From a virus: 64,000 nt of DNA. The notes under the pieces are model-generated. The model did not search any database and was not told where the DNA came from. It saw only the letters and a list, made by a program, of their open reading frames with translations. Location: IMG/VR virus record IMGVR_UViG_3300037502_000580, positions 23,452 through 87,451 of that record; one strand, written 5' to 3'. Shown piece after piece: positions 1-64,000 of the stretch (positions are counted from its first letter, which is position 1; every line of letters starts with the position of its first letter). Made by a program: the position numbers and the translations under genes.

Positions 1-279
1 TATCAATTTCAGGCTAGAAGAGGAAAGGCATTTTTTAGTTTCTATGTCATAAAGGGAGCCGGTGATGGCATCCATAAGGAAAGTCTTTTTGCTGGGGTCT
101 GTGCCAATGTATACCGGCGTCATTATTCTTTCCCCCATGGTAGTTGTCCCAATCAAAAGTTGATGATCGCGTATCCACTCTTTTTTCTTGGACGTAATTC
201 CGTTGGGTGCAAAATAATCGAGACTGTAAAGATTGTGGGAATCAGCGATTCTTATGGGCACATCACTTGTGATCTTCAT
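1..279 (-). CDS. Hypothetical protein, 3' truncated by window edge (MKITSDVPIRIADSH...)
   Basis: Hand-translated open frame from ATG 279 to the window start; ATGA overlap with upstream gene stop. Confidence 0.6.
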   Translation of the reverse strand, partial: MKITSDVPIRIADSHNLYSLDYFAPNGITSKKKEWIRDHQLLIGTTTMGERIMTPVYIGTDPSKKTFLMDAITGSLYDIETKKCLSSSSLKLI

Positions 280-488
280 GTGTTCTTCCCCTTTGAAAAA
301 ACTTCTTTGCGTAACTTGTCGTACTCATCTTGTAAATCTGCTATCCAATCCTGAAGAATATCTAACCCGACCACATCTTTTGGCAAGTTTGGCAATAACC
401 TAACCTGACCTTCTTCTTTATTCATGTCGTAAAACAAACTCCCATGTATTAAGTATTTCTCTGGGTAGCTAAAGCTATGCCTTTTCAT
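276..488 (-). CDS. Hypothetical protein
   Basis: ORF track; start moved to MKRHSF, which follows an AGGAG RBS. Confidence 0.6.
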   Translation of the reverse strand: MKRHSFSYPEKYLIHGSLFYDMNKEEGQVRLLPNLPKDVVGLDILQDWIADLQDEYDKLRKEVFSKGKNT

Positions 489-714
489 TGTTCTTCTCCT
501 CCTTATCTCTACCATCCCACCCTGACTGAAACCCCGCATCCCACGCCTTGGCCCAGGCTATGCACCACAGTTCGTATGAACCATCCAGCGGGAACTTAAA
601 GTCCTCCTTACCTTTCATCATCGCCTTAACATCTTTGCGTCTGATGAACTTATCCCACGCTTGGTCGCGCTCTTTGTTCAGCATGGGTACATCATCAAAT
701 AGTCCTTTGCTCAT
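475..714 (-). CDS. Hypothetical protein
   Basis: ORF in tightly coupled minus-strand operon. Confidence 0.65.
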   Translation of the reverse strand: MSKGLFDDVPMLNKERDQAWDKFIRRKDVKAMMKGKEDFKFPLDGSYELWCIAWAKAWDAGFQSGWDGRDKEEKNNEKA

Positions 715-1043
715 TTCTCACCCCTTGCTCGGATTGCTTTGGCGCACTCGTCAGAAGCGTCACCTTTCCAAAGAGCTTCATCACTACGACCGGGCCATGA
801 CATTTGTTCACACACCTTCGCACACGCCTCACGCTCATCAGCAACGGCTTTTAACAATACTTTGCCAAAGTTATTTCTCTGACGTACTATTCGCCGCTCA
901 AACTCTTCATTTACTTTCTCTCGCTCATTTTCTGCTATTAGTCTGGCGAACTTCTGTAGGTCAAAATTTGACGCTCCATATGTAGATTTTTTTCTACCAA
1001 TGCCAGCCTTCTCTGCCATCTCAAGGACTTCTTCTCTGTTCAC
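711..1043 (-). CDS. Hypothetical phage protein (EREACAKVCE...CAKAIRARG type)
   Basis: Common small-phage-protein motif; 4-bp overlaps with neighbours. Confidence 0.75.
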   Translation of the reverse strand: MNREEVLEMAEKAGIGRKKSTYGASNFDLQKFARLIAENEREKVNEEFERRIVRQRNNFGKVLLKAVADEREACAKVCEQMSWPGRSDEALWKGDASDECAKAIRARGEK

Positions 1044-1237
1044 GTCGTTCTCCTCTCAATCAGGTTGAACGGGTCATGCCATTTATAAGTCACGGGTACA
1101 ACTTCGTAATACAAAAACATATTGGATGGCCCACGTTTTTTTGCCATCAGTCCTGCCTCGACCTGTCTATCTAAGCGGCTACGGGCGGCTTTGAGCGAGA
1201 TCTTTTTCTTCTTGGCGAAGTCTTTGATGGTCATCAT
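1040..1237 (-). CDS. Small winged-helix-like DNA-binding protein
   Basis: TIKDFAKKKKISLKAARSRLDRQVEAGL pattern. Confidence 0.55.
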   Translation of the reverse strand: MMTIKDFAKKKKISLKAARSRLDRQVEAGLMAKKRGPSNMFLYYEVVPVTYKWHDPFNLIERRTT

Positions 1238-1551
1238 GTGCCGCGCCCCCTACTGCAAGGCCAGATAGCCTCCAACTTGTTACGAATAAGACTGTCTGCG
1301 GTGTAGTGCCGAGACGCAGGGTTATCTTCTAAATGCTTCTTGATGATGTCCTGCACCTGACCAGAAGTGATGCCGCTAGGTGGGCAGACTGTCACAGTCG
1401 TAAATGTATCGGTCACTCCCATGACGTAACCCAAAGCCAACATCTGACGCATGTTGCTCCCGTTCATATCGGACAAAAGGTTGTTACCAGACATGAACTC
1501 AGCCTGCGCCATTGCTGGCACGAACATCAGACTCAGAAGTAACTTTTTCAT
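1234..1551 (-). CDS. Rap1a/Tai-family (T6SS amidase immunity-like) secreted protein
   Basis: Signal peptide MKKLLLSLMFVPAMAQA; SGNNLL, GYVMGVTD, CPPSGITSGQ, HLEDNPASRH and WPC motifs typical of Rap1a. Confidence 0.75.
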   Translation of the reverse strand: MKKLLLSLMFVPAMAQAEFMSGNNLLSDMNGSNMRQMLALGYVMGVTDTFTTVTVCPPSGITSGQVQDIIKKHLEDNPASRHYTADSLIRNKLEAIWPCSRGRGT

Positions 1552-1835
1552 TTCCATTCCCCTATGAGATCCCTACCCTCATCGGTAACTGCAATGTAGT
1601 GACAACGCTCGTCCTGGCCTCTAACCCGAACATCCTTCACGTACTTGCGCCGCTTCAGCCTAGCCACGTACTTATGTGTAGTAGCCTGACTGGAGATCTT
1701 TTCCCGCAAGGCATCGTTGACTAACGTTTGAGTCAGCACCTCTTTGGGGTATGTGGTCATCTGCTCCAAGAGCATCAACTCTTTAAAATCTAACTTCTTT
1801 TCCTTAATGAATTTGAACGCTTGCATCGGTGTCAT
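1548..1835 (-). CDS. MarR-like winged-helix protein
   Basis: SQATTHKYVARLKRRKYV...DERCHYIAVTDEG pattern. Confidence 0.65.
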   Translation of the reverse strand: MTPMQAFKFIKEKKLDFKELMLLEQMTTYPKEVLTQTLVNDALREKISSQATTHKYVARLKRRKYVKDVRVRGQDERCHYIAVTDEGRDLIGEWK

Positions 1836-2029
1836 TTCAGTAAAACTCCTCTAACGTATCGTTTATTACGGGATACCAGCACATCTTTAACTAACCCGGC
1901 TTTGATTAAGGCCACCATAGCTGCTCGTGCCGTATCGGTAGTGCAATCCATACGCTCTGCAATGTCCCATGCAGTGACCGGGGTCTTGCGGGTACGTAGA
2001 TACGGTAGAAGTTTGTCTGCCACACTCAT
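1832..2029 (-). CDS. Small winged-helix protein
   Basis: TAWDIAERMDCTTDTARAAMVALIKAGLV pattern. Confidence 0.65.
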   Translation of the reverse strand: MSVADKLLPYLRTRKTPVTAWDIAERMDCTTDTARAAMVALIKAGLVKDVLVSRNKRYVRGVLLK

Positions 2030-2223
2030 CAGAACGGTGCCTCTTCACAAGTAACCTTTGTCAGTTTTTGCTTTTCCTGGCTTGCAAAGTACTTCTGGAC
2101 TAGCTTTCTTTCTTCCGGCGTCTTGAAGGGCCAATCCCATCTGTCCATCGTAAGGCCCGAGGGGTGCATATGTTGTGGGAAATTTTTCAAGTGGTGGGGC
2201 TTCGCTGTTTCCTGTGATTGCAT
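2029..2223 (-). CDS. Hypothetical protein (WDWPFKT...EEAPF)
   Basis: 3' part of ORF 2029..2418; stop overlaps the next start. Confidence 0.5.
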   Translation of the reverse strand: MQSQETAKPHHLKNFPQHMHPSGLTMDRWDWPFKTPEERKLVQKYFASQEKQKLTKVTCEEAPF

Positions 2224-2479
2224 GTTTAAGCATCGCTTCCTTGAGTCGTGTCCGTTCAACATCTTGGTAGTACTCTCGTATCGCCCAAGACACAAATTTA
2301 GATTCCAATTTCGTAAGTGCCATTTTTGATATGTCTGATCCGTTAGTGGATAACACTCTCCTGCGTATAAAGAACTCAGGCAGGCGACCACTCTCATACA
2401 ACACCCGTAGCTCACCACAAAACAGACTATCTGGCAAGTAGCTAAAGGCTTTTAGTAAAAATTTGACCGGCATTATCAA
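2045..2479 (-). CDS. Hypothetical protein
   Basis: ORF with GGAGG RBS upstream; 3' end overlaps 2029..2223. Confidence 0.5.
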   Translation of the reverse strand: MIMPVKFLLKAFSYLPDSLFCGELRVLYESGRLPEFFIRRRVLSTNGSDISKMALTKLESKFVSWAIREYYQDVERTRLKEAMLKHAITGNSEAPPLEKFPTTYAPLGPYDGQMGLALQDAGRKKASPEVLCKPGKAKTDKGYL

Positions 2480-2509
2480 GTGATCGCCTCCATACTGTTA
2501 GGTTGAGGT

Positions 2510-2719
2510 TTACGCCAGCTTGCGGGGCCGCCCCGGCTTGCGCTTAGCGGGTTTGGCTGGACTTGTCACGTTGTGACGGGCTAATACGTGGGCGAACTCG
2601 TCTTTAGTTACAGGTTGCCATGCTGTTGCCTTGTTAGCTGTACGCACCTGGGTCTCAAGCCCATCGGCGTAGCGGCATAGCGCCTCAATAATGATCTCGT
2701 ATCGCGTCTTTTCATTCAT
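2510..2719 (-). CDS. Small protein with C-terminal AT-hook-like motif
   Basis: KRKPGRPRK at C-terminus; GAGG RBS. Confidence 0.65.
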   Translation of the reverse strand: MNEKTRYEIIIEALCRYADGLETQVRTANKATAWQPVTKDEFAHVLARHNVTSPAKPAKRKPGRPRKLA

Positions 2720-2774
2720 CTTTTTATCCTCTCAGGGAACTGGTTTCAGGTGTTCATCGCAAAATTTACGCACG

Positions 2775-2800
2775 AAAAAAATCCCAGCGTATAGCTGGGA
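2775..2800 (-). terminator. Rho-independent terminator
   Basis: Minus strand TCCCAGC-TATAC-GCTGGGA followed by T7. Confidence 0.75.
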
Positions 2801-2937
2801 CTGGGCAGTTTCTGAAAAGTTCCGTCACATTGTGACGATTAGGCGAATAAAAATAGGTGTGGGGTCAACTCTCTGGAGACACGGAAAATGATCTAACCGT
2901 AAAAGGAAAGCCCCCCACTGCGGGTGTTGTTCGCATG

Positions 2938-3252
2938 TCAACACGTCACCTCCCGCTGGACGCCACCGCTATCAATTCTGTCCAACAACTCAATAAGGTT
3001 TGTTATGTCCTCCCGCACGACGAGAGCCTCGCCCCCGGCATTACGAATATCCTGTAAATGTTTATCCTGCAGGGCTGTAGTTTGCCCCTTACCTGCTTTG
3101 CACTCAATACCTACAAACCTACCCTTGTAGCAAACCAAGATGTCGGGGACGCCTGCATTGCCAAACCCACCAGCAACCGGCATGGCATAGTAAGCGCCCC
3201 GCTCCTTGAGAAGTTTAGTTACTCGGGCTTTGACTTTCGCTTCTGGGGTCAA
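2938..3252 (-). CDS. VRR-NUC family nuclease
   Basis: TPEAKVK...GVPDIL...GIECKAGKG...Q motif; TTG start 9 nt after GGAG. Confidence 0.9.
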   Translation of the reverse strand: MTPEAKVKARVTKLLKERGAYYAMPVAGGFGNAGVPDILVCYKGRFVGIECKAGKGQTTALQDKHLQDIRNAGGEALVVREDITNLIELLDRIDSGGVQREVTC

Positions 3253-4174
3253 CGAAGTTATCTCCAATCAGCACATACGCATTACACATAGTGCCTTGAA
3301 TCATACCGACACCCGGAACGCTCATGTCTCTGCTTGTCGTGGGTACTATATCTAAGACAGCCATGGAGCCAAGAATATCCGCAGGGAGATTACTTTTCCC
3401 GATAACCTTGTCGAACAAATAGTCTTTGCTACCGTTTGTCACAATGTGACGAACAACTGTGAACTTCTCACCAGGAGACTCGACAACGAGAACGCTGTGC
3501 TTCATAAGTTCTGCACGCGCAGCCTTGGCTTCGTCTATCTTGGCAAAGGCTTCTTCAAAGCAACGCTTGATAGACTTACCCTCAACCGTCTCGATGCCAT
3601 CACCCCCACACAAAAGGCTACGCATGACCCGAGTCTGCGTCTCAGCGTTCATGTAATACAACTTACGCACGAGATTGTCTATCTCACTCTCGCTCTTAGT
3701 GAACTCCGAACTCTTGTCGATGAATGTACTCGCATTACTCTTTAAGTACTCAGCCAGTGAGGACTGTGCTGTCGGTCGAAGCGCGTGAACATACTTATGT
3801 ATAGCGTTCCGATCCAGCGTACGCCTGACATTGAACGGACGACGGGTCTGCACATCGTAGTCAAACCGAATCTGCAACTGTGGTTTTTTCCTCTCGCTAC
3901 CATCGGGCCTGTGAATACAGAAGCCACCAACATCTTTGTACTCACTGAAGATAACGACATCGCTGATGCGTCGCCGGTCTGAATCAAAATTAACACGATC
4001 AAAACTGACACGCACAAAGAACTCATCATTCTTGGGGTGGGTAAGCAATGCCTCCATACCCGTACGCATCAACATGTTCTCCTCTGACACATCAAGGTCT
4101 GGACGCCCAAAGATAGCCCTCACGGTCTGGATAGTAATGGGGCAAATCATTTCCTGCTCGGCTGCTTGTCGCAT
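3215..4174 (-). CDS. Hypothetical protein (319 aa)
   Basis: Long ORF with AAGGAG RBS. Confidence 0.8.
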   Translation of the reverse strand: MRQAAEQEMICPITIQTVRAIFGRPDLDVSEENMLMRTGMEALLTHPKNDEFFVRVSFDRVNFDSDRRRISDVVIFSEYKDVGGFCIHRPDGSERKKPQLQIRFDYDVQTRRPFNVRRTLDRNAIHKYVHALRPTAQSSLAEYLKSNASTFIDKSSEFTKSESEIDNLVRKLYYMNAETQTRVMRSLLCGGDGIETVEGKSIKRCFEEAFAKIDEAKAARAELMKHSVLVVESPGEKFTVVRHIVTNGSKDYLFDKVIGKSNLPADILGSMAVLDIVPTTSRDMSVPGVGMIQGTMCNAYVLIGDNFVDPRSESQSPSN

Positions 4175-4185
4175 TGTGACACTCC

Positions 4186-5082
4186 TTAGAATGAAAACTT
4201 GTTGATGATGTCGTTGACACGGGCATGCACATCAGTGCGAACCAGCACAGACTCACGAAGATCTTTAGCCGTGATGCCTAGCATGGCCTGCTCCAACTCT
4301 CGGCGTGCCTCCTCCAGTCGTGGGTCGTTCGCAATGTTTAGCGAAGACAGGAGCGCACACATCTCCTGCGTGTTGGTAACGAGCGAGTCACGGAATACTT
4401 TCTTCTCCCCACCATCATCAACAGCCAAACGCTCAGAAAGATGTTTAAGGGTGGTGTGCAGTCTGTCCCACACATCCTGCATCGCCTCCTGCATCTTGGC
4501 CTGGAAGTGCGTCTCGTACTGCGCGGTCAACTCTGCCTGCATCTCGTTGCTCACATCAACACGGAAGTCACCGGACGACGGCAGTGGGTAGTAGTTCACA
4601 TTGAAGTAGAACTTGCGATCCACCTCGGACTGCGTTGGGTACTCGTCTGCGTTAAACATGTCACCGAGTTCAAAGGCAACCGCAGACTTTAGCGTCGGGT
4701 AGACTGTCACAAAGTGACGCTTCAAGTCGTGCAGTTCGGTTAACTTCTCATTGGCTATCGTCACATAGTTCAGATAGTTCTTCATTGGCAGAAGACGGAT
4801 GCCGCTATCCAGCCAGGGTATAGTCTGCGTGTAGTGCCAATTACGAAACGCGCCGACTGCCTTCTTCAGGTCGTCATGCTCTTTGACCCCAGGCAATAAG
4901 TTCTTACTGTAATTACCAGCACGGCTCTTGGCGTTCTTGTTCTGCGCCACCTCCTCAGACACAGCGCGGTCAGTCTTACGGGCCTGCCAGAACCCGATGT
5001 TGAGTTCGACAAGCATTGATTGGTTAATCATTGCGGTTACGTTGCTTGGGTTCAAGCTCATGTTTGTTTGCGTGGTTTGCAT
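4186..5082 (-). CDS. DUF3150-like protein commonly found with phage AAA/vWA loci
   Basis: W.ARKTD..VS.EV, TIPW.D.G.RLLP, YP..SEV..KF, LNI.NDP.LE motifs. Confidence 0.6.
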   Translation of the reverse strand: MQTTQTNMSLNPSNVTAMINQSMLVELNIGFWQARKTDRAVSEEVAQNKNAKSRAGNYSKNLLPGVKEHDDLKKAVGAFRNWHYTQTIPWLDSGIRLLPMKNYLNYVTIANEKLTELHDLKRHFVTVYPTLKSAVAFELGDMFNADEYPTQSEVDRKFYFNVNYYPLPSSGDFRVDVSNEMQAELTAQYETHFQAKMQEAMQDVWDRLHTTLKHLSERLAVDDGGEKKVFRDSLVTNTQEMCALLSSLNIANDPRLEEARRELEQAMLGITAKDLRESVLVRTDVHARVNDIINKFSF

Positions 5083-5096
5083 GGTTCTCTCCAGAG

Positions 5097-6317
5097 TTAA
5101 AGTTTGATTACCTTGCCGGGGAAGTTCCCGACCCTACCTTTACTGCTAATCACCCAGACCGTAGGCGGCATGCCGCTCCAGTCACCTACATCACCAACCT
5201 CTCCATCAGTAAAGATGACCAAAGCCTGACTTGTCACTTTGTGACAGAGCATGTACTCCCTAACGCAACCAACTGTCGTGCCTCCACCTCCTTCCGGTTT
5301 AGTAGACTGCGGGATGCTGTCTATCTGATCTTGCGTATAGATCTCGTGCTTGCACACTGTCGTGTCCCAATACAGCAGATGAATCTTCTCGGGCTGCACT
5401 ATCTTGCAGATGCCCACCAACTCAGAGAGGAACTCGATAAGTTCAGACTGCCCGATAGATCCTGACATGTCAGTGGCAATCGTTATCGACTCCATCGACT
5501 CCGAGATCGATGTTGGCATGTACATGTCCTGAGACACGAACCTTCTGTTAGGACGCCGCCATGACGAGTCACTGCGTGCGGCACATGTTGAGATCATGAA
5601 TTCCCTAAGAAGTTCATACGGGTTAAGTTTAGGTTCCAACAAGTCAGCGAAGTCTCGTTGTCCACCCGAGCCAGCCTCTCCCTTCTTCTTAAGTAAGATC
5701 TCGCCTTGCCGGAGCGCCTGATCAATCTTGCGCTCAACTTCCTTGCGCTCCTCTTCATTCCAAGACTCTGCACTTTGCCAATCGTGTTCATCAAACCCTC
5801 CGCTGTTATCGCCATCACCGTCGTCACCATCATCGCCGTCGTCGCCGTCGTCGTCGCCGTCATCTTCATCTTGTTCCTGCATTAAGATGTCAAAGACTTG
5901 TCGGGCATCCATACCCTCAAACCGCTTGTCCATGCACCCATTCGCAGGCATCTGGGCAACTTCTCCATACGGGTCGTACTTAGTGATCTGCAGGTTGATG
6001 ACATGATCGCAGGCGGCATTGGCGATCTTGGGGTTCTGCTCGTAGAGGTTGCGCCACACCAGCATATGTTTGTAGGCCTTGTGCCAATTCTCATGCAGCA
6101 CCAGGAAGTTCAACTCTTTGTCGGTCAGACTTGTCACAAAGTGACGCCCGTACTGAGTGTTCAGCCCGTCAGTCCGTGCTGTCATCTTGGGGTTGTCCAC
6201 GACCTCGGTCTTGCCAGAGACAAGAATCCCCGACATAAGAATAAACTTCTTATGCGCCATGAGCGTCACATGCGCTCTGTGCAGGCGTTGTTCAGCCGTT
6301 AGTTTTGAAAGATCCAT
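5097..6317 (-). CDS. DUF2201-type metallopeptidase (HExxH) fused to vWA-like domain
   Basis: TARTDG, LHENWH, ANAACDHVIN; acidic linker; SWRRPNRR; DMSGS (MIDAS) and GGGGT, FTDG motifs. Confidence 0.9.
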   Translation of the reverse strand: MDLSKLTAEQRLHRAHVTLMAHKKFILMSGILVSGKTEVVDNPKMTARTDGLNTQYGRHFVTSLTDKELNFLVLHENWHKAYKHMLVWRNLYEQNPKIANAACDHVINLQITKYDPYGEVAQMPANGCMDKRFEGMDARQVFDILMQEQDEDDGDDDGDDGDDGDDGDGDNSGGFDEHDWQSAESWNEEERKEVERKIDQALRQGEILLKKKGEAGSGGQRDFADLLEPKLNPYELLREFMISTCAARSDSSWRRPNRRFVSQDMYMPTSISESMESITIATDMSGSIGQSELIEFLSELVGICKIVQPEKIHLLYWDTTVCKHEIYTQDQIDSIPQSTKPEGGGGTTVGCVREYMLCHKVTSQALVIFTDGEVGDVGDWSGMPPTVWVISSKGRVGNFPGKVIKL

Positions 6318-6331
6318 CTGTATCTCCTCAA

Positions 6332-6724
6332 TTAATTAACACGAAGTATCGTGATCTCAGTTCTGTCTGCATTGAATTCAGTCAGGTAGTTCTTAGACCC
6401 AAACAATCTACGACCCGAATTGCACACGACCGAACGCATAGTGTCTGGGTGGTACTTGCATGGGATAGTCGCTGTCTGCCCAGGCTCAAGCGGGGCGATG
6501 TACTCATTAACATACTCAGACGGCTCACCCCTCTTTGCTTCAGGGTTGCGGGTTGCGACACGCGCAGGCTTCTCCTTCTTTTTCTTCTGCGGTTCGATGA
6601 CCCCATCGGGGTCATGCACGATAACTTCTCCGTCAGCCAGCACGACTTTGAACGAGGCTCCGCTGTTGCGTAGGAAGGCGAGTTGCGTCTCGGTTGCTTT
6701 ACGAACGATGCTTGTGATTGCCAT
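6332..6724 (-). CDS. Hypothetical basic protein between ATPase and vWA-peptidase genes
   Basis: ORF with GAGGAG RBS. Confidence 0.75.
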   Translation of the reverse strand: MAITSIVRKATETQLAFLRNSGASFKVVLADGEVIVHDPDGVIEPQKKKKEKPARVATRNPEAKRGEPSEYVNEYIAPLEPGQTATIPCKYHPDTMRSVVCNSGRRLFGSKNYLTEFNADRTEITILRVN

Positions 6725-6744
6725 GACTGTATCTCCTCAATTAG

Positions 6745-7815
6745 TTAGCGTGCTTTGGCAAAGATGTAGTTATTGCGTGTGGCCCAGTCAATGAATGACG
6801 CATGGCCTGCCGCCTTGGCGTTGTCAGACTCAAGTAGTGAACGCGCAAATACGCCTTGGTTCTCTTTGGGTAGACGCTCAAGGTAGATCATCCAGCGTTC
6901 GATGTTCTCGCGCTTAACATGTAAGACAGCCTTGTAGGTCATGATGCAGTTCGCCACGGGGTCACTCGGTATGCTTATGCCATGCGGGTCAGCGAGAATA
7001 GAATCGAAGGTCGGCATCTTGTCATCCAGGTTGATGAACGCATGCAGAGACCGCGCACCAGACTCGCCAATCGAACCGATCAAGGCTGCAAGCATTGGCT
7101 CATCACCGATTAACTTGCGCTTCTTCACGATGTTGGATGCCTTCTCAAACGAACGCGGAGAACAGAAGGCTGTCTGGACTTCTTTAGGGTTGAAGATGTA
7201 CTGGTTCTTGGCCTGGCTGGGGTCAAGATAGGAAGCCATGGTCTCGGGGTACTGATCAACGAACGCGATAACTTGTTCTGTCACGTTGTGACGGATCGCC
7301 CACTTGATCCACTCTTCAGCCGTGGGCTTACGGAAATTGACCACAGCCATACGGTTCTGGGCGTGCGCTTTGAGATGATCGCCTACGCCATCCTGCGACA
7401 GATTGCCCGTGGCAAAACGCAAAGACCCCTCGGGTAAGTAAGTGTCACCGATGCGCCCCTCAAGTAAGAGAGGCAATAACATGTTCTGCACAGACTGCGA
7501 TGCTTTGGTCAGCTCGTCCAGCATAAGAATGACGGGCCTGCCCGTGTGCAGTTTGAAGTGTGCGTTTGGATAATATCGCGTGCAGTTCAACTCTCTGTCG
7601 ATGAACGGCATTGCAATGTCGCCCAGGTCAAGGTTCGCGCAGTCGATGTACGCTACCTCGTGATCGGGGAATAACTTAGCAAGATCTTTGAGCATGGATG
7701 ACTTGCCAACACCAGGCTCGCCACGGAAAAGAATCGTGTCGGTCTGGCCCAGGTTTGCCACCATGGCAACGGCTTGCTCGTGATTTACGGAAGTTCCAAA
7801 TGTGATAGTACCCAT
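6745..7815 (-). CDS. MoxR/dynein-related AAA+ ATPase
   Basis: Walker A GEPGVGKS, Walker B ILMLDE, ATGN sensor, SPRS motif. Confidence 0.9.
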   Translation of the reverse strand: MGTITFGTSVNHEQAVAMVANLGQTDTILFRGEPGVGKSSMLKDLAKLFPDHEVAYIDCANLDLGDIAMPFIDRELNCTRYYPNAHFKLHTGRPVILMLDELTKASQSVQNMLLPLLLEGRIGDTYLPEGSLRFATGNLSQDGVGDHLKAHAQNRMAVVNFRKPTAEEWIKWAIRHNVTEQVIAFVDQYPETMASYLDPSQAKNQYIFNPKEVQTAFCSPRSFEKASNIVKKRKLIGDEPMLAALIGSIGESGARSLHAFINLDDKMPTFDSILADPHGISIPSDPVANCIMTYKAVLHVKRENIERWMIYLERLPKENQGVFARSLLESDNAKAAGHASFIDWATRNNYIFAKAR

Positions 7816-7867
7816 GATGCGTAATGCTCCTTAAGATGTTAGAAAGATAAAACACAGGAATAAAAAA

Positions 7868-7898
7868 TAAAAACAAAAACAAAACAAAACAAAACAAC
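7868..7898. repeat. (AAAAC)n microsatellite in leader of AAA ATPase gene
   Basis: taaaaacaaaaacaaaacaaaacaaaacaac. Confidence 0.8.
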
Positions 7899-7986
7899 TA
7901 CATCTACCGCCTACATCTGCCGTCACAATGTGACAGCCCCAGCCATACATCAACAACTTAATAGACAAATCTATAACCTACCCTTA

Positions 7987-8015
7987 TTGGACAAGAAAAG
8001 CCGAACAAAAGTTCC
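7987..8015 (-). promoter_or_regulatory. SigmaE/AlgU-type ECF promoter
   Basis: Minus strand GGAACTT-TTGTTCGGCTTTTCTT(16)-GTCCAA then TAAGGGTAGG. Confidence 0.75.
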
Positions 8016-8031
8016 CTACCCCTGAAATGTT

Positions 8032-8217
8032 TCAGGTTACATTCAGGAAGTCTTGACCGAACCATCCACTGCTCCCATCGGCAAAGGCGATCTTGTAGTA
8101 GATGTTGTTGCCGAACCATTCCCACTCGACTACTAGTCCGGCATCATCAATGCCACGCACATCTACGACCTCGCCCACATTAAACATCTGCCCGATGTCA
8201 CTTTGTGACACGCTCAC
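8032..8217 (-). CDS. Small SH3/KOW-like hypothetical protein
   Basis: FNVGEVVDV...YYKIAFADGSSGWF; AGGAGG RBS. Confidence 0.6.
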   Translation of the reverse strand: MSVSQSDIGQMFNVGEVVDVRGIDDAGLVVEWEWFGNNIYYKIAFADGSSGWFGQDFLNVT

Positions 8218-8220
8218 CTC

Positions 8221-8367
8221 CTAATAAGAAAGCATCATCAGAATCATGTAGGCCAGGAACGCAGCAAAGGCAAGACCAAGAACGCCTAAGAAGTCAAGGA
8301 ACACTGCCCTAAATTCCTTTGCCCGACGAATACGCCTACGCCTTTCGATTGAGTTGATTGAAGTCAT
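8221..8367 (-). CDS. 48-aa membrane protein (not in ORF track)
   Basis: Hand translation MTSINSIERRRRIRRAKEFRAVFLDFLGVLGLAFAAFLAYMILMMLSY; fills the gap with an ATGA overlap. Confidence 0.6.
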   Translation of the reverse strand: MTSINSIERRRRIRRAKEFRAVFLDFLGVLGLAFAAFLAYMILMMLSY

Positions 8368-8576
8368 ACATCTCCCCCTTTTTCTCCGCGTGAATAGATC
8401 GTGTCCATCGTCTCTGCTACGAACGACAGGGCAATGCGCTTCTCAGTGCCACTACGAAACGCCGCCACAGCCAGCACGAACGCTAGTGCTGGTATCACTT
8501 GATCGATATGGTGACCATTGAGCGCCTCATCTATCTGCATGAGTAGGCGCTTGTACTTCTTATCGTCTATTTCCAT
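8364..8576 (-). CDS. Hypothetical protein
   Basis: Start moved to MEIDDKK after GGAGG. Confidence 0.6.
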   Translation of the reverse strand: MEIDDKKYKRLLMQIDEALNGHHIDQVIPALAFVLAVAAFRSGTEKRIALSFVAETMDTIYSRGEKGGDV

Positions 8577-8580
8577 TTCC

Positions 8581-8883
8581 CTACCTCCATGTCCTATGCG
8601 TCTCCGCAACATGCTCCATCCCGTCGTACTCCTCGACGAACCACTCCACGCCATCCGGCACAGAGAGAACCTTCAACTCGGCGTAGTTACCATTGGCCCT
8701 ATCGCCTAACTCCTCAACGACTGCCACCAGATCGGCATCGTCGCGGGGCAGGAAATACTCCAGGGTCGCCTTGGCCTCATCGTTGTCCTCGTAGTTCTCA
8801 CCCTTGCGAATCGCTAACATCTTTATGGCAAGGTCAGACAGTCCGAACCCGCCATAGCATCTATTAACCACGACTTTCTGCAT
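8581..8883 (-). CDS. Conserved phage protein (KVVVNRCYGGFGLS...EYDGMEHV family)
   Basis: Recognisable widespread phage motif. Confidence 0.8.
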   Translation of the reverse strand: MQKVVVNRCYGGFGLSDLAIKMLAIRKGENYEDNDEAKATLEYFLPRDDADLVAVVEELGDRANGNYAELKVLSVPDGVEWFVEEYDGMEHVAETHRTWR

Positions 8884-8884
8884 C

Positions 8885-8968
8885 TCAAATCCCCCACACA
8901 TTTAAAAGAATCAGCCCACCGCACACGGTCAGCACTAGGAAATAAAAAATAAAGATCATCTGTCCCAT
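8885..8968 (-). CDS. 27-aa hydrophobic peptide
   Basis: MGQMIFIFYFLVLTVCGGLILLNVWGI after AAGGAG. Confidence 0.5.
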   Translation of the reverse strand: MGQMIFIFYFLVLTVCGGLILLNVWGI

Positions 8969-8978
8969 CTCGTTCTCC

Positions 8979-9290
8979 TTATGGTCTACCATCAGCGCCA
9001 ACCCAACCCATGCCGACATAGTCGCTAGGGTCTTCGTAGTTCTCAACCATGTCCATGTGGTCAGCGATTGTCCACACGGGCTTCTGCTTGCCGTCGAACC
9101 CGAACGCTCTCCACTTGTACAACGCGAACGGCACACATGACTTATGCTCTCCTCCTTTCATGGCATTAATCAATCGCCAATTCCAATGATCTGTTACTCG
9201 GTTGGAATGGTTGTATGCCCATGTCCATGGTTGTGGTCGTTTGCATGTCCACGGCTGTGGGCGCTTGCTGTATCTTTCCGCTCTGTTCAT
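8979..9290 (-). CDS. Hypothetical protein with KRPQPWT duplication
   Basis: ORF from MNRAERY. Confidence 0.55.
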   Translation of the reverse strand: MNRAERYSKRPQPWTCKRPQPWTWAYNHSNRVTDHWNWRLINAMKGGEHKSCVPFALYKWRAFGFDGKQKPVWTIADHMDMVENYEDPSDYVGMGWVGADGRP

Positions 9291-9291
9291 C

Positions 9292-9549
9292 TCACACCGC
9301 CTTTCCGTCACTTTGTGACACCTCACGAAGCCTCTGAACCAAGGCCACCAAACTCTCATCTATGCAGTCGTCATCACCGAACGCGCCCATGTCACCGTCG
9401 AACAAGGCAAGGAACTCGGCACACTCACCGCTAACTTCTTCAGCCGTGGCCTGCAGTATCTGCTCATCGCGGTTGTCGTCCTGAACCAGCAACGCAAGGG
9501 CATACGCCCGCTCTAACATCTCAATCAATCTATCCATACTCTCGTCCAT
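9292..9549 (-). CDS. Acidic hypothetical protein
   Basis: ORF in operon. Confidence 0.6.
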   Translation of the reverse strand: MDESMDRLIEMLERAYALALLVQDDNRDEQILQATAEEVSGECAEFLALFDGDMGAFGDDDCIDESLVALVQRLREVSQSDGKAV

Positions 9550-9550
9550 C

Positions 9551-9847
9551 TCACACCCCCTCGTTGACTAAACCGCCTTTGTTGTTGATGCCCACTGCCG
9601 CCTCGCGTGCGAAGGCAGAAGTGAAGTACATCGCCCCTTGTTTGTGTGGTGTTAAAACACACCATAACTTCCTATCCTGTCTTGCCTGCTCCTCGCCACA
9701 CTCAAGGCACACGCGCTTGCCAATCTGCCACCGGGCGAACTCAATGTAGTCACCGCACATGCGGCACTGCGGATCATTGAAGTCGCGGGTTTCTGGTTGC
9801 TGATGTGTGTGGTGTTGTTGGTACTGCGTTTTGGTTTGCATGCTCAT
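9551..9847 (-). CDS. Zinc-finger protein (DksA/TraR C4-like spacing)
   Basis: CRMC...CLEC; first gene after an ECF promoter. Confidence 0.65.
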   Translation of the reverse strand: MSMQTKTQYQQHHTHQQPETRDFNDPQCRMCGDYIEFARWQIGKRVCLECGEEQARQDRKLWCVLTPHKQGAMYFTSAFAREAAVGINNKGGLVNEGV

Positions 9848-9928
9848 CTCCAGGTTTGCGGGGTGTCACATTGTGACGACCCCAGGGGTTAAAGAAAAAT
9901 CAAACACAAAAACTTATCCCTACCCTTA

Positions 9929-9957
9929 TTGGACAACGAAACCTGATGATAAGTTCC
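9929..9957 (-). promoter_or_regulatory. SigmaE/AlgU-type ECF promoter
   Basis: Minus strand GGAACTT-ATCATCAGGTTTCGTT(16)-GTCCAA then TAAGGGTAGG. Confidence 0.8.
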
Positions 9958-9973
9958 CTAAAGCTGAATTAAA

Positions 9974-10357
9974 TCAAGGACTTACACGACTACCCACCCT
10001 CCTCTTTTTCTCCTCATCAAACAACACCCCGCTGAGCGCCTCGACCACCAGCATCCCCGTGGCTATGCCCATCGAATACCTACCATGCCCACGCCCTGCG
10101 GCATGCAGTCCTCGGTTGATAACTTCTCCTAAATTAAACTGCCGTACCATCTGCCCTACCGACTCCCCCTGCTCATCGAACTCCAGCCGTGCTATCTGTA
10201 AGTTGGGGTTGCACAGCCCGTACTCTTTGACCACACCCGCCAGCACATAGAACGCCTGCGCTTCGTACTCATAGGTGTCAAGTTGTTGTCGTAGCAGGGT
10301 TATTTGTTGTTGCAGTTGGTTTATTTGGTTTATCAGGTCTGCTCGTTCGTCTTTCAT
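9974..10357 (-). CDS. Hypothetical protein with N-terminal coiled coil
   Basis: ORF with ATGA overlap. Confidence 0.65.
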   Translation of the reverse strand: MKDERADLINQINQLQQQITLLRQQLDTYEYEAQAFYVLAGVVKEYGLCNPNLQIARLEFDEQGESVGQMVRQFNLGEVINRGLHAAGRGHGRYSMGIATGMLVVEALSGVLFDEEKKRRVGSRVSP

Positions 10358-11097
10358 TTTCTCCCCCGTATCGCACTGGCGATTAACTCGTCTAGTTTTA
10401 CCCTCAATAACTCAGCCACCACGGCATCGGCTAACTCATCTTCCTTGACCTCCACGGTTCGCAGTGTCTTCATCTCGTCTTTGACTGTCTTCACCTCATC
10501 CTTTAGTGCCCTGAGTTCCAGCTTTAGTTCCTTGATGTTGTCGAGAATCTGCTGACCCAGGCTGATCTTGGGGGCTATGTTGTTTGGGTTAGTTGCGTGG
10601 GTTGCGCCAGGGGTTGCGTTGCCCGTTGCGCCGGGGGTTGCGTGTTCTTGATTCAGTGGATCCTGCTCTAACTTCTCATTGACTCGCCTGTTGTGCTTGG
10701 TGCGCGGCCCCTCGGATAGTTGGCAGTGGGCGGGGTTCACACACAAGGGGTTGCGGCATACCCGTGTGATGCGCCCAAGGGTTGCGGGGTCTTGGTGCAG
10801 GAGGGTGTTCAGGCGTTTGAAGATGTAAGAGTGCGCGGGGTAATTCATGTACCGGGCGGAGCCTTGGTTCTTGTCGGTTGCGCCTTGCCATTCCCAGCAG
10901 GGGAGGCCTTTGGTTTGGGGGGTGAGTTTGGCGGCAAGGGCCAGCTTCACGGGGTCTGTCACGATGTGACAGTTCTGCCGAACCCAGGCGAGGAACTCGC
11001 TCTTTTGGGGGTCTGATAATGGTTGATCATCGCGTAGGGGAATTCCGGCACGGTCGATGAATTTGGGGTGTGGGGTGGTTTGGGGGACGAAACGCAT
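10354..11097 (-). CDS. HNH-like (His-Me finger) protein with C-terminal coiled coil
   Basis: CWEWQGA...AHSYIF...RVCRNPLCVNPAH. Confidence 0.7.
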   Translation of the reverse strand: MRFVPQTTPHPKFIDRAGIPLRDDQPLSDPQKSEFLAWVRQNCHIVTDPVKLALAAKLTPQTKGLPCWEWQGATDKNQGSARYMNYPAHSYIFKRLNTLLHQDPATLGRITRVCRNPLCVNPAHCQLSEGPRTKHNRRVNEKLEQDPLNQEHATPGATGNATPGATHATNPNNIAPKISLGQQILDNIKELKLELRALKDEVKTVKDEMKTLRTVEVKEDELADAVVAELLRVKLDELIASAIRGRK

Positions 11098-11130
11098 GGG
11101 GTGGACTCCGTGAGTGTGGGGGGAAAAGGG

Positions 11131-11158
11131 TTCGACAGGGGAGGCGTGGGGAAGTTCC
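11131..11158 (-). promoter_or_regulatory. Probable sigmaE-type promoter (15-nt spacer)
   Basis: Minus strand GGAACTT-N15-GTCGAA, 33 nt upstream of the HNH-like gene. Confidence 0.55.
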
Positions 11159-11162
11159 AGCG

Positions 11163-11470
11163 TGGTTTACAGATTGTAAACGATAGGGTAAATGGGGTGG
11201 GTGTTGTAATTTTGCGTCATAAATTTCTTTAATTTACTTATATATTACTAATTTGTTTGAGCTGAACATTATTATATTACCTTTTTTCTAAATTTCCGAG
11301 GAAAATCATGCGCGGAGCAAAAAATACCCCTTTTTTACGGTTTACAATCTGTAAACCAACGAAACGACATTTTTGGGAACGCCAAAACTGCCGGAAAAAA
11401 AGAAAAAAGGTAATATAATAGTAGTGTAGTAGTAGTAGTATAGTAATATATAAGTAAATTAATGAAATTT
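11163..11470. repeat. AT-rich nested inverted repeats, candidate replication origin
   Basis: 11221-11250/11441-11470 (29/30 match), 11270-11289/11401-11420 (20/20), 11163-11181/11340-11358 (19/19). Confidence 0.85.
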
Positions 11471-11643
11471 AATATCTCCTAAGCAATGCTTGTGCCAACT
11501 TTCGGGGGAGTGTCACAAAGTGACAAAAAAACTGCTTTTTTGCGGTTGATGGCGAGAATTCGTGCGATACCAGTTCCCCCTGCAAAGGGCCATGGATCCC
11601 TGCGGGTAAGATGTTCATGGGTGTGTCACATTGTGACAGGCGC

Positions 11644-11670
11644 AAAAAAACCCCAGGTGTTGCCTGGGGT
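11644..11670 (-). terminator. Rho-independent terminator
   Basis: Minus strand CCCCAGG-CAACA-CCTGGGG then T7. Confidence 0.8.
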
Positions 11671-11688
11671 GTTAAGGGTTGGGGTTGC

Positions 11689-12267
11689 TTAGACTGCTTC
11701 TTTGAGGAGTCCGTCTTCGATTGCCGCTTCTTCGATATCGGGCCACATGGTCAACAGGTTCTCGACCGCCTGGGGTTCGCACTGCGACAGGTGATTGCGG
11801 AGAACACGCAACGCTTCCGCTACTTTGTCATAGGATGTTGTACCCGAACCCGTCCCTGGCGCCGCTTCCCTAGGCGTGTACCGATCTAGCCCTAAGATCT
11901 CAACGCAGTAGGTCAAGAATCGGCTGTACTGCTCACGCGGATTACCGCCTGATTCCGAACGCGCCTTGACACGCTCGACGATTGCCGTCTTGATACCCTG
12001 GGCGTATTCCTTGTGGGTCTTCGCCTGTTCAGAGTTCTCCGATTTCAGGAAATCGACCGCACGCTTCGCTTCCTTGACGATTGCCGGATCACGCTTGCTC
12101 AGCATCGCGTAGTGGATCCACTCAGACCCGAACAGGTTGATTGCCTCGTGGGCGGAAGCACGCCACTGCGCCTTGATTGATTCTCTTGCCTGGGACTCGA
12201 TATCGAGAGCCTGGTCAACGATAGCGGCGAACACTGCGAACTTCTCAACGGTTGTTTGAACTTGCAT
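11689..12267 (-). CDS. Unknown early protein, paralog A (192 aa, MQVQTT...)
   Basis: ATG 12267 with GGAG RBS; about 70% identical to 13019..13603. Confidence 0.9.
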   Translation of the reverse strand: MQVQTTVEKFAVFAAIVDQALDIESQARESIKAQWRASAHEAINLFGSEWIHYAMLSKRDPAIVKEAKRAVDFLKSENSEQAKTHKEYAQGIKTAIVERVKARSESGGNPREQYSRFLTYCVEILGLDRYTPREAAPGTGSGTTSYDKVAEALRVLRNHLSQCEPQAVENLLTMWPDIEEAAIEDGLLKEAV

Positions 12268-12338
12268 TTTTGAATCTCCTGGTAAGATGTCACAATGTGA
12301 CAGGGTTGGTTTAACATCATTACTGCGTCCTACCCTTA

Positions 12339-12367
12339 TAAGACAATGAAACCTGGTGATAAGTTCC
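12339..12367 (-). promoter_or_regulatory. SigmaE/AlgU-type ECF promoter
   Basis: Minus strand GGAACTT-ATCACCAGGTTTCATT(16)-GTCTTA then TAAGGGTAGG; palindrome abuts the -35. Confidence 0.75.
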
Positions 12368-12511
12368 GTCACAGTGTGACAAGTCCAGGCGCAACTGGCG
12401 AGGCATTGCTGGGTGATGGCGAGAATTCGTACGATACCAGTTCCCCCCGCGCAGGGCCGGTGCATGCAGGCAGTGTCACATTGTGACGGGTCAGTGCAAG
12501 AATTTCGGGCG

Positions 12512-12538
12512 AAAAAAAAACCCGCCGATTGGCGGGTT
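12512..12538 (-). terminator. Rho-independent terminator
   Basis: Minus strand CCCGCC-AATC-GGCGGG then T9. Confidence 0.8.
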
Positions 12539-12556
12539 ATGTGGAGGGGGGCGGAC

Positions 12557-12778
12557 CTAGATTTTAAAGAGGGTTCCCCGTCTGAGGTTCCCGTATCTGA
12601 TCATGATATCGGTAAACCCATCTGCCTTCAGTGCCTCAGTATCGCGGGAGCTGAGGTATCCGTGAACCTTCATACTCTCGGCCTTGAAATCTTTCCCGGC
12701 CTGCCAATCTGCCATGGCTTCCTTCGCGTTTTTGTAGTCACGGCCATATGCGGGGGATACAGTTAAAAGGTTAATCAT
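12557..12778 (-). CDS. Small phage protein (PAYGRDYK...DWQAGKDF)
   Basis: Start moved to MINLL after AGGAG. Confidence 0.7.
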   Translation of the reverse strand: MINLLTVSPAYGRDYKNAKEAMADWQAGKDFKAESMKVHGYLSSRDTEALKADGFTDIMIRYGNLRRGTLFKI

Positions 12779-12803
12779 TGTTTTCTCCTGAGATGTTAAA
12801 GGG

Positions 12804-12959
12804 TTAAAACCAAACTTCATCTTGCACACCATCACGGAGGCAGAAGGTCTCGCATGCGTCTGCAATGACCCCGAGGTTCCCGATGATGGGCAGATGGGCG
12901 ATGAAATTAAAAAGATATCCGATGGGTGATTTCAGAAATGAAACGATATGTTTTTTCAT
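12804..12959 (-). CDS. 51-aa hypothetical protein (not in ORF track)
   Basis: Hand translation MKKHIVSFLKSPIGYLFNFIAHLPIIGNLGVIADACETFCLRDGVQDEVWF; GGAG RBS. Confidence 0.55.
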   Translation of the reverse strand: MKKHIVSFLKSPIGYLFNFIAHLPIIGNLGVIADACETFCLRDGVQDEVWF

Positions 12960-13018
12960 GGCTAAATTCTCCGATTAGGGTTAAGACCCCCGTCACGATG
13001 TGACGGGGGGAAGGGTTA

Positions 13019-13603
13019 CTACACCGACTCTTTCAGAAGGCCATCAGTCACTGCGGCTTCTTCAATGTCTGCCCACATCTCTAGGACATTCTCCACGGCC
13101 TGAGGTTCACATTGGGGCAGGTGGTTTCTCAGGACACGCAAGGCCTCTGCGACTTTATCGTATGAGGTGGTGCCTGAACCTGTGCCGGGGGCTTTGGCCT
13201 CTTTCGGCACATAGACATCAGTCAGGCCTGCGGCCTCCACCGCATAGGCCAGAAACCGACTCCATTGTTCGCGGGGATTTCCGCCATCCTCTGAACGGGC
13301 CTTCACGCGATCAGTCACTGCGGCCTTGATGCCTGAGGCATACTCTTTAATCGTTTTATAGGTCTCAGAGTTTACGGCCTTTAACTCTGCCACCTTGCGT
13401 TTGGCAGTCGCGGCAATGGCCTCATCGCGTTTGGAAAGCATGGCGATGTGAATCCATTCATTACCGAATAGATCGATGGCCTTGTGTGACATGTCACGCC
13501 ATGCGGCCTTAATCGCGGCAGAGGCCTCAGACTGAAGGTCAAGGGTAGCGTCAACAATGGCGCCGAAGGATACTAGCTTTTCGTTTGTCGTTTGTACTTG
13601 CAT
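13019..13603 (-). CDS. Unknown early protein, paralog B (194 aa, MQVQTT...)
   Basis: ATG 13603 with GGAG RBS; paralog of 11689..12267. Confidence 0.9.
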   Translation of the reverse strand: MQVQTTNEKLVSFGAIVDATLDLQSEASAAIKAAWRDMSHKAIDLFGNEWIHIAMLSKRDEAIAATAKRKVAELKAVNSETYKTIKEYASGIKAAVTDRVKARSEDGGNPREQWSRFLAYAVEAAGLTDVYVPKEAKAPGTGSGTTSYDKVAEALRVLRNHLPQCEPQAVENVLEMWADIEEAAVTDGLLKESV

Positions 13604-13673
13604 TTTTAAATCTCCAGAAGGTGTCACATCGTGACGGGTTAAGGGTTACTAAGGTTTTCTGCCCTAGTGACGG

Positions 13674-13702
13674 TTGGACAATGAAAGCCGGGGATTAGTT
13701 CC
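13674..13702 (-). promoter_or_regulatory. SigmaE/AlgU-type ECF promoter (first promoter of the early arm)
   Basis: Minus strand GGAACTA-ATCCCCGGCTTTCATT(16)-GTCCAA. Confidence 0.7.
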
Positions 13703-14033
13703 CTGACATGTCACGATGTGACGGGGTACCGGACGGGGGCACCCCCCGCCAGCGAGGGGGGGATGGAGCCTCATGACATATTAAACCGCACGACCAATCT
13801 CAACTTTTTCAAACTCCCCCCTCCCCTATGTTAGTCTTCGCTAACTTACCCGTACCCCCCATTTCCCCTAATACCACCCCCTTGTTTTCTGCTGGAGTCC
13901 CGGCTCCTTCGGTGCTATATTTTTCTGGGGTAGGTAGTCGGCGCGGCGACTCTAAACAGCCCGTAGCTCCTTTGGCTGGGTGCAAATGTAAAAATCCTAC
14001 CCCCCTACTATTTTTTGTGTTTATAATCCGCGC

Positions 14034-14657
14034 ATGCAACTACTTGAACCGGAAGTAGGCGTGGACGTTCCAGAGTCCAACTTTAATTTTCAAGACGTAT
14101 ACGAGAAAGCTCGTATCGCGTGCAATACTGCTTTGGAATTAAACCAACGTGGTATGCCTATCGAGATCGATAAAGAAGATGAACTCTTTGCTGAGAGGAT
14201 CATCAAGGAAGAGATCTCAATCCCCACCAACTACAATTTCTCTGCTGGTACCGCAGTAAAACTCGGCGCACTGCTGCAAGAGTACGACGTGCAGGTTGCC
14301 AAAAGTGCTGCCCAGTTACGTACCGTCTCCACTAACAAACTCATAGAAATGCTAGACGACCCAGACCCCAAGGTCAGGCTTAAGGCTATTGAGTTAATCG
14401 GCAAGATTGCTGACGTGGGTCTCTTTGCTGAGAGAACCGAGATAACCATAAATCACAAGTCAACTATCGAGTTGCAGCAGGAGTTGGCTAAGTTAGTAAG
14501 TGACTATGTGGATGTGGAAACCAAGTTAGTAACAAGTGACACGGAGGAAGAAGAGGAAGAAGATGGGGCACCACGAGAAGAGGAAGAAAGAGAGAGCGCT
14601 GGCACGCAAGAAGGAGATGCAGAAGCTGCTAGAGACGAAACTGAGGAAGACAAGTGA
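14034..14657 (+). CDS. terS: Probable terminase small subunit
   Basis: Directly upstream of and overlapping TerL; RLKAIELIGK...VGLF motif. Confidence 0.6.
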   Translation: MQLLEPEVGVDVPESNFNFQDVYEKARIACNTALELNQRGMPIEIDKEDELFAERIIKEEISIPTNYNFSAGTAVKLGALLQEYDVQVAKSAAQLRTVSTNKLIEMLDDPDPKVRLKAIELIGKIADVGLFAERTEITINHKSTIELQQELAKLVSDYVDVETKLVTSDTEEEEEEDGAPREEEERESAGTQEGDAEAARDETEEDK

Positions 14658-16177
14658 TGGGGGCCAACGAGACCCAGAACCTCCTCGACCCGGAGATTCT
14701 CAAAAAGATCATCCCAAAGCTGCCGCCTGAGAAGCAGATCGCTGCCAAAGTTCTCATAGAGGAACTCAAAAACCGCAAGTACAAACAACTTGCACAGAGT
14801 AACTTTCTCACCTTTGTAAAACATGTTTGGCCTGAGTTCATACATGGCAAGCACCATGAGATCATGGCTGATGCGTTTGAGAGAGTTGCCAGGGGTGAGT
14901 TAAAGAGGCTCATCATCAACATGCCACCACGGCATACAAAATCTGAGTTTGCCTCTTACCTGCTTCCATCTTGGTTCCTGGGTAAGTTCCCACAGAAGAA
15001 GGTCATACAGACCTCGCACACGGCTGAGCTTGCTACAGACTTCGGTCGTAAGGTGAGAAACCTTGTGGACAATCCGATGTACAAAGAAGTGTTTACGAGT
15101 GTTGCACTGCAATCAGACTCAAAGGCCGCTGGGCGATGGAACACAAACCACGGCGGTACGTACTTCGCTATTGGTGTGGGAGGCGCGGTAACAGGTAAAG
15201 GTGCTGACCTGCTGATTATTGACGACCCGCACTCAGAACAAGAAGCCATACTGGCGGAAGTTAACCCAGACATATACGATAAGGTCTACGAGTGGTACTC
15301 CTCAGGGCCACGGCAGCGTCTGCAGCCAGGGGGAGCTATTGTCATCGTTATGACCAGATGGTCAAAGAGAGACCTGACGGCACAGGTAGTTAAGGCCTCT
15401 GTGCAGCGTGGGGGAGATGAGTGGGAGGTCATTGAGCTTCCCGCGATACTGCCAAGTGGCAAGTCTTTGTGGCCCGAGTTCTGGAGTCTGGATGAGTTAA
15501 GCGCTCTGAAAGAAGAACTTCCGGTGCATAAATGGATGGCGCAGTACATGCAAGCGCCTACCGGAGCAGAAGGTGCGCTGATAAAGAAGGAGTGGTGGCA
15601 GACCTGGGAGCATGAAGACCCCCCATCTTGTGAATACATAATCCAGTCTTGGGATACGGCGCATACAAAAAGTACGCGGTCAGACTATTCTGCCTGTATA
15701 ACGCTGGGCATATTCACAACCGAGGATGCAGGGCCACAAATTATTCTGATTGATGCTTTTAAAGACCGGCTGGAGTTTCCAGAGTTAAAAGCCAAGGCGC
15801 TTGAGAAATACAAAGAGTTCCAGCCAGACTGCTGCATTATTGAGGCCAAGGCGGCAGGGGCACCCCTTCTACAAGAGTTAAGGCGCATGGGCATACCGAT
15901 TCAGGACTATACGCCGGTGCGTGGGAACGATAAGATTACTAGGGTCAATGCGGTAGCGGATCTATTTGCCTCAAAAATGATCTGGGCACCGAAGATGCGT
16001 TGGGCTGAAGAAGTTATAGAGGAGTTTGCATCTTTCCCCGCTGGGGAGCATGATGACTTGGTTGACGCTATGACACAGGCGTTACTTAGATTTAGGCAGG
16101 GCGGTCTAGTTCGCCTACACAGTGACGAGCCTGATGAGCCACGGGAGTTCAGGCGTCGGGGCAAAGCATATTACTAG
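14654..16177 (+). CDS. terL: Terminase large subunit
   Basis: MPPRHTKS Walker A-like, LLIIDDP Walker B, SWDTA and HDDLVDA RNase H-like nuclease motifs. Confidence 0.95.
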   Translation: MMGANETQNLLDPEILKKIIPKLPPEKQIAAKVLIEELKNRKYKQLAQSNFLTFVKHVWPEFIHGKHHEIMADAFERVARGELKRLIINMPPRHTKSEFASYLLPSWFLGKFPQKKVIQTSHTAELATDFGRKVRNLVDNPMYKEVFTSVALQSDSKAAGRWNTNHGGTYFAIGVGGAVTGKGADLLIIDDPHSEQEAILAEVNPDIYDKVYEWYSSGPRQRLQPGGAIVIVMTRWSKRDLTAQVVKASVQRGGDEWEVIELPAILPSGKSLWPEFWSLDELSALKEELPVHKWMAQYMQAPTGAEGALIKKEWWQTWEHEDPPSCEYIIQSWDTAHTKSTRSDYSACITLGIFTTEDAGPQIILIDAFKDRLEFPELKAKALEKYKEFQPDCCIIEAKAAGAPLLQELRRMGIPIQDYTPVRGNDKITRVNAVADLFASKMIWAPKMRWAEEVIEEFASFPAGEHDDLVDAMTQALLRFRQGGLVRLHSDEPDEPREFRRRGKAYY

Positions 16178-16193
16178 GGGTTAAGGACAGATT

Positions 16194-18665
16194 ATGGCTA
16201 TTGAAAAATCGGTTTATTCAGCACCAATGGGACTCGCTGATTTAGCACAAGAACCGGATATCGAGATTGAGATCGAAGACCCCGAGAGTGTTGAGATCCG
16301 CGCCGGTGGGCTTGAGATAGAAATTGGCAAAGGTGGTGGAGAGGGGCTTGATGACTTCACTGCAAACCTGGCTGAGCATTTAGATGACAGCGCATTAGGT
16401 GTTCTAGCCGATGAATTAGTTGGCAACTTCACACAAGATAAAGACTCCCGCAAAGACTGGGAGAAAACATACAAAGATGGACTGAAGTTACTGGGCCTAA
16501 AGATTGAAGATAGAACAGAACCTTGGCCCGGAGCCTGCGGTGTATTTCACCCGCTACTCACAGAGGCGGTGGTTAGATTCCAAGCCGATGCGATTATGGA
16601 GACTTTCCCCGCGTCAGGCCCGGTTAAGACGCAGATTATTGGAAAACTTACCCGACAGAAGGAACAAGCAGCGATTCGTGTCAAAGATGACATGAACTAC
16701 AAGCTCACGGTAGGCATGTCTGAGTACCGTGCAGAGCATGAAAGGATGCTGTGGAGCCTTGCGTTGGCGGGTTCCGCGTTCAAAAAGGTCTATTTCGACC
16801 CCAATTTAGACCGGCAAGTGTCACTTTTTGTCCCGGCAGAAGACTTTATTATCAGTTACGGGGCCTCAGACCTAAGAACGTGCGGCAGATACACGCACGT
16901 CATGCGTAAAACGGTCAACGATGTTAAGAAGTTACAGGTTGCGAGGTTCTACAGAGACGTAGAACTGCCTGATCCTGACCAGATGCCCACTGATTTTAGT
17001 GAGGTTGACCCCGAGGACGATGCCTCGACCATCATTCAGGACGACAGATATCTCATTTTAGAGATGCACGTTGACCTTGATATCGAGGAAGACCCCTTTA
17101 GAGACGAAGATGGCATTGCACTTCCATATGTAGTCACGATTGAGAGGTCATCGAACACGATTCTGTCCATACGTCGTAACTGGAACCCCGATGACAAGCT
17201 GCGTTTAAAGCGCATGCACTTCGTTCATTACATCTACATCCCCGGTTTTGGCTTCTACGGCTACGGTCTCATACATCTTATCGGTGGACACTCTAAATCC
17301 AGCACCTCTTTGCTGCGTCAACTGGTCGATGCGGGTACGTTGGCGAACCTTCCTGGCGGTCTTAAGACCCGTGGGTTGCGGATTAAGGGTGATGACACCC
17401 CGATTGCGCCTGGAGAGTTCCGAGATGTGGACGTGGCGAGTGGAAGTATCACTGAAAACATCACTTTCCTGCCCTACAAAGAGCCGAGTCAGACCCTATT
17501 GGCACTTATGGACAACATTGTTGCCCAGGGGCGGTCACTTGCGGCTGTTGCAGAGCTGAAAATACAAGATGTCAACAAAGAAACGCCTGTTGGCACTACG
17601 TTAGCCCTCTTAGAGCGGTCTCTGAAGGTCATGTCAGCGGTACAAGCGCGGATACATGCCGCGATGAAGATCGAGTTTGGTCTTCTGAAGGAGATCATCG
17701 CTGAATTTGCCCCTGATGAGTACGAGTACGAGCCAGATGGTGCGTTTGATGGGCTGGTTGAGGCCAGCCGTGACGACTACGAGCTTGTTGAGGTGGTGCC
17801 GGTCTCTGATCCCAACGCATCGACGTTCAGCCAGCGGGTTATTCAGTACCAAGCAGCACTTCAGTTAGCCAATACAGCGCCACAACTGTATGACATGGCT
17901 CAGTTGCACAGGCAGATGCTTGAAACGCTGGGCATGAGGAACGTGCAGAAGATTCTGCCGCTGGATGAGGACAAGAAACCGGTAGATCCGATCTCTGAGA
18001 ACATGAACATCATGAATATGAAGCCTGTGAAGGCCTTCTTGTATCAAGATCATGATGCTCACCTCAAGGTTCACACGGCGATGGCACAAGATCCGGTACT
18101 TGCACAGGCGCTAGGACAGAACCCGCAGGCTCAGACCATGGCGGCGGCTCTTCAGGCTCACATTGCTGAGCATTTGGCCTTCCAATACCGTCAGAAGATT
18201 GAGACTGTCATGGGTGCGCCTCTGCCCCCGCCTGATGCTCCGTTGCCTGAGGCCATGGAGATTGAGATGTCTCGTGTTGCTGCACAGGCAGCACAGATGG
18301 TTACGGGCATGAGTCGTCAAGAGATGGCGGCGATGCAGGCCCAGCAAGCCCAGCAGGATCCGGTTGTGCAGATGCAGCAGCAAGAACTGCAGCTTAAGAC
18401 CGCAGAACTACAGCGCAAGGCACAGAAAGATCAGATGGACTCGCAGCTTAGAGCAGCACAGATTGAGACCGAAAGGTTGCGGATTGAACAACAGGCCGAG
18501 ATTGATGGTGCCCGGCTTGGCGCACAGATAGCCAAAGATCAGACTCAACAGCAGTTCCAAGAGAGTGTTGAGGCGGTGAAGCAGGAAATAGAGGGTACAC
18601 GGATGGGGATGGACATGGCTAGATCCCTAGAACAGGCGCAAGCCAAACAACCACAAGGTGAATAA
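16194..18665 (+). CDS. Portal protein with C-terminal Q-rich barrel
   Basis: Follows TerL; GSAFKKVY, GFYGYGLIHL motifs; long coiled-coil tail as in P22-type portals. Confidence 0.85.
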   Translation: MAIEKSVYSAPMGLADLAQEPDIEIEIEDPESVEIRAGGLEIEIGKGGGEGLDDFTANLAEHLDDSALGVLADELVGNFTQDKDSRKDWEKTYKDGLKLLGLKIEDRTEPWPGACGVFHPLLTEAVVRFQADAIMETFPASGPVKTQIIGKLTRQKEQAAIRVKDDMNYKLTVGMSEYRAEHERMLWSLALAGSAFKKVYFDPNLDRQVSLFVPAEDFIISYGASDLRTCGRYTHVMRKTVNDVKKLQVARFYRDVELPDPDQMPTDFSEVDPEDDASTIIQDDRYLILEMHVDLDIEEDPFRDEDGIALPYVVTIERSSNTILSIRRNWNPDDKLRLKRMHFVHYIYIPGFGFYGYGLIHLIGGHSKSSTSLLRQLVDAGTLANLPGGLKTRGLRIKGDDTPIAPGEFRDVDVASGSITENITFLPYKEPSQTLLALMDNIVAQGRSLAAVAELKIQDVNKETPVGTTLALLERSLKVMSAVQARIHAAMKIEFGLLKEIIAEFAPDEYEYEPDGAFDGLVEASRDDYELVEVVPVSDPNASTFSQRVIQYQAALQLANTAPQLYDMAQLHRQMLETLGMRNVQKILPLDEDKKPVDPISENMNIMNMKPVKAFLYQDHDAHLKVHTAMAQDPVLAQALGQNPQAQTMAAALQAHIAEHLAFQYRQKIETVMGAPLPPPDAPLPEAMEIEMSRVAAQAAQMVTGMSRQEMAAMQAQQAQQDPVVQMQQQELQLKTAELQRKAQKDQMDSQLRAAQIETERLRIEQQAEIDGARLGAQIAKDQTQQQFQESVEAVKQEIEGTRMGMDMARSLEQAQAKQPQGE

Positions 18666-18868
18666 TGGAAGCACCACGATCCTTTGAGGAGCTTATTCGG
18701 AAGAAAATCCGAGATCACATGAACAACTACGCCGATGATTTAGCGACCGGCGGCGCAAAAGATTACCCCGACTATAGGTTTCAGGTCGGAGTTATTCAAG
18801 GATTAGCCATGGCAGAACGGGAAATCCTTGACCTTGTTGAAACCGCGAGAAAGGCAGAAGGACTATGA
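18665..18868 (+). CDS. Small conserved phage protein
   Basis: DY.DYR..VG.IQGL motif; coupled to portal. Confidence 0.75.
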   Translation: MEAPRSFEELIRKKIRDHMNNYADDLATGGAKDYPDYRFQVGVIQGLAMAEREILDLVETARKAEGL

Positions 18869-19263
18869 CATCACGCATAGGTGCAGTGGATAAAGAAGCG
18901 ACCGTTAGAAAGGCGCAAGAGATTGGGGAAATAAAGATGCCCAATCCGGTGGGGTACAAGATATTAATTACCCTGCCGAGAATAGAGGACAAGATTGGTG
19001 ATTCAGGAATCATTCTGGCTGACTCTACAAAGAAAGCCGAAGAAGTAGCATCTTGTTTGGGTTTTGTTCTTAAGCTGGGCGAACTCGCATACCGAGATCA
19101 GGATAAGTTTCCTAATGGCCCATGGTGCAAAGAAGGTGATTTTGTCATCATGCGTAATTATTCTGGAACCCGCTTCTTGGTTGATGGACAAGAGTTTCGG
19201 TTGATTAATGACGACCAAGTTGAGGCGGTCGTTGACGATCCTCGTGGTTACACACGTGCGTAA
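18865..19263 (+). CDS. groES: GroES-like co-chaperonin
   Basis: PVGYKILI, SGIIL mobile loop, KEGDFV..YSGT...DGQEFRLINDDQVEAVV. Confidence 0.85.
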   Translation: MTSRIGAVDKEATVRKAQEIGEIKMPNPVGYKILITLPRIEDKIGDSGIILADSTKKAEEVASCLGFVLKLGELAYRDQDKFPNGPWCKEGDFVIMRNYSGTRFLVDGQEFRLINDDQVEAVVDDPRGYTRA

Positions 19264-19273
19264 GGAGTAGGAA

Positions 19274-20326
19274 ATGCCAAAAGAAGAAATCGTTACCACC
19301 CTAGAAGAAATCAATAGTCAGCTCGCTAATAAGGGCGATCTGCCCGAAGTAGAACCTGAAGGCACAGAAATTGGTTTCCCACCGGAACCAAAAGACCCGC
19401 CTAAGAAGCAGGCCAAAGAGAAGATTGATATAGAAATTGTTGATGACACGCCCCCGGAAGATCGTGGGCGTAAGCCCATGAAGACTCCCCCTAAGGACGG
19501 GGATGAGATCGACGAGGTTAATGAGAAAGTCCAGAAGCGCATGGACGAACTCAAACGCGCTTGGCATGAAGAGCGCAGGGCTAAAGAACAGGCAGCTAGG
19601 GAGCAGTCAGAGGCTCTAGCATATGCAAAAGCCCTGGTGGAAGAGAATAAACGGCTACAGAAGAAACTCAGTGCCGGTGAGCAGATTATGGTTAAGGAAG
19701 CTCAGACTAAAGCTGAGTTGGCCCTTAAGTCTGCCAAACGTTCTCTACAAGAAGCACAGGAAAGTGGGGACTCAGAAAAGGCCGCAGATGCCATGTCTGA
19801 GATTACTAGGGTGACTATGGAGCAGGAGAATTGGAAGAGATTCCAACCTACTCAAGTACCTGACGATCCTGAACCCACTTTACAACCGCAAAATAATAAT
19901 GTAGCTTACTCACAAACTGTTCAGCAGCAGACAGCCGCTCCTGACGAAAAGGCCGTGTCTTGGTATAACAAAAATACCTGGTTCGGCGTTGACGAAGAGA
20001 GAACTGCATTTGCTTATGGACTGCATCAGAAATTAGTCAATGAAGGGATTGATCCCCGAAGTGACAGTTACTACGAGCGCATTGACGCTCGGCTGCGGCA
20101 AGTTTTTCCCGAGAAGTTTACCTCTGAGACTCCAGAAGATCATGAGGAAGACGTTCAGCAAAAACGGGTAGAAAAACGCCAACAAACAACGGTGGTAGCA
20201 CCGGCGACACGGACGACCTCAAGTAAGAAAATTGTCCTGACTAAATCTCAGGTAGCAATAGCTCGGCGCTTGGGTGTTCCTTTAGAAGTTTATGCGAAAC
20301 ATGTTGCTCTGCAGGAGAATAGATAA
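19274..20326 (+). CDS. Probable capsid scaffolding protein
   Basis: Acidic coiled coil, NTWFG and LTKSQVAIARRLGVPLEVYAK C-terminus; position before capsid. Confidence 0.7.
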   Translation: MPKEEIVTTLEEINSQLANKGDLPEVEPEGTEIGFPPEPKDPPKKQAKEKIDIEIVDDTPPEDRGRKPMKTPPKDGDEIDEVNEKVQKRMDELKRAWHEERRAKEQAAREQSEALAYAKALVEENKRLQKKLSAGEQIMVKEAQTKAELALKSAKRSLQEAQESGDSEKAADAMSEITRVTMEQENWKRFQPTQVPDDPEPTLQPQNNNVAYSQTVQQQTAAPDEKAVSWYNKNTWFGVDEERTAFAYGLHQKLVNEGIDPRSDSYYERIDARLRQVFPEKFTSETPEDHEEDVQQKRVEKRQQTTVVAPATRTTSSKKIVLTKSQVAIARRLGVPLEVYAKHVALQENR

Positions 20327-20763
20327 TGGGAAATCGTACTGATCGTGAACTTGAGTCTCGGGAGAAGACTTCCCGTTCTGTTGTCTATCGTCCAGCTAAC
20401 CAGCTTCCTGATCCCAATCCACAAGATGGGTATACGTTCCGCTGGATTCGCACAGCAATCATGGGGCAGTCCGATGCTCGGAATGTCTCCACGCAGCTTC
20501 GTGATGGTTACTCACCTGTTAAATTGCAAGACCATCCTGAGTTGATGATTCCGTCAGACCCTAAAGGTGGTGAAAATGTCGAGATTGGCGGCTTGATGCT
20601 CTGCAAAGCTCCTATCGAGCAAGTAGACGCAAGAAAAGCCTATTATGAGCGTGTTAATCAGCAGCAGATTCAATCTGTTGATAACAGCTTTATGCGAGAA
20701 AATGATCCGAGGATGCCTCTCTTTTCTGAGAAGCGGTCTGAGGTGAGTTTTGTTAAACGTTAA
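20326..20763 (+). CDS. Conserved head-region protein
   Basis: GYTFRWIR...GGLMLCK motif. Confidence 0.75.
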   Translation: MGNRTDRELESREKTSRSVVYRPANQLPDPNPQDGYTFRWIRTAIMGQSDARNVSTQLRDGYSPVKLQDHPELMIPSDPKGGENVEIGGLMLCKAPIEQVDARKAYYERVNQQQIQSVDNSFMRENDPRMPLFSEKRSEVSFVKR

Positions 20764-20780
20764 CCTCATAGGAGTTGAAT

Positions 20781-21401
20781 ATGGCTTACCCTACTGTTAG
20801 TAAACCGTACGGTTTTAAGCCTGTTAACCGGATTGATGGTCTACCGTATGCTGGTGCTGTTCAGCAAATTCGTATTGCCAGCACCTACAACACGGCTATC
20901 TATTTCGGTGACACGGTTAAAATCGTTGCCGGTGGTTCTATTGAACTGTCTGGCGCAACCACGAGCGGCACCATTGTTGGCGTGTTCATGGGATGTCAGT
21001 ATGTAAATTCCCAAGGACAAACCATTCAGGCTCAGTACTACCCCGGCACCAGCGCAACCAGCGCGATTGCTTACGTAGTTGTTGACCCGTATGCTGCATT
21101 TAAAGTGGCTATCACTACCTCTGGCGATGCCGGTGTGGTTACTGGTGCAAACCAGACCATTGTTGGCGCTAACGTAGCTACTGTTTATGGCACCGGATCT
21201 ACCATTACTGGTGATTCTGGATCTTCTGTTGTTCTTCCGGCAAACGGTGCTGGTGCTGCTACCACGCTTCCGTTCCGTGTCATTGCTGTTGTTCCTGACA
21301 CTGCTTATGATTCCAGCGGTACGATTATTTACCCTGAAGTCATTGTGAAGATTAACGACCCGCAATACTCGGCTCTGACCGGTACTGCGTACACGGCTTA
21401 A
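20781..21401 (+). CDS. Probable head decoration/cement protein
   Basis: Beta-rich; directly upstream of the major capsid gene; ATG after AGGAG. Confidence 0.6.
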   Translation: MAYPTVSKPYGFKPVNRIDGLPYAGAVQQIRIASTYNTAIYFGDTVKIVAGGSIELSGATTSGTIVGVFMGCQYVNSQGQTIQAQYYPGTSATSAIAYVVVDPYAAFKVAITTSGDAGVVTGANQTIVGANVATVYGTGSTITGDSGSSVVLPANGAGAATTLPFRVIAVVPDTAYDSSGTIIYPEVIVKINDPQYSALTGTAYTA

Positions 21402-21412
21402 GGAGAATTTAA

Positions 21413-22324
21413 ATGGCTATTTCACGCGCCCAACTACTGAAAGAGCTGCTCCCAGGCCTTAATGCGTTGTTTGGTCTGGAGTATGCGAAGTATGGTGAAG
21501 AGCATAAAGAGGTCTATGAAACTGAGACTTCTGAGCGTTCTTTTGAAGAAGAAACCAAACTGTCCGGCTTCTCTGCCGCCCCGGTTAAACCCGAAGGTCA
21601 GGCAATTGCGTATGACAACGCACAAGAAGCATGGACGGCTCGTTATACGCACGAAACCATTGCTCTTGGTTTCTCGATCACTGAAGAGGCGATTGAGGAC
21701 AACCTGTACGACAGCCTGTCGTCCCGGTATACCAAGGCCCTGGCCCGTGCTATGGCGTACACCAAGCAGGTTAAGGCTGCTGCGGTTCTGAATAATGGCT
21801 TCGCTGCCGGTGTTACATACGGTGACGGTCAGCCCCTGTTCTCCACCGTGCATCCCCTCGTGTCTGGTGGCGTCAACTCCAACCGTCCCGCTACTAACGC
21901 TGACCTGAATGAGACTTCTCTTGAGAACGCTACCATTCAGATCGCTGCGTGGACAGACGAGCGTGGTCTTCTGATCGCTGCTAAACCCCGTAAGCTGGTT
22001 ATTCCTCCTGCGCTTATGTTCGTTGCTAAGCGCCTGTTGGATACGGAGCTTCGTGTTGCTACCGCTGATAATGACCTTAACGCCTTGCGCGCCATGGGTA
22101 CGATCAGTGAGGGCTACACCGTTAACCACTTCCTGACGGATACCAATGCATGGTTCCTGACGACGGATGTGCCCAACGGTCTGAAGCATTTTGTTCGTAC
22201 CCCGATGCAGACCTCCATGGACGGAGACTTTGACACCGGTAACGTACGTTACAAAGCCCGTGAGCGTTATAGCTTTGGCGTCTCGGATCCTCTCGGTATT
22301 TTCGGATCTCCTGGCTCCAACTAA
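21413..22324 (+). CDS. Major capsid protein (Mu gpT-like, HK97 fold)
   Basis: MAISRAQLLKELLPGLNALFG...DGQPLFST.HP...RYKARERYSFG; strong RBS; terminator downstream. Confidence 0.9.
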   Translation: MAISRAQLLKELLPGLNALFGLEYAKYGEEHKEVYETETSERSFEEETKLSGFSAAPVKPEGQAIAYDNAQEAWTARYTHETIALGFSITEEAIEDNLYDSLSSRYTKALARAMAYTKQVKAAAVLNNGFAAGVTYGDGQPLFSTVHPLVSGGVNSNRPATNADLNETSLENATIQIAAWTDERGLLIAAKPRKLVIPPALMFVAKRLLDTELRVATADNDLNALRAMGTISEGYTVNHFLTDTNAWFLTTDVPNGLKHFVRTPMQTSMDGDFDTGNVRYKARERYSFGVSDPLGIFGSPGSN

Positions 22325-22332
22325 GCAGGGTG

Positions 22333-22363
22333 AAGAAAAGGGGCTTGCGCCCCTTTTCTTTTT
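22333..22363 (+). terminator. Rho-independent terminator after the capsid gene
   Basis: AAGAAAAGGGGC-TTGC-GCCCCTTTTCTT then T tract. Confidence 0.85.
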
Positions 22364-22373
22364 GCGGTACTGT
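22345..22373 (+). promoter_or_regulatory. Sigma70-like promoter embedded in the terminator
   Basis: TTGCGC-N17-TACTGT. Confidence 0.45.
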
Positions 22374-22383
22374 TGTTTTAAGT

Positions 22384-22450
22384 CCAAGATTTTTACCTAT
22401 ATCGACAGGCTTGGCTGACTTAGTAGAGACGATATAGGAATGTGCTACTA
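22384..22450 (+). ncRNA. Double-pseudoknot RNA, candidate Mu-gpT-DE motif
   Basis: Pairings 22384-88/22410-14, 22396-403/22431-38, 22421-26/22445-50 with three GAC junction triplets; located downstream of a Mu-gpT-like gene. Confidence 0.6.
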
Positions 22451-22465
22451 CACAAGGAGTTAGAA

Positions 22466-22954
22466 ATGGCACGCACTACTTTTTCGGGGCCAGTAGCGTC
22501 CCAAAATGGATTTATCAGCGTAGCTTCTACGTCTGGCAAATTACTCGCTATTACCGCGCCTGCAGCGCTCTCTGCAGATACCACGCTTGTTTTCCCTAAC
22601 GGTGCTGGTACAAACGGTCAAGTTCTTACTACTAATGGCACCGGTACGCTTAGCTGGACTACTAATGGCGCAGGTACCGTAACTTCTGTTGGTGGTACTG
22701 GTACGGTAAACGGTCTTACTCTGACCGGTACGGTTACTTCTTCTGGCTCACTGACCCTCGGTGGATCTTTTGCTCTGCCGACAAGCACTGCCGCTGCTGT
22801 TGCTGATATTGCCAATGCGATTAATACCACTGGTAAATACACCGGCAAGATGGTTGTTGATTACGCTACCGGAATTATCTATACGGCGGTCGGCGCAACG
22901 GCTGGATCAGACTGGGCACCCTCTGACGCTAGTGGTCTCGTAACCCCGGCCTAA
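22466..22954 (+). CDS. Virion-associated protein (MARTTFSGPV type, possible head fibre)
   Basis: G/T-rich fibre-like segment; AAGGAG RBS. Confidence 0.7.
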   Translation: MARTTFSGPVASQNGFISVASTSGKLLAITAPAALSADTTLVFPNGAGTNGQVLTTNGTGTLSWTTNGAGTVTSVGGTGTVNGLTLTGTVTSSGSLTLGGSFALPTSTAAAVADIANAINTTGKYTGKMVVDYATGIIYTAVGATAGSDWAPSDASGLVTPA

Positions 22955-22967
22955 TAAGGAGGCTTGC

Positions 22968-23279
22968 ATGGGTATGCAAACCGATGTCCTAGCGACAAAG
23001 CCGTTAACGGCAACGGGTAACTTTAAAGACCAGGGTGATCAAAATATCCCTCGTTCCCGCATTAAGACGATCTATGCAGTTAACGGTACAAGTGCCGGTT
23101 CTGTTGTGATTCGCCAAGGTGGGGCTTCGGGGGACGTGATTATCACGGTCAATACCGCTGCTAATACGACGGCTGGCTACACCATTATCCCGGTGCCGGG
23201 TGAAGGCGTTCTCTGTAAAGAGGGCGACCTGCATGGCACCATTACCAACACCACATCCATTACTCTTTTCTACGGGTAA
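22968..23279 (+). CDS. Small beta-rich virion protein
   Basis: ORF with AGGAGG RBS. Confidence 0.7.
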   Translation: MGMQTDVLATKPLTATGNFKDQGDQNIPRSRIKTIYAVNGTSAGSVVIRQGGASGDVIITVNTAANTTAGYTIIPVPGEGVLCKEGDLHGTITNTTSITLFYG

Positions 23280-23283
23280 TCCC

Positions 23284-23538
23284 ATGGCTAAGACCCCGGC
23301 TTGGCAGCGTAAAGAAGGCAAGAACCCTAAGGGTGGTTTAAATGCCAAAGGACGTGCCTCTTATAATGCTGCTAATCCGGGTAAGCCTGGGCTAAAGGCT
23401 CCGCAACCTGAGGGTGGCGCTCGTAAGAAGTCATTCTGTGCCCGTATGACCGGCATGAAGAAGAAACTTACTTCTGCAAAGACCGCGAATGACCCGAACA
23501 GCCGGATCAATAAATCTTTACGTGCATGGAAATGTTAA
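23284..23538 (+). CDS. DUF6321-like basic protein
   Basis: AWQRKEGKNPKGGLNAKGRASY...SFCARM...SRINKSLRAWKC. Confidence 0.75.
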   Translation: MAKTPAWQRKEGKNPKGGLNAKGRASYNAANPGKPGLKAPQPEGGARKKSFCARMTGMKKKLTSAKTANDPNSRINKSLRAWKC

Positions 23539-23784
23539 ATGGAGATGATGCTTTGGAATATCGCGTTGAGCGCGATAGTGGCGGTGATGGGCATGTTGCT
23601 TAAGGGCAAGTTTGATGAGTTGCAGCGCATCAGTATCCTGCTTAATAGAACGCGGGAAGAAGTAGCGCGAGACCACATCACACGTGCAGAAGTTAGAGCG
23701 GATCTGGAAAAGATTCGTGAACATTTTGACAATGGCTTTAAGCGTCTTGAGGACAAGATAGACGCTCTAGCGCAAAGGAATTGA
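23539..23784 (+). CDS. Membrane-anchored coiled-coil protein
   Basis: N-terminal TM segment, LLNRTREE..., RLEDKID. Confidence 0.7.
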   Translation: MEMMLWNIALSAIVAVMGMLLKGKFDELQRISILLNRTREEVARDHITRAEVRADLEKIREHFDNGFKRLEDKIDALAQRN

Positions 23785-23785
23785 C

Positions 23786-24421
23786 ATGGCTAAGAGACTT
23801 CGTAACGTAGCACTTCTTGGTGGAGCAGCACTTCTTGCCTCAAAGATGTTAGGTGGTAAGAAAGAAGCCGAGACCCCCCGTGCGGAATCGAAGGAAGATC
23901 AAGAACGTGACCGTAGGGAATCAGCAATTGCTGGCCCTCTGCGTGCCTTGGCTTCTACCACCCCCGCTACCGAACCCAAGTCTGAGGCACGTAAACCCAC
24001 TGCCCGTAAGGCTGCACCGGCAGAAGCACCTGGCATTTCTGTAGAAGAAGGTCGGGCGGCTATGGGCCTCCCCCGCGAAGCTCGTGGAAGAAGCTCTGGG
24101 GTTATGGAAGGGGCGTCGGCCTCTGGACTACCCCGTGAAGCTCGTGGTCGTGGTATGGATGAAGGAATAACTACCTCTGGGTTGCCACGCGAAGCTCGTG
24201 GCGTTCCTCGTGGAGATGTTCCTGGTTCTCAGGTCTATGCTCAGATTAATGCAGACCGCATTGCCCGTCAGCGCCGTGCCGCAGAAGAAGATCGGTTTAT
24301 GTCTGGTGGCATGAAAGAAGGCGGTAAGGTAAAGATGCAGTCTGGTGGCATGGTTGGTAAGGCTTCTAAACGTGCTGATGGTATCGCTACCAAAGGCAAA
24401 ACCCGCTGCAGGATCATCTAA
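23786..24421 (+). CDS. Disordered basic protein with 3x GLPREARG repeat
   Basis: ORF; shares GGxV and DGIAxxGKT motifs with neighbours. Confidence 0.75.
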   Translation: MAKRLRNVALLGGAALLASKMLGGKKEAETPRAESKEDQERDRRESAIAGPLRALASTTPATEPKSEARKPTARKAAPAEAPGISVEEGRAAMGLPREARGRSSGVMEGASASGLPREARGRGMDEGITTSGLPREARGVPRGDVPGSQVYAQINADRIARQRRAAEEDRFMSGGMKEGGKVKMQSGGMVGKASKRADGIATKGKTRCRII

Positions 24422-24423
24422 TC

Positions 24424-24738
24424 ATGGCAAATTATCCGATGAAGACTCGTAAGTCCTCTAAGTTCCGTGAGCGAGAGGATGAGAAAAAAGAACTTCAAGA
24501 CCTAGCAGACACACCTCCTAGCATGTTGAGTGAAGGTGAGCGGTTTAGGCTTTTTGGTAAGACAACGAAGCCGCTAGATCCTACACAGAGGGCTGAGCCG
24601 AAGAAAGAGGAGTCGTTTGAAGAGCGTATGCGTAAGGCTGATCCCGCACAACGCAAATATATGTTGGCTAAAGGTGGCTTTGTTCGTGCCGCTGATGGTA
24701 TTGCTAAACGTGGTAAAACGAAAGGAAAGATGCTATGA
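24424..24738 (+). CDS. Small basic protein
   Basis: C-terminal AKGGFVRAADGIAKRGKTKG. Confidence 0.75.
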   Translation: MANYPMKTRKSSKFREREDEKKELQDLADTPPSMLSEGERFRLFGKTTKPLDPTQRAEPKKEESFEERMRKADPAQRKYMLAKGGFVRAADGIAKRGKTKGKML

Positions 24739-24890
24739 AGAAGGCAATGGGTGTGGCTCCCACCAAAATGGGCAAAGTTAAGACCGCTACTAAACCTGAT
24801 GGCGTTATTAAAAAAGGCGCTACCAAGGGTAAGCAAATTAAGATGGCCTACGGCGGCAAAGTGAAGATGCGTGGCGGCGGGAAGTGCTAA
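24735..24890 (+). CDS. 51-aa lysine-rich protein (not in ORF track)
   Basis: Hand translation MKKAMGVAPTKMGKVKTATKPDGVIKKGATKGKQIKMAYGGKVKMRGGGKC; exactly fills the gap. Confidence 0.75.
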   Translation: MKKAMGVAPTKMGKVKTATKPDGVIKKGATKGKQIKMAYGGKVKMRGGGKC

Positions 24891-25175
24891 ATGAGACCCT
24901 CGCGCGGGATGGGGGCTATCAGCCCCTCTAAGATGCCCAGGGCCAAGACAGGACGCCGCAAAGATGGTGACTCGTTTCAGACGTTCAAAGATGGCGGGAA
25001 GGTCAAGTCTCGCGTCAATGAGGCAGGTGTTTACACAAAGCCTGGGATGCGTAAGAGCCTTTTTGAAAAGATTAAAGGTTCTGCGACTCAAGGGACTGCT
25101 GCGGGTCAATGGTCAGCAAGAAAAGCACAACTCTTGGCAAAGAAGTACAAAGCCGCAGGTGGTGGATATAAGTGA
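24891..25175 (+). CDS. Basic protein, N-half of DUF5872-like family
   Basis: YTKP.MRK...GQWSARKAQLLAKKYKAAGGGY. Confidence 0.7.
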   Translation: MRPSRGMGAISPSKMPRAKTGRRKDGDSFQTFKDGGKVKSRVNEAGVYTKPGMRKSLFEKIKGSATQGTAAGQWSARKAQLLAKKYKAAGGGYK

Positions 25176-25336
25176 TTCGGGCACCGGTGTACGACCCGAG
25201 GAGAGACGGAAATGTCTTTTCGTGGGTTTTAAAAGCTGCGGAAGTATACCGGGAACGAAAAAGGACTGAGCGAAATGCCGCTAAAGAAGCCGCAGCAGAG
25301 CTTGAAAGACTGGACAGCACAAAAGTGGAGAACTAA
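25172..25336 (+). CDS. 54-aa hypothetical protein (not in ORF track)
   Basis: GTGA-overlap start; MIRAPVYDPRRDGNVFSWVLKAAEVYRERKR...; overlaps the next gene by 62 nt. Confidence 0.5.
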   Translation: MIRAPVYDPRRDGNVFSWVLKAAEVYRERKRTERNAAKEAAAELERLDSTKVEN

Positions 25337-25514
25337 AAGTGGGAAACCGTCTTCCGTTACTGGCGAGCGTTACCTCCCAACGTCAGCGATCAACGCATTA
25401 TCTCCATCTGAGTATGCAGCGACGACAAGAGCGAAAAGAGCTGGCAAAGCTTCTGGAAAGCAGTTCGTTAAACAACCAGCAGGAATTGCAAAGAAAACAG
25501 CGAGGTATCGATAA
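25275..25514 (+). CDS. Basic protein, C-half of DUF5872-like family
   Basis: QQSLKDWTAQKWRTK...GERYLP...GKQFV. Confidence 0.7.
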   Translation: MPLKKPQQSLKDWTAQKWRTKSGKPSSVTGERYLPTSAINALSPSEYAATTRAKRAGKASGKQFVKQPAGIAKKTARYR

Positions 25515-25873
25515 TGAAATCTGAGAACGAGAAGAAAACAGAAGACAAGCGCTCTAGCCGTACTAAGTGGTTAGATTCGCTACCAGATAACGCCATGACG
25601 AAAGCTTCCCGTGCAATAAGTCGGGCTGGAGACGCTGTTGGTTTTACTCAGGAAGAGCAATACAAGGACAAGAAGTACCAAGTGCCTGAGAAGAAAGCCA
25701 AGGGTGGGTGGATCCAGAAGGCTATTAAGAAGCCCGGTGCGCTACGGTCTTCCCTTGGTGTTAAGAAGGGTGAGAAGATCCCTGCCGGTAAACTCGCCGC
25801 CGCTGCTAAGAAACCTGGCAAGATGGGGCAACGTGCCCGTCTGGCACAGACCCTAAAGAAGTTAGGAAAGTAA
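25514..25873 (+). CDS. Basic protein (WIQKAIKKPGALR...RARLAQTLKK)
   Basis: Recurrent small phage protein motif. Confidence 0.7.
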   Translation: MKSENEKKTEDKRSSRTKWLDSLPDNAMTKASRAISRAGDAVGFTQEEQYKDKKYQVPEKKAKGGWIQKAIKKPGALRSSLGVKKGEKIPAGKLAAAAKKPGKMGQRARLAQTLKKLGK

Positions 25874-25874
25874 G

Positions 25875-26588
25875 ATGACCACTTCTGGCACCGCAACATT
25901 TAACCTAGATCTCAATGACCTCATAGAAGAGGCATTTGAGCGTTGCGGCCTTGAAGTTCGTACAGGCTATGAGCATCGTACGGCTAGGCGGTCTTTGAAC
26001 CTTCTGACTGTAGAGTGGGCTAACCGGGGCATCAACCTCTGGACGATTGAAGAGGGGTCGATAACTCTTAGTCAGAACGTAGCTACCTACCCACTGCCCG
26101 TAGATACGATTGACCTTCTGGAGCATGTGATCCGTACAGACCCGGCAACATCGAATCAGACCGATATCAACATCAGTCGTATTAGTGTTTCTACCTACTC
26201 AACCATTCCAAATAAGACCGCGACGGGGCGTCCGATCCAGGTTTACGTGGATAGGAAGAGCGGAGCTACTACCCCTACTGGCGTGCAGAACCCAACGATA
26301 ACGGTTTGGCCTGTTCCAGAACCCGGTTCTGCCTATACGTTCGTCTATTGGCGTATGCGTAGGATTCAGGACTCTGGGGGCGGTACAAACACCCAAGATA
26401 TACCGTTCCGTCTTCTACCCTGTTTGGTTGCTGGGTTGGCTTATTACCTATCGCTAAAGATCCCCGACGCGGTTAGTCGCATTGATATGTTAAAAGCAGC
26501 GTACGAAGAGCAATGGCTCTTTGCGTCTGGCGAAGACCGTGAGAAGGCTTCTGTGAGATTCGTGCCACGGGACATCTTCTATGCCTAA
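25875..26588 (+). CDS. Head-tail adaptor-like protein
   Basis: DLIEEAFERCG...ARRSLN...WPVP...GLAYYL; position. Confidence 0.7.
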   Translation: MTTSGTATFNLDLNDLIEEAFERCGLEVRTGYEHRTARRSLNLLTVEWANRGINLWTIEEGSITLSQNVATYPLPVDTIDLLEHVIRTDPATSNQTDINISRISVSTYSTIPNKTATGRPIQVYVDRKSGATTPTGVQNPTITVWPVPEPGSAYTFVYWRMRRIQDSGGGTNTQDIPFRLLPCLVAGLAYYLSLKIPDAVSRIDMLKAAYEEQWLFASGEDREKASVRFVPRDIFYA

Positions 26589-27012
26589 CAAGTTTGCCTC
26601 AGGCAAGTATGCGATCTCGCAGTGCGACAGGTGCAACTTCAGGTACCCCCTGAAGGCGCTGAAAAAGCTCGTCATTAAGACGAAAAACGTCAACCTGCTT
26701 GTTTGCCCTGAGTGCTGGGAACCTGATCAGCCGCAGTTACAGCTTGGTCTTTATCCCGTAAATGACCCACAGGCTATTAGAAACCCCCGCCCAGATAGCC
26801 CAAGTTACTTGGTTTCTGGCGTAAATGGTCTTCAGACCAACCCTGCTGGCGGCACTGGGCAGGATGGGTTTGGTTTACCCGAAGGCGGTAGTAGAATTAT
26901 TCAATGGGGGTGGGCACCCGTTGGCGGCGGTAGGTTGAATGACATTGGTTTGACGCCCAATAATCTAGCGCTGGGTATAGCGCTCGGTTCAGTTACTGTA
27001 ACTACTACATAG
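26581..27012 (+). CDS. Zinc-finger virion-region protein
   Basis: CDRC...VCPECWE.D.PQ...DPQAIRNPRPD. Confidence 0.7.
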   Translation: MPNKFASGKYAISQCDRCNFRYPLKALKKLVIKTKNVNLLVCPECWEPDQPQLQLGLYPVNDPQAIRNPRPDSPSYLVSGVNGLQTNPAGGTGQDGFGLPEGGSRIIQWGWAPVGGGRLNDIGLTPNNLALGIALGSVTVTTT

Positions 27013-27021
27013 GAGTTCAAA

Positions 27022-27222
27022 ATGGCGCACCCAGATGTAGCAAAAGACAAGAGCGTGGTTAAAAAAGCCGTGCATAAGCACGAAAAAACTATGCACCCCG
27101 GAAAACCGTTAACCAAGTTGAAAAAAGGCGGCGTGCCTATGATGGAGTCCAAGCTAGAGGGTCGCATGGGCAAAGGCATGGCTAAAGTAATGATGCAAAA
27201 GAAAGCCGGAAGGGGCCGATAA
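27022..27222 (+). CDS. Small basic protein
   Basis: AVHKHEKTMHPGKPLTKLKKGG; AGGAG RBS. Confidence 0.7.
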   Translation: MAHPDVAKDKSVVKKAVHKHEKTMHPGKPLTKLKKGGVPMMESKLEGRMGKGMAKVMMQKKAGRGR

Positions 27223-27365
27223 TGCAATACAATCAACCAAAACCTTGCCCGATCCCGCCCAATAATATGGGCTACCCAAATAACGTGCCGAACACTCAGA
27301 CCATGAAAACTCGTGGTACGGGCGCGGCTACTAAAGGTACTAACTCGTCTAAGAAGATGGGCTAA
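27222..27365 (+). CDS. 47-aa protein (not in ORF track)
   Basis: Hand translation MQYNQPKPCP...KTRGTGAATKGTNSSKKMG; TAATG overlap; fills the gap. Confidence 0.7.
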   Translation: MQYNQPKPCPIPPNNMGYPNNVPNTQTMKTRGTGAATKGTNSSKKMG

Positions 27366-28082
27366 ATGAACTACGCTGCTCTGTTTGAGACGATCAAGGG
27401 GTATGTCGAGAATGACTTCCCCAGCACTCAGTACTCGGATTCGTCTGGGAACTTAGTTAACTATACGTCTAAAGAACAGATTGATACGTTCATTCAGCAA
27501 GCTGAGCAGCGGATCTATAACAGCGTTCAGTTCCCGTCGATACGTAAAAATGTGACGGGGGTTACTTACGCTACAAATCCGTATCTCTCATCGCCCATAG
27601 ACTTCTTAGCGGTTTATTCTCTTGCTGTCATTGATGGTAACGGCAACTACGAGTACCTGCTTAACAAAGACGTTAACTATTTACGGGCTGCGTATCCAAA
27701 TCCAAACAGCACGGGCATACCTAAGTACTACGCTTTGTTTGGGCCTACGACGACTAATGGCAACCCGCCAGCTATTACCAATGAGTTGAGCTTCATGTTG
27801 GCTCCCACACCGAACGCTGTTTATAACGTAGAACTTCATTATTACTACTACCCCGAGTCAATTGTTACGGCAGGCACGACATGGCTTGGTGATAACTTTG
27901 ACTCTGCGCTTCTTTACGGCGCACTGATTGAGGCGTACACCTTTATGAAGGGTGAGGCTGACGTTATTGCTGGATACAACAAGCGCTATGAAGAGGCCAT
28001 GATTTTGGCTAAACGTCTTGGTGATGGTATGGAACGTAGAGACGCATACCGATCTGGTCAGATCAGATTGTCGGTGAACTAA
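27366..28082 (+). CDS. Second adaptor/tail-tube-like protein
   Basis: MNYAAL...FIQQAEQRI...G.PKYY...APTP...LLYGALIEA. Confidence 0.7.
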   Translation: MNYAALFETIKGYVENDFPSTQYSDSSGNLVNYTSKEQIDTFIQQAEQRIYNSVQFPSIRKNVTGVTYATNPYLSSPIDFLAVYSLAVIDGNGNYEYLLNKDVNYLRAAYPNPNSTGIPKYYALFGPTTTNGNPPAITNELSFMLAPTPNAVYNVELHYYYYPESIVTAGTTWLGDNFDSALLYGALIEAYTFMKGEADVIAGYNKRYEEAMILAKRLGDGMERRDAYRSGQIRLSVN

Positions 28083-28493
28083 ATGGCCTTCACGGGGAAC
28101 TTTACTTGCAACTCTTTTAAAAACGGTCTGTTAGAAGGTGCGTTTAACTTTGACTCAGGCACGTTCAGAATTGCGCTGTACACCAACAATGCAACGTTAA
28201 ACGAGGACACTACCGAGTACACAACAACCGGTGAGGTTGTTGCCGCAGGATATACAGCAGGTGGGATAGTATTGACGCCCACACAAGGAATTACAGGCGG
28301 GACGTCGTTTGTTTCGTTTGCAACAGTGTCGTGGTCTGGGGCTTTTACTGCACGGGGTGCCTTGATCTATAAGGCGGGTAGCAATGGGGCGGTTTGTGTT
28401 TTAGACTTTGGGGCAAATAAGACGTCTACCACGACATTCACGGTGACATTCCCATCAGCATCCAGCACGGATGCTTTAATTCGACTTTCGTAA
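28083..28493 (+). CDS. Small beta-sandwich virion/fibre protein
   Basis: NSFK..LL.G...FRIALY...GYTAGG..L motif. Confidence 0.7.
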   Translation: MAFTGNFTCNSFKNGLLEGAFNFDSGTFRIALYTNNATLNEDTTEYTTTGEVVAAGYTAGGIVLTPTQGITGGTSFVSFATVSWSGAFTARGALIYKAGSNGAVCVLDFGANKTSTTTFTVTFPSASSTDALIRLS

Positions 28494-28501
28494 AGGAGTT
28501 T

Positions 28502-29080
28502 ATGATGCAAGTTAAGGCCAAAAGCACCGATCTGGTAAACGGAACGGTCACGACAAATCAAGGTTTTGGTGAAGGCGCTGCTGGTGGTGGCGTGTTTCAT
28601 TTCAAGTGCTATGACAAAGATGGCAACCTGAAATGGGAAGATTCTGCTAAGAACCTAGTGGTAAACGCTGGTTTGCAGGATATGAACACCAAGTACTTTA
28701 CAGGCTCTAGCTACACTGCCGCTTGGTATATCGGTCTTGTCAATGATGCTGGTTTTACGGCTTATGCGGCTGGAGATACTCTGTCTTCGCACACTGGCTG
28801 GGTTGAAACCACATCGTATTCTGGTGGCAATCGAGCCACAGCCACTTTCGGCACGGCTACTACTGCCGATCCTTCGGTAATTAGCAATTCCGCTTCTCCT
28901 GGTGCGTTCAGCATTACTGGTACGGTAACGGTTCGTGGCGCATTTTTGTGTAACGTTCAGAGCAATACTAACAATACCGGACTTCTTTTTTCTGTGTCTG
29001 ATTTCACTGGCGGCAATCGATCTGTTGTTAACGGCGACACGTTGAATGTGACTTACACATTTAACCTTGATGCAGCTTAA
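28502..29080 (+). CDS. Beta-rich virion/fibre protein
   Basis: KNLVVNAG...WYIGL...GDTLNVTY. Confidence 0.7.
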   Translation: MMQVKAKSTDLVNGTVTTNQGFGEGAAGGGVFHFKCYDKDGNLKWEDSAKNLVVNAGLQDMNTKYFTGSSYTAAWYIGLVNDAGFTAYAAGDTLSSHTGWVETTSYSGGNRATATFGTATTADPSVISNSASPGAFSITGTVTVRGAFLCNVQSNTNNTGLLFSVSDFTGGNRSVVNGDTLNVTYTFNLDAA

Positions 29081-29090
29081 GGAGTAAAAC

Positions 29091-29270
29091 ATGGCAACAA
29101 TGTTTACTAAAAATCAAACTGTACGTCTTAAGTCTGTAACCCCAGAAGGTGCAGTAGAAGCCTTACGTATGGATGAAGATGGTACGGTTTTTTATCGTAT
29201 CTCTTGGACTGATGCTACAGGCGCTACGCATACACGGTGGTTTGCTGAGTCCGAGTTAGAAGCTGCTTAG
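29091..29270 (+). CDS. 59-aa SH3-like protein (not in ORF track)
   Basis: Hand translation MATMFTKNQTVRLK...YRISWTDATGATHTRWFAESELEAA; AAGGAG RBS. Confidence 0.75.
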   Translation: MATMFTKNQTVRLKSVTPEGAVEALRMDEDGTVFYRISWTDATGATHTRWFAESELEAA

Positions 29271-29279
29271 AGGTAATGC

Positions 29280-30662
29280 TTGTTTGGCTACGCTACCTTT
29301 GCTGAGACTCCATTTGCATCCGCAGCAGGCAGTGCTTATGGAGTTTTCATTTCTGAGTCTGTTACTGGCACAGACACAGTAGCGGCTGTACTTAGCCGTG
29401 TAGGGCTTATAAGCGAAACAACAACGGCTTCTGTTTCTGATAGCGCTGTTTTATCTGCTGTCGCTTTTGTACTAGAAACAGCGGTTTCATCTGACTCAAT
29501 TGCAAGTCTTCTTACTATTCCCGTGGATGTGGCTGAAACCACGGTCGCACTTGATGCATTTGATGGTTTTGTAACATTTCAAGTTTCGTTATCGGAAACT
29601 ATTTCAATAGCTGATACTACAGATGCAACACCAGCATTTTTAGATTTTATTGTTGAGAATGTTACAGGGGCAGAAACAACGACTGTCTCGTTGGTTCGTG
29701 TAGGTGATGTCTCTGAGACGGTAACTGCTACTGATACATTTGTTTCTATTGCTGTAGTCAACTCTGCAGTAGCGGAGACCGTTGTTGGGTCTGATGCTGT
29801 TAATTCGTTAGTTGTATTTAATTCGTCTTTTGCCGACACAGTTACTGCCGCAGAACAAACTAACGCTATCCTCATAGCAGCGGCAGACATTTCAGAAACC
29901 AGCACCGGGGCAGATAGCGTTACTGTTGTTGCTACACGGATTGGCAACATTGCAGAAACAACTGTAGCTTCTGATTCTGTTGCATCGGTTTTAACTGCCG
30001 TAGTATCGGTGGCGGAAACTGTTACTGGTGCTGATACAACAGACTCTTTAATCGTTATTACTTCGGCGGTCACTGAATCTGCAACCATCACAGAGCAAAA
30101 TACGTCGGTTCTTGTCACTGTTGTAGAAGTTCAAGAAAGCATGGCGGTTGATGACACGGTTTCTGTAACGGCTACTCGTTTAGGTGTAATAAATGAAAGC
30201 GCTTTAGGTACTGCAACTTTTGCATCCAGACTAACTACTTCTGGTGCTATATCAGAAACTGTAACGGGAACAGACACCTTTGCCGGTGTACGGGTGCGTG
30301 TTGGCAGTGTCTTAGAGACGGGTACGGTTTCAGAAACAATGGCGGCAAAAATAACGCTTGTTCTAAGCATCTCAGAAACAACGACCGCTACGACATCGAT
30401 TACATCTGTGTTGAACGCTGTTGCTACAGTTTCAGAAACTGTAGATGTTAGTGCTGCACCTAACGCTGCCGGAATCTTTACTTCTCAAATTACTGAGCTT
30501 GTGCAGATCAGTGACTCAATTAATAGACGTCTATTATGGGAGATCATTGACACTTACGAAGTCTCCAACTGGGCAAACATCAATACGTATACGGCGTCTC
30601 CATGGGTAAATATAAATACCAACACGCCAAATACGTGGCAAAACATCAAGACCGTAAATTAA
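29280..30662 (+). CDS. 20-residue tandem-repeat fibre-like protein
   Basis: About 20 repeats of [VI]xE[TS]xxxx[DE] with 20-aa period; C-terminal WxNIxT repeats. Confidence 0.8.
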   Translation: MFGYATFAETPFASAAGSAYGVFISESVTGTDTVAAVLSRVGLISETTTASVSDSAVLSAVAFVLETAVSSDSIASLLTIPVDVAETTVALDAFDGFVTFQVSLSETISIADTTDATPAFLDFIVENVTGAETTTVSLVRVGDVSETVTATDTFVSIAVVNSAVAETVVGSDAVNSLVVFNSSFADTVTAAEQTNAILIAAADISETSTGADSVTVVATRIGNIAETTVASDSVASVLTAVVSVAETVTGADTTDSLIVITSAVTESATITEQNTSVLVTVVEVQESMAVDDTVSVTATRLGVINESALGTATFASRLTTSGAISETVTGTDTFAGVRVRVGSVLETGTVSETMAAKITLVLSISETTTATTSITSVLNAVATVSETVDVSAAPNAAGIFTSQITELVQISDSINRRLLWEIIDTYEVSNWANINTYTASPWVNINTNTPNTWQNIKTVN

Positions 30663-30672
30663 GGGGTACCGT

Positions 30673-32220
30673 ATGGCACTTGTAGTCAAAGACAGAGTTA
30701 AAGAAACTACGACCACGACTGGTACCGGCACATACACGCTTGCAGGTGCGGTGACAGGTTTCCAGTCTTTTGGTGTTATTGGTGACGGCAACACAACGTA
30801 CTATGCAGCTACGAACGGTGTTGACTGGGAAGTTGGCGTAGGTACCTATACTTCTTCTGGTACTACGTTAGCCAGAACCACAATTCTTGAGTCTTCAAAC
30901 GCTGGTAGTGCGGTTAACTGGGGTGCTGGTACTAAAGACATTTTCGTAACCTACCCCGCTGAACGAGCTGTCTATTTAAACGCAGCAGGATTGTCTGTTG
31001 ATGTTCTTGATATTGGTACCCTTGGTGCTGGCACGATAAATGTCACTACAGCAAATATTACGGCTGGTACGGTTAGCACGACTCCAACCAGCAATACAGA
31101 CCTAGTTAATAAACAGTATGTCGATGCGCTGATTGCTTCTGGTATTCACTATCACCAGCCTGTACGGGTAGAGTCCCCAATTAACCTCAATGCCACATAC
31201 AATAATGGCACATCTGGTGTAGGTGCTACGCTTACCAATGCGGGTACTCAAGCGGCTCTGGTTATTGATGGTGTGACGGTCAGTGTAAACGACCGGGTTC
31301 TGGTATATCAGCAGACAACACAGACACAGAACGGCATTTACACGGTCACTAACGTAGGTTCTGGCTCAACAAACTGGGTATTAACCCGTGCTACAGACGC
31401 AGATACATACGTCTTTGACAGTCCAAATGGACTAAGCGAAGGCTCTACGGTCTTTGTTCAAGAAGGTGCTACGGGGGCTGGTGAGACCTATACGTGTAAT
31501 ACGGTAGGCACGATCACGTTTGGTACGACCAACATCACGTTTACACAGATCAGCAGCGCTCAGATCTATAGTGCTGGTACAGGGTTAACCCTAACAGGTA
31601 CGCAGTTCAGTCTTTCTAATGTTGGTACGGCGGGTACGTATGGTTCTGCCTCGCAAGTTCCGGTCTTTGTTACAAACGCTCAAGGCCAGGTTACCAGCGT
31701 CACAGACACTAGCATTGCCATCAGCACCACTCAGATTACGTCTGGCATTTTGCCAAGTGCCAACGGCGGTACTAACAATGCTTTTTTCCAAGTCAGTGGC
31801 CCGACAACATCCGTAAAAACATACACATTTGCCGATGCGAATATGACGATTGTCGGCACGACCGACACCCAGACGCTCACAAACAAGCGTGTCACCCCTC
31901 GTATCGGTACGGTAGCCAGCAGCGCCACAATCACGCCTACAGGCGATGACAGCGATCAGTACAACGTCACGGCTTTGGCGACACCGGCAACGATTGCTGC
32001 GCCCTCTGGCACCCCTACCAACGGACAAAAATTGATCTTACGCATCAAGGATGACGGTACGGCTCGGGCGCTTACCTGGACAACAACGTCTGGGGCATAT
32101 AGGGCAGTCAGTGTGTCGCTACCGACCACAACTGTAATTTCTAAAGTACTCTACGTAGGTTGCGTGTATAACGCTCAAGACACGTTCTGGGATGTAGTTG
32201 CAGTTGCACAACAAGCATAA
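30673..32220 (+). CDS. Tail/head fibre protein
   Basis: MALVVKDRVKETT N-terminus; NKQYVD, DRVLV..Q..NGIY fibre motifs. Confidence 0.8.
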   Translation: MALVVKDRVKETTTTTGTGTYTLAGAVTGFQSFGVIGDGNTTYYAATNGVDWEVGVGTYTSSGTTLARTTILESSNAGSAVNWGAGTKDIFVTYPAERAVYLNAAGLSVDVLDIGTLGAGTINVTTANITAGTVSTTPTSNTDLVNKQYVDALIASGIHYHQPVRVESPINLNATYNNGTSGVGATLTNAGTQAALVIDGVTVSVNDRVLVYQQTTQTQNGIYTVTNVGSGSTNWVLTRATDADTYVFDSPNGLSEGSTVFVQEGATGAGETYTCNTVGTITFGTTNITFTQISSAQIYSAGTGLTLTGTQFSLSNVGTAGTYGSASQVPVFVTNAQGQVTSVTDTSIAISTTQITSGILPSANGGTNNAFFQVSGPTTSVKTYTFADANMTIVGTTDTQTLTNKRVTPRIGTVASSATITPTGDDSDQYNVTALATPATIAAPSGTPTNGQKLILRIKDDGTARALTWTTTSGAYRAVSVSLPTTTVISKVLYVGCVYNAQDTFWDVVAVAQQA

Positions 32221-32229
32221 GGAGAAAGT

Positions 32230-32460
32230 ATGGCTCAGGAAATGATTAAGATAGATTTCGTTATGGATAACGGCGTCCACAGTTTTTCTGATGCGTTGCA
32301 TCTACCCGCCAATCACACATATACAGAAGAAGAAATTCAAGCTATGAAGCAAGCTAGGTTTGACAACTGGTTAAAGGTTATTATGTCCCCACCGGTTGAA
32401 GTTTTTGAAACTATTAGCACACCTGAAGTAATTGACGTTGTTGACACCTCTGGTCAGTAA
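32230..32460 (+). CDS. Small fibre-associated protein
   Basis: DAL.LP...EI.AMKQARFDNW. Confidence 0.7.
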   Translation: MAQEMIKIDFVMDNGVHSFSDALHLPANHTYTEEEIQAMKQARFDNWLKVIMSPPVEVFETISTPEVIDVVDTSGQ

Positions 32461-32470
32461 GGAGCCTTAA

Positions 32471-35400
32471 ATGGCAGATAGGTATTGGGTAGGCGGTACA
32501 GGTACATGGGATGCCACTGTTGGCACTAAATGGGCCGCTACATCCGGCGGTGCAGGTGGTCAAACCGTTCCCACTTCTGCTGACAACGTTTTCTTTGATG
32601 CAAATTCAGGTGCAGTAACAGTTACTGTGTCTGGAAATCGTGTGTGTTTAACTCTTAATGCAACTGCATTTACAGGAACGATTACTGGTACGTCTACTCC
32701 AAGTCTAACTATCTATGGTAGTTTGCTTCTTGGTAGTGGTATGACATTTGATAGTACTTCCGGGCCAGATATTACATTTTTTGGAAGTGCTGGTGCCGCT
32801 ATTAATACAGGAGGTAAGGTACTTCGAGGAATCACTATACAAAAAACTTTTTATCTCCAACTTCAATCAGCGGTTACTTGTAATAGCAGTACTTTTTTAG
32901 TACAAGGTACTTTACAGTTACTTAATTACACATTTACCACGCCTGCTCTTTTTTCTAATTATACTAACACAAGAGGCATTGATTTTGGTTCCGGATCAAA
33001 TAGTAAGATTGTTTTTACTGGTAGCGGTGCTGTTTTTGGTCTGACTACAACAACTGGTTTTACACTTTCTGGAACGAGTAGTAGAACACTTGAATTTGCT
33101 TTACAAGCAAATCAAAGCTTAAATGCGGTGAGCAACACAACCCTATATCAATATGATATAGTAGTGCCATCAACAGCGGGTAATTTCACCTTTAGTTTAA
33201 ACATCAGCTCTCAGCTGACATATTATAGAAGTTTACGCTTTGAGAATGCCACATACACCGTAGCTTGGGCACCTAGTAATAATATTGTACAACTTTCTGG
33301 TAATTTATTTATTGGTGGCCCTAATGTTAGTTTTACAGGTCTAGGTACTGGGGGTTTACGTTTTGGTACAAATATTAGCGCAAGCATAACAACAAACGGC
33401 AATATAACTCCTTTTATATTGAGTATAGGCATTTCCGGGAATGCTAGTTCAGGAACTATAACCCTTGCAGATAGTTTAACAAATACTGCAACTGTTACAT
33501 TAAATGCTGGAACTTTAGCATTAAGCTCGTATACGCTAACAATGAGTAACTTTAGTTCTAGTAACACTACCACTAGATCCATATCTTTTGGTACTGGTAA
33601 GATTGTGATGTCTCAGGCACCCAGTACTGGGACTTATTGGAATACCACTACAGCTACTAACCTTACTCTAACTGGTAGCAAAGCAATAGAGTTTGTTCCC
33701 CCTAATTCTGGTATTACTGCAACTTATTCGGTTGGTACCGGTTTTAATGATACTAATGCACCAAACGGAACTATTGTTTCTGGTGGTACTGGAACTATAA
33801 GCCCTTTTGGTTCTTATGTAAATTTTACGGCAAAAGATTTTGGCTACACGGTTGCTGCTACTACTATTGGTGTTGCTGGAAATCTTTTAATTGAGGGTAC
33901 TAATCCAATTTTTAACAGTGGAGGTACCTTTTCTTTCTTTGGTACCGGTTCTGGTACGAACACTATAAACACAGGTGGAGAAACTACCACCTGGAACCTA
34001 AACTTTGTTCAGGCTATTACTAAAACCTATCGGTTTGACAGTGACTATATTTCAGCAGCGGGGAATACGACCACACTAACACTTACCACTGGTATTGTTT
34101 CTTTACAAAGTTACACTGTAAATATAAATAATTTTTCCTCTAATAACACTAATACACGGTCTATAAACTTTGGCACCGGTAAAATTGTTATAAATAACAA
34201 CAACATCGCCAGCAACACGATATGGAATATGACCAGCTCTTCCCTGTTTACAAGCAGTGGTAGTAGACTTGTGGAAGTGTTTGCCCCCACAGTTCCTGCT
34301 ACTAAAGATATGGTAATGGGAACAAACGTAGCTGAAGCTAATACTTTAAACGTATCAGTTGTTGCGAGTGGTACTGGGGGTCAGTTACGCATCCAGGGTC
34401 GAGTTAACAACCTTTCTTTTATAAACACCGCATACACCCTGGGTTTTGGCCCATCTGTTTACGGAAATATATTTTTCTCTGGTACCGGCCCTAGTGTTAC
34501 TGGTTTTTCTTTACAAACTATTGCAAGTTCAGGAACTAAGACAATCACAACAAACGGAGTTACTTTAGGCATTTTAACCATAAGTAATTCGATATCTGCG
34601 TCAACTCAGCTAATAGATGCTCTTACTACTGTTAGTAACCTTTCTCTTGACCAAGGCATATTGGATCTTCAATCCTATACTTTAACCGCCGCCACTTTTC
34701 AATCTAGTAATAGTAATGTTCGATCTGTAAATTTTGGAACCGGGAAAATTGTATTAACTAGCACGTTAACTGCGGGCGTTGTAGGTATGTATACCTCAAC
34801 CAATTTTACGTCCTCTGGCACACGTTTAATTGAGGCACTTACTGGTGGGTCAGGTGGCAGAACGTTAGCTTTTGGTACAGGCGTAACAGAAGCTAATACG
34901 CTAAATCTAAGTATTGTTCTAGGTGCAAGTCCAGGCGGTGGATCATTTCTTGTTACAGGGCGTATAAACAATTTCAACGCATCTGCTTCCGCTGTTATGG
35001 CGGTTAATTTTGATCCAGTAGTTTACGGAGATTTTTTCTTTGATTCTTCAGTGTTATTTAACGCTGGAGGTACATCAACCACTACGTTCGCAGCCACATC
35101 AGGTACTAAGAGCATCACCACTAGCGGCGTAACGATGCAGTGCGGCGTAGATTTTAACGGCGTTGGCGGAACCTGGCAGTTACAAAGTGCATTGACCGTC
35201 GGCACCGCCCATAGAATGACGTTGACTGCCGGTGCTGTAGACCTTAACGACTATTCCTGTTCGGTAGGTAGCTACACCCTAGCCTCAAACTCCAATGTCA
35301 AGAGCATCGACTTTGGTACAAGTGAGATCTTCATTACCGACAGCCTTGGGTATTCAATAAACGCTAATACAGCACTTAATATACCTTCTGCCGGATATAC

Positions 35401-36538
35401 AAATTACTCAGTTGCCGGGTTGAACAGATTTGCGCTCAGTCCAGGCGCTTCTGACATACTTATTTTTAGTGCCGGTAATTTTGAAAATTTAGTTCCAAGT
35501 TTACGTGTAGTGTCTGCAACTACAATTCTTGTTAGTAGTTTAACGATTAAAGACCTAATTCTTTCTGGTAGCGGTGATATACGCCCATCAACTCAAAGCT
35601 CTAACGTTATTGAAGTCTATGGAAACTTGTTGGCTGAAGCAACGTGGACTGGGCAGTTTGGTGCTACAGGCGATCCGTCGTTTAACCCACCGTTCTACTA
35701 TAACAAGCTAACTTTTGTATCCACGACAGGCGTCAAGACAATTACGTCAAATGGCAAAACGATTAACGCCATCATACAGTTTAGTAGCGCCACAGGTTCA
35801 TGGCGGTTTGAAGATGCGTATACTCAATCTGTACAAAGCGACCCCAGTAGTTTTGTGCGCTATATGTATCTGGATACTGGCACTATTGACTTAAATGGGT
35901 ACACAGTAGCGGTTAATTCGTTTAGAAAATTAACAGGCACTGCCACTCTCACCTTCAACGGTGGGCGACTTTCTATCCTTGCTGATGATGTCGCTTACCC
36001 GAGTCCAGGCGCTGACTATGGGCCATGCTACATAGACTTTAATAACCTCACTCTCAACCGTGATACCGGCATTATTTCTTTTGATACTACCGGCGCTACG
36101 ACGTTCTGGGGTGGTGGGGCTGGCGCGTATCTTAACGTAGTAGCACCAAAAATCAGGGCAAACTTAAGTAGTAATGGTTTACGTATCCGAGTTTTAAGCA
36201 CACGCTTAACTATTGAAGATCTATTGCCAATTGCATCTGGAAATTCGTACTTCTTCTTTGACAATGGCTCTACTTACTACTTTGAAAATTTTACCCTGAC
36301 GCCTAGTGGCAGTAATCGAGCATTCCTCCAGTCAACCTCGCCCAGTAGTCCTTACTATTTTGTTTTAAACATCGGCGTTGCATCTGGAGATAATCTTAAC
36401 ATCCAAGATTCAAACGCAACCCCGGCTACAGCTACCTGGTTTGCAGGGGCAAATTCTGTCGATGCTGGCGGTAACACCGGCTGGATCTTTGGTACACCAG
36501 GTGTGGTAAGTAGCAACATGTTCTTGCTGCTTATGTAG
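32471..36538 (+). CDS. Large beta-helix adhesin-like receptor-binding protein
   Basis: RYWVGGTGTW N-terminus; six roughly 190-215-aa repeats with L.L.SYT...SSN.N.RSI.FGTG; AT-rich. Confidence 0.8.
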   Translation: MADRYWVGGTGTWDATVGTKWAATSGGAGGQTVPTSADNVFFDANSGAVTVTVSGNRVCLTLNATAFTGTITGTSTPSLTIYGSLLLGSGMTFDSTSGPDITFFGSAGAAINTGGKVLRGITIQKTFYLQLQSAVTCNSSTFLVQGTLQLLNYTFTTPALFSNYTNTRGIDFGSGSNSKIVFTGSGAVFGLTTTTGFTLSGTSSRTLEFALQANQSLNAVSNTTLYQYDIVVPSTAGNFTFSLNISSQLTYYRSLRFENATYTVAWAPSNNIVQLSGNLFIGGPNVSFTGLGTGGLRFGTNISASITTNGNITPFILSIGISGNASSGTITLADSLTNTATVTLNAGTLALSSYTLTMSNFSSSNTTTRSISFGTGKIVMSQAPSTGTYWNTTTATNLTLTGSKAIEFVPPNSGITATYSVGTGFNDTNAPNGTIVSGGTGTISPFGSYVNFTAKDFGYTVAATTIGVAGNLLIEGTNPIFNSGGTFSFFGTGSGTNTINTGGETTTWNLNFVQAITKTYRFDSDYISAAGNTTTLTLTTGIVSLQSYTVNINNFSSNNTNTRSINFGTGKIVINNNNIASNTIWNMTSSSLFTSSGSRLVEVFAPTVPATKDMVMGTNVAEANTLNVSVVASGTGGQLRIQGRVNNLSFINTAYTLGFGPSVYGNIFFSGTGPSVTGFSLQTIASSGTKTITTNGVTLGILTISNSISASTQLIDALTTVSNLSLDQGILDLQSYTLTAATFQSSNSNVRSVNFGTGKIVLTSTLTAGVVGMYTSTNFTSSGTRLIEALTGGSGGRTLAFGTGVTEANTLNLSIVLGASPGGGSFLVTGRINNFNASASAVMAVNFDPVVYGDFFFDSSVLFNAGGTSTTTFAATSGTKSITTSGVTMQCGVDFNGVGGTWQLQSALTVGTAHRMTLTAGAVDLNDYSCSVGSYTLASNSNVKSIDFGTSEIFITDSLGYSINANTALNIPSAGYTNYSVAGLNRFALSPGASDILIFSAGNFENLVPSLRVVSATTILVSSLTIKDLILSGSGDIRPSTQSSNVIEVYGNLLAEATWTGQFGATGDPSFNPPFYYNKLTFVSTTGVKTITSNGKTINAIIQFSSATGSWRFEDAYTQSVQSDPSSFVRYMYLDTGTIDLNGYTVAVNSFRKLTGTATLTFNGGRLSILADDVAYPSPGADYGPCYIDFNNLTLNRDTGIISFDTTGATTFWGGGAGAYLNVVAPKIRANLSSNGLRIRVLSTRLTIEDLLPIASGNSYFFFDNGSTYYFENFTLTPSGSNRAFLQSTSPSSPYYFVLNIGVASGDNLNIQDSNATPATATWFAGANSVDAGGNTGWIFGTPGVVSSNMFLLLM

Positions 36539-36583
36539 CCTTCGGGTATATTGACACAACTTCTTCTTGTTCTGGAGTAACTT

Positions 36584-38521
36584 ATGGCAAGTTCATACAG
36601 CCCACTAAAAGTCGAACTTATCGGTACCGGCGAGCAAGCTGGTACCTGGGGTACGACAACCAACACGAACTTAGGCACAGCGTTAGAAGAAGCGATCACA
36701 GGCCGTGCTACGGCTACGTTTCCCACAGATGCTAACTATACGCTGCCCTATACCGATAGTAATAGTTCGCAGGTCTTTCGTAATCTCGTCCTGAATGTAA
36801 CCTCTTCAGCTAATCTGGGGGCTACAAGAGACTTAATAATTCCCGCTATTGAAAAGCAATATATCGTTGAGAATAATACTTCCGGTAGCCAAAGCATTCG
36901 CATTAAAACTTCTGCTGGTACAGGTGTAACTATCTCAAATGGTAGAACCGCACACGTCTACTGTGATGGCACCAATACACGGTTTGCTGATGATCTTGTA
37001 GATATTAATGGTGGATCTATTGACGGCACGCCTATCGGTGCTTCTGCTACTTCAACCGGTGCCTTTACTACTGTAAACGCAACATCTGTAACAGCAACCA
37101 CTGTTAACACAACCAACCTTAACTTAACCTCTCCTTTGGGGGTCACATCTGGTGGTACGGGACTGGCAACTGCGACACAGGGCGATATTCTTTATTCTTC
37201 TGCTAGTAATACCTATGTTGCCTTACCCAAAAATACAACTGCTACCCGGTATCTTGCTAATACTGGCACGAGTAATAATCCGGCATGGTCACAGGTTGAT
37301 TTAACAAACGGCGTAACTGGAAACCTGCCTGTTACAAATGGTGGTACAAATTTAAACACCGTAGCACAGGGCGACATCCTCTACGCCTCGGCAACTAATA
37401 CTTTTCTTGCGCTGCCTAAGAACACTACTGCAACACGCTATCTCTCCAATACCGGCACTAGCAACAACCCTGCTTGGTCGCAGATCGATCTCACAAATGG
37501 TGTGACAGGAACCCTACCCGTTAATCGTGGGGGTACTGGCGTAGCTTCTGTAACGGCTGGTGCGTTATTACTCGGTGCTGGTACAAGTGCTTTTACTACC
37601 CTTACTGGTACGGTGACGGGTCAAGTTGTTTCTTGGAATAACACTTCTGCTACCTGGGAAGTTGGCACGGTAGCTTCTTCGGGAGTTACATCATTTAGCG
37701 CTGGCACGACAGGCTTTACACCCAGTACAGGCACGACAGGTGCAGTAACTCTTGCTGGCACATTAAATGTGGCAAACGGTGGTACCGGTCAGACTTCCTA
37801 TACCAACGGACAACTTCTTATTGGCAACACTACTGGTAATACACTTACTAAATCTACGTTAACTGCTGGTACGGGAATTAGCATTACGAACGGTGCTGGG
37901 TCAATAACAATTGCGTCTACTGTAACTTCCGGTGGTGTTAACGGACAAGTTTTTACTGGAAACGGTACTTTTACTATTCCAGCAAATGTTACTAGGCTTA
38001 AAGTCACGGTAGTCGGTGGAGGTGGAGGTGGTGGTGCGTTTTATAACTCAGGATGCAGTACGTCTATGGGTGGTGGTGGAGGCGGTGGGGGTGCCGCAAT
38101 TAAATGGCTATCTGGGTTAACTCCTGGTAGTACACTTTCTGTAACGGTAGGTGCTGGAGGCTCTGGCGGTAGCTCTGGAAACACATCATCTGTTGCGTCT
38201 GGAACACAAACTATAACCACTGTTTCTGCAACTGGAGGTGCCGCAGGGGGTGCTGGATTTTTTGGAAGCGGTTTTGGTGGTGCTGGCGGTTTAGGGTCAA
38301 ATGGAGATTTGAATATTGGTGGGTCTGCTGGAAGTCCAGGTATGAATGTAGCCCCACAAACTAATGGTACAGGGGGTTCTTCTATACTTGGGGGTGGTGG
38401 TGTTGCAACTCAAGGCTCAGGATCTACTGGACGACCGTATGGTGGTGGTGCGTCAGGTGGTGGAAGTTTTCCCTCCCCTGATGGGGTCGGGGCAGCTGGT
38501 GTAGTAATTTTTGAATGGTGA
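36584..38521 (+). CDS. Tail fibre with C-terminal glycine-rich domain
   Basis: TGEQAGTWGTTTNTN N-terminus; LPVxxGGTG repeats; FTIP..V..LKVTVVGGGGGG Gly-rich domain. Confidence 0.85.
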   Translation: MASSYSPLKVELIGTGEQAGTWGTTTNTNLGTALEEAITGRATATFPTDANYTLPYTDSNSSQVFRNLVLNVTSSANLGATRDLIIPAIEKQYIVENNTSGSQSIRIKTSAGTGVTISNGRTAHVYCDGTNTRFADDLVDINGGSIDGTPIGASATSTGAFTTVNATSVTATTVNTTNLNLTSPLGVTSGGTGLATATQGDILYSSASNTYVALPKNTTATRYLANTGTSNNPAWSQVDLTNGVTGNLPVTNGGTNLNTVAQGDILYASATNTFLALPKNTTATRYLSNTGTSNNPAWSQIDLTNGVTGTLPVNRGGTGVASVTAGALLLGAGTSAFTTLTGTVTGQVVSWNNTSATWEVGTVASSGVTSFSAGTTGFTPSTGTTGAVTLAGTLNVANGGTGQTSYTNGQLLIGNTTGNTLTKSTLTAGTGISITNGAGSITIASTVTSGGVNGQVFTGNGTFTIPANVTRLKVTVVGGGGGGGAFYNSGCSTSMGGGGGGGGAAIKWLSGLTPGSTLSVTVGAGGSGGSSGNTSSVASGTQTITTVSATGGAAGGAGFFGSGFGGAGGLGSNGDLNIGGSAGSPGMNVAPQTNGTGGSSILGGGGVATQGSGSTGRPYGGGASGGGSFPSPDGVGAAGVVIFEW

Positions 38522-38525
38522 CAAT

Positions 38526-38756
38526 ATGAAAGCACTTATAGCGACAAATGAACCTAGAGAGACTGGCTATCGTGTAGCTGAAGTTGACCCTCAAGAGACT
38601 TTCCATGCGGATATGCCGCTCTTCTGGACTGACTGCCCAGACTATGTAGTGGCGGATCGTTACTGGTATAACCCAGTAGACCAACAGTTTGTTAAGTTCC
38701 CAGAGCCAGAACCCCCTGTAACACAACCACAGACCACTGGTACTCAAGATCTATGA
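38526..38756 (+). CDS. Probable fibre assembly/accessory protein
   Basis: RVAEV...F...PLFWTDCPD; directly follows the fibre gene. Confidence 0.6.
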   Translation: MKALIATNEPRETGYRVAEVDPQETFHADMPLFWTDCPDYVVADRYWYNPVDQQFVKFPEPEPPVTQPQTTGTQDL

Positions 38757-39031
38757 ACGCTGTAAACCCCACCCATTCGTTTTCATACGCAGGCGCTATG
38801 GTAAATGTATATCACGCTAACAAGGGTCAGGGTTTACCAAAGCACGAACATCTGTACGCTCACGCCACACTATGCACATCAGGCTCCTGCATCATCAGAA
38901 AAGAGACTGTAGAGAAGGTCATCACTAAAGATGATGGTGCGTTTAACCTCCTAGCAAAGCAATGGCATGAGATAGAAGCACTGGAAGATGGAACTGTTTT
39001 TATCAATATCTTTGATGCAAAGTATCAATAG
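38753..39031 (+). CDS. Cupin-fold protein
   Basis: GLPKHEHLYAHAT...WHEIEALEDGTVF. Confidence 0.8.
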   Translation: MNAVNPTHSFSYAGAMVNVYHANKGQGLPKHEHLYAHATLCTSGSCIIRKETVEKVITKDDGAFNLLAKQWHEIEALEDGTVFINIFDAKYQ

Positions 39032-39038
39032 GTGACCT

Positions 39039-39452
39039 ATGAATACCGACATCGAACTGTTAAAGATTCAGGCTCAGATCGAGCTTGACAAGTTAGAGGC
39101 CCAAGCCGCTGCCAAGGATGTTGCGGGTAAAGCGATTGGTAAGCACGGGCTACCCTACATCACTGCCATAGTAGTCATCGGTGTTGTTGCCAGCATCTTC
39201 TTGGATGAAAGCAAGATGGCTGCGGTCATGGGCCTACTCGGTGCTTCACTCACCGCCTTGATCTCTATGCTTAACGGCATTGCTGGCACGGCACCGAAAC
39301 AAGAGCGCCCAGAGTTTGAAGTCATCAAGACCCTTATCGACAGGTTAGACAAGCTGGCAGACAAAGCCGAGCCTATGGCAGTTACGGTAGATGGCGAGCG
39401 GGTAATAGTACGGAAAGGTGACGATGTAGTTACGACCGGAAAGGGAAAGTGA
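39039..39452 (+). CDS. Two-TM membrane protein (lysis cassette)
   Basis: Two hydrophobic helices; upstream of holin-like gene. Confidence 0.65.
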   Translation: MNTDIELLKIQAQIELDKLEAQAAAKDVAGKAIGKHGLPYITAIVVIGVVASIFLDESKMAAVMGLLGASLTALISMLNGIAGTAPKQERPEFEVIKTLIDRLDKLADKAEPMAVTVDGERVIVRKGDDVVTTGKGK

Positions 39453-39889
39453 TGCTACCCATTGCCGCACTGCTGTCTATCGGAGAAAAGGTACTCGATA
39501 AGGTACTTCCCGATCCCCAGGCCAAAGCCGAAGCCCAGGCCAAACTCATGGAGATGGCACAGAAGGGGCAGCTGGCTGAACTGGAGTTCATGGCTAAAGA
39601 GATGGACTCAGCCAGACGGCGGGAGATTGAGATTGCGGTATCGGCTAATGCGCCCTTCATCAGCAAGGTAGTGACGCCTATCCTGGCGCTAGGCACGGTT
39701 GGCCTGACCTTTATCCTCTTTACCGTCATCATTTTTGTAGATGTCAACGCCCAATCTAAAGACATTCTGGTCTACGTGCTGGGCGGTCTTACCTCTGCCA
39801 TGACTATGGTGCTTGGGTACTACTTCGGTAGTTCTGCTGGTAGTAAAGAGAAAACTAAACAGATTGACGATCTGCTTGAGAAGAAATGA
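39449..39889 (+). CDS. Holin-like protein (GTA-type 3TM holin-like)
   Basis: DKVLPDP..KAEAQ..L, SARRRE, TM helices, YYFGSS. Confidence 0.7.
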   Translation: MMLPIAALLSIGEKVLDKVLPDPQAKAEAQAKLMEMAQKGQLAELEFMAKEMDSARRREIEIAVSANAPFISKVVTPILALGTVGLTFILFTVIIFVDVNAQSKDILVYVLGGLTSAMTMVLGYYFGSSAGSKEKTKQIDDLLEKK

Positions 39890-39896
39890 CTTGGTT

Positions 39897-39998
39897 TGAC
39901 AAGATTCTGTACATGACGGATAAGGAATGACAAGATTCTGTACATGACGGATAAGGAATGACAAGATTCTGGCTATAACAGATAAGGAATGACAAGAT
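39897..39998 (+). repeat. 31-bp tandem repeat x3.3
   Basis: TGACAAGATTCTGTACATGACGGATAAGGAA x2, a diverged third copy and a partial fourth. Confidence 0.95.
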
Positions 39999-39999
39999 A

Positions 40000-40467
40000 A
40001 TGACCCAACTGACCAAGAACTTCAGCCTAGCCGAGATGGCCAAAAGTGAGACGGCGTTGCGTCATGGTCTTGAGAACAACCCTGGCCCAGATGAACTAAA
40101 CAACTTGCTGAACCTCTGCGCCAACGTATTGCAGCCTATCCGTGACCACTATCAGAAGGGTGTCAAGGTCAACTCGGGCTATCGCTCGCCAGACGTAAAT
40201 GCTAAAGTGGGCGGGTCGAGAACCTCGGATCACTGCCGGGGAATGGCTGCTGACATTGAGATACCGGGGGTGCCAAATGCAGAGCTTGCTGCTTATATTA
40301 GAGACAACCTGGCTTACACACAGCTTATTCTGGAATTCTATACTCCTGGTGTACCTGACAGTGGTTGGGTTCATGTTAGTTACGATGACAAAGATCTGAA
40401 GAAACAGGTCTTGACCGCAACCCGTAAAGACGGCAAAACCGTATATCTGCCTGGACTGGTAGCCTAA
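40000..40467 (+). CDS. Endolysin, peptidase M15A family
   Basis: NFSLAE, SGYRS..N..VGG..S.H..G.AADI, WVHVS. Confidence 0.9.
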
Positions 40468-40468
40468 T

Positions 40469-42598
40469 ATGGCGTTTATAAAGCTAATATTTAAGCCGGG
40501 GGTAAACCGAGACACTACCAACTACGCTAACGAAGGCGGGTGGTATGAGTGCGATAAAGTTCGGTTTTACTCAGGTTATCCACAGAAGTTAGGTGGTTGG
40601 GTCAAGTACGCGCCTGAGACCTTTATCGGCGTCTGCCGTCAGATGTGGAATTGGTTCACGTCGTTTACTGATGACCTGATGGCTATTGGCACAGACAAAA
40701 AGCTCTATATTGAGACTGCTGCCCAGTACTACGACATCACGCCTATACGAGCCACGTTCATAAGCCCTGCTACTAATAACTGTGTTGAGACGGGCTTTAG
40801 CGGTACTGGCAGTATTTCAGGCACGGTACTTACCATTTCTGGCGTTACCTCAGGCGCTTTGGCTATTGGTAGTGTGATTACCACTGGCGCTTCTGCTGGT
40901 ACGACAATTGTTGCCTTTCTTACCGGCCTGGGTGGTACAGGCACTTATCAGGTAAACAACTCACAGACTGTCGGTTCTACGGCGATTGCTGTTGCCGCGT
41001 CTACTACGGTCACATTTGGGGTGGCTACGCATGGATGTCAGGTTGGTGACTACATCACAGTTTCAGGCGTTACAGGTACCGTAGGCGGTGTACCTAATGC
41101 AGATCTCAATAAAGAGCTTGTTGTCACGCAGGTCATCGACGCTAATAACTTTACGGTTGTAGTGGCTACCGCTTCTACTTCAGTGGCTACAGGTGGTGGT
41201 ACGGGCATAACTATCGTTTGCCAAATTAGTGTTGGTTTTTCAACGCAGACCGCAGGTTATGGTTGGGGTACAGGTGGCTGGGGTAGCGTTGGCTGGGGTT
41301 TGTCTTCTGCTCAACCAGTGTACTTGCCGCAGCGGGATTGGTTTTTTGACAACTTCAATAACGATCTTGTTGCTAACATTCGTGCTAATACGGCAGGGTC
41401 TGGCGCTGCTCTTGGTGGGCCTATTTACTACTGGGAGCGTGGTACATCTGTTAACCCGTCTACAGCTCTAGATACCCCGGCGGTACTTTTGTCGTCTTTA
41501 TCAGGCGCTGATTCTGTGCCTGTGACCGCTGGGCAAATTCTTGTTTCGCAGAACGATAAGCATCTTTTGGCATTTGGTTGCCAGCCTTATGGGGGTACTG
41601 CTTCTGATTACGATCCGTTGCTTATTCGGTGGGCCAGCCAAGATGAACCTATGTATTGGAATCCGCTAGGCACAACGCCTAATAGTTTGCCGAGTTCTGC
41701 TGGGTTCTTACGTGTATCCCGTGGCTCACGGATCATTCGTGCTATACCTACTCGCCAAGAGACCGTAGTCTTTACTGACACGCACGTTTACTCACTGCAG
41801 TTCTTAGGCACCACGGAAGTCTTTGGCCTGCAAGAACTGTCTGACAGCATCTCAATCATGTCGCCTCGTGCGCCGACATCGGTAAACAACGTGGTCTTTT
41901 GGATGGGTACCGATAAGTTCTATATGTACGACGGTCGTGTACAAGTTCTGCCATGCACGCTTCGTGAGTATGTCTTTAAAGACATAAACCTAGCCCAGTC
42001 TGACCAGGTTATTTCTGGTACGAACGAGAGCTATAACGAAGTCTGGTGGTACTACTGCAGTGCTGGTTCTTCTTTTGTAGATCGTTACATTATTTTTAAT
42101 TACTTAGATCAACTCTGGTACTACGGCAATCTTGAGCGCACAGCATGGCTCGATAAGGCATCTTCCGGTAAACCTTTAGCTGCTGAATATGACCCAGCTA
42201 CAGGTAATTCCTATCTTTATCAGCACGAAACCGGCGTAGACGCTGACGGTGCGCCTATGGAAGCCTACATCCAGTCTTCTGACTTTGACATCGGTGACGG
42301 CGAGAAGTTTATGCTTACCCGTCGTATGATCCCCGACATAAACTTTGTATCGTCTACGGCACAGAATCCTGAAGTTGACTTAACTGTACGCCCAAGAAAC
42401 TGGCCTGGGTCTAATTTCACCAACGACCCTTCTGACACACAGCGGGTGATCCAGACTTCTGTTAGCCAATATACAAATCAGATTTTCGTTCGGGCACGCG
42501 CTAGGCAGTTAGCCATCAAAGTCGCATCTGATGATCTAGGTGTGTTCTGGCAGTTAGGTGCCTTGCGTCTGGATGCTAGAGAGGATGGTAAGCAGTAA
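40469..42598 (+). CDS. Tail nozzle/DNA stabilisation protein (P22 gp10-like)
   Basis: Size and position before ejection genes; beta-propeller-like motifs; inserted beta domain. Confidence 0.65.
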
Positions 42599-43273
42599 AT
42601 GGGGATGGTCAAGTTCAAGTCCCCTGCGCTACCGCTCCCCCGTGAGTTGTACGATAGGCAGTACTTTGATCAGTTTATTCGTGTCCTTACGCTCTACTTC
42701 AACCAGCTAGACTCAACAACGCCGCTCCAGAATGACTACTACGTTGGCGGTGGCTGGTTTTTAACTAACCCGCACATCTCTGCTTCTGATTCTACCGATC
42801 AGATTGCTGGCGGCAATAACACGCCTACGATTGTAGAGTGGAACACGTTAGATTCTAGTTTTGGCTGGACGCTGGCTGCACCGGGCACTGCTACTGCTGG
42901 GTACGCTGGATTCTATAAGATCACATACAGTCTGCAGTTCATTAATACTGCTAATGCCGTTCACTACGCTACAGTCTGGCTCAAGGTTAATAACAACGAC
43001 GTGCCTAACTCATCAACAATCTTTACTATTCCGGCTAGAAAAAGCTCTAGCCCTGGCGAAGAAGGCTATCTTGCAGCTTACTCTGAAATTTCATTTAATA
43101 TGAATGTTGGGGATGAGGTAGAGCTTTACTGGGCTACAGATCAGGCAGGTGACCCTACGGTGCCGACTACTGGTGTTTATATTTTCCACGATGCTGCCCA
43201 GACAACTCCCTTTGCTAGACCTGCGATACCGTCTGCCATCGGGTCAATTACTTTTGTCTCGGCCCTTTCCTGA
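42599..43273 (+). CDS. Tail needle/knob-like protein
   Basis: N-terminal helix then C1q-like beta domain (GFYKITYSLQ...GDEVELYW). Confidence 0.5.
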   Translation: MGMVKFKSPALPLPRELYDRQYFDQFIRVLTLYFNQLDSTTPLQNDYYVGGGWFLTNPHISASDSTDQIAGGNNTPTIVEWNTLDSSFGWTLAAPGTATAGYAGFYKITYSLQFINTANAVHYATVWLKVNNNDVPNSSTIFTIPARKSSSPGEEGYLAAYSEISFNMNVGDEVELYWATDQAGDPTVPTTGVYIFHDAAQTTPFARPAIPSAIGSITFVSALS

Positions 43274-43300
43274 ATCTTGATTAAACTCTAAAATACTGCT

Positions 43301-45022
43301 ATGAACGGACTCCCCGCCCTCGCCCAAGACTTAGCCGCCTACGGTCGCAATGGCGACTCGATGCTTGTCCACATGACCCCTGGCGAAGTACGGGGTCTAC
43401 AAGCACTGGCAACTACCCACGGTGGCTCACTCTCCGTCAACCCAGATACGGGGTTAGTAGAGGCTAACTTCTTAAAACGGATTCTTCCTGCTATAGCAGG
43501 TGCTGCTTTAGCGGCTACTGGTATCGGTGCTCCCATGGCGGGGCTTATGGTTGGTGGGTTTGAGACTATTCGCACTGGTGACCTAGGCCAAGGACTTTTG
43601 GCTGGTCTTGGCGCATTTGGTGGCGCGGGGATGGGTAACGCCTTAAGTACTGCAGGGCAAGCTAGTACCCAAGCGGCAGCGCAAACTGCGGCTGCTGGCC
43701 CTGACTTAGCTGCACAAACTACTGCAATGGGAGACATCGGTGCGGGGCAAAGTTTTTATGGCAACACGATTGGCCCAGAAATAACGCCAGCAACGCCAAC
43801 TTTTACTGAGACTGGGGCGCAATTAGCGCCTACAGCGGCACCTACAACGACGGCTACACCGGCACTAACCCCTGAGCAAATAACTGCTGGGCAACTGCCT
43901 GGAACCGCAGCTACTGGCCCCTCTAAAATAGCTGACATGGGCGCAGGGTTTGAATCTCTCGGTGCTGAGTCAGATGTTGGGCGTAGGGCGTTTATGAAGG
44001 ACATTGGTGGGTATTCTGGTTTAGCCCAGTCAACCCTTGCAACAGCAGCACCGTTTGCATACGAAGAACCAGAACCCATACCTACGCCTGAAGATCCTTA
44101 CGCTAACTATAAAGGGCCGGTAAAGCCTTCGCAGCGTAACGTTTCTTACCCGTCAGATGACTTCCGTAGGCGTAGGACTTCAGAGTTCACGTACTTTGAT
44201 CCGTCAAACCCCATACCTTACGCCGATGGTGGATCGACTATGTCGCCTCAGGCACAGGTGATGCAGAACATCGCCAACATTCAGAACCTTGCTGGAATTC
44301 CGGCAATTGGCGCAACTCTGCCTGCTACGGCACCTGCGGCTCGTTCTGGACTGGTCTACAATCCGATACAGGGAACTGCCGGTCGAGGCTTGGTCTATAA
44401 CCCAGTAGAAACTGTAGCTACGCAAGCGCCGAGAACAGAGACTAACTATGGGTTCAAGCCTGTTGAGTATGCAGATAAGCCTGACTTGACGGGGTTAGAG
44501 CTTCCTGGGCTTAGGGCAATGATAAATAAAATGTCTGGGGGAGATGGGAGCGGTATAGGGGCACAGTACGAATTTGACCGTGCTACTCAGACCTTACGCC
44601 CGTCACAAGCATACCTCGACGCTATTGCGGCACGCCGTCAACAGATTGCAGATGAACAAGCAGAAGCAGCGGCGGCTGCAGCTGCAGCAACTAATTACAT
44701 GGGTGGCGGGTTTGAAAAAGGTGGCTCTGTACCTACGCTAGAAGAAGGCGGCTTCGTCCTTACCAAGAAGGCTGTTGACGGCCTAGGTCGTGGTAGCAAC
44801 AAGCGTGGGCAGAAAGTGGCAACTCGTGGTTTAGGTGCTGTGCCAATTAAAGGGCCGGGCACCGGTACTAGCGACTCGATCCCCACGACTATTGCAGGTA
44901 AGCAACGTGCTCTAGTCTCTAATGGAGAAGCCTACGTACCCGCGAAGAAGGTCAAACAAAACGGTGGTGCCAAAGCGTTTTACAATCTTATGGCCCGTGC
45001 TGAGAAGGCTGCAAGGCGCTAA
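43301..45022 (+). CDS. Internal virion/ejection protein
   Basis: GRNGDSMLVHMTPGEV..L...S.NPDTGL.E; Gly/Ala hydrophobic stretch; GPGTGTSDSIP. Confidence 0.7.
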   Translation: MNGLPALAQDLAAYGRNGDSMLVHMTPGEVRGLQALATTHGGSLSVNPDTGLVEANFLKRILPAIAGAALAATGIGAPMAGLMVGGFETIRTGDLGQGLLAGLGAFGGAGMGNALSTAGQASTQAAAQTAAAGPDLAAQTTAMGDIGAGQSFYGNTIGPEITPATPTFTETGAQLAPTAAPTTTATPALTPEQITAGQLPGTAATGPSKIADMGAGFESLGAESDVGRRAFMKDIGGYSGLAQSTLATAAPFAYEEPEPIPTPEDPYANYKGPVKPSQRNVSYPSDDFRRRRTSEFTYFDPSNPIPYADGGSTMSPQAQVMQNIANIQNLAGIPAIGATLPATAPAARSGLVYNPIQGTAGRGLVYNPVETVATQAPRTETNYGFKPVEYADKPDLTGLELPGLRAMINKMSGGDGSGIGAQYEFDRATQTLRPSQAYLDAIAARRQQIADEQAEAAAAAAAATNYMGGGFEKGGSVPTLEEGGFVLTKKAVDGLGRGSNKRGQKVATRGLGAVPIKGPGTGTSDSIPTTIAGKQRALVSNGEAYVPAKKVKQNGGAKAFYNLMARAEKAARR

Positions 45023-45921
45023 TGGAACTTCAAATAAATACTTTGTGGATTGAAAGGCTCCTAAAAAAGCCGTTTCATAAGTATTGTTTGTTGGGCGACA
45101 AGCGCTATTTTGACCCGTACTATTTTCCTGTTGCTAAAGAACTTGAGGACAACTTTGCAGTTGTACAGGCAGAGTTAAAAGATATTCTCAAACGTTACGA
45201 TGACTTTGCCCCTTTTCAAAGCATTTCGCCAGACCAGACCTACATCTCTAACGATGACAAGTGGCGCATGTTTTTCTTTAAGGCAGCGGGGGTAAATTTT
45301 GGGCGTAACCAGCAGTTTGCGCCAGAGACTTTTAAGATTCTAAACAAGCACAAAGACGTTATATCGGCTTACATATCGGTGCTTGGACCACGAAAGATGC
45401 TGATGCCGCATGAAGGGCCGTGGTCTGGAATCTTGCGTATGCACTTAGGTGTTGCAATACCAGGAGATAAGCAGTGCACTCTTGTTAATGGTGGCGAAAA
45501 ATATCATTGGCAAGAAGGTAAAACAGTGCTATTTGATGATACTTACGAGCACATTGCTGTAAATGAAACAGACGAGATTCGTGCCATATTGTTTTTAGAT
45601 CTTATGCGCCCTTTGCCTCAACCATGGAAGTTTATAAACTGGGCGGTTTTAAGAACATCAGTCTTATTCCCTTATATCTGGGTGCCGTACTTTAGGCATA
45701 AGCGCTGGGAAAAGAAGTTTTACGGAGAAGACAAATGCAATGCACCATGGTACCCCGTGACTTTATTGACCAAGTTTGGGAGCAAGTTAGAGAGTACTTG
45801 GCGGGGGCTGCGGGATACACTCATGGGCGCTATGATGTGGATGACATCTACGATGCGATCATGGACTATGACCACACGCTTTGGGTTGCGTTTACAGAGC
45901 AAGGCATCAAAGGAGCAGTAG
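45022..45921 (+). CDS. Aspartyl/asparaginyl beta-hydroxylase family 2OG-Fe(II) dioxygenase (AspH/LpxO-like)
   Basis: PHEGPWSGILRMHLG, WQEGKTVLFDDTYEH, RAILFLDLMRP. Confidence 0.85.
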   Translation: MELQINTLWIERLLKKPFHKYCLLGDKRYFDPYYFPVAKELEDNFAVVQAELKDILKRYDDFAPFQSISPDQTYISNDDKWRMFFFKAAGVNFGRNQQFAPETFKILNKHKDVISAYISVLGPRKMLMPHEGPWSGILRMHLGVAIPGDKQCTLVNGGEKYHWQEGKTVLFDDTYEHIAVNETDEIRAILFLDLMRPLPQPWKFINWAVLRTSVLFPYIWVPYFRHKRWEKKFYGEDKCNAPWYPVTLLTKFGSKLESTWRGLRDTLMGAMMWMTSTMRSWTMTTRFGLRLQSKASKEQ

Positions 45922-46166
45922 TTACAAACTTTACGCATTACCCAAAGAAAAAGTACTTAGTAATGGTTTTTTGTGGTGGGGTAGATTTAGATGAATGGAA
46001 AGACCCAATGCTAAAACTGTTACAGCATTACGCGCATGACACACAGTGCGACGGTATCGAAGCAACTGCGCGCCTAGGATGGACCAAGATTTTTAGGAAC
46101 GATGGACATGTTCCTTTATGGCAAACATTTCAGTTACCTGCTGCTGATGCAGGGTTAGGAGCATAA
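45735..46166 (+). CDS. GNAT-like protein (P22 gp14-like position)
   Basis: LWV...GAVVT...YP..K.L...GG..L..W...GC..IE..AR.GW; precedes the pilot gene. Confidence 0.6.
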   Translation: MQCTMVPRDFIDQVWEQVREYLAGAAGYTHGRYDVDDIYDAIMDYDHTLWVAFTEQGIKGAVVTNFTHYPKKKYLVMVFCGGVDLDEWKDPMLKLLQHYAHDTQCDGIEATARLGWTKIFRNDGHVPLWQTFQLPAADAGLGA

Positions 46167-46167
46167 G

Positions 46168-47382
46168 ATGGGTAAGGGTGGCGGTGGCGGCGGTGGCCCA
46201 CAACAAGTAACGCAGGTTACATCTAACCTACCGGAATACGCGCGTCCATATTTTGAGAACCTGCTTGAGCGTGGGCAGGCTGAGTCATATCGCCAGTACA
46301 CACCGTATGAAGGTGAGCGGATACAGGGTTTTACTGATGCTCAGTTAAAAACTCAGGGCGAAGTAATGGACATGCAGACACCGGGGCAATTTGGTGTCGG
46401 AACTGGACTAGCGGGTGCAGGTGGACTTGGTTCTTTGTCTATGGGCCAACAGGCCGCACAGACGGGTCAAGGCGCACTTGGTTATGGAGCACAAGCCGCA
46501 GGCTACGGCGCTTCCGGTCTTGGTATGGGACAACAAGCTGCTGGCTACGGTGGCATGGGTGCAGCTTTAGGTCTTGGTGCTGCCGACGCTGGGTCTCAAT
46601 ACTTTGGTGCAGCTACTAGCCCAGAAGCACTGCAAAGATTAGCGTCCCCGTATATACAAGGTGTTGTTGATGTACAGCAGCGCAAGGCTATTGATGCAGC
46701 GCGTCAGGCGCAGCTGGGGGCAAACTTAGCATCTGCTGGTAGAACCGGTACTTATGGTGGTGCCCGTCAAGCAGTTCTGCAAGGTGCACGCGAAGCTGGT
46801 CTTCGTCAAGAACTGGGTGACATACAGGCCAAGGGGCTACAGTCTGCATATGATCAGGCAATGAAGAGTCTCCAGTTTGGCTCTGACCTTGGGCTGCGTG
46901 GGTACCAAGTTGGTCTAGAAGGCGCACGGACTGGTATTGCTGGGTCTCAGGCCGGTATGGAAGGTGCACGCACAGGTATTGAGGGTGCTCGTACGGGTAT
47001 CCAAGGTATTCAGACTGGACTAGAAGGGTTCCGCACAGGACTACAAGGCGCACAGCAGGCTACACAAGCCGGTGCTACTTTGGCAGATATCGGCACCTCA
47101 GAACAAGCGGCTGACCTTCGACGCTTACAGGCGCAGTCGGCAGTTGGGCAGGAGCAACGTGCCCTTGAGCAGCAGATACTTGACCAGCGCTATGCTGACT
47201 TCTTGCGTCAACGTGACTACCCGATGGAACAGCTTGGGTACTATAGTGCTTTACTACGTGGCCTGCCGATGCAGATGGGGTCTACACAAACTTCATACGC
47301 TCAGCCACCTTCGATTGCGTCACAGATTGGCGGTCTAGGTCTCTCTGCAATAGGACTTAGCCGACTCTTTGGAGAGAAATAA
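46168..47382 (+). CDS. DNA pilot/ejection protein
   Basis: MGKGGGG N-terminus, Q/G/A-rich, GLG C-terminal hydrophobic segment. Confidence 0.7.
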   Translation: MGKGGGGGGGPQQVTQVTSNLPEYARPYFENLLERGQAESYRQYTPYEGERIQGFTDAQLKTQGEVMDMQTPGQFGVGTGLAGAGGLGSLSMGQQAAQTGQGALGYGAQAAGYGASGLGMGQQAAGYGGMGAALGLGAADAGSQYFGAATSPEALQRLASPYIQGVVDVQQRKAIDAARQAQLGANLASAGRTGTYGGARQAVLQGAREAGLRQELGDIQAKGLQSAYDQAMKSLQFGSDLGLRGYQVGLEGARTGIAGSQAGMEGARTGIEGARTGIQGIQTGLEGFRTGLQGAQQATQAGATLADIGTSEQAADLRRLQAQSAVGQEQRALEQQILDQRYADFLRQRDYPMEQLGYYSALLRGLPMQMGSTQTSYAQPPSIASQIGGLGLSAIGLSRLFGEK

Positions 47383-48911
47383 TGAGTCTTGAATCTCTAG
47401 ACCGCGCCGTAAAAGGAACTATTGACCTTTCGGTAGGCGACATTATCGCTAAGTACGGCACTACACCAGCTATAGCGATGGCGGTGCAACGAGGTGAAAT
47501 TAAGAACGTTACCAACGCGGTTATGGCTGGTATGGCTATTGATCGTATTGCCGCAAATGCGCTTAAGCCTCCTACAACTACCGTAGCTCAAGACACTCTG
47601 CCTATGGGGCAGGCACCTCAAACTGGTGTAGCCGCAGCGCAACAAATGCAGGGTCAACCTGCAGGTGCTGGGTTAGATCAGATCCCCATTTCCGAAGGCA
47701 TGTTTACCGCAGCTAATGGCGGCATCGTTGCGTTTGAGGACGGTGGAAGCACCATGTTTACAGGAAGTCCGTTAGGCTCAGATGTTCGCGGCTTAGCCCA
47801 GGTCTCTCCGCGTATTCCAAGCTTTTTTAGCCCCAGCGCAATTTTCTTTAACTACATGACTGATGAAGAAAAAGAAAAGTATCAGACTACAGGGGTTGTT
47901 CCTGAGGCAGCAAAAAAACGGTATCAGAACTCAGCCAATACGCAAGGCGCACAAGCACAGCTTAATGAAAACATAATCGCTCAAGCCCAGCGTGGTGAGG
48001 GACCGAATGTGTCTAGACCTGCTGCACCGGCAGATGCAGCTGTTGTACCTTCTGGTGGCCCTGTAATACCTAGGCCGACTGGGGTAGAAGCTGTGGCTGC
48101 GCCTACTTCTGTAGTTAAAAAACCTGAAGCCGCAGCTAAGCCGCTAAGCATATTTGACGAAGCTAGTAACGCTGCTAATAAACTACAGGCTTATAAGACC
48201 CAGTTTGGCGTTGGTGGTGCTGATCCTGATGCGGCTATGCGTGACAAGCTCAAGCAGTTGCAAGAAGGTACTAAAGAAGAGCGTCGAGAGGCTGCGTACA
48301 TGGCTATGATCATGGCTGGTCTTGGCATTGCTGGTGGTACTTCTCCGTATGCTGCGGTCAATCTTAAAGAAGCCATACCTGCACTTAAAGAATACGGTGT
48401 TGCTAAACGCGACATCAAGAAGGCAGATATGGAATACACCAAGATGGAGACCGAGATTAATCGTGCTGCCGAGGCTAGAAAACGTGGTGACATGGAGCTT
48501 GCGCTTAAACTAGAAGAGAGCGCAGCAGATAGGGATCTAAAACTCCGTCAAGTTATTGCTGCAGAGAGAGCGGCTAGTAAGCCTAGCCAGCTTCGTGAGC
48601 TTATTGACTTAGCTGCCGGTGGTGATCAATCCAAAGTACAGTCATTGGCAGAAGGCGCGTTAAAAGATAAATCTGGTTCTAAGCCTATGAGTCAGTATGA
48701 GCGTGCTAGGTTGCAACAAGTAGGCATGAAAAATGCTAGTGATGAGATACGCAATAATAGACAGATTTCTAGACTAGCTAACAGCAAAGATCCAAAAGAC
48801 AAAGCAGAAGCCGAAAGATTACGTAACGAAATAATTGCTAAACACATGCAGTCAGCTTCTGGCGGCTCTAATCTAGGTGGTGCTGTCTTTGTTGGTTATG
48901 GAGACGAATAA
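47382..48911 (+). CDS. Internal virion/ejection protein
   Basis: Helical; NGGIVAFEDGG motif; position. Confidence 0.65.
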   Translation: MSLESLDRAVKGTIDLSVGDIIAKYGTTPAIAMAVQRGEIKNVTNAVMAGMAIDRIAANALKPPTTTVAQDTLPMGQAPQTGVAAAQQMQGQPAGAGLDQIPISEGMFTAANGGIVAFEDGGSTMFTGSPLGSDVRGLAQVSPRIPSFFSPSAIFFNYMTDEEKEKYQTTGVVPEAAKKRYQNSANTQGAQAQLNENIIAQAQRGEGPNVSRPAAPADAAVVPSGGPVIPRPTGVEAVAAPTSVVKKPEAAAKPLSIFDEASNAANKLQAYKTQFGVGGADPDAAMRDKLKQLQEGTKEERREAAYMAMIMAGLGIAGGTSPYAAVNLKEAIPALKEYGVAKRDIKKADMEYTKMETEINRAAEARKRGDMELALKLEESAADRDLKLRQVIAAERAASKPSQLRELIDLAAGGDQSKVQSLAEGALKDKSGSKPMSQYERARLQQVGMKNASDEIRNNRQISRLANSKDPKDKAEAERLRNEIIAKHMQSASGGSNLGGAVFVGYGDE

Positions 48912-51900
48912 TGCCTATAGCCCGGTTTCGGCTTCCAAATGGCAAGATTGCGCGATTTCAAGTACCCGAAGGGCTAAGCCAAGAAGAGTTAGAAGACTTA
49001 GTAGCCCCTCAGCTATTTGCGCTTTCTAGAGAAGAACCAAAGCCTGAGCCTCGTAAAGCCGAGGATGTTGGGTTTATTGAAGGCACTATGGCTGCATTGG
49101 GCCGAGGCATTTCGTCTTTTGGCGATATTGCGTCCGGTTACGGCGTAGGTGCTACGTCAGCAGTCGGTGCGACTGATGCGACCCGCAGGCAGATGGAGGC
49201 TATTAAGGCTGAGTCTCAGGTGCCTGATGAAACGCCGGGTATGACGGCTGCTGGCATAGGCAAGCTGTATAAAGAAGAAGGACTGTTGTCTGCGGCATCT
49301 GAGGTGCCTAAGTACGTCTCTGAGCAAATAATGCAAGCTGCGCCGCAGATGGCGGTCCCCCTTGCGGCTGCAAAAGTTGCGGGTGCGCTATCCGGTCCTG
49401 CTGCCCCTATCGTTGCTCCTGCAGTTGGTATTGGTACGTATGCACTGCAGCAGTTCGGTAACTTTCTGTACCGACAGGCCCAAGAGAAAAAAGATCCCGA
49501 AGAAATTGAGGTTACCAAGGCTGCACTTACTGCGGCTGGTACAGCACCGCTTGGTTACTTTGCCGACCGGTTTACCCTTGGTCTGTCGAGTATAGGTGGT
49601 CAGAAGGCTGGCGTTGAGGTTATGAAGGAGCTTGCTGCTCGTAGGGCGGCAGGTGCTATTGGCACGGGAGCGGTAGCTAAGGGTGTGGCTGCTCAAGCAG
49701 CTAAGGGTGCTACGGTCGGTATTATTGCTGAGGCACCGACAGAGGTTCTTGAGTCTGTAGCTGAGCGCTGGCAGGCTGGGTTAAAGCTAGATACCGATGA
49801 CGCTAAAGATGAGTACACTGAAGCGTTCTTCGGCGCTGCCGCTGTTGGTGGTGGACTCGGTGCCGGTTCTAGTGCAGCTAGATCTACTGGGCAGTACTTA
49901 GCCGAGAAGCGTGCACTAACGCCTGAGAAGCCAGCTACCGAAGGAAAGACCGCGTTTGACCAAGCCGACGAAGATGAGGCTGGTGAAGTAGTAACGCCGC
50001 CTGAAGATAAAGATGCCGACTTACCTGATCCGTTTGCCGACATAAACCTACCAGATATTTCTAAAGAAGAATTTGCTGCTGCTCTTAAGGCTGAAGAAGC
50101 TAGGTTAGGCCGTAAGCTTACCTACCCAGAGCAAGGGATTCTTCTAAAGCAGGTGCAAAGGGCTAAGTTCCTTGCAGATACGCCAGATGATCCGATGTTT
50201 GCACCGGCTCCTGGGCAAGAGCTTGATGAAGAAGGTATGCCCAAACTTGGGCCTGGGCGGTTCACACGCCTTACTGAGTTTGAAAAAACGCTAACGCAGA
50301 AAGACCTTATTGATGCTGGCATACCGCCAGTAAAGGCTAACTATTACGCTAGACAAGCTCAGTCAAATCCCAACAGAGTCAACGCCGAGGCTAAAGAAGC
50401 ATTCCGTATTGCCGCTGCCCAGAAGTCCGGGGGGCAACAAATACTACTGGCACCGTCAGAAGAACAAAGAACTGAAGCAGAAAAGGCAACCGAAGAATCT
50501 GTTAGCCAGTATGAAGAACCACTTAACCCAAAAGTTACGCCGCTAGTTTCAGCGCTTAATAAGCAAAATATTCCTACTACGTTATCTGGAGATTTATACG
50601 GAAAAGATCTCGTATATGTGGATATTGACGCTCCGTGGGACACTAAAATTCCTGGCTTGCCAAAAGGATGGTTTACCGGACCAAACTCTTATTTTCATAC
50701 AGAAGCTGTAGCTGGTCTCCCAACAGTTGGTGAGATGTGGAAAGACCCCCAACTAAGCGTTGAAGAGCTTAAAAGACAAAATCTTCGACCGATGCTACGG
50801 CTTGCGCGTCCCGGTGGCGCGGTTTCTGCAGCTGAGGCCCAACAAGTTACATCTGCTGTTGAAGCTGCACTAAAGAAACAAGGGTTGCAACCAACAGAAA
50901 AACCAGAAGAAGCACCGGCTACACGTGGGCTGTCACGTGCCGCTAAAAGGGTCAATGAAGATGACCTGACAAACGCGGGCTTCCAGCCATCTGAGATTGC
51001 AGAGATTACCTCTCGGCCAGATTTACCAAAGAACCAAGATATTCTTGAGAAGGTGGCGATGGGCTTTGCCTACACCACCTACGATCAGTCTTTGGCTGAA
51101 GAAGGTCCAGCTACAGGCCGTGAGTTTAAGCAGGTAAGCCCACAAGATATCGAAGCTGCGCCCCCTGCAGAGCGTGCTAGGTTAAGAAGGGTATATAACG
51201 CAAATATCCTGCAACGGCCTACCCGTGCAGAGAAGCCTGATGAGGCTCAAGGTTCTTTGTTTGCTCCTGGTAAACAGATGGGGTTGGATCTTGGTGAGGC
51301 TACAGAAGAAACTACTAGAGATTTACCTAAGTCCCTTATCGAAGAAGCACCGTTTGAGTTGGAGGCTGCACCGGGTGTGGCCCCCGGTAGGACTGATATT
51401 GCTGCAGAAGAAGCTGCGCCGACTGAAGGTGCGCCCTTAAGGGCTGTCGAGAAAACGACAAACAAGCTCTTTGATTTCTTGCGTGGGCTTAAGCCTATTG
51501 CTCAGGCCGAGCAGGGTGTAAAGAACCATCAGAGCGCCATCAATAATTTCATAGACGAAATAAACGAATACGTCGCGCCAAAAGAAGGGGCTACGCCAGA
51601 GCAACGGTCTGAGAACCTTGCGGCTATAAACGACTTCTTTGACCAGTATTCCTTAACTGAAGATGCTGCAGAGGCGGCTGATGTCTTAACAAAAGCTAAA
51701 GATCTACCTCTATCTCAGCAGATACAGTTTCTAAACGAGCGCACCAGACTGCCTAGCCTCTCTAAATTAGAAGGGGTGAACCTGCTACGGCAAGAGTTCC
51801 AAGACTTTATGAACGAGCGTGCCAAGACCAAACTTGGCTACACTCCAGCGGAGTCTGCGCTAAACGTTCTTAAGTTGTGGCAAGACGTGGTCATGCCTGA

Positions 51901-54900
51901 GGGTAGGGTAAAGACCGCTATAAAAGCATTGCGTAATAAGCTGGCCTCAACACGCACGGCAGCAGAACAGGCTGCGGCTAACTACCTTGGCACGTTTGAC
52001 TACGGCACGGCTGTGCGCTCTGCCGCCTACGACATTGCTAACGATGTACGTACAGGTGAGAACTTTAAGGGTCAAGGCAAGAAAGAGGCAGAACTCTTTC
52101 AGCAGTACATGGAAGAAAACTTCCCGGCAGAGGTCTACCAAGAGTTTCAAAGTCTAGTAGAGGCGTACAAGGCTAACTTTAGAAAAGCTGCAAACGCCAT
52201 GTATGCGCTAAGTAAAAAACAGAAATCCATAGCTAAGCTAAAAGAAGCCGGTGTTAGTGCTGAGTCGGCTGGCAAACTACTTGACCGGTATGGGTTGCAC
52301 TCTGGTACCCCTGGTGTGTTCAGACCTATGCACCCGGCTGTTGCCGAGCGGGTAAAGAACAATGACCTAAACGGTGCACTCAGACTTATGGCTAGGCTTG
52401 GCGGTAAGACTAGCTACTACGGTCGTGTAGCCGAGCGCCTTCTAGCTCTTAACCTTCCGACCTCCATCTACTTCGATATGCAGGGGCCGATGGTGCAGTT
52501 GCGGCTTGACGATGTACAGCCGTCGCTAGATCTTTTCTTAGATAACCTTAAGGTACAAAACCCCGAGCTGCATAAAGATCTGTTTGAGAACGCAACACCA
52601 CGACAGACTCTAGAGGGTCTCAGGATCATAAAAGAGAACAAGCTCTTACCTGAGGACTACTTAAATGGCCCTGCGTTTAAGTACATCTATGACTCGTACA
52701 ACAAGCTAATTCGTAGCTTGGATGCTGGCGGCTTTTATCTTTTGCAAGAAGACGCTATTAACATCAACCAAGATGTTGGCGGTGCCACCTACTACACGCT
52801 ACTGCACGAAGCAGTCCACGCGGCGACGGCCTACGCTATAAACACGCCAGATGCACTTAGCCCCTCGCAGAAAGAGGCACTAAACAACCTTAAGAAGCTC
52901 TACGAAGACGCTAAGCAAAGCTCAAAACTCAAGCCTTATGGCTTCACTAATCTGCATGAGTTTGTGGCAGAGGCGTTTACTAATAGCGAGTTTCAGCAGT
53001 TGCTGCGGTCTAAGCCATACGATGAGCCGGGTGGGCCGTCGATGTGGTCTAAGTTTATTCGGTATGTCGTAGAACTTTTTGCTGGCAAGAGAGACAACAT
53101 GCTCTTTGCTACGCTCTACAACGCCGACGTGCTTATGTCTTCTAGCAGGCCAGCTGGTCCAAAGGCTGGGTTCTCTGCGCCTCTTGCAGCAAACGCAGCA
53201 CCGACAAAAAGCCCCCTAGATGGGTCATGGAGAACTGCACCTGATGTTGTGCGTTCTAGAGCATGGCTAAACTCTTTGCTGTCTAGGCCGTCTTGGCAAG
53301 AGGTCAAAAAGAATGTCGGGCCGTTCTTAGAGACGTTGTCTGATGCAACGCGGCAACACTATCTTGGTGCCTTTACATTACGGCAGCTAAAAGATTTGGT
53401 TGGCAACCGCCTCGGTGGTTATGCAGACGCATTCATTAACACGCTAGAGAACATGCTGGATAGCCGTAACACTATCCTGCAACAAGTATCTGACATAACT
53501 AAGACTTGGGAACTTTATCAGTCAGCTAACCCCGAAGAGACACGCAAGATGAATCTTGTAATGATCTCGGCAACGCTTGCTGGTTATGACCCTGACTCGC
53601 CTACCAGAACTCCACAAAATAAAGCCGAACAAGAAGTGCAAGATGCTTGGGATGTTCTGCCTGACGAGGCCAAGAATATATATCGCAAAGTTCGTGACTT
53701 CTATAAAGAGCGCATTGAGGCGTACCAGAATGTAATTCTGGAAAACGTCGAGCGTGCCATGATTGCGAATAACAAAACGCAGGCTGAGATTGACGCACGT
53801 AAGCAAGAGCTTAGAGAGAAGTTTGCGAAGGATCGTATACAGCCCTACTTCCCCCTAAAGCGCTTTGGCAAATACTGGCTGCAGGTCAATAGAACGTCGC
53901 CGACAACAGGTAAAGCTGAGAAAAAACAGTTCTACATGTTTGAGTCTGCCGCGCAACGTAACGCGTTTAGGCAACAGGTGGCTAATGAGTTACTTGCTGA
54001 AGGTAAGACCGTTGAAGAGATTATGGGCGGCACAGACGCTAACAACCGTCCCATACAAGGCATTCTGTCTGAAGGTAACGATCTCAACAAGATGCTGAAC
54101 GTAGAGAATCTGCAAGACTTGCAGGCTCTTAAAACTATTAAAGATCTTGTTGAAGCCTCTACCGGTGGCACGCCTCAAGAATTAAAAGACTCGATACAAG
54201 ATAGCATTGACCAGCTGTATCTGCTGACACTTCCAGACCAGTCGGCTCGGAAACTGTTTATTAATCGTAAGCAGGTAGAGGGTGCTAGTGCAGATATGCT
54301 TCGTGCCTTTACGCACTCTGCATTCCACATGGCTTACCAGCATTCTCGGTTTGAGCACGCACAGAGTCTATACACTCTTTTATACGGTGCCGAGAACGCA
54401 TACGTAAGTAGGGATAGCGGGTTCCCTGCAGACCAACGTAAGGTTGCCGGAGACTATGTTGGCGAGTTGCGTAAGCGCCTTACCTACGCAATGAACCCTA
54501 CCGACACCGGTGTTATACCTTCGTTTTTGTCTAACTTATCGTTTATCTGGTTCTTGACTGCGCCAGCATCTGCGCTAGTTAACATGCTTGGTGTGCCAGC
54601 ATTTGGCCTGCCTGTGGTCGGTGCTAGATTTGGATGGGGTAAGTCATCTGCAGCGATGGCGCAATATTCTAAAAGGTTCTTTAGCACTGGGTTTAAATTT
54701 AAGCGCGGTGAAGGCTTAACGTTCCCTTCGTTAGACAGAGCTAACCTAAGTCAAATAGAGAAGCAGGCGTTTGATCGGTTTGTTAAAGACGGTCTTATTG
54801 ACGTTACGCTGTCGCATGACCTTGTCGGTATGGCAGAAGCGCCGACTAACTTGTACACCGGCAAAATGCACAAAGTAATGCGTGCACTTAGCTACATGTT

Positions 54901-56098
54901 CCACAACGCGGAGAAGTACAACCGTGAGGTGGTAGCCATGAGTACATTCAAGTTAGCCTACGACAAAGCCATAGCAGACAAAATGTCTCCTGATAAGGCA
55001 ATGGAAAAAGCCATAGAGACAGCTAAAGACCTGACTTACAGGTCTATGTTTGACTACTCTACTCTTAACAAGCCACGCTTCTTCCAGCCTGCATACGCCA
55101 AAGTCATTCTGCAGTTTAAGCAGTTTGCTCAGCAGCTAACGTACTTGTTGGGCCGCAGCGTGTATGAGTGGGGTACTAGCCAAGATAAAGACGTAAGAGA
55201 TGAGGCACGTGCGCGTGTCTTAGGTGTTCTCGGCATGACTGGCCTTTTTGCTGGTGCGACCGGTATGCCACTTTTCTCGACGATTGCGTCTGTAATCGAA
55301 GCAATCCATGCGGTGTTTAGCGATGACGATGAACCTCCTTTAGACTTTGAGAATTGGTTCAAGAACTGGTCAGCAGAAACCTTTGGCAACTTCTGGGGTG
55401 ACTCTTTGTCGCGTGGCATCCTTACGCAAGCTACTGGCCTGAACCTCGCAGACCGTATGAGCCTTAACGATCTCTGGTTCCGTGACCCGCGTAAGAGCGA
55501 AGACGAAGTTACTGCATTTCAGAATATGGTCATCAACATGCTTGGCCCAACTGCGGGTTTGGCAATTAATAGTGTCGAGGCATTAAAAGCATTTAACGAC
55601 GGCCTGTATTACCGTGCTGCCGAGAAGGCGCTGCCTGCTGTTCTGAAGCAGCCGCTTGTTGGTATTCGGTATGCGACTGAAGGTGCGTTGACTATGAAGG
55701 GCGACACTCTGGTTGAGGACATCTCGGCTAAAGAAGCCCTTGCTCAGTCTTTAGGTTTCTCTCCTGAACGTGTTGCACAGCGGCAGAAGGCCAACATCGA
55801 GATGAAGTCTATGGAGCAGAAGATTATTAATAAGCGCCAGGATCTCATGAACGCCTACTTCTTAGCGTTTGATGCTAACGACGAAGATTTTATTAATCGT
55901 GTAGAAGATAAGATAGACCGGTTTAATGCTATGTATCCCGATTACCCAATTGAAGAAGAGTCCCTTAACAGGTCAATTGAAGGTAGATATCGTAGGCGCG
56001 ATGAGGCAGAAGAAACAGGCGGCATACCCATCAATAAGAACTTGTTGCCGGAATTGAAAAGCATGGGTGCCTACGGAGACGTAGACGAGGATGAATGA
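48911..56098 (+). CDS. Giant ejected polyvalent protein (zincin HExxH + PLxRFG domain)
   Basis: 2395 aa; LLHEAVHAAT...HEFVAEAFTN; YFPLKRFGKYW; last gene of the virion operon. Confidence 0.8.
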   Translation: MPIARFRLPNGKIARFQVPEGLSQEELEDLVAPQLFALSREEPKPEPRKAEDVGFIEGTMAALGRGISSFGDIASGYGVGATSAVGATDATRRQMEAIKAESQVPDETPGMTAAGIGKLYKEEGLLSAASEVPKYVSEQIMQAAPQMAVPLAAAKVAGALSGPAAPIVAPAVGIGTYALQQFGNFLYRQAQEKKDPEEIEVTKAALTAAGTAPLGYFADRFTLGLSSIGGQKAGVEVMKELAARRAAGAIGTGAVAKGVAAQAAKGATVGIIAEAPTEVLESVAERWQAGLKLDTDDAKDEYTEAFFGAAAVGGGLGAGSSAARSTGQYLAEKRALTPEKPATEGKTAFDQADEDEAGEVVTPPEDKDADLPDPFADINLPDISKEEFAAALKAEEARLGRKLTYPEQGILLKQVQRAKFLADTPDDPMFAPAPGQELDEEGMPKLGPGRFTRLTEFEKTLTQKDLIDAGIPPVKANYYARQAQSNPNRVNAEAKEAFRIAAAQKSGGQQILLAPSEEQRTEAEKATEESVSQYEEPLNPKVTPLVSALNKQNIPTTLSGDLYGKDLVYVDIDAPWDTKIPGLPKGWFTGPNSYFHTEAVAGLPTVGEMWKDPQLSVEELKRQNLRPMLRLARPGGAVSAAEAQQVTSAVEAALKKQGLQPTEKPEEAPATRGLSRAAKRVNEDDLTNAGFQPSEIAEITSRPDLPKNQDILEKVAMGFAYTTYDQSLAEEGPATGREFKQVSPQDIEAAPPAERARLRRVYNANILQRPTRAEKPDEAQGSLFAPGKQMGLDLGEATEETTRDLPKSLIEEAPFELEAAPGVAPGRTDIAAEEAAPTEGAPLRAVEKTTNKLFDFLRGLKPIAQAEQGVKNHQSAINNFIDEINEYVAPKEGATPEQRSENLAAINDFFDQYSLTEDAAEAADVLTKAKDLPLSQQIQFLNERTRLPSLSKLEGVNLLRQEFQDFMNERAKTKLGYTPAESALNVLKLWQDVVMPEGRVKTAIKALRNKLASTRTAAEQAAANYLGTFDYGTAVRSAAYDIANDVRTGENFKGQGKKEAELFQQYMEENFPAEVYQEFQSLVEAYKANFRKAANAMYALSKKQKSIAKLKEAGVSAESAGKLLDRYGLHSGTPGVFRPMHPAVAERVKNNDLNGALRLMARLGGKTSYYGRVAERLLALNLPTSIYFDMQGPMVQLRLDDVQPSLDLFLDNLKVQNPELHKDLFENATPRQTLEGLRIIKENKLLPEDYLNGPAFKYIYDSYNKLIRSLDAGGFYLLQEDAININQDVGGATYYTLLHEAVHAATAYAINTPDALSPSQKEALNNLKKLYEDAKQSSKLKPYGFTNLHEFVAEAFTNSEFQQLLRSKPYDEPGGPSMWSKFIRYVVELFAGKRDNMLFATLYNADVLMSSSRPAGPKAGFSAPLAANAAPTKSPLDGSWRTAPDVVRSRAWLNSLLSRPSWQEVKKNVGPFLETLSDATRQHYLGAFTLRQLKDLVGNRLGGYADAFINTLENMLDSRNTILQQVSDITKTWELYQSANPEETRKMNLVMISATLAGYDPDSPTRTPQNKAEQEVQDAWDVLPDEAKNIYRKVRDFYKERIEAYQNVILENVERAMIANNKTQAEIDARKQELREKFAKDRIQPYFPLKRFGKYWLQVNRTSPTTGKAEKKQFYMFESAAQRNAFRQQVANELLAEGKTVEEIMGGTDANNRPIQGILSEGNDLNKMLNVENLQDLQALKTIKDLVEASTGGTPQELKDSIQDSIDQLYLLTLPDQSARKLFINRKQVEGASADMLRAFTHSAFHMAYQHSRFEHAQSLYTLLYGAENAYVSRDSGFPADQRKVAGDYVGELRKRLTYAMNPTDTGVIPSFLSNLSFIWFLTAPASALVNMLGVPAFGLPVVGARFGWGKSSAAMAQYSKRFFSTGFKFKRGEGLTFPSLDRANLSQIEKQAFDRFVKDGLIDVTLSHDLVGMAEAPTNLYTGKMHKVMRALSYMFHNAEKYNREVVAMSTFKLAYDKAIADKMSPDKAMEKAIETAKDLTYRSMFDYSTLNKPRFFQPAYAKVILQFKQFAQQLTYLLGRSVYEWGTSQDKDVRDEARARVLGVLGMTGLFAGATGMPLFSTIASVIEAIHAVFSDDDEPPLDFENWFKNWSAETFGNFWGDSLSRGILTQATGLNLADRMSLNDLWFRDPRKSEDEVTAFQNMVINMLGPTAGLAINSVEALKAFNDGLYYRAAEKALPAVLKQPLVGIRYATEGALTMKGDTLVEDISAKEALAQSLGFSPERVAQRQKANIEMKSMEQKIINKRQDLMNAYFLAFDANDEDFINRVEDKIDRFNAMYPDYPIEEESLNRSIEGRYRRRDEAEETGGIPINKNLLPELKSMGAYGDVDEDE

Positions 56099-56121
56099 AA
56101 AAGCCCCGCACTAGGCGGGGC
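56098..56121 (-). terminator. Rho-independent terminator at the convergence point
   Basis: Minus strand GCCCCGC-CTAGT-GCGGGGC then T5. Confidence 0.75.
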
Positions 56122-56176
56122 AAAAAAGAAGGAGAGTACACATGACACCACCGAAATGGTCGTCACGGGCATAGTA

Positions 56177-56374
56177 CTATTTAACTCTCCATACACGCAA
56201 CCCTCGTACTCCGTTCTCAATCACACCCTTCATTTCTACAGAATAGCCTAACCTCTTGGTAACTAACTTAGTGTTCCTTTTGGCGGACGCTAAGTCTAAA
56301 CAGGGTATAAAGAATGTCCTGCCGGGCTTAAATGCTGCCCAGTCAATGTTGAAGCTGATCCCGTGAATCTTCAT
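56177..56374 (-). CDS. Small conserved phage protein (DUF7303-like, FFIPC...GLRVWR)
   Basis: Motif; coupled to the primase gene. Confidence 0.7.
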   Translation of the reverse strand: MKIHGISFNIDWAAFKPGRTFFIPCLDLASAKRNTKLVTKRLGYSVEMKGVIENGVRGLRVWRVK

Positions 56375-59177
56375 GTTTTAGTGACTCCGTTAGCTGGTCG
56401 GCACTAATAAAGTCTTCCTTAGAGCAGTCAAACACATACACCGTAGTTGGTAAGCCGGGTATTTTGGTGCCTTTACCCATGCGCTTCTTCACGGTATTGA
56501 GGTAGATCTCGTCGTTTTCCAGTGCCTTTAGCACATCCTTTAGGGTGACTCGGCGCTCTACGCAGAACTCTTTTAGCTTCGACGCGGCTATAAACATCTT
56601 CTTGGTGTCAGGCTCGATGCGTATCTGCAGGTCAAACTTCGGCTCTACTATCGGCAGTTGGTCCATACCTGTACGTTTATCCACTGCATCGTTAATCACG
56701 AGGATGCGGCCTCGGTTCTCATTTAAGAACTCGCCTATCACGCTAGTTTGGTCAGTAGCCGGAGGTTTAATCTCCCTACGCATGGTGGAGAACTCGTTGA
56801 CCATCCACTTGAACACCCGACCAATGTCGATGTCTATCAGGCCAAGCCGACGAGCAATCATAGCCCCTGCGATGTTACAGGCGGCGATACCAGACCAGAA
56901 CCGCTCACGACCGCTAAACTTTACCTTCTGGTCTATGATCTTCTGGCACTCCCTGACCATGTCCACGGCTTCTTCTAGGTTGCCTACCAGCCACTGCAGA
57001 TAGATACGCCCAGCGTGCCCATAGTTGCTGTATAGCTTGGGGAATAATTCATCAGCCTGTGTCTTAGAAATGATGGTGTTCTCTGGGATTTGGTACTCCA
57101 CCAGCCGCATCAGTTCGCCGTCGGGTGTTGAAGATAGCGTGGTTAACCTGTCGTAAAACGAAGCATTTGATGTGGCTACCGCTATAAGTGACCACTTAGA
57201 TGTGTTTATGCGCTCTGCGTTCTCATTTGATTTTAGTCTCCCCCGTGCCCTGCCCTGCGATATTGCGTACAGCAAGTCTGATAGGTCGTCGGCAGTCATC
57301 TTCGTAATCTCGTCGATGCTGACCGGCAGGTTGTTCATGATGCCGAGTCTGTTGAGTTTCATGTTCATCGTGTCACGCCAGATAAGCATTTGCTCTTCTG
57401 GGTGCCCATACACGCTGTGCATGGCTAGGGCTACGGTGGTCTTACCTGTACCAGACCGGTTGTTGATGAGGTTAATTACGGCACCCTTTAGCTGTAGGTG
57501 CGTGAGCAGCGGGGAACCAAACGCCGTGAAGAAGCCAAAGGCATGGGGTTCTAGACCTTCGCCGTCATAGATGTTGACCACTTCTTTCCATGCTTCTAGC
57601 GTACCAACGGGGGTCATGTACTCAGACAGGGTAGACGTTATCGATGAGGGTGGGCTGTATCTGACGCCGTTAGGGGTGATCTCTTGGTCGCCAATGATGA
57701 ACTTGCGATTCTTCTCGGCCCAGCCAAACTGCAGACGCATAATCTCAACTCCTCTTTTGTATTGCATGTCTTTAACGAACGCCGCGATGTACTGCATGAT
57801 GGAGTCCATCTGTTTCTGTAGGGCTACCACTCCATAGAATGCCAACCGGTCGCGTAGCTTTTCTTTTGTAAGCAGGTCGGTCTGCGGCAGTGCAAATTCT
57901 CTTAGTCCGTCACGTGGGGTATGTAGCCGAAGCCATATCGTGTCGCCCCTGTTTGGGTCATACAGCCGCTTAACGATGTAGAGGTCATGGTGATAGATGA
58001 GGACGGGATCTTCATCTTCAACTGCCTTGTACACACCACCGTTCTTGCCCCTAAAGTATGGCTTGGGGAACGGCGGTATCTTGGTGTTGTCCTCTATCTC
58101 TTCTTGTGCTTCTTCAGCCTCGGCTTCAACTTCTACCGGCTCCGGTATCGTGTTGTCGGTAGCCTCGACAATCTTCTTGCCTAGCGCAATAGGCCCAACA
58201 ATCTTGCCTTTGTTTGGGCACCCGTCACACCCGCCTGGGTTCCACTTCTCAAACGTGCCGCACTTCTGTGGGCCACCGGTATCTTGGGCCTTCTTTATGG
58301 TTGTCTGATAGTTATAGTCTGAGTGCCGCTCAGATATCTTGTGTATGGCTTCATGCCTATCTTCGCAAGCCCATGCCACTGACAGCCCCGCGCGCCACAA
58401 GTTGTAGTCAACGGTGTCTTGTTCTGTAGCAATCTTGGCAATCTGAGCACAACCTTTGCCTTTGATGGTCTTGGCGATGATAATCTTGAACCAATTCTCT
58501 TGGTTGCCAGCCAGCGCCTTGGTCAGTTCGTTCTGCTCAAATCTCGGTATGTCGAACTCTGGCGGTGCAATAAGCACGCCCAGCAGATTCTTAAAGTCCT
58601 CGTAGCCGATCTCTGGCTCTAGGCTCAGTATTGTTATTGGGCGCTTGCCGCCCTCTTTGCGGTTAAAAGTCTCTGGTACCCGCAGGACAGATGAAGGATC
58701 TGATGTTCTAGAACGATCTTGATGTAATTCATGCTCTTCGCACAAATATTTTAATCTCTCTGCTACCGGTAGCCAGTCGGCCCTGCTGATGGTTTCCTTC
58801 AGTCGCCAGTAGACATGGATGCCCCGCCCAGAGTTAACCAGCGTAGGCTTAGGTAGTTTGAGTTTCTTGCAGAAGGTCTTTAACGCCAACAAGGCCGACG
58901 CCTGATCAGGGTAGGGTTTTCCCTCACCGCAGTCTAGGTCAATCCAGAATGCCTTTATGTATGTAGCGTTATTGGTGGTACGCCTAGTCGGTGTCTCGTA
59001 CTTAGCGCACGCGTAGTAGACCTCGTAGTTCTCTTCTGTCAGGTAGGCAAACTCTTCTGCACACTCTTCTAAGGTCTCAAAGAATTTTTGCCGAGGTGGT
59101 TTCCCTGTCTGTAACCCGACCGTGCAATACACGCCCTCTGGAGGAAGTATTGCCGACAGTAGATCTGTAGTTGCCAT
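56343..59177 (-). CDS. Primase-helicase (RepB-like AEP primase, Cys cluster, DUF927, P-loop helicase)
   Basis: WIDLDC, VNSGRGIHVYW, RVP, C..F....C..C, QFGW, SGTGKT, IDE, NYGHAG. Confidence 0.9.
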   Translation of the reverse strand: MATTDLLSAILPPEGVYCTVGLQTGKPPRQKFFETLEECAEEFAYLTEENYEVYYACAKYETPTRRTTNNATYIKAFWIDLDCGEGKPYPDQASALLALKTFCKKLKLPKPTLVNSGRGIHVYWRLKETISRADWLPVAERLKYLCEEHELHQDRSRTSDPSSVLRVPETFNRKEGGKRPITILSLEPEIGYEDFKNLLGVLIAPPEFDIPRFEQNELTKALAGNQENWFKIIIAKTIKGKGCAQIAKIATEQDTVDYNLWRAGLSVAWACEDRHEAIHKISERHSDYNYQTTIKKAQDTGGPQKCGTFEKWNPGGCDGCPNKGKIVGPIALGKKIVEATDNTIPEPVEVEAEAEEAQEEIEDNTKIPPFPKPYFRGKNGGVYKAVEDEDPVLIYHHDLYIVKRLYDPNRGDTIWLRLHTPRDGLREFALPQTDLLTKEKLRDRLAFYGVVALQKQMDSIMQYIAAFVKDMQYKRGVEIMRLQFGWAEKNRKFIIGDQEITPNGVRYSPPSSITSTLSEYMTPVGTLEAWKEVVNIYDGEGLEPHAFGFFTAFGSPLLTHLQLKGAVINLINNRSGTGKTTVALAMHSVYGHPEEQMLIWRDTMNMKLNRLGIMNNLPVSIDEITKMTADDLSDLLYAISQGRARGRLKSNENAERINTSKWSLIAVATSNASFYDRLTTLSSTPDGELMRLVEYQIPENTIISKTQADELFPKLYSNYGHAGRIYLQWLVGNLEEAVDMVRECQKIIDQKVKFSGRERFWSGIAACNIAGAMIARRLGLIDIDIGRVFKWMVNEFSTMRREIKPPATDQTSVIGEFLNENRGRILVINDAVDKRTGMDQLPIVEPKFDLQIRIEPDTKKMFIAASKLKEFCVERRVTLKDVLKALENDEIYLNTVKKRMGKGTKIPGLPTTVYVFDCSKEDFISADQLTESLKHEDSRDQLQH

Positions 59178-59274
59178 AGCCGCCCTTGCGCCGCAGAAAA
59201 AGGTAGGGCGTCAGGAGGGTGCGGCGTACTCCCTCTTTTCGTTCCGTCGAACTAGACGCCCGATGCACTAAACG

Positions 59275-59511
59275 TTAAATCGCTATCTTATCCAGTAACT
59301 TGTCGATCAGCTGTACATGCTTAGTACGCGGTGACGCCTTGCCCGTAAACCACGTGTATATCGACACTCTGCTAACTCCGAAGTACGACGCAACATCTTG
59401 TACTGGCACATCTCGGGCTATGCAGAACCGCCCCAGCCTTACGCCGGGGTTGTCGGTACTGGCTTCTCGATTAGCTTTTATTACCCTGGCACTGTAGCCA
59501 CGACCGTCCAT
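59275..59511 (-). CDS. Cro/XRE-like HTH protein
   Basis: VQDVASYFGVSRVSIYTWFTG. Confidence 0.8.
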   Translation of the reverse strand: MDGRGYSARVIKANREASTDNPGVRLGRFCIARDVPVQDVASYFGVSRVSIYTWFTGKASPRTKHVQLIDKLLDKIAI

Positions 59512-60407
59512 CAGTCATCATCCGTAGCCCAGTTACCCATGATGGATGCAAGGTCAGGTTTGGGCGTAGGCTCTGCGGCGGCTTTCTTAGTGCGCTTGGT
59601 AGGTTCTGGCACAGGTGATTCCTCTTGTGCCTCGGGCTGGGACTCCTCAGTTTCCACCCTTGGTGTAGGTGCGGCTAACTTAGCTTTAGGCTTATCTGCC
59701 TGATATGCAGTCATCACAACAGCTTGCTTAGCCTCAGATGTGTTGCCTTGGCGCTTGGCATCTTCCCATTGCTCACGTGTCAGGAAGCCTACGGCACGGA
59801 AGGTAAGTTTGGGCTGATCGCTATCCTCGTCCATCTTCATCTCGGTAACGATCATGTTTATGTTGTAGCCCTGCGATGCAACGTACTTGGCATACTGCTC
59901 AAACGGCATAGCGTTAGTGTTGTCGCTCTTGCCGAAATAAGACTTAGAAGGCAGGATCAACTGATAAACGCTACCACCAATGTCGTCGGCTAAGACAACA
60001 GCCAGACGCTTTTCAAACCGGCACGCACGGCTGTCGCCTTGCCCAGAACCCTTGATGTTCTTGGGGCAGTCTTGGCAGTTAGAGTGCTGAGGCGTCTCAA
60101 TACTTGCGTCAGGCTTCTCGCCATCATTAGACCAGCAGTCAGGCGGTGCCGACTCTCCAGGCACGTAAGAACCAGCATAGAACTTACGAGACACGTAGCG
60201 CGTACCGTTGACGACCACAATGTTCATAGCGTCAGAGTTACTCTTCGTGATCTCTTCGCCGTTTACTACCAGACGGAACCGCTTGCCACGGATAGAGATG
60301 CGCTTCAGCCCGGTGCTACCACCGAGGGCTTTGGTCATGTCATCTAACTGTGCCTCTTTAGCATAGTCAGGGACGGCTTGTTGAAACAGGCTAACTTCGT
60401 TTGCCAT
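59511..60407 (-). CDS. Zn-binding ssDNA-binding/annealing-like protein
   Basis: PDCWSNDG..C..CP.NI.GSG...RAC; acidic C-terminus; in replication block. Confidence 0.6.
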   Translation of the reverse strand: MANEVSLFQQAVPDYAKEAQLDDMTKALGGSTGLKRISIRGKRFRLVVNGEEITKSNSDAMNIVVVNGTRYVSRKFYAGSYVPGESAPPDCWSNDGEKPDASIETPQHSNCQDCPKNIKGSGQGDSRACRFEKRLAVVLADDIGGSVYQLILPSKSYFGKSDNTNAMPFEQYAKYVASQGYNINMIVTEMKMDEDSDQPKLTFRAVGFLTREQWEDAKRQGNTSEAKQAVVMTAYQADKPKAKLAAPTPRVETEESQPEAQEESPVPEPTKRTKKAAAEPTPKPDLASIMGNWATDDD

Positions 60408-60418
60408 GTGGCTCTCCT

Positions 60419-60808
60419 TTATTTACGACGGATGGTAACTGCGTATTCCCTGTCGATGTTAAGCCCAGCAGGCTTAAGATCAGGGTGCTCTTCTAAAAAC
60501 TGCTTCATGTTTGTCTGGTGGATACGGCGCTCTAACAACTCCATGGCCTCGTTCTCACGTATGAACTTGTGCATGGCTTCCCAATCGTTAGTCCAGAACC
60601 GCTGTTTGATGGTGCGGTACGCCGTGCCATGTGCCGTACGAATACTCTCGGCACCGGTCTCTTTACAGATCTCGAGTATCTGCTGTGCTACTACCTGCAT
60701 CTGCTCATCGATCTCGTTTATTTGTTGCTCCATATCTTTTTTGATGGTGTCTTTCGTATCACGCATCTTGATGTATATGGATACTAGCTGGTCAGCTGCG
60801 ACTTCCAT
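60419..60808 (-). CDS. Conserved replication-module protein
   Basis: LV..YIK.RD...SIRTAHGT...DW...LLERR. Confidence 0.75.
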   Translation of the reverse strand: MEVAADQLVSIYIKMRDTKDTIKKDMEQQINEIDEQMQVVAQQILEICKETGAESIRTAHGTAYRTIKQRFWTNDWEAMHKFIRENEAMELLERRIHQTNMKQFLEEHPDLKPAGLNIDREYAVTIRRK

Positions 60809-60853
60809 GTACTTCTCCTTTAAAAGTTTCTCGGCTCTGCGTCCGATGAGGTT

Positions 60854-60883
60854 ACTATAACATCAAACTTGACTTTGTCAAGT
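60854..60883 (-). promoter_or_regulatory. Sigma70 promoter with palindromic operator over the -35
   Basis: Minus strand TTGACA-N16(TG extended)-TATAGT; ACTTGAC-TTT-GTCAAGT at 60867-60883. Confidence 0.65.
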
Positions 60884-62431
60884 ATTAATTTCTTTCTGAT
60901 ACAGGTCTACGAGTTTCGTATGTTGGTCTAGTTTGTTCTGTAGCATGTTGTAGAGGCGGTTCTCTACGGGGCTACCCGTGACATGCACAACAGTCATGGG
61001 GTTCTTCTGCCCTTGCCGGTGGATACGTGCGTTAGCTTGCAAGTATGTCTCTATTGAAGTGACGGGTGCGTACCATATCACAACATTAGCCGCCGTTAAA
61101 GTGACACCGTGTGATGCCGCCTGAGGCTGGATGATAAGCACCTTAGGGTCTTCACTCTCTTGAAACCGCTTAAAAATTTCTGTGCGCTTATTGACAGTCA
61201 CATCACCGTTGATGATCTCAGACGTAATGCCATTCTTGGTCAGGTAGTCTTTTAGAAGCGTAATGGTGTGGGTAAACGGCACGAACACAAGCACCTTATG
61301 GCTGGCCTCTTCTATGACCTCGAGGATGACGCTAAGCCTATTAGACACGTCAAACTCCATGACGCTACCGCTGTCGGTGTAGACAGCACCGCCTGATATC
61401 TGTAGCAGCTTCGACAGGTTAGTAGCCGCATTGACAGAACTTACTTCTTCGCCAGCAGCTACCAGTAGCATTTCTTTCTTGAGAATCTTGTAGTACTTGT
61501 CTTGCTGTGCCGTCAATGGTGCAACGCGGTAGGTATACGTAATTTCGGGCAGGTCTATGCACTCTTCCTTGGTAAACCGTATGGCTGGCTGTAGCGTATC
61601 GAATACGACCTTCTGTGCGTTAGGCTTCGGTATCCACTTAAACCGCGTGATGTTCTGCATCACCATGTCACGGAACGCACCAAAGAACTTAGGCGTATTG
61701 TCTGGCACGCACATCTTGGCTAGGCCAAACGCATCTGTAGGGTTCTGCGCCGCAGGTGTGCCGGTCATCATCCATAGCCATACATCAGGGCCAATGATCT
61801 TAGCCATGGCTTTCCAACGCTTAGTTGTTACGTTCTTGTACGCGTTAGCCTCATCGATGATGACAAGATCGAATCTGCCGTCGGCTTTTATGTCATCTAC
61901 AACGACCTCGACACCATCGTAGTTGATGATGACGAACTCTGCATTGCTCTTAATAACTTCTTTACGCTTGGTTCTGGTGCCGTGCGCTATGCCTACAGAC
62001 CGGTGTACCGCACACTTAAATAAGTCTGACTGCCATGAGGCTTGCATAATAGACAGAGGGCATACGACTAGAACCCTACGCACCGCACCGATAGTCATCA
62101 GGTAGTCAGCCGCCCAGATAGATGCGGCAGTCTTGCCGGTGCCCTGTTCGTTAAAACAGAAACTTCTCTTGTGTAGCGTGAGAAAGGATGCTGTGTCTTT
62201 CTGGTGTTGCATCGGAGGGTAAGCACCGGGCCAACCATAGTCACGCACTATCGTAGACGGTACGTTCTTAATTTTTAGCTTACGCAGTATCTGGGCGGTG
62301 TCTAAGTCCCAATGTACTGCTACTTCGCTTACCTCTCCTTGCCTTACAACCTTGCTCTTTTTTATGCTCTGTATGATCCGGTCTGGATGCTTGGTGCGTA
62401 TCAACAGAGCTTTGTTATCGATAATTTCCAT
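60878..62431 (-). CDS. SNF2/SF2 helicase
   Basis: EQGTGKT, IIDEA, MTGTP, QANARIHRQGQ. Confidence 0.9.
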   Translation of the reverse strand: MEIIDNKALLIRTKHPDRIIQSIKKSKVVRQGEVSEVAVHWDLDTAQILRKLKIKNVPSTIVRDYGWPGAYPPMQHQKDTASFLTLHKRSFCFNEQGTGKTAASIWAADYLMTIGAVRRVLVVCPLSIMQASWQSDLFKCAVHRSVGIAHGTRTKRKEVIKSNAEFVIINYDGVEVVVDDIKADGRFDLVIIDEANAYKNVTTKRWKAMAKIIGPDVWLWMMTGTPAAQNPTDAFGLAKMCVPDNTPKFFGAFRDMVMQNITRFKWIPKPNAQKVVFDTLQPAIRFTKEECIDLPEITYTYRVAPLTAQQDKYYKILKKEMLLVAAGEEVSSVNAATNLSKLLQISGGAVYTDSGSVMEFDVSNRLSVILEVIEEASHKVLVFVPFTHTITLLKDYLTKNGITSEIINGDVTVNKRTEIFKRFQESEDPKVLIIQPQAASHGVTLTAANVVIWYAPVTSIETYLQANARIHRQGQKNPMTVVHVTGSPVENRLYNMLQNKLDQHTKLVDLYQKEINT

Positions 62432-62724
62432 TATGTGTTTTTCTTAACTGAACCGTCTGAGTTCCGTTTAAATGATCTGTTGTTGCTGGCGCTTACGACA
62501 CGCAGGTTAGACTTAGAGTTAGAACCGCCTTTAGACAACGGGCGCTTGTGGTCGATGTCCTTGCCTTCGCGCTTGTCGGCCTTACCGTTGCCGTTGTTGT
62601 CGGTGCCGTTCTTATCCATGTGATATCTGGCACGCTCTCTGGTAGCACGGGACTTCTTTTCGTCACGCGCTTGTTGCTGTTCCCATTCTTTCTTATACGG
62701 CCTAGGCTTATTAACGTAAGGCAT
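62431..62724 (-). CDS. Small HNH endonuclease
   Basis: DIDHKRPLSKGGSN..SNLRV.S.S.NRS. Confidence 0.85.
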   Translation of the reverse strand: MPYVNKPRPYKKEWEQQQARDEKKSRATRERARYHMDKNGTDNNGNGKADKREGKDIDHKRPLSKGGSNSKSNLRVVSASNNRSFKRNSDGSVKKNT

Positions 62725-62757
62725 GTTGCACCTCCATAGAGAAAGTTCAATTTTACG

Positions 62758-62943
62758 TTAGTCTTTTATCTTGTAAAGAAGCACATTGCCTTGGTAAAAC
62801 TTATCCACAACTTGTTTCTCAACGAACTTATTTAAGGCTCGGGCCACAGACGGCTGAGACACGATGAAATATTTAGCCAACTGCTTAGATGTCACTGGGC
62901 GCTTATGATCTACCAGATAGTCCCATACCTTCTCTTCAATTGT
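62758..62943 (-). CDS. Winged-helix protein
   Basis: VTSKQLAKYFIVSQPSVARAL; GTG start near 62949-62943 uncertain. Confidence 0.6.
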   Translation of the reverse strand, partial: TIEEKVWDYLVDHKRPVTSKQLAKYFIVSQPSVARALNKFVEKQVVDKFYQGNVLLYKIKD

Positions 62944-63232
62944 TCTCACTCTCACACTCCTGTATTAGTCGGTTCAGATACCACTGTGCCTTCTTGAGAT
63001 CCTGCAGTGCATCATCTTTGTAACCCGTGCGGCTCAGATACTTTATCGCCGTCAGACGTAGATGCCCCTTGAACTCTTCGGGTGTTGACTTAGCCTTCAT
63101 GTAGTCAATCGTCTCAATGCCACCAACTTTGTAGTGGGGCGGGTGGTTGACTGCATCCACTGATACTTTGTAAGGCACACCGCTTACTGCTAGTTTTTCG
63201 TCAGTGTATGGTGCGGTTCTAACCATAGTCAT
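62936..63232 (-). CDS. DUF3310 (SaV-like) protein
   Basis: VNHPPHY..GGIETID...KYL.R...K...QDLKKAQWYL. Confidence 0.9.
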   Translation of the reverse strand: MTMVRTAPYTDEKLAVSGVPYKVSVDAVNHPPHYKVGGIETIDYMKAKSTPEEFKGHLRLTAIKYLSRTGYKDDALQDLKKAQWYLNRLIQECESENN

Positions 63233-63234
63233 AG

Positions 63235-63519
63235 CTACTCCTTCACTGGTTGACGTTCGGCCCACATGTTCATGCAGGTCTGCTCCAATTCTAAACTGGG
63301 TGGGTTAGTCTTGATTGCATCCTTCAGCCCCATGCGGTACGCCTCTACAACATCTTTCGGCATATGCACTGCGCTAGGATCTGGGGAGGCTGTCAGTCGG
63401 TCAAACACAAGCACCACCAACAGCATGACCATAGCGCCCAAGGCGGCACCCATCCAGTACGACCCGTTCTGTATTCGTTGAGTGTTAAAAATTTGATGTC
63501 CGTTGCTGAACTCATCCAT
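63235..63519 (-). CDS. Single-TM membrane protein
   Basis: Hydrophobic helix; AGGAG RBS. Confidence 0.65.
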   Translation of the reverse strand: MDEFSNGHQIFNTQRIQNGSYWMGAALGAMVMLLVVLVFDRLTASPDPSAVHMPKDVVEAYRMGLKDAIKTNPPSLELEQTCMNMWAERQPVKE

Positions 63520-63682
63520 TGTTCTTCTCCTTTGGGTATTCCGTCCACGCGCCGGGCCGTTCTCCGCTAACCATCAGCTTTGGTAACGTCAGCGTTTGAA
63601 TTAGTAGCGCATTTTGTTTGACGATCATCGTGTTGATTTCAAGAATTCTTTGTATCTGGTCTTGCGTCATGGACTCATCCAC
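63512..63682 (-). CDS. Small hypothetical protein (not in ORF track)
   Basis: Hand translation MDESMTQDQIQRILEIN...; AGGAG RBS. Confidence 0.5.
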   Translation of the reverse strand: MDESMTQDQIQRILEINTMIVKQNALLIQTLTLPKLMVSGERPGAWTEYPKEKNNG

Positions 63683-64000
63683 CGTTCTTCTCCTTTAGTT
63701 TGGCTTCGACGGCTTCAATCAAATAAACACCCCAATCCCTAGTCCTTAATAATTCCTCATAATCATCATCAGTCAGCCCAACCCATTCACGCTTTGGTGG
63801 TGCGGTGTAGAGGGGCACTGTGTGGTGCAGGTCAGGACCTGTCCGCACTTTCATGTCAAAGTTTTGCAGGTCGAATGAATTGGCCCACGCCACCGGCTCA
63901 TGTTCATCTTTTACGATTTCATCAACACGTTCTTGTGATGTGTCGTCGGCATCGACAAGTGCTTGGCGTAAAACGGCAATGGCTTCACCGTAGTAATTTT
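63675..64000 (-). CDS. Hypothetical phage protein, 5' truncated (PLYTAPP.REWVGLT...EAKLKEKN type)
   Basis: Common mosaic phage accessory motif; runs off the window. Confidence 0.65.
   Translation of the reverse strand, partial: NYYGEAIAVLRQALVDADDTSQERVDEIVKDEHEPVAWANSFDLQNFDMKVRTGPDLHHTVPLYTAPPKREWVGLTDDDYEELLRTRDWGVYLIEAVEAKLKEKNGG

Follow-up and report, generated by a model that had tools for sequence, protein, structure and literature searches.

Twenty perfect copies of one 15-bp palindrome, YGTCAC-N3-GTGACR, are confined to the early arm of the phage genome described here, and are most likely binding sites for a DNA-binding protein specified by the phage itself. As far as can be judged from sequence, phages of a large uncultured group generally carry an arm palindrome peculiar to their lineage.

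The stretch of DNA analysed (the window, 64 kb) belongs to IMG/VR record IMGVR_UViG_3300037502_000580. An exact scan of the window returned 20 palindromes at 2565–13722, where 0.06 would be expected, and reproduced every core listed in a preliminary description of this DNA. None of 100 shuffles of the sequence gave 20 matches to GTCAC-N3-GTGAC. When one mismatch was allowed, the sole addition was the copy over the start codon at 4168, also described earlier; the remaining 50 kb of the window contained none by either scan, again as previously stated. All of the window copies fall within 11 kb of a genome of ~64 kb. The whole 87,451-bp record held one further copy, at record position 18071. (The record derives from an uncultured freshwater phage and is chimeric, spanning about 1.37 times the genome.)

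The flanking bases reported for the palindrome were borne out, with a pyrimidine before and a purine after the core in 20/20 copies. The centre was confirmed to be AT-rich, in that its central base is A or T in 19 of the 20; the loop showed no constraint and no strand bias. The density peaks at the head of the arm, adjoining terS, with eight copies at 11.5–13.7 kb, the number given before. The last copy, at 13710, does lie at the strand switch before terS, just upstream of the first leftward promoter and ~320 nt from the terS start (14034). Nine of the 20 copies are intragenic, although 83% of the arm DNA is coding, corresponding to a bias toward non-coding DNA (P = 1e-4), and the peptide footprints attributed to these nine (RHNVT twice, RHIVT, RHFVT twice, CHKVT, CHIVT and VSQSD twice) proved exact. 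Counting the one-mismatch copy (20 + 1), 11–12 palindromes are intergenic or located at gene boundaries.

The placement of the palindromes is operator- or stoperator-like (Table 1). The −35 elements of the sigmaE-like promoters P1 and P2 are each abutted by a palindrome, and at 4/4 promoters another lies 37–52 nt downstream of the inferred start site. Some of the intergenic copies are found 19–32 nt ahead of start codons, just before ribosome-binding sites. Each of the three strong leftward terminators forms a hairpin of its own, with palindromes beside rather than within it; those at T1 and T2 directly follow the terminator.

Table 1. Features of the early arm, in window coordinates. G1 is a 23-kb relative.
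Feature	Position	Strand	Remarks
Palindrome	13709..13723	.	5 nt upstream of P1 −35, head of arm
P1, sigmaE/AlgU-like promoter GAACT-N16-TGTCCAA	13674..13701	-	Ahead of paralog A; pattern match
Palindrome, paralog A 5' leader	13622..13636	.	~+38 from inferred start, 19 nt before ATG
Paralog A, 194 aa	13019..13603	-	First arm gene; no known family
Palindrome between paralog A and next small ORF	12991..13005	.	32 nt before ATG of that ORF
Intrinsic terminator T1	12510..12538	-	8-bp stem and T-run; terminator scan
Palindrome	12474..12488	.	Directly past T1
Palindrome	12367..12381	.	Overlaps or abuts P2 −35
P2, sigmaE-like promoter	12339..12366	-	Ahead of paralog B; pattern match
Palindrome, paralog B leader	12288..12302	.	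~+37, 21 nt before ATG
Paralog B, 192 aa	11689..12267	-	
Intrinsic terminator T2	11641..11670	-	Terminator scan
Palindrome	11624..11638	.	Directly past T2
Palindrome	11511..11525	.	Behind T-run, at border of AT-rich island
Palindrome, intragenic (CHIVT)	10957..10971	.	HNH-like 247-aa ORF
P3, sigmaE-like promoter	9929..9956	-	Pattern match
Palindrome, leader after P3	9864..9878	.	~+51; 23 nt before ATG of TraR/DksA-like zinc-finger gene
Palindrome, intragenic (VSQSD)	9306..9320	.	Toward 3' end of 85-aa ORF
Palindrome (VSQSD)	8196..8210	.	Over start of 59-aa ORF
P4, sigmaE-like promoter	7987..8014	-	Pattern match
Palindrome, leader after P4	7921..7935	.	~+52
Palindrome, intragenic (RHNVT)	7279..7293	.	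Mid MoxR-like AAA ATPase gene; codon position shared with G1
Palindrome, intragenic (RHFVT)	6132..6146	.	DUF2201 gene; same position in G1
Palindrome, intragenic (CHKVT)	5232..5246	.	DUF2201 gene; same position in G1
Palindrome, intragenic (RHFVT)	4705..4719	.	Conserved 298-aa gene; same position in G1
Palindrome, one mismatch	4167..4181	.	Covers ATG of 319-aa gene
Palindrome, intragenic (RHIVT)	3437..3451	.	319-aa gene; retained in G1 homologue, 39% identical
Palindrome	2823..2837	.	Just before T3, after Hjc-like gene
Intrinsic terminator T3	2772..2802	-	Close to end of motif domain; terminator scan
Last palindrome (RHNVT)	2564..2578	.	In 69-aa basic protein with AT-hook-like tail

In the relative G1, 18 copies of this palindrome lie in the corresponding arm and the remaining 12.5 kb has none; the scans of both sequences agree with the earlier view of a motif confined to the leftward, terS-proximal arm. 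The motif domain ends in the same gene in both, that of the 69-aa basic protein, and the architecture of promoter P1 is also conserved. Synonymous-site conservation, previously suggested as a check, was evident: the six intragenic palindromes shared with G1 are all at the same codon position and retain all 12 fixed bases, against a background third-codon identity of 0.39–0.63 in those genes. From this background, the chance of retaining the 18 fixed synonymous positions was computed as ~8e-6, and one shared copy persists in a pair of proteins only 39% identical. At the nucleotide level, purifying selection acts on the palindromes.

The palindromes are spaced more evenly than random positions (CV 0.59 vs. 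0.93 expected, P = 0.009), the largest gap being 1147 bp where 2007 bp would be expected (P = 0.008), and within long genes a copy is met about every 0.5–1.1 kb. Together with the intragenic sites, this suggests that coverage of the arm matters, as the preliminary description had proposed in favouring a domain-marking role; its claim that such a role fits "better" than ordinary operators was too strong, considering the sites at −35, at +37 to +52, before ribosome-binding sites and after terminators. On a domain-marking reading, a bound protein would spread, bridge or slide in the manner of ParB, KorB or MatP and coat or compact the early arm, protecting the first-entering DNA, anchoring it or organizing ejection or packaging, with transcription control secondary. 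Such a role would account for the restriction of sites to a single contiguous arm, as observed in the window, G1 and two further relatives (G006 and G008), for the density peak beside terS and for sites kept within long genes at a cost to protein sequence. Even spacing was also observed in G1 and in L105, but is missing in several other lineages, many sites are at classic operator positions, and we regard this alternative as unlikely, if a serious one.

Two known systems bear on this alternative. Plasmid RK2 has 12 OB sites of 13 bp, falling into classes that abut the −35, lie tens to hundreds of bp away, or are >1 kb away or inside genes. The window resembles it in having multiple palindromes of 13–16 bp, some abutting promoters and others distant or intragenic; it differs in being from a phage, not a plasmid, and in the restriction of its sites to one transcriptional arm. 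KorB, a ParB-family CTPase, silences distant promoters from its multiple palindromic OB sites as a sliding clamp (PMC11790492), whereas a six-frame search of the record for ParB_N (PF02195) returned nothing at E ≤ 1. The matS/MatP system of E. coli was reportedly described by Mercier et al. in 2008, with the consensus GTGAC-RNY-GTCAC. Like matS, the palindrome has a 13-bp core built from the same two pentamers, with ~20 copies, often intragenic, marking one contiguous domain; unlike matS, the half-site order is swapped in all window sites, which would present a different DNA surface to a protein. The matS-order site was absent from the window even with one mismatch, consistent with the previous conclusion that the element is not matS; the reading that it is neither a CRP site nor parS was likewise supported.

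IMG/VR contains more than 600 terL relatives of this phage, and about 14 studies of lakes and other waters have yielded metagenomes with close strains of it. The motif recurs in G1, but other relatives use different palindromes. About 17 fetched relatives each had 4–16 copies of another, lineage-specific palindrome, always upstream of terS/terL, including CTAACA-W-TGTTAG, TCGTAC-N-GTACGA, TCATAC-N-GTATGA, the 18-bp AGGTCAGATATCTGACCT and others. In two 45–48-kb contigs, all 10 and all 12 copies, respectively, were inside 7–8.5 kb. Some relatives had no scattered palindrome whatever. What began as an oddity of a single genome becomes a rule for a large group of uncultured phages, many members of which have 4–20 copies of a private palindrome, even within coding sequence, in the early arm only. 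The use of different palindromes by relatives points to a binder that is specified by the phage and co-evolves with its sites.

In the L051/L054/L056 lineage, a close one with 82% identical terL, perfect window-type copies are absent, and the arm has 10 RTMAC-N3-GTKAY sites instead, where 0.27 would be expected; the one in its AAA gene is 522–523 nt from the start (L051), compared to 524 nt in the window. The half-sites in this lineage vary independently and are mostly unable to pair, which favours a dimeric protein on double-stranded DNA over a hairpin. A symmetric dimer on double-stranded DNA is thus the best reading of the sequences, and the dimeric type of binder suggested before appears sound.

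Among the alternatives, mimicry of the operator of a host regulator, by which the state of the host would control the early genes and lineages would differ because their hosts do, is one to which we give little credence. The early promoters do resemble the host sigmaE/AlgU type, no phage sigma factor was detected, and the search for a phage-encoded binder found none. However, the TCGTAC and TCATAC alleles each occur on both 46–48% GC and 55–57% GC backbones, which differ in terL too, a distribution better explained by an exchangeable phage module than by a host factor. L078 and L112, with 93% identical terL, have wholly different motifs. Host mimicry also leaves 20 evenly spaced copies, some of them intragenic, unexplained, and a literature search with the palindrome in five written forms gave no match.

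There is a small chance that the palindrome acts instead as an RNA hairpin in polycistronic early transcripts, as the target of a translational repressor or of a processing or stability factor. Many copies are directly 5' of a Shine-Dalgarno sequence, those between genes in several lineages lie 9–35 nt before start codons and often touch the ribosome-binding site, and in the window one copy covers an ATG and another a start codon. Avoidance of genes is, however, to be expected of any element with a cost to coding sequence, and the invariant stem arms and free loop are the opposite of what most hairpin-binding proteins recognize. The mismatched half-sites of the L051 lineage could not form a stem, five window copies are upstream of promoters or past strong terminators, positions that should yield little sense RNA, and there is neither strand bias nor G-U-type variation. 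Rfam 15 gave no match at the gathering score for window positions 1–16000.

The palindrome, with a 6-bp stem and a 3-nt loop, has the geometry of N4 early promoters, and the same core followed by a T-run in an unrelated 45-kb phage resembles a terminator. Even so, it is very improbable that the palindrome is an N4-type hairpin promoter, whose 5–7-bp stem and 3-nt loop go with a template-strand purine at the loop centre and a virion RNA polymerase gene, or that it serves as an attenuator or as an intrinsic terminator, a G+C-rich hairpin ahead of a T-run on the transcribed strand: the window copies have no T-run, only one appeared in the terminator scan, on the non-coding strand, and nine are intragenic. 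A, T and G all occur at the centre, and neither strand consistently has a purine there. A giant virion RNA polymerase was not detected, and the largest ORF, of 2395 aa, matches DarB-like proteins rather than a polymerase.

The search for the binder covered the arm and its surroundings. No helix-turn-helix (HTH) or RHH protein was detectable in a Pfam scan of the arm proteins, and none of these proteins co-varies with the TCGTAC/TCATAC difference. Small winged-helix proteins encoded just downstream (w1832-2029 and w1548-1835) had no detectable homologues in the records of five relatives, including the class-1 relative L051. Paralogs A and B, put forward earlier as candidates, found no support, having a novel helical fold and being acidic. 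No integrase was present among the proteins scanned, so lysogenic immunity, the classical driver of operator diversification, may be absent.

We infer that the palindromes are bound by protein, that the phage encodes the binder and that binding represses transcription. The reading we prefer, tentatively and at a little under an even chance, is a multi-operator regulon, similar to those of stoperators or KorB, whose action would silence or autoregulate the early arm. The 21 palindromes would be sites on double-stranded DNA, recognized sequence-specifically by a symmetric (dimeric) protein that the phage, or at any rate an exchangeable early-arm module, specifies and that co-evolves with its sites. 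Sites and protein would together control the early transcription units, which are predicted to run leftward from four sigmaE-like, host-type promoters, from the terS-proximal strand switch to the terminator near 2.8 kb. Binding next to −35, at +37–52 nt, at cistron fronts, after terminators and within long genes would repress transcription at initiation and obstruct RNA polymerase during elongation, and the early arm would be autoregulated or shut off as infection proceeds. A difficulty is that repression of four promoters needs no evenly spaced intragenic sites (~40% of copies).

A rather unlikely alternative is that the sites and a fast-evolving, arm-encoded protein, perhaps with a fold not yet linked to DNA binding, constitute an identity code of a new kind for the early arm of lytic phages. 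The pair would mark the first-expressed, perhaps first-entering, segment at regular intervals, and the phage would use it to silence or protect its own early region or to tell it from that of co-infecting relatives. Such a system would, if real, confer immunity-like specificity in the absence of lysogeny. These phages offer a testable case of concerted evolution of a site and its putative binder in apparently lytic phages, for which we know of no described equivalent. The binder, once found, will probably define a DNA-binding family not described before or show a known family in a new use, and would also explain the timing or protection of early gene expression. The motifs can already serve to delimit the early arm on related contigs from metagenomes.

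Stoperators, which are oriented with transcription, offer a close comparison for the multi-operator regulon. Those of cluster A mycobacteriophages, bound by the L5 gp71-type immunity repressor, are short asymmetric sites for a monomer, present in dozens of copies spread over the whole temperate-phage genome (PMC6550527, PMC9283540). As with stoperators, many copies of one short site are found in the window at an early promoter and in short intergenic gaps near gene starts, and the site sequence varies between related lineages. Unlike them, the window site is a perfect palindrome, with centre bases that show no strand bias, restricted to one 11-kb arm and intragenic in ~40% of cases, and no repressor homologue was found here. 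The C1 operators of phage P1 are asymmetric and genome-wide, and lambdoid operators number six, clustered at two promoters. A sequence-specific repressor acting on early transcription through several operators, as proposed here, would be shared with P1 C1 and lambda Cro/CI. The half-site of lambda, ATCAC, is similar to the degenerate half-sites seen in L051.

An exact scan of the window for GTCAC-N3-GTGAC gave 20 matches, every one of them within 2565–13722, compared to 0.06 in shuffled sequences. All 20 perfect copies are preceded by a pyrimidine and followed by a purine, so that the unit is the 15-mer YGTCAC-N3-GTGACR, with A or T as the central base in 19 of the 20. When one mismatch was allowed, the only additional copy was that at 4168. 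The preliminary description, which had reported these 20 copies, the copy at 4168 and the Y/R flanks from the sequence alone, was thus right in all details of the motif, and its list of peptide footprints for the nine intragenic copies matched ours exactly. It had also stated that the palindrome is not matS, and indeed no site with the matS order of half-sites was found in the window. The nine intragenic copies are fewer than expected from the coding share of the domain, which is 83% (P = 1e-4). The copies are also more evenly spaced than random positions, with a largest gap of 1147 bp versus 2007 bp expected (P = 0.008) and a coefficient of variation of 0.59 versus 0.93 (P = 0.009). The feature is real and strongly selected. 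It also had no earlier description in this phage group; none of five written forms of the motif was found in the literature, and a keyword search returned nothing relevant.

Positions 1–23451 and 63674–87451 of the viral record share 65–80% nucleotide identity. The 87,451-bp record therefore corresponds to ≈1.37 genome lengths, stitched together from two related strains, although it is labelled “100% complete”. The true genome is ≈63.7 kb, roughly equal to the window. The whole record contains a single extra copy of the motif, inside the helicase gene of the other strain.

The arm consists of minus-strand genes that run leftward from 13.6 kb, diverging from the plus-strand terS, terL and portal genes. 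It encodes two ≈70% identical paralogs of no known family, an HNH-like ORF, a TraR/DksA-like zinc-finger protein, a MoxR-type AAA ATPase, a DUF2201 protein, conserved unknown proteins of 298 and 319 aa, and an Hjc-like nuclease. Beyond the arm are small winged-helix proteins, followed by helicase and primase genes across the end of the window. The AAA ATPase, the DUF2201 protein (metallopeptidase-like plus VWA-like) and the 298-aa protein form a triad that is kept in most of the fetched relatives whose upstream sequence is long enough, with or without palindromes; the nearest isolates for the ATPase are N4-like phages, at ≈26% identity. The last palindrome is located in the gene for a 69-aa basic protein with an AT-hook-like GRPRK tail. 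Between terminator T2 and the HNH-like ORF is an AT-rich island made up of nested inverted repeats. The palindromes at 11512 and 10958 bracket it, and the genes immediately downstream of it have no recognised promoter.

Features of the window, and multi-copy palindromes of its terL relatives (multiple numbers refer to different relatives)
Feature	Position in window	Direction	Number	Basis
σE/AlgU-type promoters P1–P4, GAACT-N16-TGTCCAA, near-identical	13701, 12366, 9956, 8014	minus (leftward)	4	pattern match
Strong terminators T1–T3	~12.52, 11.65, 2.78 kb	leftward	3	terminator scan
Paralog A, 194 aa	13019–13603	minus		
Paralog B, 192 aa	11689–12267	minus		
AT-rich island	11163–11470			
MoxR-type AAA ATPase	6745–7815			
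DUF2201 protein	5097–6317			
298-aa protein	4186–5082			
69-aa basic protein	2510–2719			
107-aa Rap1a-family protein	1234–1557			
Asp/Asn beta-hydroxylase-family protein	45022–45921			
2395-aa DarB-like protein	48911–56098			
CTAACA-W-TGTTAG, relatives			16, 14 and 9	
CGTAACA-W-TGTTACG, relatives			4	
TCGTAC-N-GTACGA, relatives			10 and 9	
TCATAC-N-GTATGA, relatives			12 and 7	
AGGTCAGATATCTGACCT, relatives			7	
GGTTAC-N5-GTAACC, relatives			5	

A pattern scan of viral contigs identified a relative of 23 kb, G1, with 39–86% identity between its proteins and those of the window. All 18 palindromes of G1 lie in the corresponding arm, with none over the other 12.5 kb, and its motif domain has its end inside the same small gene, the homologue of that for the 69-aa protein. 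In the genes common to both, six of six intragenic sites are found at identical codon positions, with changes confined to the unconstrained centre or the flanking Y and R, while third-codon identity in the site-bearing genes is 0.39–0.63. By our own arithmetic, the probability of retaining all 18 fixed synonymous positions by chance is ≈8e-6. This retention of fixed synonymous bases indicates that the nucleotide sequence of the palindrome is itself under selection.

Conservation of the promoters extends to G1, and L051, a member of a related lineage described below, has one of them. The promoters have an extended, conserved discriminator (…TGTCCAA-TAAGGGTAGG), and there was no enrichment of Sigma70-like promoters. 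A phage ECF sigma factor was considered, but its Sigma70_r2 and r4_2 domains were not found. Proteins of the TraR/DksA-like type boost σE-dependent transcription, and the zinc-finger gene of this type lies in the same arm as the promoters. One palindrome abuts the −35 element of P1 and another that of P2, and for all four promoters a palindrome is centred ≈37–52 nt past the inferred start, usually 19–32 nt before a start codon. T-runs or terminators are followed by a palindrome at three sites, and one site directly precedes the last terminator. Two palindromes overlap start codons and the remaining sites lie within longer genes.

In a closer terL lineage comprising L050, L051, L054 and L056 (terL 82%, AAA 71% identical to the window), there are no perfect copies of the window palindrome. 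Instead, the same arm has 10 RTMAC-N3-GTKAY sites (0.27 expected), one of them 524 nt into the AAA gene, compared to 522–523 nt in the window. The half-sites vary independently of each other, and pairing is impossible in 8 of the 10 sites. On these sequence patterns, we favour a symmetric dimer reading double-stranded DNA over a hairpin of either RNA or DNA, since neither arm varies and the centre is unconstrained, no strand bias is seen, the half-sites of the L051 lineage are not compensated, copies occur upstream of promoters and after terminators, and there was no match in Rfam. The frequent location of copies just 5′ of ribosome-binding sites would suit a role at the RNA level, less likely as that is, and any costly element would be tolerated there as well.

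The best-supported reading is that the palindromes make up a multi-operator regulon of the early arm, served by a putative phage-specified binder. A dimer bound at promoters, in leaders, at the starts of cistrons and inside long genes would repress or block early-arm transcription. The main rival is a role in coating or loading of the domain, akin to the domain-marking site proposed in the preliminary description, which would better account for the even spacing. A host factor, an RNA hairpin and an N4-type promoter or terminator are less likely readings. In a search for the host, more than 120 genome contigs matched the double-site pattern, none with homologues of window proteins, and the matches are mostly tandem repeats of unrelated bacteria. 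The regulon most resembles two known systems, the Cluster A mycobacteriophage stoperators (PMC6550527, PMC9283540) and, on plasmid RK2, the OB sites of KorB (PMC11790492), and the window sites belong to neither. Unlike stoperators, they are symmetric and arm-restricted, and neither an immunity-repressor homologue nor, among the proteins scanned, an integrase was found. Unlike the OB sites, they are restricted to the arm, and no ParB-family gene was detected. We file the palindromes with multi-site operator systems, as a new variant with a presumed binder.

More than 600 terL relatives exist, of which 80 were fetched. Many of these have another multi-copy palindrome, always upstream of terS/terL (the table is not exhaustive, and there are further ones beyond GGTTAC-N5-GTAACC), and some have none. 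In two 45–48-kb contigs, 10 of 10 and 12 of 12 copies fall inside 7–8.5 kb. The intergenic preference is seen in all lineages, and even spacing in the richest ones. Loci with 92–93% identical terL can have different motifs (L078 vs. L112; L130 vs. L068), and each of the alleles TCGTAC and TCATAC is carried by two distinct backbones. Of all the findings, this lineage-specific switching over many relatives is the most interesting, and it makes the question of the binder directly testable.

The two paralogs at the head of the arm had been suggested as the binder. Their family is tiny (8 matches in 1.8 billion representatives) and acidic (pI 5.3–5.5). The AF2 model (pLDDT 88) predicts an all-helical, novel fold, for which Foldseek returned no match at E ≤ 0.001 and VIA Z was at most 5.5; a PDB profile search was empty, and the atlas leads, DUF3102 and a phage repressor (0.78–0.79), were weak. 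The family is the only one common to all nine NTNAC-AWT-GTNAN loci. Two distant loci with GTCAC-N3-GTGAC pairs, however, have other genes at the head of the arm and lack the paralog family there. The paralogs gave no DNA-binding signal, and as the binder they are a weak lead only. We considered the possibility that diverged paralogs form a heterodimer matching the mixed half-sites of L051, but this is contradicted by another locus, L055, which combines diverged paralogs with perfect palindromes. Across motif classes, hhalign detected no homology between head-of-arm families, and motif-less relatives also carry a head-of-arm protein. The winged-helix proteins downstream of the domain were rejected, as no homologues turned up in the records of five relatives, and Pfam detected none in the post-arm region of L051. 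The 298-aa protein, also rejected, had no match in PDB, Pfam or NCBIfam, and motif-less relatives have it too. Among the arm and post-arm ORFs, none follows the TCGTAC/TCATAC split. Within the arm, close pairs with different motifs diverge most between terS and the AAA gene, where the determinant is probably located.

No close DNA match was found among isolated phages; the nearest isolate terL sequences, ≈58% identical, are from the Pelagibacter phages HTVC027P/023P and DSL-LC04. About 20 public runs from 14 studies (lake, freshwater, aquatic, subsurface and one seawater metagenome) contain 41–52% of words sampled from window positions 9000–16000, and contigs ≈98% identical span most of the arm, indicating that close strains are widespread in freshwater. 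Outside the arm, the 107-aa protein matches the Rap1a family of type VI secretion immunity proteins (PF18602, E = 4e-16), which is unusual phage cargo. The 2395-aa protein, part of the structural module, is DarB-like in its C-terminal region (PHROG 10089), and the beta-hydroxylase-family protein is encoded nearby.

The core also occurs in unrelated phages. Loci L043–L045 (IMGVR_UViG_3300043084_000056, 45 kb), from a phage whose terminase, portal and capsid genes are of lambda type, have 13 copies of TGTCAC-W3-GTGACA, all intergenic, with G-U-compatible flanks followed by a T-run. These copies thus look like terminators within a head-gene module, so that the core has another role there. At loci L007–L036, on several viral contigs from other phage groups, the 13-mer forms compact arrays that resemble ordinary clusters of operators or iterons, with three copies at 45-bp spacing in a 35–40% GC group and four at 22-bp spacing in a 70% GC group.

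Follow-up and report, generated by a model that had tools for sequence, protein, structure and literature searches.

Two-box sites in the leftward arm

We analysed a window of 64,000 nt (positions 23,452–87,451 of the 87-kb record IMGVR_UViG_3300037502_000580) from an uncultured freshwater phage, which lake samples contain at 97–99% identity. The leftward arm of this phage (24 kb) carries the duplicated gene of a 194-aa early protein along with small ORFs, a MoxR-like ATPase/VWA gene pair and the genes for DNA polymerase, helicase and primase. Five two-box motifs on the minus strand had been proposed as sigmaE/AlgU promoters, and all five are present where the original prediction placed them. 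The pattern GGAACT-N17-GTC occurs four times in the window, against 0.52 copies expected, and none of 100 shuffles reached four.

All sites lie on the minus strand of the window. P1 (13674–13702), at the head of the arm, reads GGAACTA-N16-GTCCAA or, with the spacer counted to TC, GGAACTA-N17-TCCAA. P2 (12339–12367) reads GGAACTT-N16-GTCTTA and lies downstream of a terminator. Since both belong to a tandemly duplicated cassette, P1 and P2 are not fully independent copies. P3 (9929–9957), which heads a cluster of small genes, and P4 (7987–8015), which precedes the ATPase/VWA pair, share the form GGAACTT-N16-GTCCAA. Two sites are absent from the original list: P5 (2796–2823, GGAACTT-N15-GTCCCA) and a seventh site 3.8 kb to the left of the window, at record position 19603–19576. 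The fifth site of that list (11131–11158, GGAACTT-N15-GTCGAA) precedes an HNH-like gene; its −35 half is deleted at the orthologous place in the closest relative, G001, so that the site is not conserved, and we regard it as a doubtful promoter.

The −35 element is GGAACTT or GGAACTA in all sites and invariant in their orthologs. The −10 elements are GTCCAA, GTCTTA, GTCCCA and GTCAGA in this phage, and TCTAA, TCTCA and TCCTA in relatives. Four sites have a spacer of 17 nt between GGAACTT and TC; in the other three it measures 16 nt, which is also the prevailing length in relatives. The sites occupy intergenic gaps, each ahead of genes that run in the same direction.

Spacer, start region, palindromes and terminators

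The four main sites carry TTTCnTT or TTTTCTT just 5′ of the −10 box, and in three of them the block TAAGGGTAGG follows this box directly (7977–7986, 9919–9928 and 12329–12338, minus strand), both as originally described. The block is the predicted start-site region and contains a run of G located 4–6 nt after TCCAA.

The palindrome GTCAC-N3-GTGAC, whose loop base is not conserved, occurs 21 times in the record, always within the early arm and about half of the time inside genes. The expected copy downstream of each main site is found 37–52 nt after the −10 box (13623–13635, 12289–12301, 9865–9877 and 7922–7934). Two of these sites have another copy upstream, 7 nt before the −35 box of P1 (13710–13722) and immediately before that of P2 (12368–12380, 0 nt), and the copy at 2824–2836 abuts the −35 box of P5. 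In the relative L016, GTAAC-ACT-GTTAC takes the same places. The region upstream of the −35 box is strongly A/T-rich in L016 and weakly so in the window, its place there being taken by a palindrome or a TTTCAGG-type box. A second conserved box, GGAACTGGTATC..., accompanies the cassettes. An Rfam search gave no match above noise.

Intrinsic terminators on the minus strand close transcription units 1 (12519–12538) and 2 (11650–11670). A third one (2780–2802) overlaps P5, the −10 box of which coincides with part of the 5′ half of the terminator stem; G001 (10310) and the more distant relative L015 (12460) have kept this arrangement.

Conservation and distribution of the motif

The two-box motif stands at orthologous places in three related uncultured phages, with invariant boxes and diverging spacers and flanks. 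Six of the seven sites recur in G001, where the orthologs are identical at 30 of 30 positions not fixed by the search pattern, as compared with 76% identity in spacers and 55–65% in flanks; the G001 ortholog of P1 keeps both boxes in a diverged spacer and flanks. In L015 and in L016 (39.5% GC) the orthologous promoters retain the boxes, while their spacers are unrelated. Upstream of the ATPase gene, the counterparts of P4 read GGAACTT-N16-TCTAA in L015 and GGAACTT-N15-GTCTAA in L024. Natural variants of P2, seen in four metagenome runs, have a 1-nt deletion compensated by an insertion in the spacer, so that the spacing is kept. Across phages of 39.5–52% GC the motif is unchanged.

The orientation is strongly biased. 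The 24-kb early arm of this phage has 7 sense versus 0 antisense matches; the numbers are 6 versus 1 in G001 and 5 versus 0 in L015. The relaxed RpoE form GGAACNN-N16/17-TCNNA, pooled over the early arms of the four phages, gives 30 sense and 2 antisense matches, with shuffle means of 0.1–0.9 per arm. The motif is absent from the structural arm, where shared k-mers revealed no late-promoter motif, and sigma70-like sites do not exceed chance (3 versus 5.9 expected, and 6 versus 6.7 expected). The assignment of the motif to early genes stands in part: it does head early genes, among them that of the duplicated 194-aa first early protein, which is conserved in all four phages, but it also heads replication genes and is not as narrow as had been proposed.

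Megablast matched no close cultured relative. Two distant TerL relatives, Pelagibacter phage HTVC027P and phage DSL-LC04, have another gene order and no GGAAC-type motif, and this phage lacks a homolog of the "sigma-G factor" that is annotated in DSL-LC04.

Recognition of the sites

In E. coli the sigmaE consensus is GGAACTT-N16(15–19)-TCAAA, with a G before TC and a preferred spacer of 16 nt, and transcription starts at a purine after a 5/6-nt discriminator (PMC1312014). The AlgU consensus is GAACTT-N16/17-TCtgA, with spacings of both 16 and 17 nt accepted (PMC10651043). The phage sites resemble the promoters of RpoE/AlgU regulons (ECF group 02) in the GGAACTT −35 box, the TCnnA −10 box that usually follows a G and the spacer of 16–17 nt. 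The purine run 5–6 nt downstream, where the start would fall, may be a further likeness, as may the A/T-rich upstream region seen in the L016 relative. In Xanthomonas the consensus is GGAACT-N15–17-GTCNNA. Some differences are also apparent. The regulon promoters head genes of envelope maintenance, whereas these sites are viral; E. coli sigmaE prefers a 16-nt spacer, while the four main phage sites have 17 nt; and the phage copies agree with one another in the spacer (TTTCnTTG) and the +1 region (TAAGGGTAGG) more closely than members of cellular sigmaE regulons do. This additional conservation could reflect recent duplication or an additional recognition factor.

We conclude from these features that the sites are very probably promoters and likely of the ECF type. 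Strand bias, position and the retention of both boxes across four phages bear out this part of the sigmaE/AlgU proposal, with the exception of the site at 11158. On the simplest reading, to which we assign a probability of roughly 0.55, the promoters are read by the host's ortholog of RpoE/AlgU. Host core RNA polymerase carrying a host sigmaE-type ECF sigma would recognise GGAACTT as its −35 element and (G)TCnnA as its −10 element, and transcription would begin in the G run some 5 nt beyond the −10 box. The phage would supply neither sigma nor polymerase, and the two-box promoters, together with the intrinsic terminators, would split the 24-kb arm into cassettes. Promoter activity, start site and sigma identity are all features that we infer from the DNA; a look for RNA runs covering window positions 6700–14100 yielded none.

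The original prediction saw no sigma factor gene in the window. HMM, profile-profile and fold searches likewise detected none anywhere in the 87-kb record, nor was one found on the phage contigs of relatives. PF04542, PF08281 and TIGR02937 have no six-frame match in the record and none on the relatives' phage contigs; hmmsearch --max for sigma found nothing better than E = 0.23 among 671 ORFs; and an ECF profile aligned by hhalign with the 2395-aa virion protein, the 194-aa family and the 319- and 298-aa proteins stayed below 1% probability. No sigma domain was detected in the giant virion protein or in other ejection proteins. A six-frame HMM search for a T7-type RNA polymerase (PF00940) was also negative, a weak result as the same search matched no control genome. 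The lack of a recognisable phage sigma or RNA polymerase makes dependence on a host stress sigma probable.

It is unlikely, in our view, that these promoters are read by a specificity factor of phage origin, either one delivered with the virion or a sigma-like protein too divergent to recognise, and that their ECF look results from descent from, or convergence on, ECF recognition. The constancy of the motif over the GC range of the relatives would suit a factor that travels with the phage lineage, as would the additional conservation in the spacer and at +1, and a possible vehicle exists in the 2395-aa virion protein, a polyvalent protein with a zincin motif that is probably ejected. Against such a factor, HMMER, hhalign and Atlas find no sigma domain in the record or the relatives' phage contigs, and the boxes equal the cellular RpoE/AlgU consensus base for base. 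The factor would also have to be packaged in the virion, because the promoter at the head of the arm has to act ahead of all phage gene expression. We find it quite unlikely that the host polymerase uses an ECF sigma other than the RpoE/AlgU ortholog, with no link to envelope stress. Several ECF groups share GGAAC at −35, and the 17-nt spacing and the TTGTCCAA form are slightly unlike E. coli sigmaE; AlgU, however, accepts a spacing of 16/17 nt (PMC10651043).

The −10 element also bears on this alternative. EcfG-type and SigW-type factors have CGTT or CGTA at −10 and, to our knowledge, the pair of GGAACTT and (G)TCnnA is specific to the RpoE/AlgU group; both points count against another ECF sigma. 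That the repeats are not promoters of this kind at all is very improbable: they would be protein-binding sites or recombination boundaries of mobile cassettes, or contiguous-site promoters of a single-subunit phage RNA polymerase. The cassettes are indeed modular and come with palindromes and the second conserved box, and the block TTGTCCAATAAGGGTAGG superficially resembles T7-type promoters ending in TATAGGGAGA. T7-type promoters, however, form one contiguous conserved block of ~20 bp, whereas conservation here is bipartite, and spacers and +1 regions diverge between orthologs (P1; L015, L016). The strictly sense orientation and the placement of the sites between a terminator and a ribosome-binding site likewise argue against this view, as does the failure to find a T7-type polymerase gene, within the reach of the search described above.

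Host-RNAP-dependent phages are thought to begin infection from strong sigma70 promoters, and alternative sigma factors in phages usually act later and are usually phage-encoded. Thus phiEco32 (gp36) and phage 7-11 use their own ECF-like sigma for middle/late genes and leave early genes to host sigma70 (PMC8948821). They resemble the present phage in that two-box promoters of a non-sigma70 kind organise the phage transcription programme, but they encode their sigma. The present phage has no detectable sigma gene, and its motif heads the genes expressed first. Another parallel is coliphage N4, in which early promoters are DNA hairpins with a stem of 5–7 bp and a 3-nt loop, read by an injected virion RNA polymerase. 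The early arm of this phage is similarly rich in palindromes of 5-bp stem and 3-nt loop, and its MoxR-like ATPase has ~26% identical homologs in N4-like phages. In contrast to N4, no vRNAP-like gene was found in this phage, and the palindromes accompany two-box promoters and do not replace them. We found no paper on phage early genes with sigmaE promoters.

If the host's RpoE/AlgU ortholog does read the sites, a widespread freshwater phage clade runs its first and its replication genes from RpoE/AlgU-type promoters without a sigma of its own, and the success of infection would be tied to the envelope-stress state of the host or would require a new route of sigmaE release. An anti-sigma factor normally keeps sigmaE bound, so that reliance on it at time zero would call for such a release step, a point against this reading. 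Being short and well defined, the promoters could be tested even without the host. It is speculation that early expression is coupled to an envelope stress that adsorption or ejection itself sets off. A stronger version seems improbable: the clade would have given up sigma70 promoters, would need the host envelope-stress sigma for all early and replication transcription, and would free this sigma at entry. An anti-sigma factor of the RseA/MucA type might then be cut by the zincin protease domain of the 2395-aa protein, which is probably ejected, or membrane damage during ejection might have the same effect. Infection would, if so, be wired to the envelope-stress response and hijack it.

As to the host, MAG bins with related contigs are labelled Flavobacteriales, Alpha- and Gammaproteobacteria, Peregrinibacteria, Saccharimonadales and Caulobacteraceae, labels that conflict and hence give no usable signal; strong Shine-Dalgarno sites argue against Bacteroidota.

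Two early proteins were considered as candidate regulators and rejected. The 194-aa protein, as a sigma or anti-anti-sigma, gave an all-helical model (pLDDT 81) that does not have a sigma-like fold, with no PDB match by fold or profile. ORF 9551–9847, as a TraR/DksA-like helper of sigmaE transcription, scored 16.9 bits with Pfam zf-dskA_traR, below the cut-off of 24.9 bits, and had no PDB match. The TraR/DksA architecture, in which a C4 zinc finger follows a long N-terminal helix with an acidic tip, is not seen in its family: in most of the 76 homologs the zinc ribbon stands at the very start of the protein, and their common C-terminal domain is a different one.

Gene arms and genome layout

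The window corresponds to the last 64 kb of the 87,451-bp IMG/VR virus record and carries two gene arms. The plus strand encodes a podophage-like particle module made up of terminase, portal, tail fibres, ejection proteins and a 2395-aa polyvalent protein. The leftward arm, on the minus strand, runs from about position 13,700 past the left edge of the window to record position ~13,468, with small unknown genes, a MoxR-like ATPase and its VWA/DUF2201 partner, a PD-(D/E)XK nuclease, a family A DNA polymerase, a helicase and a primase. The terminase is only ~58% identical to those of the nearest cultured phages; across 13 studies, DNA of 97–99% identity occurs in metagenomes from lakes, freshwater, aquaculture and other aquatic settings. 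The record opens with a second, 68–80% identical copy (1–23369) of its last 23 kb (window 40223–63475), both copies carrying the structural-arm end genes, primase and helicase. Because of this repeat, the record probably represents ~1.37 genome lengths, with two related phages joined, and the true genome size is probably near 63.6 kb. A structural-arm gap (39889–40000, plus strand) holds three tandem copies of a ~31-nt unit (GACAAGATTCTGTACATGACGGATAAGGAAT).

Two-box sites of the leftward arm and their conservation

The original prediction placed RpoE/AlgU-type (ECF02) promoters at five minus-strand motifs, four with an N16 spacer (13702, 12367, 9957 and 8015) and one with N15 (11158). All five were found exactly as given, as were the TAAGGGTAGG blocks, the TTTCnTT stretch ahead of the −10 box and the flanking GTCAC-N3-GTGAC palindromes. 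The pattern GGAACT-N17-GTC occurs four times in the window versus 0.52 expected, a count reached in none of 100 shuffles. The sites lie in sense orientation within intergenic gaps, two of them directly after intrinsic terminators (12538–12519 and 11670–11650). Two sites can be added. P5 (2823–2796, minus strand, GGAACTT-N15-GTCCCA) has its −35 box abutted by a palindrome and its −10 box overlapping the 5′ half of a terminator stem, so that upstream read-through would stop there while transcripts begun at P5 would not contain the full hairpin. The other, of the same kind, is at record position 19603–19576, ~70 nt upstream of the helicase gene. The 24-kb arm holds seven sense and no antisense occurrences, and the record outside it gives matches at background level only; neither the promoter pattern nor another shared motif was found in the structural arm.

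Three uncultured relatives were compared with the window phage: G001, a 23-kb contig obtained from a pattern scan of viral contigs and collinear with the arm at 70–80% identity, and, from protein searches, the more distant L015 (ATPase 71% identical) and a 39.5% GC phage lying on three MAG contigs (L016, L024 and L026). Six of the seven sites are present at orthologous places in G001, where all 78 positions of the −35 heptamers and −10 hexamers agree, 48 of them having been fixed by the search pattern. The free box positions are identical at 30/30, versus 76% for the spacers, 55% upstream and 65–83% downstream; the clearest pair is that of site 13702, in which little but both boxes survives. 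The exception among the predicted promoters is the N15 site at 11158, whose −35 half is missing in G001. GGAACT(T/A)-N16-TCTAA, TCTCA or TCCTA recurs in both L015 and the L016 phage where the arm begins, behind terminators, and upstream of the ATPase and helicase genes, with spacers unrelated to those of the window phage. The relaxed pattern GGAACNN-N16/17-TCNNA, pooled over the four phages, yields 30 sense and 2 antisense matches, versus shuffle means of 0.1–0.9 per arm. Across four metagenome runs, a 1-nt deletion in the spacer of site 12367 is offset by a 1-nt insertion, and the spacing is kept. At the sequence level, this is the pattern that selection on a bipartite promoter leaves, and the sites are very probably promoters. 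It is not the pattern of a contiguous T7-type promoter or a plain repeat.

The polymerase reading the sites

The E. coli sigmaE consensus consists of GGAACTT, a 16-nt spacer (15–19 allowed) and TCAAA, mostly with a preceding G, with transcription starting at a purine after a 5/6-nt discriminator and an A/T-rich stretch upstream (PMC1312014); that of AlgU is GAACTT-N16/17-TCtgA (PMC10651043). Both boxes match these consensuses, as predicted; counted in the published way, the spacer is 17 nt at the four main sites and 16 nt at the others. A conserved G run in TAAGGGTAGG lies where a sigmaE start would be expected, and sigma70-like sites within the arm are at chance or fewer. These features suggest that the promoters are likely of ECF type, and we put at somewhat above even (roughly 0.55) the probability that a host RpoE/AlgU ortholog reads them. 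The main rival, a factor from the phage lineage itself, would fit the constancy of the motif over relatives of 39.5–52% GC and the extra conserved bases that its copies share in the spacer and at +1; however, no phage-supplied factor of that sort was found here, and we regard it as unlikely.

The absence of a visible sigma gene was borne out by six-frame searches with PF04542, PF08281 and TIGR02937, which gave no match. A six-frame PF00940 search for a single-subunit RNA polymerase was also negative, as it was on every control genome, and neither sigma factor nor single-subunit RNA polymerase was detected on the relatives' phage contigs. An ECF profile made from eight MAG sigma factors scored below 1% probability in hhalign against the 2395-aa protein, the 194-aa family of the arm head and proteins of 319 and 298 aa, and gave noise only against all 671 ORFs. 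When the virion proteins were searched segment by segment against Pfam and the Atlas, only LPD domains, of the polyvalent-protein kind, and a zincin motif came up.

Under the host-sigma reading, host core RNA polymerase carrying an RpoE/AlgU-type sigma factor would begin transcription at every cassette, the cassettes would be bounded by terminators, and the late genes would be served by something else. The coupling to envelope stress from adsorption or ejection put forward in the original prediction is speculative; in one variant, the probably ejected, zincin-bearing 2395-aa protein would free sigmaE from its anti-sigma factor. The promoter class itself is known; our literature search found no account of a sigma-less phage clade using it for its first genes and its replication genes. 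The MoxR-like AAA ATPase (6745–7815, minus strand), downstream of site 8015, has homologs of ~26% identity in the N4-like phages Vibrio VBP47 and Pectobacterium phiA41; the window phage shares an early-gene pair with the Schitoviridae, although no virion RNA polymerase was found in it.

Palindromes, further boxes and proteins of the arms

All 21 copies of GTCAC-N3-GTGAC in the record fall inside the leftward arm, about half of them intragenic. At three promoters, a palindrome lies 0–7 nt upstream of the −35 box; at four, one lies in the 5′ leader, 10–15 nt ahead of the ribosome-binding site in three and ~100 nt ahead of the start codon in the other. The L016 phage has GTAAC-ACT-GTTAC at equivalent positions, a symmetric change that points to a co-evolving partner element, putatively either a dimeric-protein operator or an RNA hairpin. 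The palindromes do not take the place of the two-box promoters.

A second conserved box, GGGAAC(T/G)GGTATC-N8-10-CTC(G/T)CC, follows every cassette terminator in all the phages (window 12433–12447 and 11566–11580, minus strand; L015 2552, 3341 and 4146; L016 1635 and 858) and is inverted once, beside P5 (window 2737, plus; L015 12549, minus); it may act as a weaker ECF-like promoter or bind a protein. At 11482–11498 (minus strand), 13 nt past a palindrome, TGGCAC-N5-TTGCT forms a perfect sigma54-type −24/−12 motif, kept in G001 with differences confined to the N5 spacer; the motif also fits a sigma70 promoter, TTGGCA-16-GATATT. It is directed into a ~300-bp AT-rich non-coding island with nested inverted repeats (11163–11470), between cassette 2 and an HNH-like gene, that is present in diverged form in G001 and is possibly an origin or else a mobile insert. 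Between both arms, the divergent control region (13723–13810) combines G/C-run inverted repeats with a block, TTAATATGTCAT, kept in all four phages, which may act in packaging or replication or as a late promoter.

The first arm gene encodes a 194-aa protein, tandemly duplicated (194 and 192 aa; 13019–13603 and 11689–12267, minus strand) and present in at least two copies at the arm head in all four phages; it is modelled as all-helical and found no PDB, family, PHROG or fold match. A 98-aa ORF (9551–9847, minus strand) is a member of a family, with at least 76 clusters of 70–75-aa proteins, for which no Pfam entry or cultured-phage homolog was found; these proteins have a C4 zinc ribbon at the N-terminus and, at the C-terminus, a conserved WCVLTPHKQGAMFFT...GINNKGGLVK domain. 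The 2395-aa polyvalent protein (48911–56098, plus strand), probably ejected, carries a HEAVH...HEFVAE zincin motif around residue 1330 together with an LPD39 domain, and its 750-aa C-terminal domain is common to other giant phage proteins. Its homolog in the relatives is split into two ORFs of ~840–1040 aa each.
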